From Pristiophorus japonicus (lineage: Eukaryota), in the NCBI RefSeq assembly GCF_044704955.1, contig NC_091979.1, positions 330,646,001-330,710,000 on the forward strand: DNA of 64,000 bases, read 5' to 3'. The notes beneath the pieces are model-generated. The model was given only the letters and a program-made list of their open reading frames with translations. It was not told the DNA's origin and searched no databases. Below are positions 1-64,000 of this stretch, one piece after another. How positions within the stretch are numbered: the first letter of the stretch is position 1; every line of letters starts with the position of its first letter. Position numbers and translations under genes: made by a program.

Positions 1-3000
1 ATAGGATCTAGTGTAATATAAACAGAGACAGGGTATCGTGTAATATATACAGGGACAGGGCCTAGTGTAATATATACAGAGACAGAGTCTAGTGTAATAT
101 ATTCAGAGACAGCGTCTAGTGTAATATATAGAGAGACAGGATCTAGTGTAATATAAACAGAGACAGGGACTAGTGTAATATATACAGGGACAGGGCCTAG
201 TGTAATATATACAGAGACAGAGTCTAGTGTAAAATATACAGAGACAGGGTCTAGTGTAATATAAACAGAGACAGGGTCTAGTGTAATATATACAGAGACA
301 GGGTCTAGTGTAATATATACAGAGACAGTGTCTAGTGTAATATATGCAGGGACAGGGTCTAGTGTAATATATACAGAGACAGGGTCTAGTGTAATATAAA
401 CAGAGACAGGGTCTCGTGTAATATATACAGAGACAGGGTCTAGTGTAATATAAACAGAGACAGGGTCTAGTGTAATATATACAGAGACAGGATCTAGTGT
501 AATATATACAGAGACAGTGTCTAGTGTAATATATGCAGGGACATGGCCTAGTGTAATATATACAGAGACAGGGTCCAATGTAATATATACAGGGACAGGG
601 TCTAGTGTAACATATACAGAGACAGAGTATCGTGTAATATATACAGAGACAGGGCCTACTGTAATATAAACAGAGACAGGATCTAGTGTAATATATACAG
701 GGACAGGGCCTAGTGTAATATAAACAAGGACAGGGTCTCGTGTAATATAAACAGAGACAGGGTCTAGTGTAATATATACAGAGACAGGGCCGAGTGTCAT
801 ATATACAGAGACAGGGTCTAGTGTAATATAAACAGAGACAGGATCTAGTGTAATATATACAGGGACAGGGCCTAGTGTAATATAAACAGGGACAGGGTCT
901 CGTGTAATATAAACAGAGACAGGGTCTAGTGTAATATATACAGAGACAGGGCCGAGTGTAATATATACAGGGACAGGGTCTAGTGTAATATAAACAGGGA
1001 CAGGGTCTAGTGTAATATAAACAGAGACAGCGTCTAGTGTAATATATACAGAGACAGAGCCTAGTGTAATATAAACAGAGACAGGGTCTAGTGTAATATA
1101 TACAGAGACAGGGTCTAGTGTAATATATACAGGGACAGGGCCTAGTGTTATATATACAGAGGCAGGGTCTAGTGTAATATAAACAGAGACAGGATCTGGT
1201 GTAATATATACAGGGACCGGGCCCAGTGTAATAGAAACAGGGACAGGTTCTAGTGTAATATAAACAGAGACAGGGTGTAGTGTAATATAGACAGAGACAG
1301 GGCCTAGTGTAATATAAACAGGGACAGGGTCTAGTGTAATATAAACAGAGACAGGGTCGAGTGTAATATATACAGAGACAGGGCCTAGTGTAATATATGC
1401 AGAGACAGGGCCTAGTGTAATATATACAGAGACAGGATCTAGTGTAATATATACGGAGACAGGATCTAGTGTAATATATACAGGGACAGGGTCTAGTGTA
1501 ATATAAACAGAAACAGGGTCTGTTGTAATATAAACAGGGACAGGGTCTCGTGTAATTTAAACAGAGACAGGGTCCAGTGTAATACATACAGGGACAGGGC
1601 CTAGTGTAATATATACAGAGACAGGATCTAGTGTAATATATACAGAGACAGAATCGAGTGTAATATATACAGGGACAGGGTCTAGTGTAATATAAACAGA
1701 GACAGGGTCTAGTGTAATACAAACAGAGACAGGGTCTGGAGTAATATAAACAGGGACAGGGTCTCGTGTAATATAAACAGAGACAGGGTCCAGTGTAATA
1801 TATACAGGGACAGGGCCTAGTGTAATATATACAGGGACAGGGTCCAGTGTAATATATACAGGGACAGGGCCGCGTGTAATATATACAGGGACAGGGCCTA
1901 GTGTAATATATACAGAGACAGGGTCCAGTGTAATATATACAGGGACAGGGCCTAGTGTAATATATACAGGGACAGGGCCTAGTGTAATATATACAGAGAC
2001 AGGGTCCAGTGTAATATATACAGCGACAGGGTCTAGTGTAATATATACAGAGACAGGGTATGGTGTAATATATACAGAGACAGGATCTAGTGTAATATAT
2101 ACAGAGACAGGGTCTAGTGTAATATGTACAGGGACAGGGTCTAGTGTAATATAAACAGAGAGAGGGTATCGTGTAATATATACAGGGACAGGGCCTAGTG
2201 TAATATATACAGTGACAGAGTCTAGTGTAATATAAACAGAGACAGCGTCTCGTGTAATATATACAGAGACAGGATCTAGTGTAATATAAACAGAGACAGG
2301 GTCTCGTGTAATATATACAGAGACAGGGCCTAGTGTAATTTATACAGAGACAGGGTCTAGTGTAATATATACAGAGACAGGGCCGAGTGTAATATATACG
2401 GAGACAGGGCCTAGTGTAATATAAACAGAGACAGGGCCTAGTGTAATATAAACAGAGACAGGGTCTAGTTTAATATCAACAGAGACAGGGTCTAGTGTAA
2501 AATATACAGAGACAGGGCCTAGTGTAATATAAACAGAGACAGGGTCTAGTGTAATATAAACAGAGACAGGATCTAGTGTAATATATACAGGGACAGGGCC
2601 TAGTGTAATATAAGCAGGGACAGGGTCTAGTGTAATATAAACAGAGACAGGGTCTAGTGTAATATATACAGAGACAGGGCCTAGTGTAATATAAACAGAG
2701 ACAGGGTCTAGTGTAATATAAACAGAGACAGGGCCGAGTGTAATATATACAGAGTTAGGGCCTAGTGTAATATATACAGAGACAGGATCTAGTGTAATAT
2801 ATACGGAGACAGGATCTCGTGTAATATATACAGGGACAGGGTCTAGTGTAATATAAACAGAGACAGGATCTAGTGTAATATAAACAGAGACAGGGTCTAG
2901 TGTAATATAAACAGGGACAGGGTCTCGTGTAATATAAACAGAGACAGGTTCCAGTGTAATATATAGAGGGACAGGGACTAGTGTAATATATACAGAGACA

Positions 3001-6000
3001 GGATCTAGTGCAATATATACAGAGAAAGGGTCCAGTGTAATATATACAGGGACAGGGCCGAGTGTAATATATACAGGGACAGGGTCCAGTGTAATATATA
3101 CAGGGACAGGGCCTAGTGTAATATATACAGGGACAGGGCCTAGTGTAATATATACAGAGGCAGGGTCCAGTGTAATATATACAGTGACAAGGCCTATTGT
3201 AATATATACAGGGACAGGGCCTAGTGTAATATATACAGAGACAGGGTCCAGTGTAATATATACAGGGACAGGGTCTAGTGTAATATATATGCAGAGACAG
3301 AGTATAGTGTGATATATACAGAGACAGGGCCTCGTGTAATATATACAGAGACAGGGTCTAGTGTAATATATACAGCGACAGGGCCTAGTGTAATATATTC
3401 AGGGACAGGGTCTAGTGTAATATATACAGGGACACGGCCTAGTGTAATATATACAGGGACAGGGTCTAGTGTAATATAAACAGAGACAGGGTCAAGTGTA
3501 ATATATACAGAGATAGGATCTAGTGTAATATAAACAGAGACAGGGTATCGTGTAATATATACAGGGACAGGGCCTCGTGTAATATATACAGAGACAGAGT
3601 CTAGTGTAATATATACAGAGACAGCGTCTAGTGTAATATATAGAAAGACAGGATCTACTGTAATATAAACAGAGACAGGGACTCGTGTAATATAGACAGG
3701 GACAGGGCCTAGTGTAATATATACAGAGACAGAGTCTAGTGTAAAATATACAGAGACAGGGTCTAGTGTAATATAAACAGAGACAGGGTCTAGTGTAATA
3801 TATACAGAGACAGGGTCTAGTGTAATATATACAGAGACAGTGTCTAGTGTAATATATGCAGGGACAGGGTCTAGTGTAATATATACAGAGACAGGGTCCA
3901 GTGTAATATAAACAGAGACAGGGTCTCGTGTAATATATACAAAGACAGGTTCTAGTGTAATATAAACAGAGACAGGGTCTAGTGTAATATATACAGAGAC
4001 AGGATCTAGTGTAATATATACAGAGACAGTGTCTAGTGTAATATATGCAGGGACAGGGCCTAGTGTAATATATACAGAGACAGAGTATAGTGTAATATAT
4101 ACAGAGACAGGGTCTAGTGTAATATATACAGGGACAGTGCCTCGTGTAATATATACAGAGACAGGGCCTAGTGTAATATATACAGGGACGGGGCCTAGTG
4201 TAATATAAACAGAGACAGGGTCTAGTGTAATATAAACAGAGACAGGGTCTAGTGTAATATATACAGAGACAGGGTCTAGTGTAATATAAACAGAGACAGG
4301 ACCTAGTGTAATATATACAGAGTTAGGGTCTAGAGTAATATATACAGAGTCAGGGCCGAGTGTAATATATACAGAGACAGGGTCTAGTGTAATATAAACA
4401 GAGACAGGATCTAGTGTAATATATACAGGGACAGGGCCTAGTGTAATATATACAGAGACAGGATCTAGTGTAATATATACGGAGACAGGATCTCGTGTAA
4501 TATATACAGGGACAGGGTCTAGTGTAATATAAACAGAGACAGGATCTAGTGTAATATAAACAGAGACAGGGTCTAGTGTAATATAAACAGGGACAGGGTC
4601 TCGTGTAATATAAACAGAGACAGGTTCCAGTGTAATATATAGAGGGACAGGGACTAGTGTAATATATACAGAGACAGGATCTAGTGCAATATATACAGAG
4701 AAAGGGTCCAGTGTAATATATACAGGGACAGGGCCGAGTGTAATATATACAGGGACAGGGTCCAGTGTAATATATACAGGGACAGGGCCTAGTGTAATAT
4801 ATACAGGGACAGGGCCTAGTGTAATATATACAGAGGCAGGGTCCAGTGTAATATATACAGTGACAAGGCCTATTGTAATATATACAGGGACAGGGCCTAG
4901 TGTAATATATACAGAGACAGGGTCCAGTGTAATATATACAGGGACAGGGTCTAGTGTAATATATATGCAGAGACAGAGTATAGTGTGATATATACAGAGA
5001 CAGGGCCTCGTGTAATATATACAGAGACAGGGTCTAGTGTAATATATACAGCGACAGGGCCTAGTGTAATATATTCAGGGACAGGGTCTAGTGTAATATA
5101 TACAGGGACACGGCCTAGTGTAATATATACAGGGACAGGGTCTAGTGTAATATAAACAGAGACAGGGTCAAGTGTAATATATACAGAGATAGGATCTAGT
5201 GTAATATAAACAGAGACAGGGTATCGTGTAATATATACAGGGACAGGGCCTCGTGTAATATATACAGAGACAGAGTCTAGTGTAATATATACAGAGACAG
5301 CGTCTAGTGTAATATATAGAAAGACAGGATCTACTGTAATATAAACAGAGACAGGGACTCGTGTAATATAGACAGGGACAGGGCCTAGTGTAATATATAC
5401 AGAGACAGAGTCTAGTGTAAAATATACAGAGACAGGGTCTAGTGTAATATAAACAGAGACAGGGTCTAGTGTAATATATACAGAGACAGGGTCTAGTGTA
5501 ATATATACAGAGACAGTGTCTAGTGTAATATATGCAGGGACAGGGTCTAGTGTAATATATACAGAGACAGGGTCCAGTGTAATATAAACAGAGACAGGGT
5601 CTCGTGTAATATATACAAAGACAGGGTCTAGTGTAATATAAACAGAGACAGGGTCTAGTGTAATATATACAGAGACAGGATCTAGTGTAATATATACAGA
5701 GACAGTGTCTAGTGTAATATATGCAGGGACAGGGCCTAGTGTAATATATACAGAGACAGAGTATAGTGTAATATATACAGAGACAGGGTCTAGTGTAATA
5801 TATACAGGGACAGTGCCTCGTGTAATATATACAGAGACAGGGCCTAGTGTAATATATACAGGGACGGGGCCTAGTGTAATATAAACAGAGACAGGGTCTA
5901 GTGTAATATAAACAGAGACAGGGTCTAGTGTAATATATACAGAGACAGGGTCTAGTGTAATATAAACAGAGACAGGACCTAGTGTAATATATACAGAGTT

Positions 6001-9000
6001 AGGGTCTAGAGTAATATATACAGAGTCAGGGCCGAGTGTAATATATACAGAGACAGGGTCTAGTGTAATATAAACAGAGACAGGATCTAGTGTAATATAT
6101 ACAGGGACAGGGTCTAGTGTAATATAAACAGGGACAGGGTCTAGTGTAATATAAACAGAGACAGCGTCTCGTGTAATATATACAGAGACAGAGCCGAGTG
6201 TAATATAAACAGAGACAGGGTCTAGTGTAATATATACAGAGACAGGGTCTAGTGTAATATATACAGGGACAGGGCCTAGTGTAATATATACAGGGACAGG
6301 GTCTAGTGTAATATATACAGGGACAGGGTCTAGTGTAACATAAAGGGAGATCGGGTCCAGTGTAATATATAAAGGGACAGGGCCTCGTGTAATATATACA
6401 GAGACAGGGCCTAGTCTAATATATACAGAGACAGGGTCTAGTGTAATATATACAGGGACAGAGCCGAGTGTAATATATACAGAGACAGGGCCTAGTGTAA
6501 TATAAACAGAGACAGGGCCTAGTGTAATATAAACAGAGACAGGGTCTAGTGTAATATATACAGGGACAGTGCCTCGTGTAATATATACAGAGACAGGGCC
6601 TAGTGTAATATATACAGGGACTGGGCCTAGTGTAATATAAACAGAAACAGGGTCTAGTGTAATATAAACAGAGACAGGGTCTAGTGTAATATATACAGAG
6701 ACAGGGTCTAGTGTAATATAAACAGAGACAGGATCTAGTGTAATATATACAGGGACAGGGCCTAGTGTAATATAAACAGGGACAGGGTCTCGTGTAATAT
6801 AAACAGAGACAGGGTCTAGAGTAATATATACAGAGACAGGGCCGAGTGTAATATATACAGAGACAGGGTCTAGTGTAATATACACAGAGACAGGATCTAG
6901 TGTAATATATACAGGGACAGGGTCTAGTGTAATATAAACAGGGACAGGGTCTAGTGTAATATAAACAGAGACAGCGTCTAGTGTAATATATACAGAGACA
7001 GAGCCTAGTGTAATATAAACAGAGACAGGGTCTAGTGTAATATATACAGAGACAGGGTCTAGTGTAATATATACAGGGACCGGGCCCAGTGTAATAGAAA
7101 CAGGGACAGGTTCTAGGTAATATAAACAGAGACAGGGTGTAGTGTAATATATAGAGAGACAGGGCCTAGTGTAATATAAACAGGGACAGGGTCTAGTGTA
7201 ATATAAACAGAGACAGGGTCGAGTGTAATATATACAGAGACAGGGCCTAGTGTAATATAAACAGAGACAGGATCTAGTGTAATATATTCAGGGACAGGGC
7301 CTAGTGTAATATAAACAGGGACAGGGTCTAGTGTAATATAAACAGAGACAGGGTCTAGAGTAATATATACAGAGACAGGGCCTAGTGTAATATATGCAGA
7401 GACCGGGTCTAGTGTAATATAAACAGAGACAGGGTCTAGTGTAATATATACATAGACAGGGCCTAGTGTAATATAAACAGAGACAGGGTCTAGTGTAATA
7501 TCAACAGCGACAGGATCTAGTGTAATATATACAGAGACAGGGCCGAGTGTAATATATACAGAGACAGGATCTAGTGTAATATATACAGAGGTAGGATCTA
7601 GTGTAATATATACAGGGACAGGGCCGAGTGTAATATATACAGAGACAGGGTCTAGTGTAATATAAACAGAGACAGGGTCTAGTGTAATATAAACAGAGAC
7701 AGGATCTAGTGTAATATATACAGGGACAGGGCCGCGTGTAATATGAACAGGGACAGGGTCTCGTGTTATATAAACAGAGACAGGGTCTAGTGTAATATAT
7801 ACAGAGACAGGGCCTAGTGTAATATAAACAGATACAGGGTCTAGTGTAATATAAACAGAGACAGGGCCTAGTGTAATATATGCAGAGACAGGGCCTAGTG
7901 TAATATATACAGAGACAGAATCTAGTGTAATATATACAGGGACAGGGTCTAGTGTAATATAAACAGAGACAGGGTCTAGTGTAATACAAACAGAGACAGG
8001 GTCTAGAGTAATATAAACAGGGACAGGGTCTTGTGTAATATAAACAGAGACAGGGTCCAGTGTAATATATACAGGGACAGGGCCTAGTGTAATATATACA
8101 GGGACAGGGTCCAGTGTAATATATACAGGGACAGGGCCGCGTGTTATATATACAGGGACAGGGCCTAGTGTAATATATACAGAGACAGGGTCCAGTGTAA
8201 TATATACAGGGACAGGGCCTAGTGTAATATATACAGGGACAGGGCCCAGTGTAATATATACAGAGACAGGGTCCAGTGTAATATAAACAAAGACAGGGCC
8301 TAGTGTAATATATACAGAGACAGGGTATGGTGTAATATATACAGAGACAGGATCTAGTGTAATATATACAGAGACAGGGTCTAGTGTAATGTGTACAGGG
8401 ACAGGGTCTAGTGTAATATAAACAGAGAGAGGGTCTAGTGTAATATATACAGAGACAGAGTCTAGTGTAATATATACAGAGACAGGATCTAGTGTAATAT
8501 AAACAGAGACAGGGTATCGTGTAATATATACAGGGACAGGGCCTAGTGTAATATATACAGAGACAGAGTCTAGTGTAATATAAACAGAGACAGCGTCTCG
8601 TGTAATATATACAGAGACAGGATCTAGTGTAATATAAACAGAGACAGGGTCTAGTGTAATATATACAGAGACAGGGCCTAGTGTAATTTATACAGAGACA
8701 GGGTCTAGTGTAATATATACAGGGACAGGGCCGAGTGTAATATATACAGGAACAGGGCCTAGTGTAATATAAACAGAGACAGGGCCTAGTGTAATATAAA
8801 CAGAGACAGGGTCTAGTGTAATATCAACAGAGACAGGGTCTAGTGTAAAATATACAGAGACAGGGCCTAGTGTAATATATATGGAGTCAGGATCTAGTGT
8901 AATATATACAGAGGCAGGATCTAGTGTAATATATACAGAGACAGGGCCTAGTGTAAAATATACAGAGACAGGGTCTAGTGTAATATAAACAGAGACAGGG

Positions 9001-12000
9001 CCTAGTGTAATATATGCAGAGACAGGGCCTAGTGTAATATAAACAGAGACGGGGCCTAGTGTAATATATACAGAGTTAGGGCCTAGTGTAATATATACAG
9101 AGACAGGATCTAGTGTAATATATACGGAGACAGGATCTTGTGTAATATATACAGGGACAGGGTCTAGTGTAATATAAACAGAGACAGGATCTAGTGTAAT
9201 ATAAACAGAGACAGGGTCTAGTGTAATATAAACAGGGACAGGGTCTCGTGTAATATAAACAGAGACAGGTTCCAGTGTAATATATAGAGGGACAGGGACT
9301 AGTGTAATATATACAGAGACAGGATCTAGTGCAATATATACAGAGAAAGGGTCCAGTGTAATATATACAGGGACAGGGCCGAGTGTAATATATACAGGGA
9401 CAGGGTCCAGTGTAATATATACAGGGACAGGGCCTAGTGCAATATATACAGGGACAGGACCTAGTGTAATATATACAGAGGCAGGGTCCAGTGTAATATA
9501 TACAGTGACAAGTCCTACTGTAATATATACAGGGACAGGGCCTAGTGTAATATATACAGAGACAGGGTCCAGTGTAATATATACAGGGACAGGGTCTAGT
9601 GTAATATATACAGAGACAGAGTATAGTGTGATATATACAGAGACAGGGCCTAGTGTAATATATTCAGGGACAGGGTCTAGTGTAATATATACAGGGACAC
9701 GGCCTAGTGTAATATATACAGGGACAGGGTCTAGTGTAATATAAACAGAGACAGGGTCAAGTGTAATATATACAGAGATAGGATCTAGTGTAATATAAAC
9801 AGAGACAGGGTATCGTGTAATATATACAGATACAGGGCCTAGTGTAGTATACACAGAGACAGAGTCTAGTGTAATATATACAGAGACAGCGTCTAGTGTA
9901 ATATATAGAGAGACAGGATCTAGTGTAATATAAACAGAGACAGGGACTAGTGTAATATATACAGGGACAGGGCCTAGTGTAATATATACAGAGACAGAGT
10001 CTAGTGTAAAATATACAGAGACAGGGTCTAGTGTAATATAAACAGAGACAGGGTCTAGTGTAATATATACAGAGACAGGGTCTAGTGTAATATATACAGA
10101 GACAGTGTCTAGTGTAATATATGCAGGGACAGGGTCTAGTGTAATATATACAGAGACAGGGTCTAGTGTAATATAAACAGAGACAGGGTCTCGTGTAATA
10201 TATACAGAGACAGGGTCTAGTGTAATATAAACAGAGACAGGGTCTAGTGTAATATATAGAGACGGGATCTAGTGTAATATATACAGAGACAGTGTCTAGT
10301 GTAATATATGCAGGGACAGGGCCTAGTGAAATATATACAGTGACAGGGTCTCGTGTAATATATACAGGGACAGGGCCTAGTGTAATATATACAGGGACAG
10401 GGTCTAGTGTAATATATACAGGGACAGGGTCTAGTGTAACTTAAAGGGAGATCGGGTCCAGTGTAATATATAAAGGGACAGGGCCTAGTGTAATATATAC
10501 AGAGACAGGGCCTAGTCTAATATATACAGAGACAGAGTCTAGTGTAATATATACAGGGACAGAGCCGAGTGTAATATATACAGAGACAGGATCTCGTATA
10601 ATATATACAGAGACAGGGTCCACTGTAATATATACTGGGACAGGGCCTAGTGTAATATATACAGGGACAGGGTCCAGTGTAATATATACAGGGACAGGGC
10701 CTAGTGTAATATATACAGGGACAGGGCCTAGTGTAATATATACAGAGACAGGGTCCAGTGTAATATATACAACGACAAGGCCTAGTGTAATATATACAGG
10801 GACAGGGCCTAGTGTAATATATACAGAGACAGGGTCCAGTGTAATATATACAGGGACAGGGTCTAGTGTAATATATACAGAGACAGAGTATAGTGTAATA
10901 TATACAGCGACAGGGCCTAGTGTAATATATTCAGGGACAGGGTTTAGTGTAATATATACAGGGACAGGGCCTAGTGTAATATATACAGGGACAGGGTCTA
11001 GTGTAATATAAACAGAGACAGGGTCAAGTGTAATATATACAGAGACAGTGTCTAGTGTAATATATACAGAGATAGGATCTAGTTTAATATAAACAGAGAC
11101 AGGGTTTCGTGTAATATATACAGGGACAGGGCCTAGTGTAATATATACAGAGACAGAGTCTAGTGTAAAATATGCAGAGACAGGGTCTAGTGTAATATAA
11201 ACAGAGACAGGGTCTAGTGTAATATATACAGAGACAGGGTCTAGTGTAATATAAACAGAGACAGGGTCTCGTGTAATATATACAGAGACAGGGTCTAGTG
11301 TAATATAAACAGAGACAGGGACTAGTGTAATATAAACAGAGACAGGGTCTAGTGTAATATAAACAGAGACAGGGTCTCATGTAATATAAACAGAGACAGG
11401 GTCTGGTGTAATATATAGAGAGACAGGGTCTAGTGTAATATAAACAGAGACAGGGTCTAGTGTAATATATACAGAGACAGTGTCTAGTGTAATATATACA
11501 GGAACAGGGCCTCGTGTAATATATACAGAGACAGGGTCTAGTGTAATATATACAGGGACAGGGCCTAGTGTAATATATACAGGGACAGGGTCTAGTGTAA
11601 TATATACAGGGACAGGGTCTAGTGTAACATAAAGGGAGATTGGGTCCAGTGTAATATATAAAGGGACAGGGCCTAGTGTAATATATACAGAGACAGGGCC
11701 TAGTCTAATATATACAGAGACAGGATCTAGTGTAATATAAACAGGGACAGAGCCGAGTGTAATATATACAGAGACAGGGTCTAGTGTAATATATACAGGG
11801 ACAGTGCCTAGTGTAATATAAACAGAGACAGGGCCTAGTGTAATATAAACAGAGACAGGGTCTAGTGTAATATATACAGGGACAGTGCCTAGCGTAATAT
11901 ATACAGAGACAGGGCCTAGTGTAATATATACAGGGACAGGGCCTAGTGTAATATAAACAGAGACAGGGCCTAGTGTAATATATACAGGGACAGGGTCTAG

Positions 12001-12270
12001 TGTTATATAAACAGAGACAGGGTCTAGTGTAATATATACAGAGACAGGGTCTAGTGTAATATAAACAGGGACAGGGTCTCGTGTCATATAAAGTGGGACA
12101 TCGTCTAATTTAATATAAACTGAGAGAGAGTCTCGTGCATTAGTAACTGAGTCAGTGTCTTGTTTAATATGAACAGAGACGGAGTCTAGTGCAGTAATAA
12201 CTGACACAGAGCCTAATACAATATAACTGGAGAGAGTGCGTGGTGTAGTATAAACTGAGACATGGTCTTG
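1..12270 (+). repeat. 27-bp tandem satellite array (CTAGTGTAATATATACAGAGACAGGGT), runs off the window start, degenerates after ~12080
   Basis: Directly visible 27-nt period, which gives 9-aa repeat ORFs (YITLDPVSV / YYTRPCLCI). Confidence 0.98.
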
Positions 12271-12338
12271 CCCCGTGTTAGCTGTGCCCTGTGGTTAATG
12301 GCCCCCCCTGCCAGTGGAAACATTTTCATAGAATCACA

Positions 12339-12964
12339 GGGCCCGAGTTTGGTGAACTTACTGCCGGCTGCCACCGTGTTTTCTCGGCGGTCTCCCTGTT
12401 TTTTGGGCGCTCTCCCCTGCGAGCGAGTTTGGTGAGGCCCTCACGCCGGCGGGGAGAGAAGACGCTGGGGAGCACCGCTGGTGTGCGCCGGCGTGGAACA
12501 CTGATAACCATCCTCCCGCCCGCTCCCTCCTGAGACTGGTCCGGGCGGTCCCCCTCTCCAGCAGCAGAATCGACCGCCGTGTGGTAGGCTGAACGGTAAG
12601 CATGGACCCTGCAAGGGACGGTTCGTGCACCTCTTTTCTTCATTTCTTTTGCAGCGATTTTGTTGGATCGGGTTCTCTGAAGGATTTGTAATTGATTTTT
12701 TTCGTTTGTTGAAATGTTTTTTTCCCTGTTCCGCCCTCTGTGGGCCCGACTCTATCCTCGGTGTTACTTTGCCAAGGATTGCATTTGCTGCCCAGAATCT
12801 GACCAACCGCACACTGTCGCCCAGAATCGGTGTGTAAGTTCCATTTCTTCCACCGAGCATTTTTTCCTCATTTTTCCACCAAACTTCCACCCTGTACCAT
12901 CAGGGTCTTCGCAGTCCTTTCGACGGTATCTGGGCAGAACTTAGGTTTGACCAAACTCGGGCCC
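12339..12964. mobile_element. Non-autonomous TIR element (MITE, possibly PIF/Harbinger-like)
   Basis: Perfect 15-bp TIRs GGGCCCGAGTTTGGT (12339) and ACCAAACTCGGGCCC (12950-12964). GC-rich interior with no credible ORF. Inserted in a minus-strand CR1 3' end. Confidence 0.7.
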
Positions 12965-13680
12965 AGAGATCAGTACGGCACATAAGGTGACAATTCAGCC
13001 CAAAGGGTCTGTGCCGGCTCTTTCGAAGACCAATCCAGTTAGTCCCCCCTCCCCCCGGCTCTTTCCTTATATCCTGCATTTTTTCTCCTTCAAATATTTA
13101 TACAATTTTCTTTCGAAAGTTACTATTGAATCTGTATCTACCACCCGATCAGACAGCACAATCCACATCCTAACCAGTGGTTGTATCGAGAAGTTCGTCC
13201 ACATATCGCCTCTGGTTCTTTTGTCAATCACCTTTCATCTGAAAGAGTTTCTATTTATTTACTCGACCGAAACCCTTGATGATTTTAAACACATCGATCA
13301 AATCTCCTCTTAGTCTTCTCTCCTCCGAGGAGAACAGTCCCATCTTCTCCAGTCTCTCCACAATAACTGAAGTCCCTCATCCCTGATACCATTCTTTTAA
13401 ACATGTCTTTAACCTTCTCTCCTCCAAGGAGAACAGTCCCAGCCTCTCCAGTCTCTCCACATAATTTTAATCCCACATCCCTGATGCATTTGCAGTAAAT
13501 CTCTTCTGCATCCTCTCGAAAGTCTTCACGTCCTTCCTAAAGTGTGGTGCCCAGAATTGGACACAATTGTCCAGCTGGGGCCGAACTAGTGTTTCTAGTC
13601 ATTCATCCCTGGTACCAATCTGGTAAATGTCCCCTCACCCTTCTCTGCTGTAAGGAGAACAGCCCCAGCTTCTCCAAGTC
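12965..13680 (-). mobile_element. Degenerate CR1 LINE 3' fragment with internal duplications
   Basis: Reverse complement matches the CR1 ORF2 C-terminal region. The GGAGAACAGTCCCA segment recurs three times. Confidence 0.65.
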
Positions 13681-14552
13681 TGTCAGCGTAGTGAGAGCTT
13701 GTGTCCTACTGTCCCGTACACACAATGGCAGCGAGCTCCAGGCGGGCACTGGCCCGTCCTCAACAGTGAGAAGGGGGAGGGATAAAGAGCAGCTGGAAGT
13801 CGACAATGTCTTCAAACAAGTTTTAAATTGTTACCTTTATTTGTTTGATTTAAAAAAGGAAAGATATCCTGTTTTTTGTTTTTTTCAGGGTGGGGGTTAA
13901 ATATATATATTTGCCATCACTCACTCTCTTATTTGTTAATTTATACGAAAGCCTGGTGAATGAATTGGGTGCAGAAAATTCCAGCTGAGGAATCCTCATC
14001 GATGGAAGCAGAGACACTGCAAAGGGACAAAATAACAATGTGTTGGGCTGAAGGAGGGATGGAGGGAGGGAGGGAGCGATTGATGGAGGGAGGGATGGTG
14101 GTATGGAGGGCAGGAGAGAGTGAGCGAGGGAGGGAAGGAGAGACGGATTGAGGGTGGGATGGATGGTAGGAGTGAGTGATGTATTTTCTCCCAATTTACC
14201 CGATCAAAACGCTCCGTGATTTTGAACACCTCTATTCAGTCGCCCATGACCTGCTCGGCTCGAAGGAGAACAGTCCCAGATTCCAGCTGCTCTGATGGAG
14301 AGCTCACACAGAGTAAAACTCAAGATCTGTGAGTCCTTCTGCCTCGGGCACTTGCACATGTTCCTTGTATAATCGCTGACACTTTTATATGGACCCGGTG
14401 GAAATCCCAGTGTGGGAATGACATCCCAGACAAGATAAGAGACCTCGTCCCTGATAATAAATGGATCAGTGTCAGACAGGGCTCAGGCCCTGAACTTCAG
14501 ACACGATGAGCTGAATGGCAGCATTTTAAACTACAAGCTGTGATATGTTCAA

Positions 14553-14975
14553 GCCTCGGCTCAGTGGGATCACTCTCGCCTCTGACTCAGAAGGTCACAG
14601 ATACTAAACCCCACTCCAGAGACCTGAGTCCATAATCTATGCCAACCCGCCCGATGCCAGTACTGAGGGAGTGCTGCACGGTCAGAGGTGCTGCCTTTCG
14701 GGGTAGACATTAAACTGAGGCCCCATCTTCCCACGCAGGTGGATTTAAAGGACTCATGGCACTATTTTAAAGGGCAGCTGAGTTTTCCAAGGTTTCCAGG
14801 GAAAATATTTATCCCTCAACTAACGTCTGACAAACAGATGATCTGATCATTATTTCATTGCTGTTTGTGGGATCTTGCTGTGCACAAATTGGTTGCCACA
14901 TTTCCTACATTACAACAGTGACCACACTTCCAAAGTACTTCATTGGCTGTAAAGCAGTTGCGATATGTGAAAAGC
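14553..14975 (+). mobile_element. tRNA-headed Deu-domain SINE (SacSINE1/AmnSINE-like)
   Basis: tRNA-like head GGCTCAGTGG...CTCTCGCCTCTGA, then a Deu-type core (TATTTATCCCTCAAC...TTGCTGTTTGTGGGATCTTGCTGTGCACAAATTGG). Confidence 0.75.
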
Positions 14976-15789
14976 TCACACATCAATACAATTGTAGGGC
15001 ACTCCTGTGGTCACTGGTTTAACTTGTTTAGTTTCAGGGGGTTAAATTTTCCACTAAATGAAGATCCAGTGGAATAGCAGCGTGTTCAGAGATGTTCCCC
15101 TGATTTCGGCAATAGAACTGAATTATTCATTTTAATATTTATTCCCTTTGATATAAATCACATCTGTTCTAATTGAACAAAATTGAAGCCAGTGTAATTG
15201 TTTGAGATATTTCTATTAATGTTCCAACTGTCAATGTTCTTAAAATAAGCCCTTGTTGTGAGTTGAGACTAATCAATAAGTGACTCTGTTGAACTGGTTT
15301 TTCTGCCATGAACACTTCATGGGAACCAGTGAGGGGTTTATGTAAATACACACAGAAATAGAAGTCCCAGATTAGAGTATTGAGCGACAGAAACACAATA
15401 AATGTTTCCCCACCAAAACAGCACAGAAATAAACAGAGAAAGAAATGCAAATGTCTCAACGGATTCCAGTAACAATTGTTTTTTGGGACATTTCTCTAAA
15501 TTATAGGAGAATAAAGTAAAGATGATCCCCACGGTCAGAATGGGGAAAGATTCCAGTCACAGTATACAGTGACATCACAAATGTGTCAGTGGGGATTTCC
15601 TGTATCCTCTCCCTCTCCAAGTTCCACTTTCCGTCTTGTCTCTCAAGAATGGATCATTGGCCTTGCCCTAAACTAGATTCAACATCGAACAAAAGTTTTC
15701 CTTGAGCCCGAATGATATGCCTCGATCCAAATTGATTGGAGTGCGCAGAGGGAGCTTTAATCCAAAATATGACCTGTGCATTAAATAAC

Positions 15790-16265
15790 CTGGAAGTGTT
15801 TGATGGGACAGTGTAGAGGGAGCTTTACTCTGTATTTAAACCGTGCTGTACCTGCCCTGGGAGTGTTTGATGGGATAGTGTAGAGGGAGCTTTACTCTGT
15901 ATCTAAACCGTGCTGTACCTGCCCTGGGAGTGTTTGATGGGACAGTGTAGAGGGAGCTTTACTCTGTATCTAAACCGTGCTGTACCTGCCCTGGGAGTGT
16001 TTGATGGGATAGTGTAGAGGGAGCTTTACTCTGTATCTAAACCGTGCTGTACCTGCCCTGGGAGTGTTTGATGGGACAGTGTAGAGGGAGCTTTACTCTG
16101 TATCTAAACCGTGCTGTACCTGCCCTGGGAGTGTTTGATGGGCCAGTGTAGAGGGAGCTTTACTCTGTATCTAACCCGTGCTGTACCTGCCCTGGGAGTG
16201 TTTAATGGCACAGTGTAAATGGAGCTTTACTCTGTATCTGACACATGCTGTACCTACCCCGGGAG
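15790..16265 (+). repeat. ~67-bp tandem repeat (CCGTGCTGTACCTGCCCTGGGAGTGTTTGATGGGACAGTGTAGAGGGAGCTTTACTCTGTATCTAAA), ~7 copies
   Basis: Visible tandem units. Same family at 36.4 kb and 53.7-56.0 kb. Confidence 0.95.
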
Positions 16266-16590
16266 TTACAGGGTTTAATGCAGTAATAAGTGAGGCAGGT
16301 TCTAGTTTAATATGAACAGAGGCATGGTCTAGTGCAGTGAAACTGATGACAGTGTCCAGGCTAATATAAACAAAGACATGGTCCAGTTTATTGATATGAA
16401 AGAATGGGGTGAGTGTAATATAAACCGTTTCCTTGTCCAGTTTAATATAAATATAAATATTGTGTAATAGGAACAAAGGCATGGTATACTCCAGTAATAT
16501 CTGAGACAGGGCCTCGAACAATATTAGTAGTTCTAGAGCAGTAATAACTGAGGTAGGGCCCAGTGCAGTAATTACTGATACAGGGACATT
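16266..16590 (+). repeat. Highly degenerate 27-bp satellite units
   Basis: Recurring (A)GTGCAGTAATAACTGAG / AGTTTAATATAAAC motifs at ~27-bp spacing, same orientation as the 1-12 kb array. Confidence 0.7.
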
Positions 16591-16609
16591 GTTTTATTGG
16601 TTCCTGACA

Positions 16610-17010
16610 TGTGGGTGTGGGTGTCACTGACTAGGCCAACATTGATTGTCTGTCCCTCATTGACCTTGAGAAGCAGGTGGTGAGCTGCCACCTTGAACCG
16701 CTGCAGAGCGTGTGGTGAAGGGACCCCCACAGTGTTAGGGAGGGGGTTCCACGAATTGGACCCAGCGACTATGAAGGAACGGTAATACATTTCCAAGTCA
16801 GGATGGTGTGTGATTTGGAGGGGTATGTGGAGGTGATGGTGTTCCCATGAGCCTGCTGCCCTTGACCTTCTAGGTGGAAGAGGTCGCAGGTTTGGGAGGT
16901 GCTGCCGAAGATATCTTGGCGAGTTGCTGCAATGCATCTTGTGGATAGTAATCACTGCAGACATGGTGCGCCGGTGGTGGAGGGAGTGAATATTTAACGT
17001 GGTGGATGGG
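16610..17010 (-). mobile_element. LINE (CR1/L2-group) 3' fragment
   Basis: Minus ORF 16572-16964 has RT C-terminal-like motifs (RQHLPNLRPLPPRR...SFIVAGSNSWNPLP). Confidence 0.55.
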
Positions 17011-17189
17011 GTAATATAAACTGGAGCAGGGTCTAGTGTAGTAATAACTGAGACAGGCTCTGGTGTATTATAGAATCAGAGAACGGTTACAGCACAGAAG
17101 AGGGCCATTAGGCCCATATAGTCCGTGCCGCTCTCTGCGAGAGTATTACAGCTAGTCCACTCCCTGCCCTTTCCCGAAGCCCTGTGAAT

Positions 17190-19847
17190 TCACTAGACCC
17201 TGTTTCTGTTTATATTACACTAGACCCTGTCTCTGTTTATATTACACGAGACCCTGTCTCTGTTTATATTACACTAGACCCTGTCTCTGTTTATATTACA
17301 CTAGACCCTGTCTCTGTTTATATTACACTAGACCCTGTCTCTGTTTATATTACACTGGGCCCTGTCTCTGTTTATATTACACTAGACCCTGTCTCTGTTT
17401 ATATTATACTAGACCCTGTCTCTGTATATATTACACTAGACCCTGTCTCTGTTTATATTACACTGGGCCCTGTCTCTGTTTATATTACACTAGACCCTGT
17501 CTCTGTTTATATTACACTAGACCCTGTCTCTGTTTATATTACACTAGACCCTGTCTCTGTTTATATTACACTGGACCCTGTCTCTGTTTATATAACACTA
17601 GACCCTGTCTCTGTTTATATTACACAAGACCCTGTCTCTGTTATATTACACTAGACCCTGTGTCTGTTTATATTATAATAGGTCCTGTCTCTGTTTATAT
17701 TATACTATACCCTGTCTCTGTTTATATTACACCAGACCCTGTCTCTGTTTATATTACACCAGACCCTGTCTCTGTTTATATTACACTAGACCCTGTCTCT
17801 GTTTATATTACACTAGACCCTGTCTCTGTTTATATTACACTGGACCCTGTCTCTGTTTATATAACACTAGACCCTGTCTCTGTTTATATTACACTAGGCC
17901 CTGTCTCTGTTTATATTACACTAGACCCTGTGTCTGTTTATATTATAATAGGTCCTGTCTCTGTTTATATTACACTAGGCCCTGTCTCTGTTATATTACA
18001 CTAGACCCTGTGTCTGTTTAGATTATAATTGGTCCTGTCTATGTTTATATTGCACTAGACCCTGCCTCTGTTTATATTACACCAGACCCTGTCTCTGTTT
18101 ATATTACACTAGACCCTGTCTCTGTTTATATTACACTAGACCCTGTCTCTGTTTATATTACACTAGGCCCTGTCTCTGTTTATATTACACGAGACCCTGT
18201 CTCTGTTTATATTACACTAAGCCCTGTCTCTGTTTATATTACACTAGACCCTGTCTCTGTTTATATTACACTAGGTCCTGTCCCTGTTTATATTACACTA
18301 GACCCTGTCCCTGTTTATATTACACTAGACCCTGTCTCTGTTTATATTACACTAGGCCCTGTCTCTGTTTCTATTACACTAGATCCTGTCTCTGTTTATA
18401 TTACACGAGACCCTGTCTCTGTTTATATTACTCGAGACCCTGTCTCTGTTTCTGTTACACTAGACCCTGTCTCTGTTTATATTACACTAGGCCCTGTCCC
18501 TGTTTATATTACACTAGACCCTGTCCCTGTTTATATTACACTAGACCCTGTCTCTGTTTATATTACACTAGGCCCTGTCTCTGTTTCTATTACACTAGAC
18601 CCTGTCTCTGTTTATATTACACGAGACCCTGTCTCTGTTTATATTACACTAGACCCTGTCTCTGTTTATATTACACTAGACCCTGTCTCTGTTTATATTA
18701 CACTAGACCCTGTCTCTGTTTATATTACACTAGACCCTGTCTCTGTTTATATTACACTGGGCCCTGTCTCTGTTTATATTACACTAGACCCTGTCTCTGT
18801 TTATATTATACTAGACCCTGTCTCTGTATATATTACACTAGACCCTGTCTCTGTTTATATTACACTGGGCCCTGTCTCTGTTTATATTACACTAGACCCT
18901 GTCTCTGTTTATATTACACTAGACCCTGTCTCTGTTTATATTACACTGGACCCTGTCTCTGTTTATATTACACTAGACCCTGTCTCTGTTTATATTACAG
19001 TCGGCCCTGTCTCTGTTTATAATACACTAGACCCTGTCTCTGTTTATATTGCACTAGACCCTGTCTCTGTTTATATTACACTAGACCCTATCTCTGTTTA
19101 TATTATACTAGACCCTGTCTCTGTTTATATTGCACTAGACCCTGTCTCTGTTTATATTACACGAGACCATGTCTCTGTTGATATTATAATAGGTCCTGTC
19201 TCTGTTTATATTACACTAGACACTGTCTCTGTTTATATTACACTAGACCCTGTCTCTGTTTATATTACACGAGACCATGTCTCTGTTTATATTATAATAG
19301 GTCCTGTCTGTTTATATTACACTAGACACTGTCTCTGTTTATATTACACTAGACCCTGTCTCTGTTTATATTACACGAGACCATGTCTCTGTTTGTATTA
19401 TAATAGGTCCTGTCTCTGTTTATATTGCACTAGACCATGTCTCTGTTTATATTGTAATAGGTCCTGTCCCTGTTTATATTACACTAGGTCCTGTCTCTGT
19501 TTATATTGTAATAGGTCCTGTCCCTGTTTATATTACACTAGACCCTGTCTCTGTTTATATTACACTGGACCCTGTCTCTGTTTATATAACACTAGACCCT
19601 GTCTCTGTTTATATTACACTAGACCCTGTCTCTGTTTATATAGCACTAGACCCTGTCTCTGTTTATATTGCACTGGACCCTGTCTCTGTTTATATTACAC
19701 TAGACCCTGTCTCTGTTTATATTACACTAGACCCTGTCTCTGTTTATATTACACTAGGCCCTGTCTCTGTTTATATTGCACTAGGCTCTGTCTCTGTTTA
19801 TATTACAATCGGTCCTGTCTCTGTTTATATTACACTAGACCCTGTCT
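17190..19847 (-). repeat. 27-bp satellite array in inverted orientation (ACCCTGTCTCTGTTTATATTACACTAG)
   Basis: Reverse complement of the 1-12 kb unit, dominated by the ATAAAC variant. Confidence 0.98.
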
Positions 19848-20799
19848 CAAGTGGCCTCACAAAGTAACAGAGTGATTGAAATAATTTTGAAAAACTGAAA
19901 GGAGAGGTACACACTGAGCCAGTACAGCATTACATCAGTTTTTAAAAGAGGCAAGAATCTAAATGACGTGTTGTTTGAGCAGAGTTCAGGCAACCAGGAC
20001 TCTGGTGACAAGCAACCTGGGACATGTAAATAGCTGCAAATCCAAAACCAGATACAAAGCAGGAGCATGGGGAAACAGATTCATAAGCCGAAAGATTAAA
20101 TGCGAGCTGCCCAGTGTAATTTACGGCAATCTGATGCAAACAATGCTACATCTTGTATAACAGGGAACCAGGGAACTGTCAATGAACCAGTCTTACAGGG
20201 TACCTCAGTGCACCAGAAGAGAACATGAAGGCAAATCTATCAGCAGACGTTTCATGGAACGTGGGGTTCAGTCCCTGGAAATTATGTGGCTTGAAACCAA
20301 TATGAGCTGGACAAGCACACAAAGGAAAAAGACAGAGAGAGATTCTGGGAATCAGAAACCCAGTTACCAAATTGCCTCAATCAAATATAAAGCAGGAAAT
20401 CTCTGACCCAGACCCAAACCTAAAGTATCCACAAAAAACTAACCCAACTCCCATGGAAAGCCTACAGTAACGCTAACCCTATCTCACAAACCCAAACCCT
20501 GACGCAAACCACAACACCAACCCTAATCCCAAATTCCAACATAACCTCTACTTTAACCCTAATGACACTAACCCGAATGACCCCAACACTACCGACCCGA
20601 ACTCTAAGCTAAACCCTGAACCTAAAATACCTTCAACCATAATTCTTATCTCCATCTTAAGCATGGCTACTCTTTCAACTAGCTACACCCAATTTAAAGA
20701 CTCTAACACATGCCTTGAAATCCAACTACATCCTGAGCTCTAGCTGGATAATAGCAAGTAGAATTATACAAAAAGCAATAAAAGGCATGTGACAAATAA

Positions 20800-22326
20800 A
20801 AGTGGCAGATACCAGAGGAAAACCTCAAGAAATGAAAATCCAAGCGCAAGAGAGGACAATGACCCTATTGCCCATAAAGGAAACCATTACAGCTGTAAGG
20901 AGGGATGATATGTTGGAAAGATCATCGAATGACTCCATATAGGTTGAACTGAAGAACAAAAAAGGGACAAGCACACAACCACAGATCCCTAAACAGTCAG
21001 AGGGAGATAGAAGAGCAAATATACAGCCACTTTTCTGAGAAGTCCAAAAACAATAGGGAGCATTAGCAGGGGGATTCAACTACCCTCGAACTCTGAAGAT
21101 GCATTCAGAAGAACCTTTTTTTAGCCAGAACGTAGCAATGACAACGAGCAGTTCTGGATTTTGTTTTAGGGAATGAAACTGGCCAGGTGGAAGGGGTATT
21201 AGTGGGAGAGCAGTTTGGTGCTTGTGATCAAAATTCAGTTAGATTTAGCATACTTATGAAAAAGGTAGACTAGGTGTAAATGTCAATTGGGGAAAGCCAA
21301 TTTTAATAAGCTGAGAAGGGATTTAACAAAAGAGACGGGAAACAGCTACTTGGAGGTAAATCAGTGTCAGAGCAGTGGGAGGCTTTCAAAGCGGAGATAG
21401 GGAGGGTACAGAGCAAGAATGTTCCCATAAAGAAAAGGGGTGGGACTCCAAAATCTAGATCCCCTGGATGTCACGGAGCATACTATAAGGCAAAAAAGGG
21501 AAGCTTTTGTCAGGTACAGAGAGCTCAATACTACAAAAAGCCTGGGGGAGTCTCGAAAGTGGAGGGTGAAATGAAAAGGGACATTTGGAAAGCAAAGAGA
21601 GGGCATGGAAATGTTGGTAAGTAAAACCAAGGAAAACCCAAAGGTGGTTTATAAATACATAAAAAGCAAGGGATCAAATCGGTAACCTATGTGTGGAGGC
21701 AGAAGACATGGGTCTGGTTCTCAATACATACTTTGCGTCTGTCCTTCCAGACAGAGGGACAATGCAGACACTGTAGTTAAGGAGGAGGAGTGTGAAATAT
21801 TAGATGGGATAAACATAGAGATGGATGAAGCATTAAGTGGTTTAGCATCTTTGAAAGTAGACAAATCACCAGTCGTGAATGAAATGTATCATAGGCTGGT
21901 AAGAGAGGCAAGGGAGGAAACAGTGCAGGCTCTGACCATCATTATCCAAACCTTTCTGGCCAGAGGCATGGTGCCAGAGCACTGGAGGACTGCTAACATT
22001 GTGCCATTGTTTAAAAAGAGGGAGAAAGGGATAGACCGAGTCATTATAGGTCAGTCAGCCTAACCTCGGTGGTGGCAACATTATTGGAAATAGTTCTGAG
22101 GGACAGGATAAATTTTCATTTCGAATGCCACAGATTAATCAAGGACTGTTAAAGTGGTTTTGTTACAGGAATGTCATATCTGACTAACTTGGTTACATTT
22201 TTTGAGCAGATAATGAGAAGGGTTGATCAGGGTAAGACATTTGATGTAGTCTTCATCAAGTTCAGCAAGACCGTTGACAAGGTCACACCAGGCAGGTTGG
22301 TCAGAAAACGTAAAACCCATGGGATG
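20800..22326 (+). mobile_element. Degenerate CR1 LINE ORF2, 5' part (interrupted by the LTR element)
   Basis: Remnants such as LKVDKSP...MVPEHWRTANIVPLFKK and FDVV..FSKTVDKV, with many frameshifts. Confidence 0.85.
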
Positions 22327-22949
22327 TGTTGTAGGTATTAGGCACCCTAGGGCAACGGCACCTGTAGGATAAGGTTAGAATTAAATATGTAACTTGTACC
22401 ATAAAATGGCTACCAGTGAAGCCTCAAGGGATTTCTGTTCGCTGAAATAGACCGCATTCCTGGAGACTGATACTTGTTGTTTCCCACACACAGGACCAGC
22501 AAGCAAGCTCTGCAGGTGTCTTTAATCAGCCAGGCCTCAGGACCAAATGTTCTAGTAACAATACGGCTCTGTAGCAGGATGGAGATAAGGAGGCTACCCA
22601 ATGCCAGCATCCAAGGACAGTAAGATAAGGGAGGTCCATGCCATGTTACAAGATACATGAGTCATCCCTAGCAACACACCCCTTAGCAACACATCTCTTG
22701 GCAACACATGAGCCACTTTACGTTTAGAGACTAACGCTATTGGTCTAATGTAACTGTCGTAAACTCTTGTATGTAACTGTGGCAAACTGTTGTAAAACAT
22801 ATAAAGATCCATGAAACCCTTTGTTCAGCGGAGAGAAGCCTGGACTCAGTTTTGTGATTTCCTGCCCGCTGGCGTAAATAAAGGCCGCACTGGCGTTGGA
22901 ACCGACTCTGAGTGTTGAGTGATTCTTCTGACAAACACTAACACTAACA
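22327..22949 (+). repeat. 5' LTR
   Basis: TGTTGT...CTAACA. TATA-like CATATAAAG at ~22798 and AATAAA at ~22877. About 16 mismatches to the 3' LTR, counted by eye. Confidence 0.95.
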
Positions 22950-22950
22950 G

Positions 22951-22968
22951 TGGCATCACGAACAGGAT
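22951..22968 (+). promoter_or_regulatory. Primer-binding site, tRNA-Ser(CGA)-type
   Basis: TGGCATCACGAACAGGAT is one mismatch from TGGCGTCACGAACAGGAT, the complement of a vertebrate tRNA-Ser(CGA) 3' end as I recall it. Confidence 0.75.
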
Positions 22969-23489
22969 TTCGGGGTCACTGGGCGCCCTTGGAAAAACCC
23001 GGGTGAGTATACATAACGATTTTTAATTATAAAGGGTGCGGAAGGTGGCTGCTGGTTGATTGACACGAGGAGACGGTCTAATATCTCAAACACTTAGCCT
23101 GAGCCAGAATTAAGAGGACTTTAGACCCACGTGACGGCCAGGAATTAAATAGGTGCCGGGAACACACTTGGACCGTGGGATCGTGATACTGAAAGGCATC
23201 TTCCGGACCCAGCAGTGTAATTTGAAATATACCCCGGGGTATAACCAAGCGGTGTACAGCGGCTAACGGAATCCAAACCTGTGAACAGGGTCGGACCAAC
23301 GGGCAAGAGCGGTGGTAGATAGTCGTTAAGGTTAACGTAAGCACTGCGGGAATTGCTTAAACGCGTTTTAAGAATTGTATAAGTCTGTGTAACAGCAGAA
23401 CTTGTGACCTGACGGTTTACTACAAGTTACGCTAGGTAGAAAGCGGACCTCTGAGAGTAGATACCTAACGGTTCTAGTCCTACCCAGGA

Positions 23490-23705
23490 ATGGCCATGAA
23501 AACAAGTAACCTCGAGTGGGGACCAGAAGAGTCCATTACCCGCCACCTGGCGGAAAAGCAAAAGAAACTAATCGAAAAAATGATTAGAGCAGGGTGGAAT
23601 CCTCAGGAACTACCAGCAAAGCAACGGGAATGGTGGGAGAAGGAACGGAAAGTCAAAAAGAAAAAAAAGGCTGTGGTCTTGATACTGCGAGCCCATGTAA
23701 ATTAA
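23490..23705 (+). pseudogene. Possible gag N-terminal remnant
   Basis: ATG-initiated ORF downstream of the leader (71 aa, basic, Trp-rich), followed by AT-rich decayed sequence. Assignment is by position only. Confidence 0.35.
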
Positions 23706-25493
23706 CATAGGAAGCTAAGATTTAAAAAAACTGATGGTGATTGTCTTAAGTGAAGTATGGAAGAGGAATAGAGCCGGCCAAAAAAAAAGATTACTAGGAA
23801 AGAAGAGAGACTTTTGTGAACGTCTGTTTTAAATGAGAAGTGCCCGTGTGATTTTGTGACTGCGGAATGAATTTTTATGTTGTCATGTTTCTGAAAGCCT
23901 GGTTGGAAGAGGAATGCAAGTGTCTGTTTATTTTAGCTAACCCTTTGTAGTGTTGTCCTGTATGTGGGGAGTTTTAAGACATTTAAGTTAGAAACGCAGG
24001 TGTGGATTTATTCGGATGATAAGTTATGGAGCTAGGAAATGTACAAACGATAGGTTTGTTGAGCAAAAGATAAAAAAATACATGGTCCCGGTGGTTAAAA
24101 AAAAATAATAATTTACTTGTCGAAAGAAAACATGCAATGATTGATTGGGTTGAAAGACATAAATTTAGTCTCGGAATGAGATCAAGAATGCTTTTAAAAA
24201 AAAAGAGCTTCTAGCAAAAAAAAAGGTTTTAAATAAAGATTGAAATGACAAAGTTTGAATTGGGATTTTGAGATATTCAGAGAAGGCACAGAAAATAAAG
24301 ACGCCACTTTGAAAGTAAACAAAATGTGTTTGTGATGGAAAAAGACATAACTTACTAAATACTAGTTGATGTTTTTCTGTGAAAAAGATATTGGTTTAAT
24401 TAGAAAAAGAAATAAATTTTTGAAGAGGTAAAAAACACTCAACATTGACAATGATTTTAAATTATGAGAAAGTTTCAATGCAGTTTGAAAAGATTTCCAA
24501 AATGGACAGTGTTTATCAAGAAAAGTCCCGAACAGTCTAAACAAGCAGGAGGGTTTTGAAGATCTAAGCTATGCGAATTCAGCACAGGAAAAAAACTGGG
24601 AATTAGAGAATCTTACTGAATTCTTAAATTCTTATGGAACTGGCACAGAAGTTTAGATTTTGTGCTGAGAGAGAAATAAAAAAATAAAAAAATTGAATTT
24701 CAGTGAACAAAATTGCTATTGTATGTGTGGTCCCGTTTTAAATCAATTTAAAAAAAAAATTTATTTGGCAAGTACTTGAATTAGAAGTTAAGAAAACATT
24801 GGAGGTTACTCTAATGATTTATGCTGTTTAACGGATTCCTAATTTCTAAGCCAGTTTTGAAGGCACAAAGACTTTTTTTTTCAGATGATTACGTGAAGTC
24901 ACGTAATGACATCAGGTCTTCTTACGAACCTGGAAAGGAGTTAACCCTTTCCATTGACAGCCGTTTAAGATACTGAACATTATTAGTTTGGATTTCTTAA
25001 TAGAAAAAAAGACTCACCTAACAGAGGAAACATGAAATAAAAATAGAACTAGCTTATGTAATAATACTTGCCTGATACAATAAAGAAATAGATACTCAAT
25101 AAAACAAATTGAAGAGTTAAAAGCTAAGATAAACAGGCTGGAAGAGATAACGGGACTAGACGGATAGTGCAGTGCACAGCCATAGCACCATCACCTCTGG
25201 CAATAGAGCCAATGTACCCCACGGTGGGTAGGTGTAGTCCACAAACACAACCTAACGGTAAAGCAGACAACGATGTTCGGAGGAATAGCTTTGACCTTGG
25301 TCATAATAGGAGTTTGGGTAATATTTAAGTGGGTAAAGACACGGGCGCACGCCCCACAGATTCAACTCGAAATGGTTCGATTATAACCTTGTGCTTCTGA
25401 TTTCGCAGGGTGACAGGGATACTCGTAGAGCAAAACCTAACCCCTGGTGACGACCAGGCCGTCTGTTTAAAATTACAGATAATACCTACCAGA

Positions 25494-27575
25494 ATGGGAA
25501 TACGAACGGCGCTACTCGTAATATGGATAGCCCTGCGACAGGCACGTACCCTGGGCAACACCGACGGATTGCAGCGCACTCAGGAAATAAACAACGACAT
25601 GAACTATGGAGTCTTGTTTAATTTAACAGATGGAATGTGCATCCCAGCAGCCAAGGACTGGAGCAAGGACAGGACTTATTTTAATGCATGGTTACAAGTG
25701 AATCCTAATAAGAATAAGCGTATGTGTACAATGCTCCACGGGTATAAGGAGCAGCTGCATTAAACGGAGGGATGTCAAAGGGCCTGATGAATGTACTTTC
25801 GGCATAATTTGCGTGCCTCCGGGACAATCCCAGCAATCAGTCATCCGCAAAAAGGGAGTGGGGCTGTGTGGGTATTACGAGGGGGGTGGGGGCGGCTGCA
25901 ATATCATTGTATGTATGTTTCTCACCCCCTCCGACACCGCGCCCCATAAGAATCACTACATTGCCCGAGGAACTGCCTTGCCCCATAACTACTAAGGGAC
26001 CAGAAAATGGGATTGTAATGTACAACGAAGGGGAATTATTGTATGATAATGTTAAACATGAAATTGTGCCTGTTCTGATCAATATTTCAGGCATCCAGAT
26101 GCCGGAATACTGTACAGAACAGTCAAGGAAAATGTACAATGTATTAAGTAAAGTTGTAATGCAGCAGGCTGCCGATGCAATGGGTGCCTGTAGGTTCCGA
26201 GGACAGGGGTTAGCCCCCAGGACAAAGAGGGAACTAATTAATGATAATGCTCCCGTTTTCAATACAGGGACCTCCGCAGTAAACTCGATAGACATACAAG
26301 GATTAAATGAGAGGGTGGAACAGCTTAGAGGGGTGATGATGGGGTTATTAGAGAGGGTGGAGCAAAACCAGGAAGACCAAGCCAACCTAGGAAAGGAGGG
26401 TGCCGAAATCCAGTTGGATGGCATCTCAGTCCTGGAAGCTCACGCCAAAACCATCAATCATCTCATTGATAGAGAAAAAGAAGATACAGGAAAGCAAAGA
26501 CAGGGGCAACTCTGTCACGCTTATGGTATGTGGATGGTGGGACAGATCTGCCACAATCTCGACTAGATCCAACGCGGGGAAGTACCCGATTGGATAGACA
26601 GTTCACATCTGGCTCAGTTGGCTAACCAGAGGGGGACATTGGATAATTGTACTCTGAAGGGGCTGACCCGAGTATACCCAACAATTCCAGATTGCCAGAT
26701 GGGTAGGACTACCGGGATAGGGATAGTCCTGATGAACCCTATAGCCACGCCAGACTCAGGGCCGTTTCCCCTATACCAACTAGAGAATATCGGAGCAATA
26801 CGGGAAAATGTCTCCATCCGTTATTATCTGACCACCACCTCCGCCGTTCGTCGAAACAACATACTTACCGGGATTTCCCTAACACATTGCAAGCAAAGGG
26901 GGGAGATCACAGTATGCCCTCACTCGGTGGGCCGAGGGGAGCTGGACGAGTGCGGGTTTAACCGAACCGACGGGTGTGTACTAGAAATAGTGCCTGCACA
27001 TAGGTACTTCGCGAGATCAGGTTATGGAGGAAAAGGAAGATACTGCATCTCTACCACAGAGCGTTCATACCAGTATAATAACCTGCAGTGCCCTATACCA
27101 CAGCCAAACTTTTGCTTCACGCCACTACGACCTGTCACGATCGGGCAAGCGCGTATCACCCAGGTCAGGCACCGGAAGCCTGAAGCTATTGATGTAACCG
27201 ATCAGCTCCATGATCATTTGCAGGATTATGATGAGCCAGATCAGGTCCCTATTGAGGCTCAGGGTGGGTCAATCCGTAAAGCTCTACCACCATCTGCAAA
27301 CTAAAATCAAAGTACTGGAAGAAGATATCGAAATAGACTTACAAAGTCACAGTTGGTGGAGAAAGGTCTGGGACTGGGGAATAAATGTGAACATCCATCC
27401 TTGGATTCGTATAATTTCACACATACTGGTCGGGATACAATTGATCTTAGCAATAACATGGGGCATAATGACCTGCCAGGCATGCAGGCACCATGCACAA
27501 CGAAGAGGGACCCATGATCTGTCCCCAGATACTAAACAAGCCTGTCTAATAAAGGAGAAGGAGGATTTGACCTGA
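25494..27575 (+). pseudogene. env-like class I fusion glycoprotein, disrupted
   Basis: Signal peptide MGIRTALLVIWIAL, furin site RTKR, fusion-peptide-like ELINDNAPVFNTGTSAVNSIDI, heptad region, Cys-rich ectodomain, Trp-rich membrane-proximal region SWWRKVWDW and TM IISHILVGIQLILAITWGIM. In-frame TAG at 26564-66 and frameshifts near 25.75-25.87 kb and 27.25 kb. Confidence 0.85.
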
Positions 27576-27715
27576 GTTAATTTGATCTAAGCAACCGGGA
27601 CTCCTGAAACCGCGTGACTGGCCAGCACGTTGAGGCAGGGAGTACCGGGCCGTGCACAAAATCTAACATAAGTAGGGCGGTTTGTTAAAGGGGGACTAGG
27701 ACTAGTCCTCTTACC

Positions 27716-27727
27716 GAAAGGAGGGAA
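27716..27727 (+). promoter_or_regulatory. Polypurine tract
   Basis: GAAAGGAGGGAA immediately before the 3' LTR. Confidence 0.85.
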
Positions 27728-27728
27728 T

Positions 27729-28351
27729 TGTTGTCGGTATTAGGCACCCTAGGGCAACGGCACCTGTAGAATAAGGTTAGAATTAAATATGTAACTTGTA
27801 CCATAAAATGGCTACCAGTGAAGCCTCAAGGGATTTCTGTTAGCTGAAATAGACCGCATTCCTGGAGACTGATACTTGTTGTTTCCCACACACAGGACCA
27901 GCAAGCAAGCTCTGCAGGTGTCTCTAATCAGCTAGGCCTCAGGACCAAATGTTCTAGTAACAATACGGCTCTGTAGCAGGATGGAGATAAGGAGGCTACC
28001 CAATGCCAGCATCCAAGGACAGTAAGATAAGGGAGGTCCAGGCCATGTTACAAGACACATGAGTCATCCCTAGCAACACACTCCTTGGCAACACATCTCT
28101 TGGCAACACATGAGCCACTTTACGTTTAGAGACTAATGCTATTGGTCTAATGTAACTGTAGTAAACTGTTGTATGTAACTGTAGCAAACTGTTGTAAAAC
28201 ATATAAAGATCCATGAAACCCTTTGTTCAGCGGAGAGAAGCCTGGACTCAGTTTTGTGATTTCCTCCCCGCTGGCGTAAATAAAGGCCGCACTGGCGTTG
28301 GAACTGACTCTGAGTGTTGAATGATTCTTCTGACAAACACTAACACTAACA
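27729..28351 (+). repeat. 3' LTR
   Basis: Direct repeat of 22327-22949. Confidence 0.95.
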
Positions 28352-29460
28352 GGATCCAAGGGAAACTGGCAAGTTGGATCCAAAATTGGCTCAGAGGCAG
28401 GAAGCAAACGGGAATGGTCGATGGGTGTTTTTGTGACAGGAAGGATGTTTCCAGTGGGGTTCCGCAGGGCTCAGTATTACGTCCCTTGCTTTTTGTGTGA
28501 TATATCAATGATTTGGACTTGAATGTAGGGGGCATGATTAAGAAGTTTGCAGATGATACAGCAATTGGCCGTGTGGTTGATATTGAGGAAGACAGCTGTA
28601 GACTACAGGAAGATATCACTGGACTGATCAATTGGGTAGAACAGTGGCAAATGAAATTCAATGTGGAGAAGTGTGATGTAATGCAATTCGGGAGGGCTAA
28701 CAAGGCAAGGGAATAGACAATAAATGGTAGAACACTGAGAAATGTAGAGGGACGGAGGGACGGAGTGCATGTCCACAGATCCTTGAAGGTAGCAGGACAG
28801 AGAGATGAGGTGGTTAAGAAGATATACAGGATACTTTATTTGAGTAGCCGAGGCATAGACTAAAGGAGCAGAGCGATTATGCTTGAAATGTATAAAACAC
28901 TAGTTAGGCCACAGGTAGATTACTGCATGCAGTCTGGTCACCACATTACAGGAAATATGTGATTGCACTAGAGAGGGTACAAAGGAGAATAATGAGGATG
29001 TTGCCAGAACTGGAGAATTTTAGCTCTGAGGATAGCTTGGTTAGGCTGGGGTTGTTTTCTTTGGAACAGAGGAGGCTGATGGGAGATTCAATTGAAGAGT
29101 ACAAGATTATGAGGGACCTAGATAGGGTGGATAGAAAGCACCTAGTTCTCTCAGCAGAGAGACCGATAAGCAGGGGACATAAATTTAAAGTAATTGGTGG
29201 AAGAATTAGAGGGGAGTCGAGAAAAATGTATTTCACTCAGAGTGTGGTGGGGATTTTTGACTTACTGCCTGAAAGGGTGGTAGAGGCAGAAACCCTCATC
29301 ACATTTAAAAAGCACATGATTATGCACTTGAAGTGCCCTGAGCTACAAGGCTATGGACCAAGTGCTGGACAGTGGGATTAGGCCGTATGGCTCTTTTTTT
29401 AGCTCAAGAATGATGGACACAATGGCCTCATTCTGTGCAGTAATCATCTATGAATCTATG
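28352..29460 (+). mobile_element. Degenerate CR1 LINE ORF2, 3' part
   Basis: [25 protein letters not shown] and ALERVQRR motifs, ending in a (TCTATGAA)-like tail. Confidence 0.9.
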
Positions 29461-29811
29461 ACAATCTTTCAAAATGTAATCACTATTAAATAACCCTTTA
29501 ACCTTCTCTGCTGGAAGTAGAACAATCCCAGTTTCTCCAGTCTCCACATCACTGAAATACCTCACTCTGGTAAATTTCTAGACATTCTGCTCTGCAGCAT
29601 CACCAAGGCCTTGACATACTTCCCAAAGTCTGGATTGAACTAAATTCAATCTTTATTTCTCCTTCTAATTCTCAGGATGAATGTTCTCTTCAAATTGGAC
29701 TGAGCAGTAATGTGAGTATCAGTAATTATTGAGTGATAACGACGATATAACTTGTTCTAACAATGCAGACAGTGACAGCAGCCTCTGCATGGTTCCTGTT
29801 TCAATACGGTC

Positions 29812-29848
29812 ACTGTCGCCACCTGCTGGTCATAAACATCTACTGCAG
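29812..29848 (-). promoter_or_regulatory. Candidate CTCF site (core plus upstream module)
   Basis: Minus strand reads TGCAGT-N9-TGACCAGCAGGTGGCGACAG, matching the CCASYAGRKGGCR consensus. Confidence 0.6.
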
Positions 29849-30039
29849 GCACCAGGTTTTTTGAACATGATTATTTAATTCCACACACACCTTGCATTTT
29901 CCCCAGTGACATTCACCCAGAGGAGTTTCTCAGAGCCCACCACAAGAGGGCCAAGTGATCAGGTGGGGTTAATGGAGAAAGGATACAATTAGTGTTATCA
30001 ATTCTGAGGAGGTTTTCATGGGAAGGTGTGAAGTTATAT

Positions 30040-30222
30040 AAGAACATAAGAATTCGGAGCAGGAGTGGGCCACACGGCCCCTCGGGACTGCTTTGCCAAT
30101 CAATAACACAATGGCTGATCATCGACCTCAACTCCACTTTCCTGCATTATCCCCATATCCCGTGATTCTCCTACAGTCCAAAAATCTATCGATCTCAGCC
30201 TTGAATATATTCAACGACTCAG
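30040..30222 (-). mobile_element. CR1 3' terminal fragment
   Basis: TAAGAACATAAGAA tail, and minus ORF ...ESLNIFKAEIDRFL...GYGDNAGKW. Confidence 0.75.
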
Positions 30223-30889
30223 CAGGGTTTGTGGATTCTGGTGGGTCAGATAGGTCGCAGGATCTGGGAATAATTCCCAGATTTAACCAGTCATTTGAAA
30301 TGATCTCAATATAAGCAATGAGGTTATTCCTTGCCAGTTCTAGTACATTGTTGCTGGGCAGATTTGTGCACAAATAGGTTCCATTCACAATAGGTGGTTG
30401 TAATTGGCTTCTGTCTCTGCTCAGGGGGCAGGAAACATCTGGTTGTTTTTCTGCACCGAACCAGCAGATGTTTCCTGCAAGTTACATTGTGAGTTCTTGC
30501 CCCTCCCTGATGGTGAAATTGTGGATTTCTGTGACAAAATGTGTGGGAGAGATATGGACTGTGCGTGGGTGGGATCAACCTGGAGTTAATTCTTCGACTA
30601 CTGAATCAGTAAACAACATCCATCTAAAATATATTTCTGATGGCATGACCTTAAAAACATGATGTTTCGTGTATGACATGTGCAGTACTGAATAAAATAT
30701 AATTAAAGCAATGCAAAGCTTTTGATGCATCGATTAATGAAGGACAATTCTCCTCTGGTTTGATGCTATCTGATAAAATGTAATGTTGTTCCCAAACTGA
30801 GCTTTCCGTGCTGTGTAACCGGGAAGCATGTCATCAACTCGTGTGTCCTTTTCTCTTCCATCCCACAAGCAGTTGCCGATCAGAAAAAT

Positions 30890-31150
30890 AAAGACTTGCA
30901 TTTATATAGCACCTTTCTCGACATCAGGATGCCCCAAAGTTCTTTAGAGATAATCAAGTACTCTTTGGAGTGTTATCACTGTTGTAATGAAGGGAAACGC
31001 GGCAGCCAATTGCGCACAGCAAGATCCAACTACAGCAATGTGATACATGACTAAATGATCTGTTTTAGTGAAGTTGGTTGAGGGATAAATATTGGTCAAA
31101 CACAGGGGAGAACTCCCCTGCTCTTGTTCGATATAATGCCGTGGGATCTT
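30890..31150 (-). mobile_element. Deu-domain SINE 3' half
   Basis: Reverse complement of the 14.75-14.97 kb SINE core plus tail (GACTTGCATTTATATAGC). Confidence 0.75.
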
Positions 31151-31364
31151 TGGGGAATTGGACACGGAGTAAATGTGAGCTGTTTGTGGGGAATGTAAAT
31201 CCACACACTGATTCACTTTTATACTGAATATGTTTTGGATAGACGGTATATAATCCCCAGCAGTGTTTCGGCAATCAAAGTCAAGATAATTTTGGGGAAT
31301 GGACACAAAAGACGGATTATTAATGGTTAATTATATTTTACACAGCTGGGCTCAGACAGGAAAA

Positions 31365-31460
31365 CAGGGGAGGAGTCAGTCTGCAGCTGGGGGAGGTGTG
31401 TGACTCCCAGTCCCATCTCTCTCACACACACACACAGGGCTCCGGACAGTTTAAATAGCG
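31365..31460 (+). promoter_or_regulatory. VH promoter
   Basis: TATA-like TTTAAATA at ~31450, ~95 bp before the ATG. Inverted pair GGAGTCA (31372) / TGACTCC (31401) around E-box CAGCTG. Confidence 0.55.
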
Positions 31461-31545
31461 GGACCCAGCTCCAGGTTCACAATCAGGAGGCGGTGTTGCG
31501 GCGCCGAGACACGCTCCCGAGTCAGTTACACCGAGAGACCCGACG

Positions 31546-31591
31546 ATGGGACTTGCCCCGTGTCTCTGTTTGTTTCTGGCCTGCTTCACCT
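31546..31591 (+). CDS. IgH leader exon (MGLAPCLCLFLACFT)
   Basis: ATG, hydrophobic signal peptide, phase-1 donor GTGAGT at 31592, 122-bp intron. Confidence 0.93.
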
Positions 31592-31713
31592 GTGAGTATT
31601 CCTCGCTGCTTCCGTGACACAATAGAAGGCAGCTTCAGATATTGTGTTTTTATTTCTATTCATTGATGTGAATGTTCTCCAATGTAATTACAATTTATTT
31701 CATTCACTGACAG

Positions 31714-32016
31714 ATGTCCGGTCCGATATCGTGCTGACCCAGTCGGAATCTGTGTCGAGGAAGCCCGGAGAATCTCACAAACTGTCCTGTTCAGTGAGCG
31801 GGTTCAGTCTGGACAGCTACTACATGCACTGGGTTAAACAAGTTCCCGGGAAGGGGCTGGAATGGCTGCTTGCTTACCATAAACCGTCCAGTACCATATA
31901 TTACGCGCCTGGAGTGGAAGGTCGGATCATCCCTTCAAGAACATCTTCCACAACCTACATCGAGATCAAGAATCTGAGAACCGAAGACACCGCCATGTAT
32001 TACTGTGCAAGAGACA
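31714..32016 (+). CDS. IGHV: IgH V segment (VRS-DIVLTQSESVSRKPGESHKLSC...WVKQVPGKGLEWL...EDTAMYYCARD), IgW-like
   Basis: Acceptor CAG at 31711-13, open frame, conserved Cys/Trp/YYC, followed by a 23-RSS. Confidence 0.97.
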
Positions 32017-32055
32017 CACAGCGACCTGAACACGTCCTGGGCTCGTACAGAAACT
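32017..32055 (+). other. V 23-RSS
   Basis: CACAGCG, 23-nt spacer, ACAGAAACT. Confidence 0.92.
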
Positions 32056-32414
32056 GAACCAGAGCAATTGCAGCAACTTCCATCCAATTCTAGGTCAGTA
32101 ACGGTGTAAAACATATCAAGAGATGTGTTTAACCTAGATTGGAAGAATGTATTTGCTACAGCAATAAACTGGCTAAGAATAAAATGCACATTAACGAGCT
32201 TTGTATAGATGAAGATGGTTTATGGTTACTGTTTACAGTGTCCCGGATTAACAACGAGGATTCAATGAAAGCTTTAATATTGTATCTTTGGGCATGATTT
32301 TGGTCCAATTCTGCCCTCTGAGAAAAAAATCATCAATAGATAATCAAAATCTGCTAAACCCTTCTGTTGATTGAGCGATTTTTTTCCTGCCAGCGTTAAT
32401 CAGAGAGTGAGTGC

Positions 32415-32486
32415 AGTATTTGTGCGGGTCCCTGTCACTGTGCTACAACAGTGGGAGGCACAGCAATTATTGTCAATACAAAAACC
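32415..32486 (+). other. Single D segment (CTACAACAGTGGGAGG, 32443-32458) flanked by 12-RSS on both sides
   Basis: AGTATTTGT-12-CACTGTG [D] CACAGCA-12-ACAAAAACC. All three forward frames are open (LQQWE / YNSGR / TTVG). Confidence 0.93.
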
Positions 32487-32812
32487 CCTCAGCACTAATT
32501 GAGTGAATCAGGGTCAGTGCTCGCTTTCACAATCCACTGTATCTGCAGTGAAGTCCTACTTGTGTCCAGCACTGTCCTAACAGCACAGTTTAACATGGAT
32601 TAACTGTGACAATTATTCTATGATCAGTTGGTAATTTCATGAACTGTTCACGGGTTGCTCTGTGAAATATATAACATCAGGGCATTTATAAAGAGTGAAC
32701 AATATCCATGAACACATTTATCATTTTATGAAGATCCATTTTGGTTTTACTTTGCCTCTGGGATGTGAATATTTAATCTAATGTTGGATTTCTCTCTGTT
32801 TTACGCAGTGCC

Positions 32813-32851
32813 AGTTATTGTGTGACCCAGCCCAGGGAATGTAACACTGTG
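32813..32851 (-). other. J 23-RSS
   Basis: AGTTATTGT, 23-nt spacer, CACTGTG. Confidence 0.9.
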
Positions 32852-32899
32852 ACTATCTCGACTACTGGGGACCAGGCACCATGGTGACAGTGACAGCAG
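32852..32899 (+). CDS. IGHJ: IgH J segment (YLDYWGPGTMVTVTA), IgM-type
   Basis: WGxG motif, donor GTAAG at 32900. Confidence 0.96.
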
Positions 32900-32989
32900 G
32901 TAAGAAACATTCACTCTTTCAGTAACTGTGGAATTTGTGTCTTTGTTTTATATTTCTCTTTATTTCAATAATTCATTGATTCACTGAAA

Positions 32990-34205
32990 CTTGGGTTCGC
33001 TGGGTTCTGTATTGAGATGTTTTGTTATGATTCATTTAATTCTGCTGCAATGCTTTAATGGAATGAACCTGCTTCCCCACAGAAAATGTTGTTGAGGGAT
33101 TGATCCCCAGATTGATGTGATTTGATGTTTATCTGCTGATGGGACTGTGCGCCTGGGTTACTGTAAATACCCAATGGTTGTTAAACTTTGGCGTTTCTAC
33201 AATGTTTAGTCTCCGTGACATCTAAATGCTGCATGTTTTCTGATCAAATACAAATATTATATTTAAATGTATTTGAAAAAAGATTGTAGGCAGAAAACAG
33301 AAAGTTTTAGAGGTTATAAATAAATGGAAGATATTTTATTGTGTTTTATTAAGTGATAATTGCAATGTCATTTAATGATCAAAAGTTGACCAATGCCCAT
33401 ATACGTGAAATGTTACTGTCGTGAAAAACTATATATAAATTAATATATTTGAGAATCAGATTTAACTTAATACAAATTACATTATTATAATGTAGTAAAA
33501 GCATGCAATAGCGCAACAATATCATATCAATATTAATTGATGAACATGATCCGTCTAATCACAATTCTGCTGTCATTATTTTATATTTCTATTTATTTAA
33601 ATAATTAATTCGTTCGGTGATAGACGGGTTCGCTGGATTCTGCATTGACATTTTTTGGCAATGTTACATTTGATTCTTCTGAGAGGGTTTATAGAATTAA
33701 GCTGCTTCTCCACAAACCATTGTGTTGTGGGATCCAGCCCCTCAGTGCTGTGGTTTGCTGTTTATCTGCTGAGCAGAGTGTGTGTCTGGGTTACTCTGAA
33801 TAACGAAACTTTGTGAAACTGTTTGGCTTTTGTACGATGTTTATCTCAGACATCGAACTGCTGCAGGATTTTATGATCCGTTTAAAACTGTTTCAAAGAT
33901 AATTGTAGGCAGACAAAAAATAGGTTTTATAAATCAAAAATCGTTTATAAATAATTGTCTTCATCTTATTATTTAAGTGAGAATTACAGGTTCAACTCTT
34001 AACCTATGGTTTACGGTGCATTTAATACGTGAAATGTTAGTGTAATTTCGAATTATATGACTAAACATTTGCAGGTTGAAGGGGAGTTAAATGAATATAA
34101 CTCAAACAATTATAATGCGGTAATATTGCCCAATATATCTAAATAGGCGATGGAATTAATATTCTTGCATTAAACATTATTCGCCTCCCACAATTCTGCT
34201 ACGCA
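32990..34205 (+). repeat. Old ~630-bp tandem duplication at the start of the J-C intron
   Basis: GGGTTCGCTGG at 32993 and 33626. TGTTTATCTGCTGA, TTGTAGGCAGA, ATACGTGAAATGTTA and CACAATTCTGCT each occur twice, colinearly. Confidence 0.8.
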
Positions 34206-36351
34206 CTGGTCACAATTAACGTGAGCGGAACATTTTAGAGGCTGCAGTCAATTTCTGATTATGTCTGAAATGATTTTAATAACAGCATACTGATTCCACC
34301 GCAGTTCAAGGAGGGTCTGAAATTAATTGTTATCTCCCTGTTTTACACAGATGCATGACAGATTGTATTCAATTATCAATTAAATGCGAGTTTTAAATTG
34401 CAATTTGTAAATGTCATAAATCTGACAGGTTATTAAATTCTTAAATCATGTAATTTCTTCAATTTTATTTGTTATTTCATAGCGAGACAATTATCACTAA
34501 GTTAATCTGGAACCGTTTGTAAGATGAGAGGCTGACCGGTAGAGGTCGCTGGCAGTCAAAGCATTGTTCATATGATTCTATTTAAATTCAAGGAAAGTGC
34601 AGACTGACAGACACACGACCCATTCAAATTCAAGCTGATTAATTTAATCACAAAAGGGCAATGTTAGTTTTTAATTGAATAACAACACCCTGTCTCCCAA
34701 AGCTGTGCTGTATATGGGATAGAATTATAGACAGTGAACAGGTTACATTTAAGAGTTATGTTTAACTATCATTCATGTTAAATTGATCAACAAAATCTCT
34801 CCTCCATTTGCTCATTAAATGTCAGTGCCGCAGATTGCCTGAATGATTGGTTCCCCGCCAATATTACGTTGATCATTCTGGAACGTAGTTTCAATAAATA
34901 GCTGAATATATTTAATAATTAATTTTCGGGTATTGTGTGAATTACGGGAGTAAAATATAAAAAGATTGTCTGTTATTAAATAGCGGAGTCTCTGTTACTG
35001 ACTGCACACTGGCCTTTTGCCTTTTACTTCATAAAATATATTTTATAGTTAAGATTGAGGAAACTATTTAAACTGGAGAGCCCTGATTTAGTAATCATGC
35101 GGCGTTACAGCCCACCGATAGTTAGTGAGATGTAACCACGGCCAGACTTTGAACTATTTTAAATTGTCCACTCCTAAATCCATCATGTGAAATCCACTCT
35201 GAGAAAAGATGGAGTTTATGTTGTATCAGACAGTTCAGAAACATACAGAGTTTACAAGTGTGTAGATAGAGAGCGGGAATGTTTTGGAAGCTCGTGACCA
35301 TTTTAACTTATTCAAATGCGATTTGATTCAAGTAAGCATAATAAATTAGTCTGAATGTCTTTATCTAATAATTTGATTCTTAATATTTTAACATTGATAA
35401 GTGCCATATTAATTTAAACGAAACGCTAATATTTCACACGTTACCAAGCAGAAACAGGATTAAAATGAATATTAAATAATGTTATTATAATGCAGTATTA
35501 CATCAGCTAACATCAATATTACCTTAGAGTATAATATCAGTGTGAACTCATTAACCATTAATGATCTCCCACAATTGCGTTGTATACTGGACAGGATTAC
35601 AGTTACTGCAAAATCTCTAGGATAGGAGAGAATTTTAAATTATGCCGAACATTAATTTAGTAAACAATACCTGTCTTACTCAGCTGTGTTCAGATAGATA
35701 AGATGTCGCCGCAGATTTTAATGGATTAATTTCGTGTTTTACAGGTTATATTTAATTATGAAATTATATTGAACCAGTGGGTAATCGGTTTTCAATGTAA
35801 CTGTTTCCTGGTTTGTTAACTTCCTGCTCTGACAGGGAGTCCCGATTACATGCAGCAAATTACCCAGAAATGTAAATTATTTCGATATAATCTTTTCAGG
35901 ATGTGTAAGATTGTAGAGAGGGCGGGAGAAATGATTGCAAGTAGAAGAACGTTTTTACAATTAATATCAGTTTAGTTTTAAAAACGTGCAGTTTTGAGAT
36001 GTCGGAAATTGACAAGAGATCAATTGTAAATCAGCTTCATTGAAAGTGAGAGATTGAACCGATCTATCTGCTGAGAGCACGATTGTGCCTGTTCTGTTTC
36101 TGTGTGCCTGCTCACTGTGTGAGAATCAGGAGCCCTCCTGACGGGTTGTAAACCTTCCGGTTTGTCCTCTTGTATTTCATGGAGTAAAATTCGACTCATG
36201 TATTTGAGAAGCTTGTATCTGTGAGAAATGTGACAGTTTCAGATTAAGTTTGAGGAGACACCTCAGAAATGGGACCAATAACGCATTTCGTGACATTTAG
36301 AAGCAGCAGTTCAAAAACACTTCTGTTAGACTGTAGAAGGAGTTTTAATCA

Positions 36352-36870
36352 GTTTCTAACCCGTGCTGTACCTGCCCCGGGAGTGCCTGATGGGACAGTG
36401 TAGAGGGAGCTTTACTCTGTATCTAACCCATGCTGTACCTGCCCTGGGAGTGTTTGATGGGACAGTGTAGAGGGAGCTTTACTCTGTATCTAACCCCCTG
36501 TACCTGCCCTGGGAGTGTTTGATGGGGACAGTGTAGAGGGGGCTTTACTCTGTATCTAAACCCGTGCTGTACCTGCCCTGGGAGTGTTTGATGGGACAGT
36601 GTAGAGAGAGCTTTACTCTGTATTTTACGCGTGCTGTACCTGCCCTGGGTCAGTGTGATGGGACAGTGTAGAGAGAGCTTTACTCTGTATCTAACCCCCT
36701 GTACCTGCCCTGGGAGTGTTTGATGGGACAGTGTAAAGGGAGCTTTACTCTGTATCTAACCCGTGCTGTACCTGCCCTGGGTCAGTGTGATGGGACAGTG
36801 TAGAGAGAGCTTTACTCTGTATCTAACCGGAGATACCTGCCCTGGGAGTGTTTGATGGGACAGTGCAGAG
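36352..36870 (+). repeat. ~67-bp tandem repeat in the J-C intron (~8 copies)
   Basis: Same unit as 15.8 kb. Confidence 0.95.
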
Positions 36871-37812
36871 CCCTCATTTTCCCTCCAGTTCTTTTGCCAA
36901 TTATTTTAAATCTGTGGCCTTTAGTTAACGACGTATTCACCAGAGGAAACCGTTTCTCCTGACTTGCTTTGACAAAACCTCACACAAGTTTGAATACCTC
37001 TATTAGGCCTTCCCTTAATTTTCACTGCTTTAATGCACAATTCCAGCTTTTCTAATCTTTCCATATAACTCAAGTCTCTGATCCTTGGTATCATCCTGGG
37101 GCCTTGTCATCCTTTGTAAATTGTGGTGGTCAGAATTGTATACACTACTGCATCTGATGTCTAACCAGTGATTTGTAAAGGTTTAGCATAACTTCCTGTT
37201 TCTGTATTCAAGGCCCCTTTTATAATGGCAATAACGCATACCATTTCTTAACCGCCTTATCAACTTGCCCTGCCACCTTCAAAGAGCTGTGAATGTGTAC
37301 CCCCAGGACCCTCTGCTCTGGCACCCCCTCAAATTAGTGCCTGTTAGATTATATTGCCTCTCCGTGTTGTTCCTCCAAAAGTGGATCACTTCACACTTGT
37401 CTACATTAAATTGTATCTGCCATGTGTCTGGCCATTTCACCAGTCTGTCGATGTACTCCGGAAGTCCGCTGCTATCCTGCTCACACGTTCCCACGTTGCC
37501 AAGTTTGCATCATCCGTGAACTTGGAAACTGTATTCCCTATAAACAAGTCCAGGTAATTTATATATAAAACAGGAAAAGCAATGGTCCTCATACCGACCA
37601 ATGTGCGACCCCACTTCTCTCCCGTCAGAAAAACATCCGTTCCCCACTCGGCGGTGCCTCTTTTCCCGCGGCCAGTGACATCCCCAAGTTCCCTCCATCC
37701 CTTTAGTCCCATGTGCTTCTAGTTCCCAAATAAGTATTTTAAGAGATACTTTATAAAATGCCATTTGAACATCTATATGTACAACATCTATTGCAACACC
37801 ATCATCGACCCT
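36871..37812 (-). mobile_element. Degenerate CR1 ORF2 fragment
   Basis: Minus-strand WQIQFNVDKCEVIHF and VSKFTDD motifs. Confidence 0.8.
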
Positions 37813-39590
37813 CTCTGTAACTTCACGGTGTAGACCGAGATTTCAATACCTGACCAATAAACCACAGGTGTTTGAGTTATCCGCACAAACCAGAAGCGAG
37901 AGTTCCCCATATCAGCAGTATCCACGTTAGTTACTCTTTGTCCTTCCGAGCACAGACCCGGCTGAGAACCAATCGATTTATAGTGTTTAAGGATTGTCAA
38001 TATTCGGTATTTAGAGAAGAAACCTGCCCCGATGTTTAGATTATGTTCAGTCCGAACAACAACAAAAAGTGACTGTAACGACCCAGAAAGCAGTGCCTGT
38101 TCTCACGGCGGGAGCTTGGAAAGTGATTTGTAAAATAAAATGGAGCATTTAAAGAGCATCGTTCCATATAACCGGCTTTGGGAATCGGACTTCATTCCGA
38201 TTATTGAATTGAGTGAGTGGGAGGAGGAAGGTCGGGAGACATCCAATCAGTAGCAGGGGATAGAGCACACGTCACACTGCATCGCACTTCCTCCAATTCT
38301 GAGCAGGAAAGAGATGGACCCGAATCAATCCCGATTGAGTTAAAGCTTGAATCCGAGATATCAGGCTGTGCAAAAGTTCTCGGTTCAAATCTGAGCGCTG
38401 AATTATTCAATTCACATTTTAAAGGAGACTTCAACCATTTATTGGAACGTCCTTTATTGTCCTGGGAACAAAGAAGATTTAGATGAGGTCTGATGGAGGG
38501 GTTTTGGAACGATGAAGGGTTCTATGAAGGGATTCGGGAAACATATTTCCCAGGTCGGTGAGTTGGTGAGTTAATGGCAGATTGAAAATCAGCAGCAATA
38601 GAATGAAGGGAGAGGGTATTATTGTACTATTCTACACAGGGCCTGTTCGGGCATGGGTTGTCCTATCAGAAAGAGGGCTGCATGCAGAATCCATAATAGC
38701 TTCATAAAATTGAACGTTTGAGAAGAAGATTGGGAATTGGAAGGTGAACGGGATTGGTGGAGAGATCTTTCAGAGGTGTGATAGGCCGAATAGCCTCCTT
38801 CCGTGCTGTAAAGTTGTATTATTTTATCCGTCTGGGTCATGCTTTATAAACATGCTGGGATTTAAAAAAAGTTAATACAACTGGTAGATCTTACTGTAGA
38901 AGTTGTGTGATTAGGATAATTCCCCCCACCGCTATTCAATCAAGCGCATCCCCGAAAACAACACTTGCATTTATTTAGCGCCTTTAACAGAGTGAAACGT
39001 CCCAAGACGATTCATACGAGCTTAAGGAGGTAAAATGTGACATCAGACCACATAAGGAGATATCAATTTTCTTTAGTATGGTCAGCGGTGATTCTGGCAG
39101 TTGACCAAAAACTTGGTCCAAGAGGTTAGTTTAAACAGCATCTTAAAATGGAGAGTTGACTTCACTTTAATATCATGGAATGGCCTGATTCCGTGCTGCT
39201 AATAAGATTCTGATAGCAAAAGGATGTAGGGAGGAGCTCAGAGGACATAATGTGAAATAATCTACTGTAAACATGGTTGTGGATTGAGGGGAGAGTTCCA
39301 TAATAGCAGGAAGAAGTCCACGATACAATATCCCAGCATTCACTCGGTACAAAGGGGCCTGATGGACAGAATGCCCCTTTAAGACTCGTGAATTTCCTTA
39401 GGTACAAGACTGGAGTTACGTGGAGGCTTCACGTCGGGTCTCATAACTCCGAGAAACTCAAATGTTGATGTCGGGTTTGATGGGCAAATGATGGAGTTAG
39501 TTTACTCTGCAGTGAAATTTCGAGTTGTTTGGTTATTTTATAAGCACTGATTACAGAGTCTAACTTATCCAATTGGCCAATCTTTCCCAG

Positions 39591-39890
39591 CAACACCATC
39601 TCCTCCCAAACTCTACGCCCTGCTCTCCTCCTGTGAACAGCCCAACACTGGCGGCCCCGTCACCTACGGCTGCTTGGCGATGGACTATTCCCCGGAAATC
39701 ACCAGCCTTTCCTGGAGGAAAGAAAAAGAGCCGATCGACACTGGATTGAAGATCTACCCGTCAGTGCTCAACAAGAAGGGAGCCTACACCCTGAGCAGCC
39801 AGTTAACCATCACCGAGTCAGCGGTGGGGAGCAGCGCAATATATTGCGAGGTTCGACGAGGTGGGTCGGTCTGGGACGTAAAAATGCCAG
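39591..39890 (+). CDS. IGHM: Cmu1 exon ([17 protein letters not shown]...[16 protein letters not shown])
   Basis: AG/GT phase-1 boundaries, C1-set Cys/Trp/Cys, shark-mu signature GCLAMDYSP...YPSVLNKKG, light-chain Cys retained. Confidence 0.96.
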
Positions 39891-39959
39891 GTGAGTGTTG
39901 TGGGATACAGGGAGGTAAACTGTGAAAAGCAGAGAAGTTCTATACAAGCTTGGTTAGAC

Positions 39960-41015
39960 CAGACTGAGAGTCATGTGCACAGTTCTGTTCTCCATCTCAC
40001 ACTGAGAGTCATGTGCACAGTTCTGTTCTCCATCTCACACTGAGAGTCATGTGCACAGTTCTGTTCTCCATCTCACACTTAGAGTCATGTGCACAGTTCT
40101 GTTCTCCATCTCACACTGAGAGTCATGTGCACAGTTCTGTTCTCCATCTCACACTTAGAGTCATGTGCACAGTTCTGTTCTCCATATCACACTTAGAGTC
40201 ATGTGAACAGCTCTGGTCTCCATCTCACACTTAGAGTCATGTGCACAGTTCTGTTCTCCATCTCACACTTAGAGTCATGTGCACAGTTCTGTTCTCCATC
40301 TCACACTGAGAGTCATGTGCACAGTTCTGGTCTCCATCTCACACTTAGATTCATGTGCACAGTTCTGGTCTCCATCTCACACTTAGAGTCATGTGCACAG
40401 TTCTGTTCTCCATCTCACACTTAGAGTCATGTGCACAGTTCTGGTCTCCATCTCACACTTAGAGTCATGTGCACAGTTCTGTTCTCCATCTCACACTTAG
40501 AGTCATGTGCACAGTTCTGTTCTCCATCTCACACTTAGAGTCATGTGCACAGTTCTGGTCTCCATCTCACACTGAGAGTCATGTGCACAGTTCTGTTCTC
40601 CATCTCACACTTAGAGTCATGTGCACAGTTCTGTTCTCCATCTCACACTGAGAGTCATGTGCACAGTTCTGGTCTCCATCTCACACTTAGATAACGTGCA
40701 CAGCTCTGGTCTTCATATCACACTAAGAGTGCTGTGTACAGGTCTGGTTTCCACATCATATTTAGAGTACTGTACACAGTTAAGTTCTCCATAACATATT
40801 AAGAGTGCTGCGTACAGGTCTGGTCTCCATAACACACCTCACTGTGCACAGTTCCGGTCTCCAAATCACAATTCGAGCACTGTGCATAGTGCTGGTTTCC
40901 ATATCACACTTAGAGTACTATGCACAGTTCTGATCTCCATATCACATATAGAGTACTGTATACTGCTCTAAGCTCCAGATCATATCAACTGTAATGTGCA
41001 TAGTGCTGGTTTCTA
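39960..41015 (+). repeat. 38-bp minisatellite (AGAGTCATGTGCACAGTTCTGTTCTCCATCTCACACTT) within a CR1 fragment (~39925-41495)
   Basis: About 19 homogeneous units plus degenerate units. The flanks are contiguous CR1 ORF2 3' sequence. Confidence 0.93.
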
Positions 41016-41571
41016 TGTTATAAGAATGATACAGAGGAACAAGGACGACACCAGAACTGAAAGATTGTAACTATCAAGAATTGTTGACCCGGGTGGGCCA
41101 ATTTTCTCTGGAAAAGGGAAGTCTGAGGGGTGATTAAATAGAGGTCGTTAAAATTTTGAAGGGATTTGAAAGGTTAGTCGTGGATAAAATATTTCTGCTT
41201 GAGCAGGAGGCCGATATTGGGGCCATAAATATAAGATATGCACGAATAAATCCAATAGTGAATTCAGGAGAAAGTTCTGCACCCAGGGAATTGGTAGAAT
41301 ATGGAACTCCCTTCCGCAAGGAATACGAGGCGAATAGCATATATGCATTTCAGGGGAATCTAGATAAGCCCACGAGGGAGAAAGGGATATAAGGTTATGT
41401 TGATAGGGGGTAGGCAGTAGGGAGAGAGGAGGTGCATGTGGAACATAAACATAGGTCTGTTGGGCCGAATGGCCTGTTGCGGTGTTGTAGATTAAATGTT
41501 AAAAACCGCTTTGCAGTTCTTAATTGTTTGGATTGTCACAAATAATCCCAATAAAATGTATTTTCTTGCAG

Positions 41572-41883
41572 ATCGTGTGGTACATCATCCAACTGTTATC
41601 CTTACCCTGAGTTCCAGGGAAGAAATCACCAGCAGCAGATCTGTAACTGCCGTGTGTTCAATCATCGATTTCCGGCCAAAGTCACTGACCGTGAATTGGC
41701 TGAAGAATGGACAACTTGTGCATTCGGACTTCGTCACCTCTCCCGTCTATGAGGTGAACGGGAACTTCTCGGCGACCAGTCGGCTGACATTCCCCGCCGG
41801 GGAATGGTTCGCCCACTCGGTCTATACCTGCCAGGTCTCTCATCAAGAATTCATCCAAAGCCGAAACATCACCAGATCTCCGG
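41572..41883 (+). CDS. IGHM: Cmu2 exon ([12 protein letters not shown]...[20 protein letters not shown])
   Basis: AG/GT phase-1 boundaries, CSIIDFRP...WLKNG...YTCQVSH. Confidence 0.96.
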
Positions 41884-42184
41884 GTAAGAGACACAGCCCC
41901 GTGAAGTTCCGGCTCATTCTGAGCGCTGATCTCAGTCAGGGCTTTTATCGGAATGAGTAAAAAGCACAGAACTATTTCTCATTTCCAATCACACAGTTTG
42001 TTTTTCCTTTCGGTGTAAGTCCTGACTGAGGATTCCTCAGGGTTCATGACTCCATCACTTTGCCAAAGGTTGCCCTGTGCTTGCCCTTAGGTTCAGCTTT
42101 ATCCTGAGTTGCCTGAGCATATTCAGAGCGACAGTCGGTGTCTCCAACCCTTTACTCTGTCAGGGCCACTGCTAGAAATGGCTA

Positions 42185-43462
42185 GAAAGGGTGTAGATGA
42201 ACAAAGGGACCTGGGAGTGCATGTCCACAGATCCCTAAAGGTAGCACGCCAGCTAGATAAGTGGGTTCAGAAGGCAGACGGAATACTTGCCTTTATTAGT
42301 CGAGGCATGGAATACAATAGCAAGGAGCTTATGCTTGAACTGTATAAAACACTGGTTAGGCCTCAGCTGGAGTACCACGTGTATTTCTGATCACCACGTT
42401 ACAGGAAAGATGGAATTGCATTGGAATGGGTGCAGGGGAGATTTACGGGGATGTTGCCTGGACTGGAGAATTTTGGCTATGAGGAAAGATTGGATAGTCT
42501 GGGTCTATTTTCTTTCGAACAGAGGAGGCTGAGGGGAGACCTGATTGAGGTGTATAAGATTATGAGGGGTCTGGATAGAGTGGAGAGGAAGGACCTGTTT
42601 CCCTTGGCAGGGTGGTCAACAACCAGGGGACACAGATTTAAAGTCATTGGGCAAGGTTTAGAGGAGATATGAGGGGGAAATGTCTTTATCCAGAAGGTGG
42701 TGGGGGTCTGGAACTCACTGCCTGAAAGGGTGGTAGAGGCAGAACCCCTCACCACATTAAAAAATACTTGGATATGTAATTAACCTACAGGGCTACAGAC
42801 CAAGAGCTGGAAAGTGCGATTCGGCTGGGTTGCTCTTGGTCGGGCGGCGCGGACAGGATGGGCCAAAATGGCCTCTTTACATGCTGTTAGTTTCTCTGAT
42901 TTTATGATCTGCCTATTTAGAATACACAGTCCAGTTCTGAGCACCACATCGCAGGATGGATAAACTGGCTTTAGAGTGGGTGCAACACAAATTGACCCGA
43001 ATCATACCGGGCTAAAATGTTTACATTATGAGGACAGGTTGCACAGAATAGGTTTGTATTCCTTTGAGTGTAGAATGTGAAGAGATGATCTAATTGAGGT
43101 GTTTAAGTTGATAAGTGGAACTGATGTGGTAGATAGAGAGAAAATATTTCCTCTGGTGCAGGAGTTCAGAACAAGGGACAGAACCTTAAAAGTAGAGGTG
43201 AACCGTTCAGAGGTGATGTCAGGAAGGATTATTTCACACAAAGAGTAGTGTACATCTGGAACTCTCTCCCTCCAAAAGCTGTTGAGGCTAGAGGTCAAGT
43301 GAAAATATACAAACTGAGATTGATAGAACTTTGTTAGGCCAGGGTGTAAAGGGTTACAGAACCAAGGCGGTAGATGGTGTTGAGGTGTATATCAGCCATG
43401 ATCTAACTGAATGGCGGAACAGGCTCGATGGGCTGAATGGCCTCCTCTTGTTCCTATGTTGC
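42185..43462 (+). mobile_element. Two adjacent CR1 3' fragments
   Basis: DLGVHVHRSLK, LYKTLVRPQLEY and RLRGDLIEVYKI motifs. A second fragment starts at ~42920 and ends in GTTCCTATGT. Confidence 0.85.
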
Positions 43463-44155
43463 TATTACTGCCCTGCGATTATATTTCCTCCTGACTCTCT
43501 CACCAGACATGAGAAAAGCTCACTAATGACAGAATTTTTTTTAAAAACTACTTCACACCGGTGTAGCAAATTATTTCCCACCACAAAAGACCCCTGAAAT
43601 TCCATTCTCCCGATCTTTCACTTCTACTCTGCCGGGGCCTGTGACTGGTTCCTGCACATTTTCATCGCCCCAAAATCACAAGACACCAGAAAATTAACTT
43701 TGTTTCCAGTTGCACCTAAAATCCTGGATTTGATTTGACATTCATTTTGAACCAGTGTAATTTCCATGTAGAGCTCTTGACCCTGGGGGTGTTCCCATTA
43801 TACTGAGTGGAAATGCGTTCGGGCAGAAGGATCGATAGGTTGGCGTAAAGGAGCAAGGATTTTCGGGACGAGCGCTATTCAGTGCGTAACACAATTGCAC
43901 CCAACTTAATTCAATGTCTTATGCCGGGTATTTACTTCACAGCCGATCACTGGTGGCTCTGGGTGCAAATACACAGGAAATGTTAGAGTCTCCCGGACCG
44001 GTGCCAATTCTCTGTCCTTCCAATAACGATGGTGTTTAAGCAACAGCGAGAGGTTAATATCTCAAAGGTGATTTATTCACCTTGAGGGAATTAAAGCAGA
44101 ATTAATCCTGATTCTGAAGCTGAAGCTTTGCTTGACTTTCATTTCTGCTTCACAG

Positions 44156-44464
44156 ATGATTCCTCGTGCAACGATCCAAAAATCACTCTTCCGCAGCCGT
44201 CCCTAGAACAGGTCTTACTGGAGGCGACAGTGACCTTAACCTGCATCGTGTCTAATGCTCCTTATGGAGTCACCGTGACCTGGATACACGAAAAGAAGAA
44301 TTTGCAATCAGGGATTGCCAGCCAACCGGGAGAGGCTCCCGACAGTGTGATCAGCAAGTTAGACATCTCGACACAAGACTGGCTGAGTGGGGATGTGTTT
44401 GACTGCCTGGTGAGCCATCGGGATATGCCGACTCCTATCAGAGGTTCCATCCGCAAGGAAACGG
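44156..44464 (+). CDS. IGHM: Cmu3 exon ([30 protein letters not shown]...RKET)
   Basis: AG/GT phase-1 boundaries, C1-set motifs, N-terminal inter-chain Cys. Confidence 0.96.
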
Positions 44465-44982
44465 GTGAGCAGCGTGATTGTTGTAACAAGTGAGAGGCTG
44501 TAACTATTCCCGGTGCTTGTGCATGGGCCAATTCGTTCTCATAAGTGTTTTAGTAGATTACTCTGATAATTCAAATGCTAATCCCACGAATTAAACACTG
44601 TGGGACATGAGATGATGTATTTAAGGGGAAGCTAGATAAGTGCAGGAGGGAGAAAGAAATAGAAGGCTATTTTATGTGGTTTAGATGAAGTAAGGTGGGA
44701 GGACGCTGGTCTGGAGCATAAAAGATGGTCTAGATCAGTTGGCCGAATGGCCTGTTTCTTAGCCGTGATTTCTATGTAATTTCCCAGTACAACTCTTCAA
44801 GCTCCCAGAGAGAAGGATTAGATCCCACTCTGTTCTGGGCTGAAAAACTGGACAGACCAGGGAGGCGAAAAGGGGAATCCTTTAAAATTCAGCGCAAAGC
44901 ACATTTCTCTCACATTTAACCGCCGGTTTCATTGTCTCTGGACGTCACCAGTTTATTGACCTTTATTGTAATTGTTCTGCAG

Positions 44983-45371
44983 CTAAAGATCCGCGGGAAC
45001 CGGCCGTGTCTGTCCTCCTGCCCTCGGCAGAAGAAGTCTCCGCTCAGAGGTTGGTCACCCTCACCTGCTTAGTGAGAGCTTTCTCCCCCCGAGAGATCTT
45101 CGTCAAGTGGACCGCCAATGGCAAGCCGGTGAATTCGGGCAACTACAAGAACACCGAGGTGATGGCGGAGAACAGCAGCTCTTTCTTCACGTACAGCCTG
45201 TTATCCATTGCAGCCGAGGAGTGGGCCAGCGGTGCTTCTTACTCCTGTGTGGTGGGACATGAAGCCATTCCCTTAAAGATCACCAACAGAACGGTCAATA
45301 AATCCAGCGGTAAACCCAGTTTTGTGAACATTTCTCTTGTTCTGATGGACACCGTCAATTCTTGTCAATGA
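44983..45371 (+). CDS. IGHM: Cmu4 plus secretory tailpiece (...[24 protein letters not shown])
   Basis: Acceptor at 44981-82, internal donor G|GTAAA at 45309/45310 for the membrane form, NIS sequon and penultimate Cys. Confidence 0.97.
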
Positions 45372-45399
45372 GAATTTCTCCATTGCATTTCAGTTCTTA

Positions 45400-45415
45400 A
45401 ATAAAAACCAATAAA
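45400..45415 (+). terminator. Secretory polyadenylation signals (two AATAAA)
   Basis: AATAAA at 45400 and 45410, ~30 bp after the stop codon. Confidence 0.85.
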
Positions 45416-45804
45416 GGCCTTTTCTTCCAATCGTGAATTACACACACAGCCGCTCAAGTAATTTTGTTTCCCATTTTTGCCAAGGAGCGGGCTGTTAATC
45501 TGAAGCAGAATATTTGTCGGACTTGGGCCCAAAGCTTGTACAGCCAGTGCTCCCAGCTCAGATACACCACAGGTTGGAGGCAGAGTGAGGCTCTTTCATG
45601 ACAGGGTTCCTCAAAGTAATTTCAGCAACTTCCGTCCCACTGGGAGAACCTGCAAAGTTCCATTTTCCGACAAACAAATGCAGGACATTTAGATCTCGGT
45701 GTCCTTGTTTCCCGTGTTGCTCATCCCTTCAGATTTGGGGCCAGTTTTATTTGGCAGCGTCGCACCCTCTGGGATCTGAAATGAGGGTCACACACGAACA
45801 CGAA

Positions 45805-46515
45805 CTGTACCTCACCAGAGAGAGGGGAAAGATCAATTGTTAACCCCCTGTACTCCCCACTCTCCCACCAGAGAGAGGGGAAAGGTCAATTGTTAACCCC
45901 CTGTACTCCCCACTCTCCCACCAGAGAGAGGGGAAAGGTCAATTGTTAACCCCCTGTACTCCCCACTCTCCCACCAGAGAGAGGGGAAAGGTCAATTGTT
46001 AACCCTCTGTACTCCCCACTCTCCCACCAGAGAGAGGGGAAAGGTCAATTGTTAACCCCCTGTATTCCCCACTCTCCCACCAGAGAGAGGGGAAAGGTCA
46101 ATTGTTAACTCTCTGTACTCCCCACTGCCCCACCAGAGAGAGGGAAAAGGTCAATTGTTAACCCCCTGTACTCCCCACTCTCCCACCAGAGAGGGGGGAA
46201 AGGTCAATTGTTAGCCCCCTGTACTCCCCACTGCCCCACCAGGGAAAGGGGAAAGGTCAATTGTTAACCCCCTGTACTCCCCACTCTCCCACCAGAGAGA
46301 GGGGAAAGGTCAATTGTTAACCCCCTGTACTCCCCACTGCCCCACCAGAGAGAGGGGAAAGGTCAATTGTTAACCCCCTGTACCTCCCACTCTCCCACCA
46401 GAGAGATGGGAACAGTCAATTGCTTACTTACTCTCCCTCCCACTGCCACAGCACAGTGAGGGCAAAGGCTAATTGTTTACCCACTGTACCTCCCACTGCC
46501 CCACCAGAGAGAGAG
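45805..46515 (+). repeat. 53-bp minisatellite (TAACCCCCTGTACTCCCCACTCTCCCACCAGAGAGAGGGGAAAGGTCAATTGT)
   Basis: About 11 good copies plus degenerate ones. Confidence 0.93.
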
Positions 46516-46604
46516 AGGCCCATGGTTGAATTGTTGCATTCCGTCGGCTGACTTCACATGGCGTCTCACACTGAACACAGAGCGGGGAAGAATGCGTGTA
46601 AAAG

Positions 46605-47184
46605 TTCACACTTACACATAAACACACAGAGACTTACACATAAACACACACATTGACACACTGACACAGGATATTACACATACCCAGAATATAATACACA
46701 CCTTCATTGTCAGAACCAGTTATTAGTACTCTCTGAAAGTTTGAACGACAGCAAAAATATACACATACACCCTTACACAAAACATACACAAACACACGCA
46801 TTATCACACACACACACACTTAGTTGCATAAACACACAAATCAACACAAACCCACTAACGCATAACACACACACACATTTACATGCGAACACACACAGTT
46901 ACACATAAACACACACATGTTTACCCCTAAACATACACAACACTTACACATAACCATACACACATGCATTAAAACACACGCATGAACGTACTTACACAAA
47001 ACACACACATTTAAACATAAATACACAAAATTACATATAAACACACAAAGACTTACACGTAAACATACACAAACTTACAAAAACACACACACACATAAAT
47101 ATAGATACATAGAATCACACATTAACACACATAACCCCACATATCAACATTCCATTAATACATCAACACACAAACACAGACAAA
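46605..47184. repeat. CA-rich low-complexity tract
   Basis: Degenerate (CA)n. Confidence 0.85.
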
Positions 47185-47270
47185 ACTGTACCTCCGAGCT
47201 CCCGCCTCCTCCTAAAGTTGAAGCCAGAGAGATGGGAACACACAAAGACTTACACGTAAACATACACAAA

Positions 47271-47781
47271 CCGGGGTCGGTGAGAGGCCTATAAAGGCCA
47301 GCGGGAGCTCGGAGCAGTCAGTCGAGGAGGCGGGAGCTCGGAGCAGCGCGAGTCCGGGGTCGGTGAGAGGCCTATAAAGGCCAGCGGGAGCTCGGAGCAG
47401 TCAGTCGAGGAGGCGGGAGCTCGGAGCAGCGCGAGTCCGGGGTCGGCGAGAGGCCTATAAAGGCCAGCGGGAGCTCGGAGCAGTCAGTCGAGGAGGCGGG
47501 AGCTCGGAGCAGCGCGAGTCCGGGGTCGGCGAGAGGCCTATAAAGGCCAGCGGGAGCTCGGAGCAGTCAGTCGAGGAGGCGGGAGCTCGGAGCAGCGCGA
47601 GTCCGGGGTCGGCGAGAGGCCTATAAAGGCCAGCGGGAGTCGGGCAGTCAGTCGAGGAGGCGGGAGCTCGGAGCAGCGCGAGTCCGGGGTCGGCGAGAGG
47701 CCTATAAAGGCCAGCGGGAGTCGGGCAGTCAGTCGAGGAGGCGGGAGCTCGGAGCAGCGCGAGTCCGGGGTCGGCGAGAGG
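47271..47781 (+). repeat. CR1 5' UTR monomers, 81-83 bp, ~6 copies, each with CTATAAA
   Basis: Units start at 47271, 47354, 47437, 47520, 47603, 47684 and 47765. Confidence 0.92.
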
Positions 47782-47949
47782 CGTACCGGTGCAGCTACAG
47801 GGAGAAGGCAAAAAAACAAAGGTGACGTCACAGCCTAGGGGGTAAGTGATTGGCTGGTGATTGGTGAGTAGTTTTTCTTTTTCTTCTTATATTGGTCAGT
47901 AACTTTTAACATTGTTATTACCAGTTTAAGTGTATCTAAGGGTTAAGAC

Positions 47950-48897
47950 ATGGCAGGAGAGCTCGGTCGGGTGTTATGCTCCTCCTGTACCATGTGGGAA
48001 CTCGGGGACACTTCCGGTGTCCCTGACGACTACGTGTGCGGGAAGTGTATCCGCCTCCAGCTCCTGACGGTCCGCGTTACGGAATTGGAGCTGAAGGTGG
48101 ATTCACTCTGGAGCATCCACGATGCTGAGAATGACGTGAGTATCACGTGTAGTGAGTTGGTCTTACCACAGGGAAAGGGTCCACAGCCAGATAGGGAATG
48201 GAAGACCAACAGGAAGAGTAGAGCAAGGAAGGTAGTGCAGGGGTCCCCTGCGGTCATCCCCCTGCAAAACAGATACACCGCTTTGGGTACTGTTGAGGGG
48301 AATGACTCATCAGGGGAGGGCAGCAGCAGCCAAGTTCATGGCACCGTGGCTGGCTCTGCTGCACAGGAGGGCAAGAAAAAGAGTGGGAGAGCGATAGTGA
48401 TAGGGGATTCAATTGTGAGGGGAATAGATAGGCGTTTCTGCGGCCGCAACCGAGACTCCAGGATGGTATGTTGCCTCCCTGGTGCAAGGGTCAAGGATGT
48501 CTCGGAGCGGGTGCAGGACATTCTGAAATGGGAGGGAGAACAGCCAGTTGTCGTGGTGCACATTGGTACCAACGACATAGGCAAAAAAAGGGATGAGGTC
48601 CTACGAAACGAATTTAAGGAGCTAGGAGCTAAATTAAAAAGTAGGACCTCAAAAGTAGTAATCTCGGGATTGCTACCAGTGCCACGTGATAGTCAGAGTA
48701 GGAATCGCAGGATAGCGCAGATGAATACGTGGCTTGAGCAGTGGTGCAGCAGGGAGGGATTCAAATTCCTGGGGCATTGGGACCGGTTCTGGGGGAGGTG
48801 GGACCAGTACAAACCGGACGGTCTGCACCTGGGCAGGACTGGAACCAATGTCCTCGGGGGAGTGTTTGCTAGTGCTGTTGGGGAGGATTTAAACTAA
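47950..48897 (+). CDS. CR1 ORF1 (zinc finger, coiled coil, SGNH/GDSL esterase-like domain)
   Basis: CxxC...CxxC, IGDSIVR, HIGTND, DGLHL motifs. Confidence 0.93.
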   Translation: MAGELGRVLCSSCTMWELGDTSGVPDDYVCGKCIRLQLLTVRVTELELKVDSLWSIHDAENDVSITCSELVLPQGKGPQPDREWKTNRKSRARKVVQGSPAVIPLQNRYTALGTVEGNDSSGEGSSSQVHGTVAGSAAQEGKKKSGRAIVIGDSIVRGIDRRFCGRNRDSRMVCCLPGARVKDVSERVQDILKWEGEQPVVVVHIGTNDIGKKRDEVLRNEFKELGAKLKSRTSKVVISGLLPVPRDSQSRNRRIAQMNTWLEQWCSREGFKFLGHWDRFWGRWDQYKPDGLHLGRTGTNVLGGVFASAVGEDLN

Positions 48898-48974
48898 TAT
48901 GGCAGGGGGATGGGAACCAATGCAGGGAGACAGAGGGAAACAAAAAGGAGCCAAAAGCAAAAGACAGAAAGGAG

Positions 48975-51881
48975 ATGAGGAAAAGTGTAGGGCAGAGAAA
49001 CCCAAGGCAAAGAACAAAAAGGGCCACTGTACAGCAAAATTCTAAAAGGACAAAGGGTGTTAATAAAACAAGCCTGAAGGCTTTGTGTCTTAATGCAAGG
49101 AGTATCCGCAATAAGGTGGATGAATTAATTGTGCAAATAGATGTTAACAAATATGATGTGATTGGGATTACGGAGACGTGGCTCCAGGATGATCAGGGCT
49201 GGGAACTCAACATTCAGGGGTATTCAACATTCAGGAAGGATAGAATAAAAGGAAAAGGAGGTGGGGTAGCATTGCTGGTTAAAGAGGAGATTAATGCAAT
49301 AGTTAGGAAAGACATTAGCTTGGATGATGTGGAATCTATATGGGTAGAGCTGCAGAACACCAAAGGGCAAAAAACGTTAGTAGGAGTTGTGTACAGACCT
49401 CCAAACAGTAATAGGGATGTTGGGGAGGGCATCAAACAGGAAATTAGGGGTGCATGCAATAAAGGTGTAGCAGTTATAATGGGTGACTTTAATATGCACA
49501 TAGATTGGGCTAGCCAAACTGGAAGCAATACGGTGGAGGAGGATTTCCTGGAGTGCATAAGGGATGGTTTTCTAGACCAATATGTTGAGGAACCAACTAG
49601 GGGGGAGGCCATCTTGGACTGGGTGTTGTGTAATGAGAGAGGATTAATTAGCAATCTCATTGTGCGAGGCCCCTTGGGGAAGAGTGACCATAATATGGTG
49701 GAATTCTGCATTAGGATGGAGAATGAAACAGTAAATTCAGAGACCATGGTCCAGAACTTAAAGAAGGGTAACTTTGAAGGTATGAGGCGAGAATTGGCTA
49801 GGATAGATTGGCGAATGATACTTAGGGGGTTGACTGTGGATGGGCAATGGCAGACATTTAGAGACCGCATGGATGAAGTACAACAATTGTACATTCCTGT
49901 CTGGCGTAAAAATAAAAAGGGGAAGGTGGCTCAACCGTGGCTATCTAGGGAAATCAGGGATAGTATTAAAGCCAAGGAAGTGGCATACAAATTGGCCAGA
50001 AATAGCAGCGAACCTGGGGACTGGGAGAAATTTAGAACTCAGCAGAGGAGGACAAAGGGTTTGATTAGGACAGGGAAAATGGAGTACGAGAAGAAGCTTG
50101 CAGGGAACATTAAGGCGGATTGCAAAAGTTTCTATAGGTATGTAAAGAGAAAAAGGTTGGTGAAGACAAACGTAGGTCCCCTGCAGTCAGAATCAGGGGA
50201 AGTCATAACGGGGAACAAAGAAATGGCGGATCAATTGAACAAGTACTTTGGTTCGGTATTCACTAAGGAGGATACAAACAACCTTCCGGATATAAAAGGG
50301 GTCAGAGGGTCTAGTAAGGAAGAGGAACTGAGGGAAATCTTTATTAGTCGGGAAATTGTGTTGGGGAAATTGATGGGATTGAAGGCAGATAAATCCCCAG
50401 GGCCTGATGGCCTGCATCCTAGAGTACTTAAGGAGGTGGCCTTGGAAATAGCGGATGCATTGACAGTCATTTTCCAACATTCCATTGACTCTGGATCAGT
50501 TCCTATGGAGTGGAGGGTAGCCAATGTAACCCCACTTTTTAAAAAAGGAGGGAGAGAGAAAACAGGGAATTATAGACCGGTCAGCCTGACCTCAGTAGTG
50601 GGTAAAATGATGGAATCAATTATTAAGGATGTCATAGCAGTGCATCTGGAAAATGGTGACATGATAGGTCCAAGTCAGCATGGATTTGTGAAAGGGAAAT
50701 CATGCTTGACAAATCTTCTGGAATTTTTTGAGGATGTTTCCAGTAAAGTGGACAAAGGAGAACCAGTTGATGTGGTATATTTGGACTTTCAGAAGGCTTT
50801 CGACAAGGTCCCACACAAGAGATTAATGTGCAAAGTTAAAGCACATGGGATTGGGGGTAGTGTGCTGACGTGGATTGAGAACTGGTTGTCAGACAGGAAG
50901 CAAAGAGTAGGAGTAAACGGGTACTTTTCAGAATGGCAGGCAGTGACTAGTGGAGTGCCGCAAGGTTCTGTGCTGGGGCCCCAGCTGTTTACATTGTACA
51001 TTAATGATTTAGACGAGGGGATTAAATGCAGTATCTCCAAATTTGCGGATGATACTAAGTTGGGTGGCAGTGTGAGCTGCGAGGAGGATGCTATTAGGCT
51101 GCAGAGTGACTTGGATAGGTTAGGTGAGTGGGCAAATGCATGGCAGATGAAGTATAATGTGGATAAATGTGAGGTTATCCACTTTGGTGGTAAAAACAGA
51201 GAGACAGACTATTATCTGAATGGTGACAGATTAGGAAAAGGGAAGGTGCAACGAGACCTGGGTGTCATGGTACATCAGTCATTGAAGGTTGGCATGCAGG
51301 TACAGCAGGCGGTTAAGAAAGCAAATGGCATGTTGGCCTTCATAGCGAGGGGATTTGAATACAGGGGCAGGGAGGTGTTGCTACAGTTGTACAGGGCCTT
51401 GGTGAGGCCACACCTGGAGTATTGTGTACAGTTTTGGTCTCCTAACTTGAGGAAGGACATTCTTGCTATTGAGGGAGTGCAGCGAAGGTTCACCAGACTG
51501 ATTCCCGGGATGGCGGGACTGACCTATCAAGAAAGATTGGATCAATTGGGCTTGTATTCACTGGAGTTCAGAAGAATGAGAGGGGACCTCATAGAAACGT
51601 TTAAAATTCTGACGGGTTTAGACAGGTTAGATGCAGAAAGAATGTTCCCAATGTTGGGGAAGTCCAGAACCAGGGGTCACAGTCTGAGGATAAGGGGTAA
51701 GCCATTTAGGACCGAGATGAGGAGAAACTTCTTCACCCAGAGAGTGGTGAACCTGTGGAATTCTCTACCACAGAAAGTAGTTGAGGCCAATTCACTAAAT
51801 ATATTCAAAAGGGAGTTAGACGAAGTCCTTACTACTCGGGGGATCAAGGGTTATGGCGAGAAAGCAGGAAGGGGGTACTGA
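48975..51881 (+). CDS. CR1 ORF2 (APE endonuclease plus reverse transcriptase), 968 aa
   Basis: [26 protein letters not shown] and FADD motifs, uninterrupted. The start codon is uncertain. Confidence 0.97.
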   Translation: MRKSVGQRNPRQRTKRATVQQNSKRTKGVNKTSLKALCLNARSIRNKVDELIVQIDVNKYDVIGITETWLQDDQGWELNIQGYSTFRKDRIKGKGGGVALLVKEEINAIVRKDISLDDVESIWVELQNTKGQKTLVGVVYRPPNSNRDVGEGIKQEIRGACNKGVAVIMGDFNMHIDWASQTGSNTVEEDFLECIRDGFLDQYVEEPTRGEAILDWVLCNERGLISNLIVRGPLGKSDHNMVEFCIRMENETVNSETMVQNLKKGNFEGMRRELARIDWRMILRGLTVDGQWQTFRDRMDEVQQLYIPVWRKNKKGKVAQPWLSREIRDSIKAKEVAYKLARNSSEPGDWEKFRTQQRRTKGLIRTGKMEYEKKLAGNIKADCKSFYRYVKRKRLVKTNVGPLQSESGEVITGNKEMADQLNKYFGSVFTKEDTNNLPDIKGVRGSSKEEELREIFISREIVLGKLMGLKADKSPGPDGLHPRVLKEVALEIADALTVIFQHSIDSGSVPMEWRVANVTPLFKKGGREKTGNYRPVSLTSVVGKMMESIIKDVIAVHLENGDMIGPSQHGFVKGKSCLTNLLEFFEDVSSKVDKGEPVDVVYLDFQKAFDKVPHKRLMCKVKAHGIGGSVLTWIENWLSDRKQRVGVNGYFSEWQAVTSGVPQGSVLGPQLFTLYINDLDEGIKCSISKFADDTKLGGSVSCEEDAIRLQSDLDRLGEWANAWQMKYNVDKCEVIHFGGKNRETDYYLNGDRLGKGKVQRDLGVMVHQSLKVGMQVQQAVKKANGMLAFIARGFEYRGREVLLQLYRALVRPHLEYCVQFWSPNLRKDILAIEGVQRRFTRLIPGMAGLTYQERLDQLGLYSLEFRRMRGDLIETFKILTGLDRLDAERMFPMLGKSRTRGHSLRIRGKPFRTEMRRNFFTQRVVNLWNSLPQKVVEANSLNIFKRELDEVLTTRGIKGYGEKAGRGY

Positions 51882-52657
51882 AGTTTCATGTTCAGCCATG
51901 AACTCATTGAATGGCGGTGCAGGCTAGAAGGGCTGAATGGCCTGCTCCTGCACCTATTTTCTATGTTTCTATGTTTCTAAAACCAAAACAAGAGATCGCC
52001 ATACACATATACGCAAACACTAAAGTGCACAAAATACGTCAGGCTATAGGCGAATATCGCATTAAAATGCACCCTTTGAACAGTCTCCCAACGATTGTAT
52101 TAAATAAATAATTTCTGATATAATATCTCACATTCCTCTATTCTGATGCCGCACACACACTGAATCAACGTTCTTATTTGGAAACTGATGCAAGTTAATT
52201 ATGTTCCGAACATTGACCGTCACAAATTAATCAAGATTATAACTCACATCCGGTGTCTTACCCTGTCCCCTTGACAATCTCCAAATAATTAGCTATGGAA
52301 AACTATTGTTAAAGTAATCAATATCATTCAGTAAACCTCCCTCGATATTACATCATACTATTCCCGAATGGTCGATCCTGTGACATTGATGCAAAATCAA
52401 TCAGCGTGTGACATTGAAGGAAAACTGTCATATGTTCCAACACGGACTATAGCAGGATCATAAAGGATGAGCGACTGTGGAATTAGGAACACAGATAGAT
52501 TGCTGAGAGTGATTAACTTAACACAGGACATACATTGTACATTAAATTAGAGAACAAACTAATATCTTAAGGAAAAGAAAAGACAATATATAATAATAAT
52601 ATGATATGTTGGATTAGCAAGCGATCTGAATATATTTCCTCCTCTATGGCCCCGCAG

Positions 52658-52785
52658 ATTCCTCAGATCACATCTGGAATGAAGAGTATGAGGACCAGAG
52701 CGGCAACATCTGGACAACCGCTTCCACATTCATCATCCTGTTTTTCCTGAGCATGTTCTACAGCGCTGCCGTCACTCTGGTGAAG
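52658..52785 (+). CDS. IGHM: IgM TM1 exon ([43 protein letters not shown])
   Basis: Acceptor at 52656-57, acidic spacer plus conserved antigen-receptor TM motif, donor GTGAG at 52786. Confidence 0.96.
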
Positions 52786-52926
52786 GTGAGAAGATTCAAT
52801 GCATTCGCTTCGAGCTGACTGAAGCGGTTTGACAAATCTCTAAACGTTTCATTGATAAAAAAAACCCTGAGATAAATTCCCCAAACCACTAAATCCCTGC
52901 TTTAATCTTTTATCCCTCTTTTACAG

Positions 52927-52935
52927 GTCAAGTGA
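52927..52935 (+). CDS. IGHM: IgM TM2 exon (VK*)
   Basis: Polypyrimidine tract, ACAG|GTC AAG TGA, giving the KVK tail. AATAAA at 52999. Confidence 0.93.
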   Translation, partial: VK

Positions 52936-53522
52936 TCGGCTGGATTTCGGCCGCCGTGGATTTTGCTCATCTGGTTATTTACATCACTGTGTCCTGAAAA
53001 TAAACTGTATCCTCTTGGTGATTCCCGGAGTCAATTGCCTTCAGTTTTTTCGTCTCCCTGTTGAAATGTGTGAGATAATCGTGGCTATAATGTAAATGTA
53101 TCTCGGAGTTTCATAATTGTTTGAATATCTCGTGTAAATAAGTCACTTTTCTCAATCATGATTGACAATTATTCCCTTCCCTTTATGTTGGGCCCCTGAT
53201 TCTCTCTCCCTGGTGTCTGTTGCAGTTGTACAGATAGCTGGCAGCTCAGACCGCCTGTGTTCCAGACTCAATGTGACGCTCATTTGTTATATTCAATTTG
53301 TGTTAACTTTTTAAAAACGTCTCTGTAAATTGTTCTCTGTGAAATTGTTAATAAATCTGGAATGATAAATGGAATATATTGGACTTTGCTGAGTTCCTTT
53401 CTCCAAGGCTCCTTCATACCGTGCCATTTCCCTATCACACTTTGTTTTATTTCCCTGAGAGTTACTCTTCACCCGTCCTGTCTGAGTTGTGTTGGAATCC
53501 AAGGCCTTTCGGTGGAGGAGCC

Positions 53523-53541
53523 ACTGCGCCACCTAGTGTCC
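53523..53541 (-). promoter_or_regulatory. Candidate CTCF site
   Basis: Minus strand reads GGACACTAGGTGGCGCAGT. Confidence 0.55.
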
Positions 53542-53717
53542 GATCAGTGTAACGACACATTTTCCCAGCCTTTTATGTCATGCTCCAGAGGCGAAATGAC
53601 TGCAGGGAGACCAGGCCGACCAGGCGGTCTCTTTTAATATTATGGACCTTCACGTGCCAAGTTATATTAAAGAGAAATACTCTGATCCATCACAGTCTGA
53701 TAGAGTATAGTACGTGT

Positions 53718-55978
53718 CAGAGTAAATCTCCCTCTACACTGTCCCATCAAACACTCCCAGGGCAGGTACAGCACGGGGTTAGATACAGAGTAAAGCTCCC
53801 TCTACACTGTCCCATCAAACACTCCCAGGGCAGGTACAGCACGGGGTTAGATACAGAGTAAAGCTCCCTCTACATTGTCCCATCAAACACTCCCAGGGCA
53901 GTTACAGGGGGTTAGATACAGAGTAAAGCTCCCTCTACACTGTCCCATCAAACACTCCCAGGGCAGGTACAGCACGGGTCAGATACAGAGTAAAGCTCCC
54001 ACACTGTCCCATCAAACACTCCCAGAGCAGGTATAGCACGGGTTAGATACAGAGTAAAGCTCCCTCTACACTGTCCCATCAAACACTCCCAGGGCATGTA
54101 CAGGGGGTTAGATACAGAGTAAAGCTCCTACACTGTCCCATCAAACACTCCCAGAGCAGGTATAGCACGGGTTAGATACAGAGTAAAGCTCCCTCTACAC
54201 TGTCCCATCAAACACTCCCAGGGCAGGTACAGCACAGGGTTAGATACAGAGTAAAGCTCCCTCTACACTGTCACATCAAACACTCCCAGGGCAGGTACAG
54301 CACGGGGTTAGATACAGAGTAAAGCTCCCTCTACATTGTCCCATCAAACACTCCCAGGGCAGTTACAGGGGGTTAGATACAGAGTAAAGCTCCCTCTGCA
54401 CTGTCCCATCAAACACTCCCAGGGCAGGTGCAGCACGAGGTTAGATACAGAGTAAAGCTCCCTCCACACTGTCCCATCAAACACTCCCAGGGCAGGTACA
54501 GCACGGGTTAGATACAGATTAAAGCTCCCTCCACACTGTCCCATCAAACACTCCCAAGGCAGGTACACGGGGTTAGATACAGAGAGGACAGTCCCATCTA
54601 CACTGTCCCATCAAACACTCCCAGGTCAGGTACAGCACGGGGTTAGATACAGAGTAAAGCTCCCTCTACATTGTCCCATCAAACACTCCCAGGGCAGGTA
54701 CAGCACGGGGTTAGATACAGAGTAAAGCTCCCTCTACACTGTCACATCAAACACTCCCAGGGCAGGTACAGGGGGTTAGATACAGAGTAAAGCTCCCTCT
54801 ACACTGTCCCATCAAACACTCCCAGGGCAGGTACAGGGGGTTAGATACAGAGTAAAGCTCCCTCTGCACTGTCCCATCAAACACTCCCAGGGCAGGTACA
54901 GCACGAGGTTAGATACAGAGTAAAGCTCCCTCCACACTGTCCCATCAAACACTCCCAGGGCAGGTACAGCACGGGTTAGATACAGATTAAAGCTCCCTCC
55001 ACACTGTCCCATCAAACACTCCCAGGGCAGGTACACGGGGTTAGATACAGAGAGGACAGTCCCATCTACACTGTCCCATCAAATACTCCCAGGTCAGGTA
55101 CAGCACGGGGTTAGATACAGAGTAAAGCTCCCTCTACATTGTCCCATCAAACACTCCTAGGGCAGGTACAGGGGGTTAGATACAGAGTAAAGCTCCCTCT
55201 GCACTGTCCCATCAAACACTCCCAGGGCAGGTACAGGGGGTTAGATACAGAGTAAAGCTCCCTCTACACTGTTCCATCAAGCACTCCCAGGGCAGGTACA
55301 GGGGGTTAGATACAGAGTAAAGCTCCTACACTGTCCCATCAAACACTCCCAGGGCAGGTACAGCACGGGGTTAGATACAGAGTAAAGCTCCCTCCACACT
55401 GTCCCATCAAACACTCCCAGGGCAGGTACAGCACGGGTTAGATACAGATTAAAGCTCCCTCCAGACTGTCCCATCAAACACTCCCAGGGCAGGTACAGGG
55501 GGTTAGATACAGAGAGGACAGTCCCATCTACACTGTCCCATCAAACACTCCCAGGGCAGGTGCAGCACGGGGTTAGATACAGAGTAAAGCTCCCTCTACA
55601 CTGTCCCATCAAACACTCCCAGGGCAGGTACAGGGGGTTAGATACAGAGTAAAGCTCCCTCTACACTGTCCCATCAAACACACCCAGGGCAGGTACAGGG
55701 GGTTAGATACAGAGTAAAGCGCCCTCTACACTGTCCCATCAAACACTCCCAGGGCAGGTACAGCACGGGGTTAGATACAGAGTAAAGCTCCCTCCACACA
55801 GTCCCATCAAACACTCCCAGGGCAGGTACAGCACGGGTTAGATACAGAGTAAAGCTCCCTCCACACTGTCCCATCAAACACTCCCAGGGCAGGTACAGGG
55901 GGTTAGATACAGAGAGGACAGTTCCATCTACACTGTCCCATCACACACTCCAAGGGCAGCTATAGCACGGATTAGATA
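53718..55978 (-). repeat. ~63-67-bp tandem repeat array, inverted relative to the 15.8 and 36.4 kb copies
   Basis: Reverse complement of the same unit, ~35 copies with higher-order blocks. Confidence 0.96.
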
Positions 55979-56071
55979 TGACCCAGACACTCCGGGGGGC
56001 ACAAACTCTGGGAATGATACCCAAAGCCTGGGGCCTATGAAACACACAGACAATCGCTCCATTTGTACTAT

Positions 56072-59000
56072 ACATAGACACATAGAAACATAGAAAATAG
56101 GTGCAGGAGTAGGCCATTCGGCCCTTCGAGCCTGCACCACCATTCAATGAGTTCATGGCTGAACATGCAACTTCAGTACCCCATTCATGCTTTCTCACCA
56201 TAACCCTTGATCCCCCGAGTAGTAAGGACTGCATCTAACTCCTGTTTAAATATATTTAGTGAATTGGCCTCAACAACTTTCAGTGGTCGAGAATTCCACA
56301 GGTTCACCACTCTCTGGGTGAAGACGTTTCTCCTCATCTCGGTCCTAAATTGTTTACCCCTTATCCTTAGACTGTGACCCCTGGTTCTGGACTTCCCCAA
56401 CATTGGGAACATTCTTCCTGCATCTAACCTGTCTAAACCCGTCAGAGTTTTAAATGTTTCTATGAGGTCCCCTCTCATTCTTCTGAACTCCAGTAAATAC
56501 AAGCCCAGTTGATCCAGTCTTTCTTGATAGGTCAGTGCCACCATCCCGGGAATCAGTCTGGTGAACCTTCGCTGCACTCCCTCAATAGCAAGAATGTCCT
56601 TCCTCAAGTTAGGAGACCAAAACTGTACACAATACTCCAGGTGTGGCCTCACCAAGGCCCTGTACAACTGTAGCAACACCTCCCTGCCCCTGTACACAAA
56701 TACACTTGCTATGAAGGCCAACATGCCATTTGCTTTCTTAACCGCCTACTGTACCTGCATGCCAACCTTCAATGACTGATGTACCATGACACTCAGGTCT
56801 CGTTGCACCTCCCCTTTTCCTAATCTGTCACCATTCAGATAATAGTCTGTCTCTCTGTTTTTACCACCAAAGTGGATAACCTCACATTTATCCACATTAT
56901 ACTTCATCTGCCATGCATTTGCCCACTCACCTAACCTATCCAAGTCACTCTGCAGCCTCATAGCATCCTCCTCGCAGCTCACACTACCACCCAACTTAGT
57001 GTCATCCGCAAATTTGGAGATACTACATTTAATCCCCTTGTCTCAATCATGAATGTACAGTGTAAACAGCTGGGGCCCCAGCACAGAACCTTGCGGTACC
57101 CCACTAGTCACTGCCTGCCATTCTGAAAAGTACCCATTTACTCCTACTCTTTGCTTCCTGTCTGACAACCAGTTCTTAATCCATGTCAGCACACTACCCC
57201 CAATCCCATGTGCTTTAACTTTGCACATTAATCTCTTGTGTGGGACCTTGTCGAAAGCCTTCTGAAAGTCCAAATATACCACATCAACTGGTTCTCCCTT
57301 GTCCACTCTACTGGAAACATCCTCAAAAATTCCAGAAGATTTGTCAAGCATGATTTCTCTTTCACAAATCCATGCTGACTTGGACCTATCATGTCACCTC
57401 TTTCCAAATGCGCTGCTATGACATCCTTAATAATTGATTCCATCATTTTACCCACTACCGATGTCAGGCTGACCGGTCTATAATTCCCTGTTTTCTCTCT
57501 CCCTCCTTTTTTAAAAGGTGGGGTTACTTTGGTGACACTCCATTCGATAGGAACTGATCCAGAGCCAATGGAATGTTGGAAAATGACTGTCAATGCATCC
57601 GCTATTTCCAAATCCACCTCCTTAAGTACTCTGGGATGCAGTCCATCAGGCCCTGGGGATTTATCGGCCTTCAATCCCATCAATTTCCCCAACACAATTT
57701 CCCGACTAATAAGGATTTCCTTCAGTTCCTCCTCTTTACTAGACCCTCTCACCCCTTTTATATCCGGAAGGTTGTTAGTGTCCTCCTTAGTGAATACCGA
57801 ACCAAAGTACTTGTTCAATTGGTCTGCCATTTCTTTGTTCCCCGTAATGACTTCCCCTGATTCTGACTGCAGGGGACCTATGTTTGTCTTTACTAATCTT
57901 TTTCTCTTTACATATCTATAGAAACTTTTGCAATCCGTCTTAATGTTCCCTGCAAGCTTCTTCTCGTACTCCATTTTCCCTGCCCTAATCAAACCCTTTG
58001 TCCTCCTCTGCTGAGTTCTAAATTTCTCCCAGTCCCCGGGTTCGCTGCTATTTCTGGCCAATTTGTATGCCACTTCCTTGGCTTTAATACTATCCCTGAT
58101 TTCCCTTGATAGCCACGGTTGAGCCACCTTCCCTTTTTTATTTTTACGCCAGACAGGGATGTACAATTGTTGTAGTTCATCCATGCGGTCTCTAAATGTC
58201 TGCCATTGCCCATCCACAATCAACCCCTTAAGTATCATTTGCCAATCTATCCTCGCCAATTCACGCCTCATACCTTCAAAGTTAGCCTTCTTTAAGTTCT
58301 GGACCATGGTCTCTGAATTAATTGTTTCATTCTCCATCCAAATGCAGAATTCCACCATATTATGGTCACTCTTCCCCAAGTGGCCTCGCACAACGAGATT
58401 GCTAATTAATTCTCTCTCATTACACAACACCCAGTCTAAGATGGCCTCCCCCCTAGTTGGTTCCTCGACATATTGGTCTAGAAAACCATCTCTTATAACT
58501 CCAGGAAATCCTCCTCCACCGTATTGCTTCCAGTTTGGTTAGCCCAATCAATGTGCATATTAAAGTCATCCATTATAACTGCTGCACCTTTATTGCATGC
58601 ACCCCTAATTTCTTGTTTGATGCCCACCCCAACATCACTACTACTGTTTGGAGGTCTGTACACAACTCCCACTAATGTTTTTTGCCCTTTGGTGTTCTGC
58701 AGCTCTACCCACATAGATTCCACACCATCCAAGCTAATGTCCTTCCTAACTATTGCATTAATCTCCTCTTTAACCAGCAATGCTACCCCACCTCCTTTTC
58801 CTTTTATTCTATCCTTCCTGAATGTTGAATACCCCTGGATGTTGAGTTCTCAGCCCTGATCATCCTGGAGCCATGTCTCTGTAATCCCAATCACATCATA
58901 TTTGTTAACATCTATTTGCAGTTAATTCATCCACCTTATTATGGATACTCCTTGCATTAAGACACAAAGCCTTCAGGCTTGTTTTTTTTAACACTCTTTG

Positions 59001-60455
59001 TCCTTTTAGAATTTTGCTGTACAGTGGCCCTTTTTGTTCTTTGCCTTGGGTTTCTCTGCCCTCTACTTCTCCTCATCTCCTTTCTGTCTTTTGCTTTTGT
59101 CTCCTTTTTGTTTCCATCTGTCTCCCTGCATTGGTTCCCATCCCCCTGCCATATTAGTTTAACTCCTCCCCAACAGCACTAGCAAACACTCTCCCAAGGA
59201 CATTGGTTCCGGTCCTGCCCAGGTGCAGAATGTCCGGTTTGTACTGGTCCCACCTCCCCCAGAACCGGTTCCAATGCCCCAGGAATTTGAATCCCTTCCT
59301 GCTACACCACTGCTCAAGCCACGTATTCATCTGCGCTATCCTGCGATTCCTACTCTGACTAGCACGTGGCACTGGTAGCAATCCCGAGATTACTACTTTT
59401 GAGGTCCTACTTTTTAATTTAGCTCCTAGCTCCTTAAATTCGTTTCGTAGGACCTCATCCCTTTTTTTACCTATGTCGTTGGTACCAATGTTCTCCCTCC
59501 CTTTTTAGAATGTCCTGCACCCGCTCCGAGACATCCTTGACCCTTGCACCAGGGAGGCAACATACCATCCTGAAGTCTCGGTTGCGGCTGCAGAAACGCC
59601 TATCTATTCCCCTTACAATTGAATCCCCTATCACTATCGCTCTCCCACTCTTTTTCCTGCCCTCCTATGCAACAGAGCCAGCCACGGTGCCATGAACTTG
59701 GCTGCTGCTGCCCTCCCCTGATGAGTCATCTCCCTCAACAGTACTCAAAGCAGTGTATCTGTTTTGCAGGGGGATGACAACAGGGGACCCCTGCACTACC
59801 TTCCTTGCACTGCTCTTCCTGCTGGTCTTCCATTCCCTAGCTGGCTGTGGACTCTTCTCCTGCGGTAAGACCAACTCGCTACACGTGCTACTCACATCAT
59901 TCCCAGCATCGTGGATGCTCCAGAATGAATCCACCCTCTGCTCCAATTCCGCAATGCGGTCCGTCAGGAGCTGGAGGCGGATACACTTCCCGCAGATGTA
60001 GTCGTCGGGGACACCGGAAGTGTCCCTGAGTTCCCACATGGTACAGGAGGAGCATATCACATGACCGAGCTCTCCTGCCATGATTTAACCCTTAGATACA
60101 CTTAAATTGGCAACAACAATGTTAAAAGTTACTGACTGATGTAAAAAAGAAAGAAAAAGAAAAGCTACTCACCAATCACCAGCCAATCACTTACCCCCTT
60201 GGCTGTGACGTCACCTTTTGATTTCTTTCTACTTCTTTTTTGCTTTCTCTCCCAGCTGGAGCTGTACAAGCCCCGCCCCCAACTCATTGCCCCGCCCCCA
60301 ACTCACTGCCCCGCCCCAACTCACTGCCCCGCCCCCAACTCATTGCCCCACCCCAACTCACTGCCCCGCCCCCAACTCACTGCCCCACCCCCAACTCCCG
60401 CCTCTCTCCCCGGACTGCCCGACTGCTGAGCCTTTATAGGCCGCTGCCTCTCTCG
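56072..60455 (-). mobile_element. Full-length but disrupted CR1 LINE (same family as 47.3-52.0 kb)
   Basis: ORF1 and ORF2 broken into minus-strand fragments by stops and frameshifts. G-rich ~20-bp 5' UTR repeats at 60270-60400. Confidence 0.95.
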
Positions 60456-60614
60456 ACGCACACAGATAGCCAAGAAAGAGACGAAAAGTGGAGGGACTTT
60501 ATTTGAGAGAGAGATGAGGGACCACACAGTGTCTGCAGGTACATTTGCAGCCTTCTGCCCGGTGAGCACCACAAAATACAGGCAATGAGATAGACAGGAA
60601 AAATCAAATTGTGA

Positions 60615-61532
60615 TGTAAGACTGTAGTGCATGGAGAAAGAGTCAGACTGAACACTGTGAGCTCAAAGTAGTCTTTTATTGCAGTCTCCAGAGTGCCTCT
60701 CCAACCTGAGAAGCCTTCTTAAATACCTGTGCTCCCAAAGGATTATGGGATCCCTTGAGACTCCGGGGAATGAGCCCTCTGGTGGCTATACAGAGTAAAT
60801 ACAAGTCCACAAATATAACAACATTCCCCCCAAAGTCAATAGTGTAACTATTTACAATGTGCGTCGATCTGGGGCCCTTATTGACCTCGTTTATTGTCTC
60901 GGTGTGAAAGCTGGTGTTGTTGAATCATTTGTTGGGCCCTGCTGGGCTGCTATGGATGATGGGTTCTGCTTCGTGGTCAACCGTGGTGTCGGTTGCCACT
61001 GATGTGTGTGTTGGGGGATCAAAAAAGTTGGGTCCAAGGTGGGTTGCTCAGGGTAGTCCGTGAATCTGAGTTTGATTTGGTCCAAGTGTTTCTGGTGAAT
61101 GAGTCCATTTGAAAGTTTGACCCGAAACACCCTGCTCCCCTCTTTGGCCACGACAGTGCCGGGAAGCCACTTGGGACCTTGTCCATAATTTAATACAAAT
61201 ACAGGATCATTGACTTCAATCTCGTGTGACACATTTGCGCTATCATGGTATGCACTTTGTTGAAGCCGCCTGCTCTCTAACTGTTCATGTAGATCAGGGT
61301 GAACTAACGAGAGCCTTGTCTTAAGTGCTCTTTTCATGAGCAGTTCAGCAGATGGGATCCCAGTGAGTGAGTGGGGTCTTGTGCGGTAGCTAAGCAGGAC
61401 TCGGGATTAGCGAGTCTGCAATGAGCCTTCAGTTACCCTCTTCAAGCCTTGCTTGATGGTTTGCACTGCTCTCTCTGCCTGACCATTGGACGCTGGTTTA
61501 AACGGGGCAGATTTGACATGTTTGATCCTGTT
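60615..61532 (-). mobile_element. Gypsy/Ty3 retrotransposon 3' end: integrase C-terminus, PPT and ~200-bp 3' LTR (~60615-60823)
   Basis: SAPFKPASNGQAERAVQTIK and WLPGTVV integrase motifs. Minus-strand GGGGGGAA precedes TGTTG. The outer LTR boundary is approximate. Confidence 0.85.
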
Positions 61533-64000
61533 ACATAGAAACATAGAAAATAGGTGCAGGAGCAGGCCATTCAGCCCTTCTAGCCTGCACCGCCATTCAA
61601 TGAGTTCATGGCTGAACATGAAACTTCAGTACCCCCTTCCTGCTTTCTCGTCATAACCCTTGATCCCCCGAGTAGTAAGGACTTCATCTAACTCCCTTTT
61701 GAATATATTTAGTGAATTGGCCTCAACTACTTTCTGTGGTAGAGAATTCCACAGGTTCACCACTCTCTGGGTGAAGAAGTTTCTCCTCATCTCGGTCCTA
61801 AATGGCTTACCCCTTATCCTCAGACTGTGACCACTGGTTCTGGACTTCCCCAACATTGGGAACATTCTTTCTGCATCTAACCTGTCTAAACCCGTCAGAA
61901 TTTTAAACGTTTCTATGAGGTCCCCTCTCATTCTTCTGAACTCCAGTGAATACAAGCCCAGTTGATCCAATCTTTCTTGATAGGTCAGTCCCGCCATCCC
62001 GGGAATCAGTCTGGTGAACCTTCGCTGCACTCCCTCAATAGCAAGAATGTCCTTCCTCAAGTTAGGAGACCAAAACTGTACACAATACTCCAGGTGTGGC
62101 CTCACCAAGGCCCTGTACAACTGTAGCAACACCTCCCTGCCCCTGTATTCAAATCCCCTCGCTATGAAGGCCAACATGCCATTTGCTTTCTTAACCGCCT
62201 GCTGTACCTGCATGCTAACCTTCAATGACTGATGTACCATGACACCCAGGTCTCGTTGCACCTTCCCTTTTCCTAATCTGTCACCATTCAGATAATAGTC
62301 TGTCTCTCTATTTTTACCACCAAAGTGGATAACCTCACATTTATCCACATTATACTTCATCTGCCATGCATTTGCCCACTCACCTAACCTATCCAAGTCA
62401 CTCTGCAGCCTAATAGCATCCTCCTCGCAGCTCACACTGCCACCCAACTTAGTATCATCCGCAAATTTGGAGATACTGCATTTAATCCCCTCGTCTAAAT
62501 CATTAATGTACAATGTAAACAGCTGGGGCCCCAGCACAGAACCTTGCGGCACTCCACTAGTCACTGCCTGCCATTCTGAAAAGTACCCGTTTACTCCTAC
62601 TCTTTGCTTCCTGTCTGACAACCAGTTCTCAATCCACGTCAGCACACTACCCCCAATCCCATGTGTTTTAACTTTGCACATTAATCTCTTGTGTGGGACC
62701 TTGTCGAAAGCCTTCTGAAAGTCCAAATATACCACATCAACTGGTTCTCCTTTGTCCACTTTACTGGAAACATCCTCAAAAAATTCCAGAAGATTTGTCA
62801 AGCATGATTTCCCTTTCACAAATCCATGCTGACTTGGACCTATCATGTCACCATTTTCCAGATGCACTGCTATGACATCCTTAATAATTGATTCCATCAT
62901 TTTACCCACTACTGAGGTCAGGGCTGACCGGTCTATAATTCCCTGTTTTCTCTCTCCCTCCTTTTTTAAAAAGTGGGGTTACATTGGCTACCCTCCACTC
63001 CATAGGAACTGATCCAGAGTCAATGGAATGTTGGAAAATGACTGTCAATGCATCCGCTATTTCCAAGGCCACCTCCTTAAGTACTCTAGGATCCAGTCTA
63101 TCAGGCCCTGGGGATTTATCGGCCTTCAATCCCATCAATTTCCCCAACACAATTTCCCGACTAATAAAGATTTCCCTCAGTTCCCCCTCCTTACTAGACC
63201 CTCTGACCCCTTTTATATCCGGAAGGTTGTTTGTATCCTCCTTAGTGAATACCGAACCAAAGTACTTGTTCAATTGGTCTGCCATTTCTTTGTTCCCCGT
63301 TATGACTTCCCCTGATTCTGACTGCAGGGGACCTACGTTTGTCTTCACCAACCTTTTTCTCTTTACATACCTACAGAAACTTTTGCAATCAGCCTTAATG
63401 TTCCCTGCAAGCTTCTTCTCGTACTCCATTTTCCCTGCCCTAATCAAACCCTTTGTCCTCCTCTGCTGAGTTCTAAATTTCTCCCAGTCCCCAGGTTCGC
63501 TGCTATTTCTGGCCAATTTGTATGCCACTTCCTTGGCTTTAATACTATCCCTGATTTCCCTTGATAGCCACGGTTGAGCCACCTTCCCTTTTTTATTTTT
63601 ACACCAGACAGGAATGTACAATTGTTGTAATTCATCCATGCGGTCTCTAAATGTCTGCCATTGCCCATCCACAGTCAACCCCCTAAGTATCATTCGCCAA
63701 TCTATCCTAGCCAATTCACGCCTCATACCTTCAAAGTTACCCTTCTTTAAGTTCTGGACCATGGTCTCTGAAATTACTGTTTCATTCTCCATCCTAATGC
63801 AGAATTCCACCATATTATGGTCACTCTTCCCCAAGGGGCCTCGCACAATGAGATTGCTAATTAATCCTCTCTCATTACACAACACCCAGTCTAAGATGGC
63901 CTCCCCCCTAGTTGGTTCCTCAACATATTGGTCTAGAAAACCATCCCTTATGCACTCCAGGAAATCCTCCTCCACCGTATTGCTTCCAGTTTGGCTAGCC
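61533..64000 (-). mobile_element. Young CR1 LINE inserted in the Gypsy integrase, runs off the window end
   Basis: ORF2 nearly identical to 48975-51881, with a +1 frameshift near 62921. Confidence 0.96.

Follow-up and report, generated by a model that had tools for sequence, protein, structure and literature searches.

Organization of the IgM cluster

The window, a stretch of 64,000 nucleotides from Pristiophorus japonicus, contains a cartilaginous-fish IgM cluster, with V, D, J, C-mu1 to C-mu4, a secretory tail, and transmembrane (TM) exons in one unit (Table 1). The frames of the leader, V, J, C-mu1 to C-mu4, secretory tail, and TM exons are open and their splice sites are proper. Scanning for RSSs revealed a V with a 23-spacer signal, one 16-nt D with 12-spacer signals on both sides, and a J with a 23-spacer signal, followed by intact IgM constant exons. 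The V-RSS is separated from the D 5' RSS by 359 nt and the D 3' RSS from the J-RSS by 326 nt, confirming the arrangement given in a preliminary description of this DNA (V-23, ~360 bp, 12-D-12, ~325 bp, 23-J).

It had also been stated that no other complete RSS pair is present. A relaxed scan, permitting up to 5 of 16 mismatches and spacers of 11 to 13 and 21 to 24, indeed found no further pair; it yielded just the four RSSs, off-by-one readings, and a weak heptamer within the D. Shuffling the sequence 500 times gave a mean of 0.012 RSSs (maximum, 1) compared to the four observed. No remnant of the D1-D2 interval of paralogous clusters was detected in the window (best E, 0.18). No concealed or degenerate second D is present in the window. 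The weak heptamer within the D, combined with the 5' nonamer, can be read as a 23-spacer RSS with four mismatches (32415 to 32453).

Repeats were noted in several parts of the window. A 27-nt tandem satellite, with about 444 matching places, extends from position 1 to about 19850 and includes an inverted block near 17640 to 19850. Minisatellites of about 66, 38, and 53 nt are located at 36330 to 36870, 39950 to 41020, and 45800 to 46530, in the J-C and C introns, and minisatellites in these introns also occur in paralogues. Three copies of a 1.3- to 1.4-kb element, 96 to 99% identical, surround the TM exons (50585 to 62922), two of them being inverted relative to the first.

Table 1. Features of the IgM cluster (window positions) and locations of other immunoglobulin loci in the genome
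Feature	Position	Strand	Basis
Leader exon	31546..31591	+	ATG, GT donor; run X5 shows splicing from 31591 to 31714
VH exon, IgW-like V family, frame open	31714..32016	+	Identities, tree
V 23-RSS	32017..32055	+	RSS scan
V-D1 interval, IgM-type	32056..32414	+	Over its first 100 nt, similar to conventional IgM and not to IgW
D1-derived 5' 12-RSS, facing upstream	32415..32442	-	27/28 to subfamily D1
Fused D, 16 nt	32443..32458	+	Parses against 12 paralogous D1 and common D2
D2-derived 3' 12-RSS	32459..32486	+	27/28 to subfamily D2
D2-J interval, same subfamily	32487..32812	+	92-93% to two-D paralogues
J 23-RSS	32813..32851	-	RSS scan
JH segment YLDYWGPGTMVTVTA	32852..32899	+	GT donor
C-mu1 exon	39591..39890	+	73% to horn shark IgM C region P0249; splice sites
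C-mu2 exon	41572..41883	+	Open frame, splice sites
C-mu3 exon	44156..44464	+	Open frame, splice sites
C-mu4 exon with secretory tail	44983..45371	+	84% to Triakis IgM P0244
Transmembrane exons TM1 (to 52785) and TM2 (from about 52927)	52658..52935	+	76% to P0252; boundaries read from sequence
Conventional-V IgM loci	G000 C23 and small contigs; L122-L127, L142-L150, L219-L274, L069, L070, L096		
IgW clusters	G000 C13, C3915, C3873, C3281		

The single D and the paralogous clusters

Paralogues were collected by a DNA search of the shark's own genome (best 40 of 82 candidates) and by a pattern search with the D1 5' RSS, which gave 30 matches. At least 15 clusters belong to one dispersed IgM subfamily and at least 15 to the conventional IgM family. 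Among the matches listed, 12 of the 15 subfamily clusters are arranged as V-23, 12-D1-22, 12-D2-12, 23-J. The other three are the window and C158, which have one D, and C645, in which the D is joined to J. Four paralogues were fully retrieved; all contain IgM constant exons and, among the matches listed, keep the order of the window all the way from the V to C-mu4, with identities of about 87 to 92%. Left out of the subfamily count were C25:3284615-3285018 (G000), a frameshifted subfamily V pseudogene fragment accompanied by a C-mu1 with a stop, and C1198 (G000), a subfamily-type constant region for which V or J was not found in the 15 kb upstream. No description of the subfamily was found in the literature searched, the coverage of which lacked most primary shark Ig papers.

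Comparison to these paralogues and the resulting parses confirm the earlier proposal that the single D is a D1-D2 fusion. Its 5' RSS is identical to the subfamily D1 5' RSS at 27 of 28 nt and its 3' RSS to the subfamily D2 3' RSS at 27 of 28 nt; the 5' side had correctly been described as D1-like and the 3' side as D2-like. In all best parses against the 12 paralogous D1s and the common D2, the 5' part of D1 is followed by the 3' part of D2, with 12 nt lost at the joint and no N addition needed. These parses leave two substitutions, or three when the commonest D1 is used. Both breakpoints fall within the 28 coding nt of D1 plus D2. The outer signals (D1 5' and D2 3') were kept, both inner RSSs and the 299 nt between them are gone, and relative to paralogue C1937 the window lacks 299 nt. 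For most D1 variants, D1 and D2 overlap at the joint by 4 nt, and with the variant carried by 2 of the 12 paralogues the overlap is at least 8 nt. A two-D cluster of the window's own lineage, which would fix the ancestral D1, was not present in the assembly.

Among four paralogues tested, C645 is the closest to the window upstream of the D (89.7 and 94.1%) as well as downstream of J (90.2 to 92.1%), and trees place it as the sister of the window (support of 98/100 on the V-D segment and 92/89 on the concatenated segments). C645 has no D-J interval, and the sister comparison thus omits 32459 to 32851. It is itself a V-DDJ cluster (L003:2404-2430) in which only 6 nt of D remain. In its J, the WG is preceded by Asp in place of Tyr. 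The V exon of the window is nearer to that of C1937 (96.2%) than to that of C645 (94.4%), which indicates that exchange among paralogues has occurred.

In the other single-D cluster, C158 (L002:2394-2416), the assembly shows a D1-D2 joint with D1 trimmed by 4 to 5 nt, D2 whole, and no mismatches. C158 is the sister of a two-D cluster (support, 97/98). Because the joint is different and the nearest relative has two Ds, the V-DD-J form appears to have arisen twice in the subfamily. A shared origin of the two single Ds was rejected, as they measure 16 and 23 nt and belong to different clades.

Since V-DD-J is a normal RAG product and a somatic intermediate, found in shark lymphocytes and thymocytes according to one report (PMC2435157), the single D might represent a somatic rearrangement or an assembly artifact captured in the genome. 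Among the contigs listed for the sequencing runs examined, none matches the window exactly over the D. Nevertheless, DNA run X1 contains a 375-nt contig that bridges the D gap-free with 13 differences from the window and thus represents a second version (allele or copy) of the single-D form, of the same length and 3.5% different. Its depth is 7.9, whereas multi-copy contigs in this run have depths of about 110 to 150, and the nearest assembled single-D paralogue differs at 30 positions plus a 7-nt gap. The window D has also acquired two further substitutions, and the motifs shared by D1 and D2 are far shorter than assembly words. We therefore regard capture of a somatic or artifactual joint as very improbable. 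No contig bridging a single D was among those listed for runs X9, X16, and X17, which derive from other organisms, and this result carries no evidential weight.

In run X5, a 152-nt contig is identical to the V-D interval of the window. Other X5 contigs jump from 32093/32094, a GT donor after the V-RSS, to 32808/32809, an AG acceptor before the J-RSS, as expected of a germline transcript from paralogues in which splicing leaves out the D region. The GT donor motif after the V-RSS is conserved in conventional IgM.

The IgW-like V exon and the flanks of the D

The amino acid identity of the window V is 69.5% to a named horn shark IgW V (P0125) and 88.5% to a catshark V (P0121). Within its own genome, it is 61 to 63% identical to four of six IgW Vs, 50 to 54% to the other two, and 52 to 56% to conventional IgM Vs. 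In a midpoint-rooted tree of 97 columns, it groups with IgW Vs of the same genome and horn shark W26 (93/89), apart from the IgM Vs; two other IgW-like Vs fall elsewhere in this tree. The lean to IgW is located in FR1-CDR1 and, weakly, in the promoter, whereas the leader/intron, mid-V, FR3, and V-RSS lean to neither isotype, FR3 scoring equally with IgM. All 15 subfamily clusters found combine an IgW-like V with IgM, and 12 of them still have two Ds. The gene number of catshark P0121 adjoins that of an IgM constant gene whose contig is equally long, and its read-through matches the window V-RSS at 13 of 14 residues. Judged from these sequences, the change from IgW to IgM likeness falls within the V exon or at its end, and the catshark gene has it too. 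The arrangement therefore predates the D fusion, be it through a swap or through retention of an ancestral V. The subfamily (window 31100 to 32150, L002 to L015, and P0121/P0252) has at least 15 members, is dispersed outside C23, and is shared with catshark. A protein search for full-length V relatives returned tandem-V arrays.

The preliminary description had suggested that, if D1 came from an IgW cluster and D2 from an IgM cluster, one inter-cluster event would account for both the single D and the hybrid gene, and that a switch of best match inside 32443 to 32458 would support this. This switch is absent. The same two-D IgM paralogues match on both sides of the D, at 89 to 91% over the V-D segment (89 to 95% for subfamily paralogues overall) and at 91 to 94% over the D-J segment. 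Likewise, C645 is the nearest paralogue on either flank, before the D and after J, so that no donor switch lies at the D. For comparison, the first two constant domains of P0311 served to find IgW clusters in the genome; we take this protein to be IgW from its layout of a V plus six C domains. BLAST matched the V-D and D-J intervals of the window within the subfamily (87 to 93%) and in none of three IgW clusters. A 12-RSS pattern search of the genome recovered no IgW clusters, and P0286, considered as a possible IgW, is IgM.

The finer comparison gave the same picture. The D 5' RSS differs from the conventional IgM D1 signal at 1 of 28 nt and from that of IgW D1 at 9 of 28, and the D 3' RSS shares 17 of 28 nt with IgW D2. 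Directly after the V-RSS, a stretch of 100 nt can be aligned to five conventional IgM loci (z, 5.6 to 8.0), with no alignment signal against three IgW loci (z, -0.3 to 0.4). An IgW D1 joined to an IgM D2 by inter-cluster RAG activity would fit the grouping of the V with IgW Vs and a weak IgW match just before D1 (z, 3.7 to 5.8), although that match is a single 19-nt motif. It is at odds with the IgM-type 5' RSS and V-D interval, with the different Ds, spacers, and 9.5- to 29-kb V-D intervals of IgW, and with the same IgW-like V on IgM in 12 two-D paralogues (among the matches listed). Germline rearrangement is, moreover, reported to be intracluster (PMC2191167, PMC5192425). With the IgW-to-IgM homology switch lying elsewhere, upstream of the D, these comparisons refute an inter-isotype junction at the D, and we attach next to no probability to an event of this kind.

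Somatic switching that combines IgW V with IgM constant regions has been reported in nurse shark (PMC4279169). The window gene likewise combines an IgW-like V with IgM constant regions; however, that switching is described as somatic and subsequent to VDJ joining, whereas the window gene is germline and unrearranged, with an IgM-type V-D interval, Ds, and J-C intron.

Origin of the D fusion and germline joining

The germ-cell RAG joining of D1 to D2 put forward earlier is, based on the paralogue parses, also the reading that we rate most likely. With a probability of roughly two in three, the fusion arose within one IgM cluster as a deletional coding joint made by RAG in a germ cell and was then inherited. 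The ancestor would have had the V-23, 12-D1-22, 12-D2-12, 23-J form still displayed by the paralogues. RAG would have paired the 22-spacer signal of D1 with the 12-spacer signal of D2, and the ends, after losing 12 nt in total, would have been sealed without N bases at 4 to 8 nt common to D1 and D2. The IgW-like V would be an older and separate trait of the whole subfamily. A RAG coding joint is favored because both ends of the deletion are within the coding cores, because longer repeats were passed over, and because such joints recur in this genome.

It should be noted that the joint has neither an N nor a P nucleotide that would prove RAG involvement. None is needed, and the junction equally represents an exact in-register D1/D2 crossover without an added base. 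The 299 nt could have been deleted independently of RAG if the similar D1 and D2 cores underwent slippage, unequal crossover, or microhomology-mediated repair. Most D1 variants give an overlap of 4 nt and one gives at least 8 nt; the latter exceeds what is usual for classical end joining and, if the ancestral D1 was the variant of the 2 of 12 paralogues, is exactly what homology-driven deletion gives. Such a deletion would, however, have left unused two longer (12-nt) exact repeats close by, one of them in a segment where the two 5' RSS regions agree at 23 of 33 nt, and would have cleanly excised RSSs in a genome where excisions of this type recur. We assign it a real but minor chance.

A germline RAG hybrid joint is improbable. 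Here, the D1 coding end, trimmed by 2 nt, would have been joined to the D2 3' 12-RSS with three added bases and D2 wholly deleted. The first 13 nt of the D match one D1 variant save base 1, the last three have one mismatch to D2, and horn shark provides a documented example of a hybrid joint in the germline (PMC2193153). On the other hand, two of the three "added" bases equal the end of D2, hybrid joints are reported as the less common outcome (PMC2193153), and N addition would be needed, which is scarce in shark germline joints, where trimming and little TdT activity are described (PMC2193156).

The cluster would now rearrange in two steps, V-D and D-J. Two junctions, a reduced germline template for CDR3, and possible D inversion follow from the RSS layout as predictions, in line with the shorter CDR3s, two junctions, and D inversion foreseen in the preliminary description. 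A total of 40 germline nt would be available for CDR3 versus about 52, with one junction fewer, and all three forward D frames are open.

Germline joining is widespread in the IgM loci of this genome. The D2-J interval, including the D2 3' RSS and the J RSS, is absent from 74 of 74 conventional-V IgM loci examined. In 44 of them, the D2 5' 12-RSS directly adjoins a J that is intact or almost so, including 9 with a V-23, 12-D1-22/23, 12-J arrangement that resembles TCR-beta and would permit direct V-J joining; the remainder are V-DJ (20 loci) or fully joined (10 loci). Many of the 74 are near-identical copies or have V stops, and independent joining events are thus far fewer. The IgW-like-V subfamily is the only one in this genome in which we found IgM clusters that are still fully split. 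We offer as a doubtful proposal that germline RAG, acting at the border of V and RSS, swapped an IgW V exon into an IgM cluster before the catshark split, founding an IgM subfamily that now contains the only fully split IgM clusters found in the genome, with all conventional IgM fixed as V-23, 12-D-22/23, 12-J or further joined, and that the window is one step in a repeated, possibly selected, removal of junctions.

Clusters of the kind to which the window seems to belong, partially germline-joined V-DD-J, are already known in sharks. In horn shark clone 1113, IgM reportedly carries a VH of a divergent family together with only one D. The window family is different in having at least 15 members, mostly with two Ds. 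The second VH family of horn shark, that of clone 1113, is reported as monotypic (PMC2191167). A germline D1-D2 fusion is described for the type III IgNAR cluster of nurse shark (PMC4622739), which resembles the window in its inheritance, the removal of one junction, and the restricted CDR3, whereas the window is IgM and its two Ds were reduced to one. Partially germline-joined IgM clusters are reported from horn shark and little skate (PMC2193153, PMC5192425, PMC2193156). As there, split and pre-joined clusters coexist, RSSs were cleanly removed, and N addition is little. Unlike in those species as reported, V-DD-J appears to have arisen twice in one subfamily, and close two-D paralogues allow the joint to be parsed, which gives this locus part of its value.

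Taken alone, the D fusion would merely add to the RAG scars that sharks are known to inherit. Its context, an old IgM subfamily with an IgW-like V in a genome where D2 is pre-joined to J at every conventional IgM locus examined, outweighs it. The locus is also of value as part of a natural series of V-D-D-J, two independent V-DD-J, and V-DDJ clusters, which would make the effects of junction loss on CDR3 length, D inversion, and neonatal expression measurable.

Three IgW clusters have the arrangement V-23, 9.5 to 29 kb, 12-D1-23, 12-D2-12, J, their V-D1 intervals comparing with about 0.4 kb in IgM and their D cores and spacers differing from those of the window. In C3281, V is joined to J, representing a germline-joined IgW VDJ.
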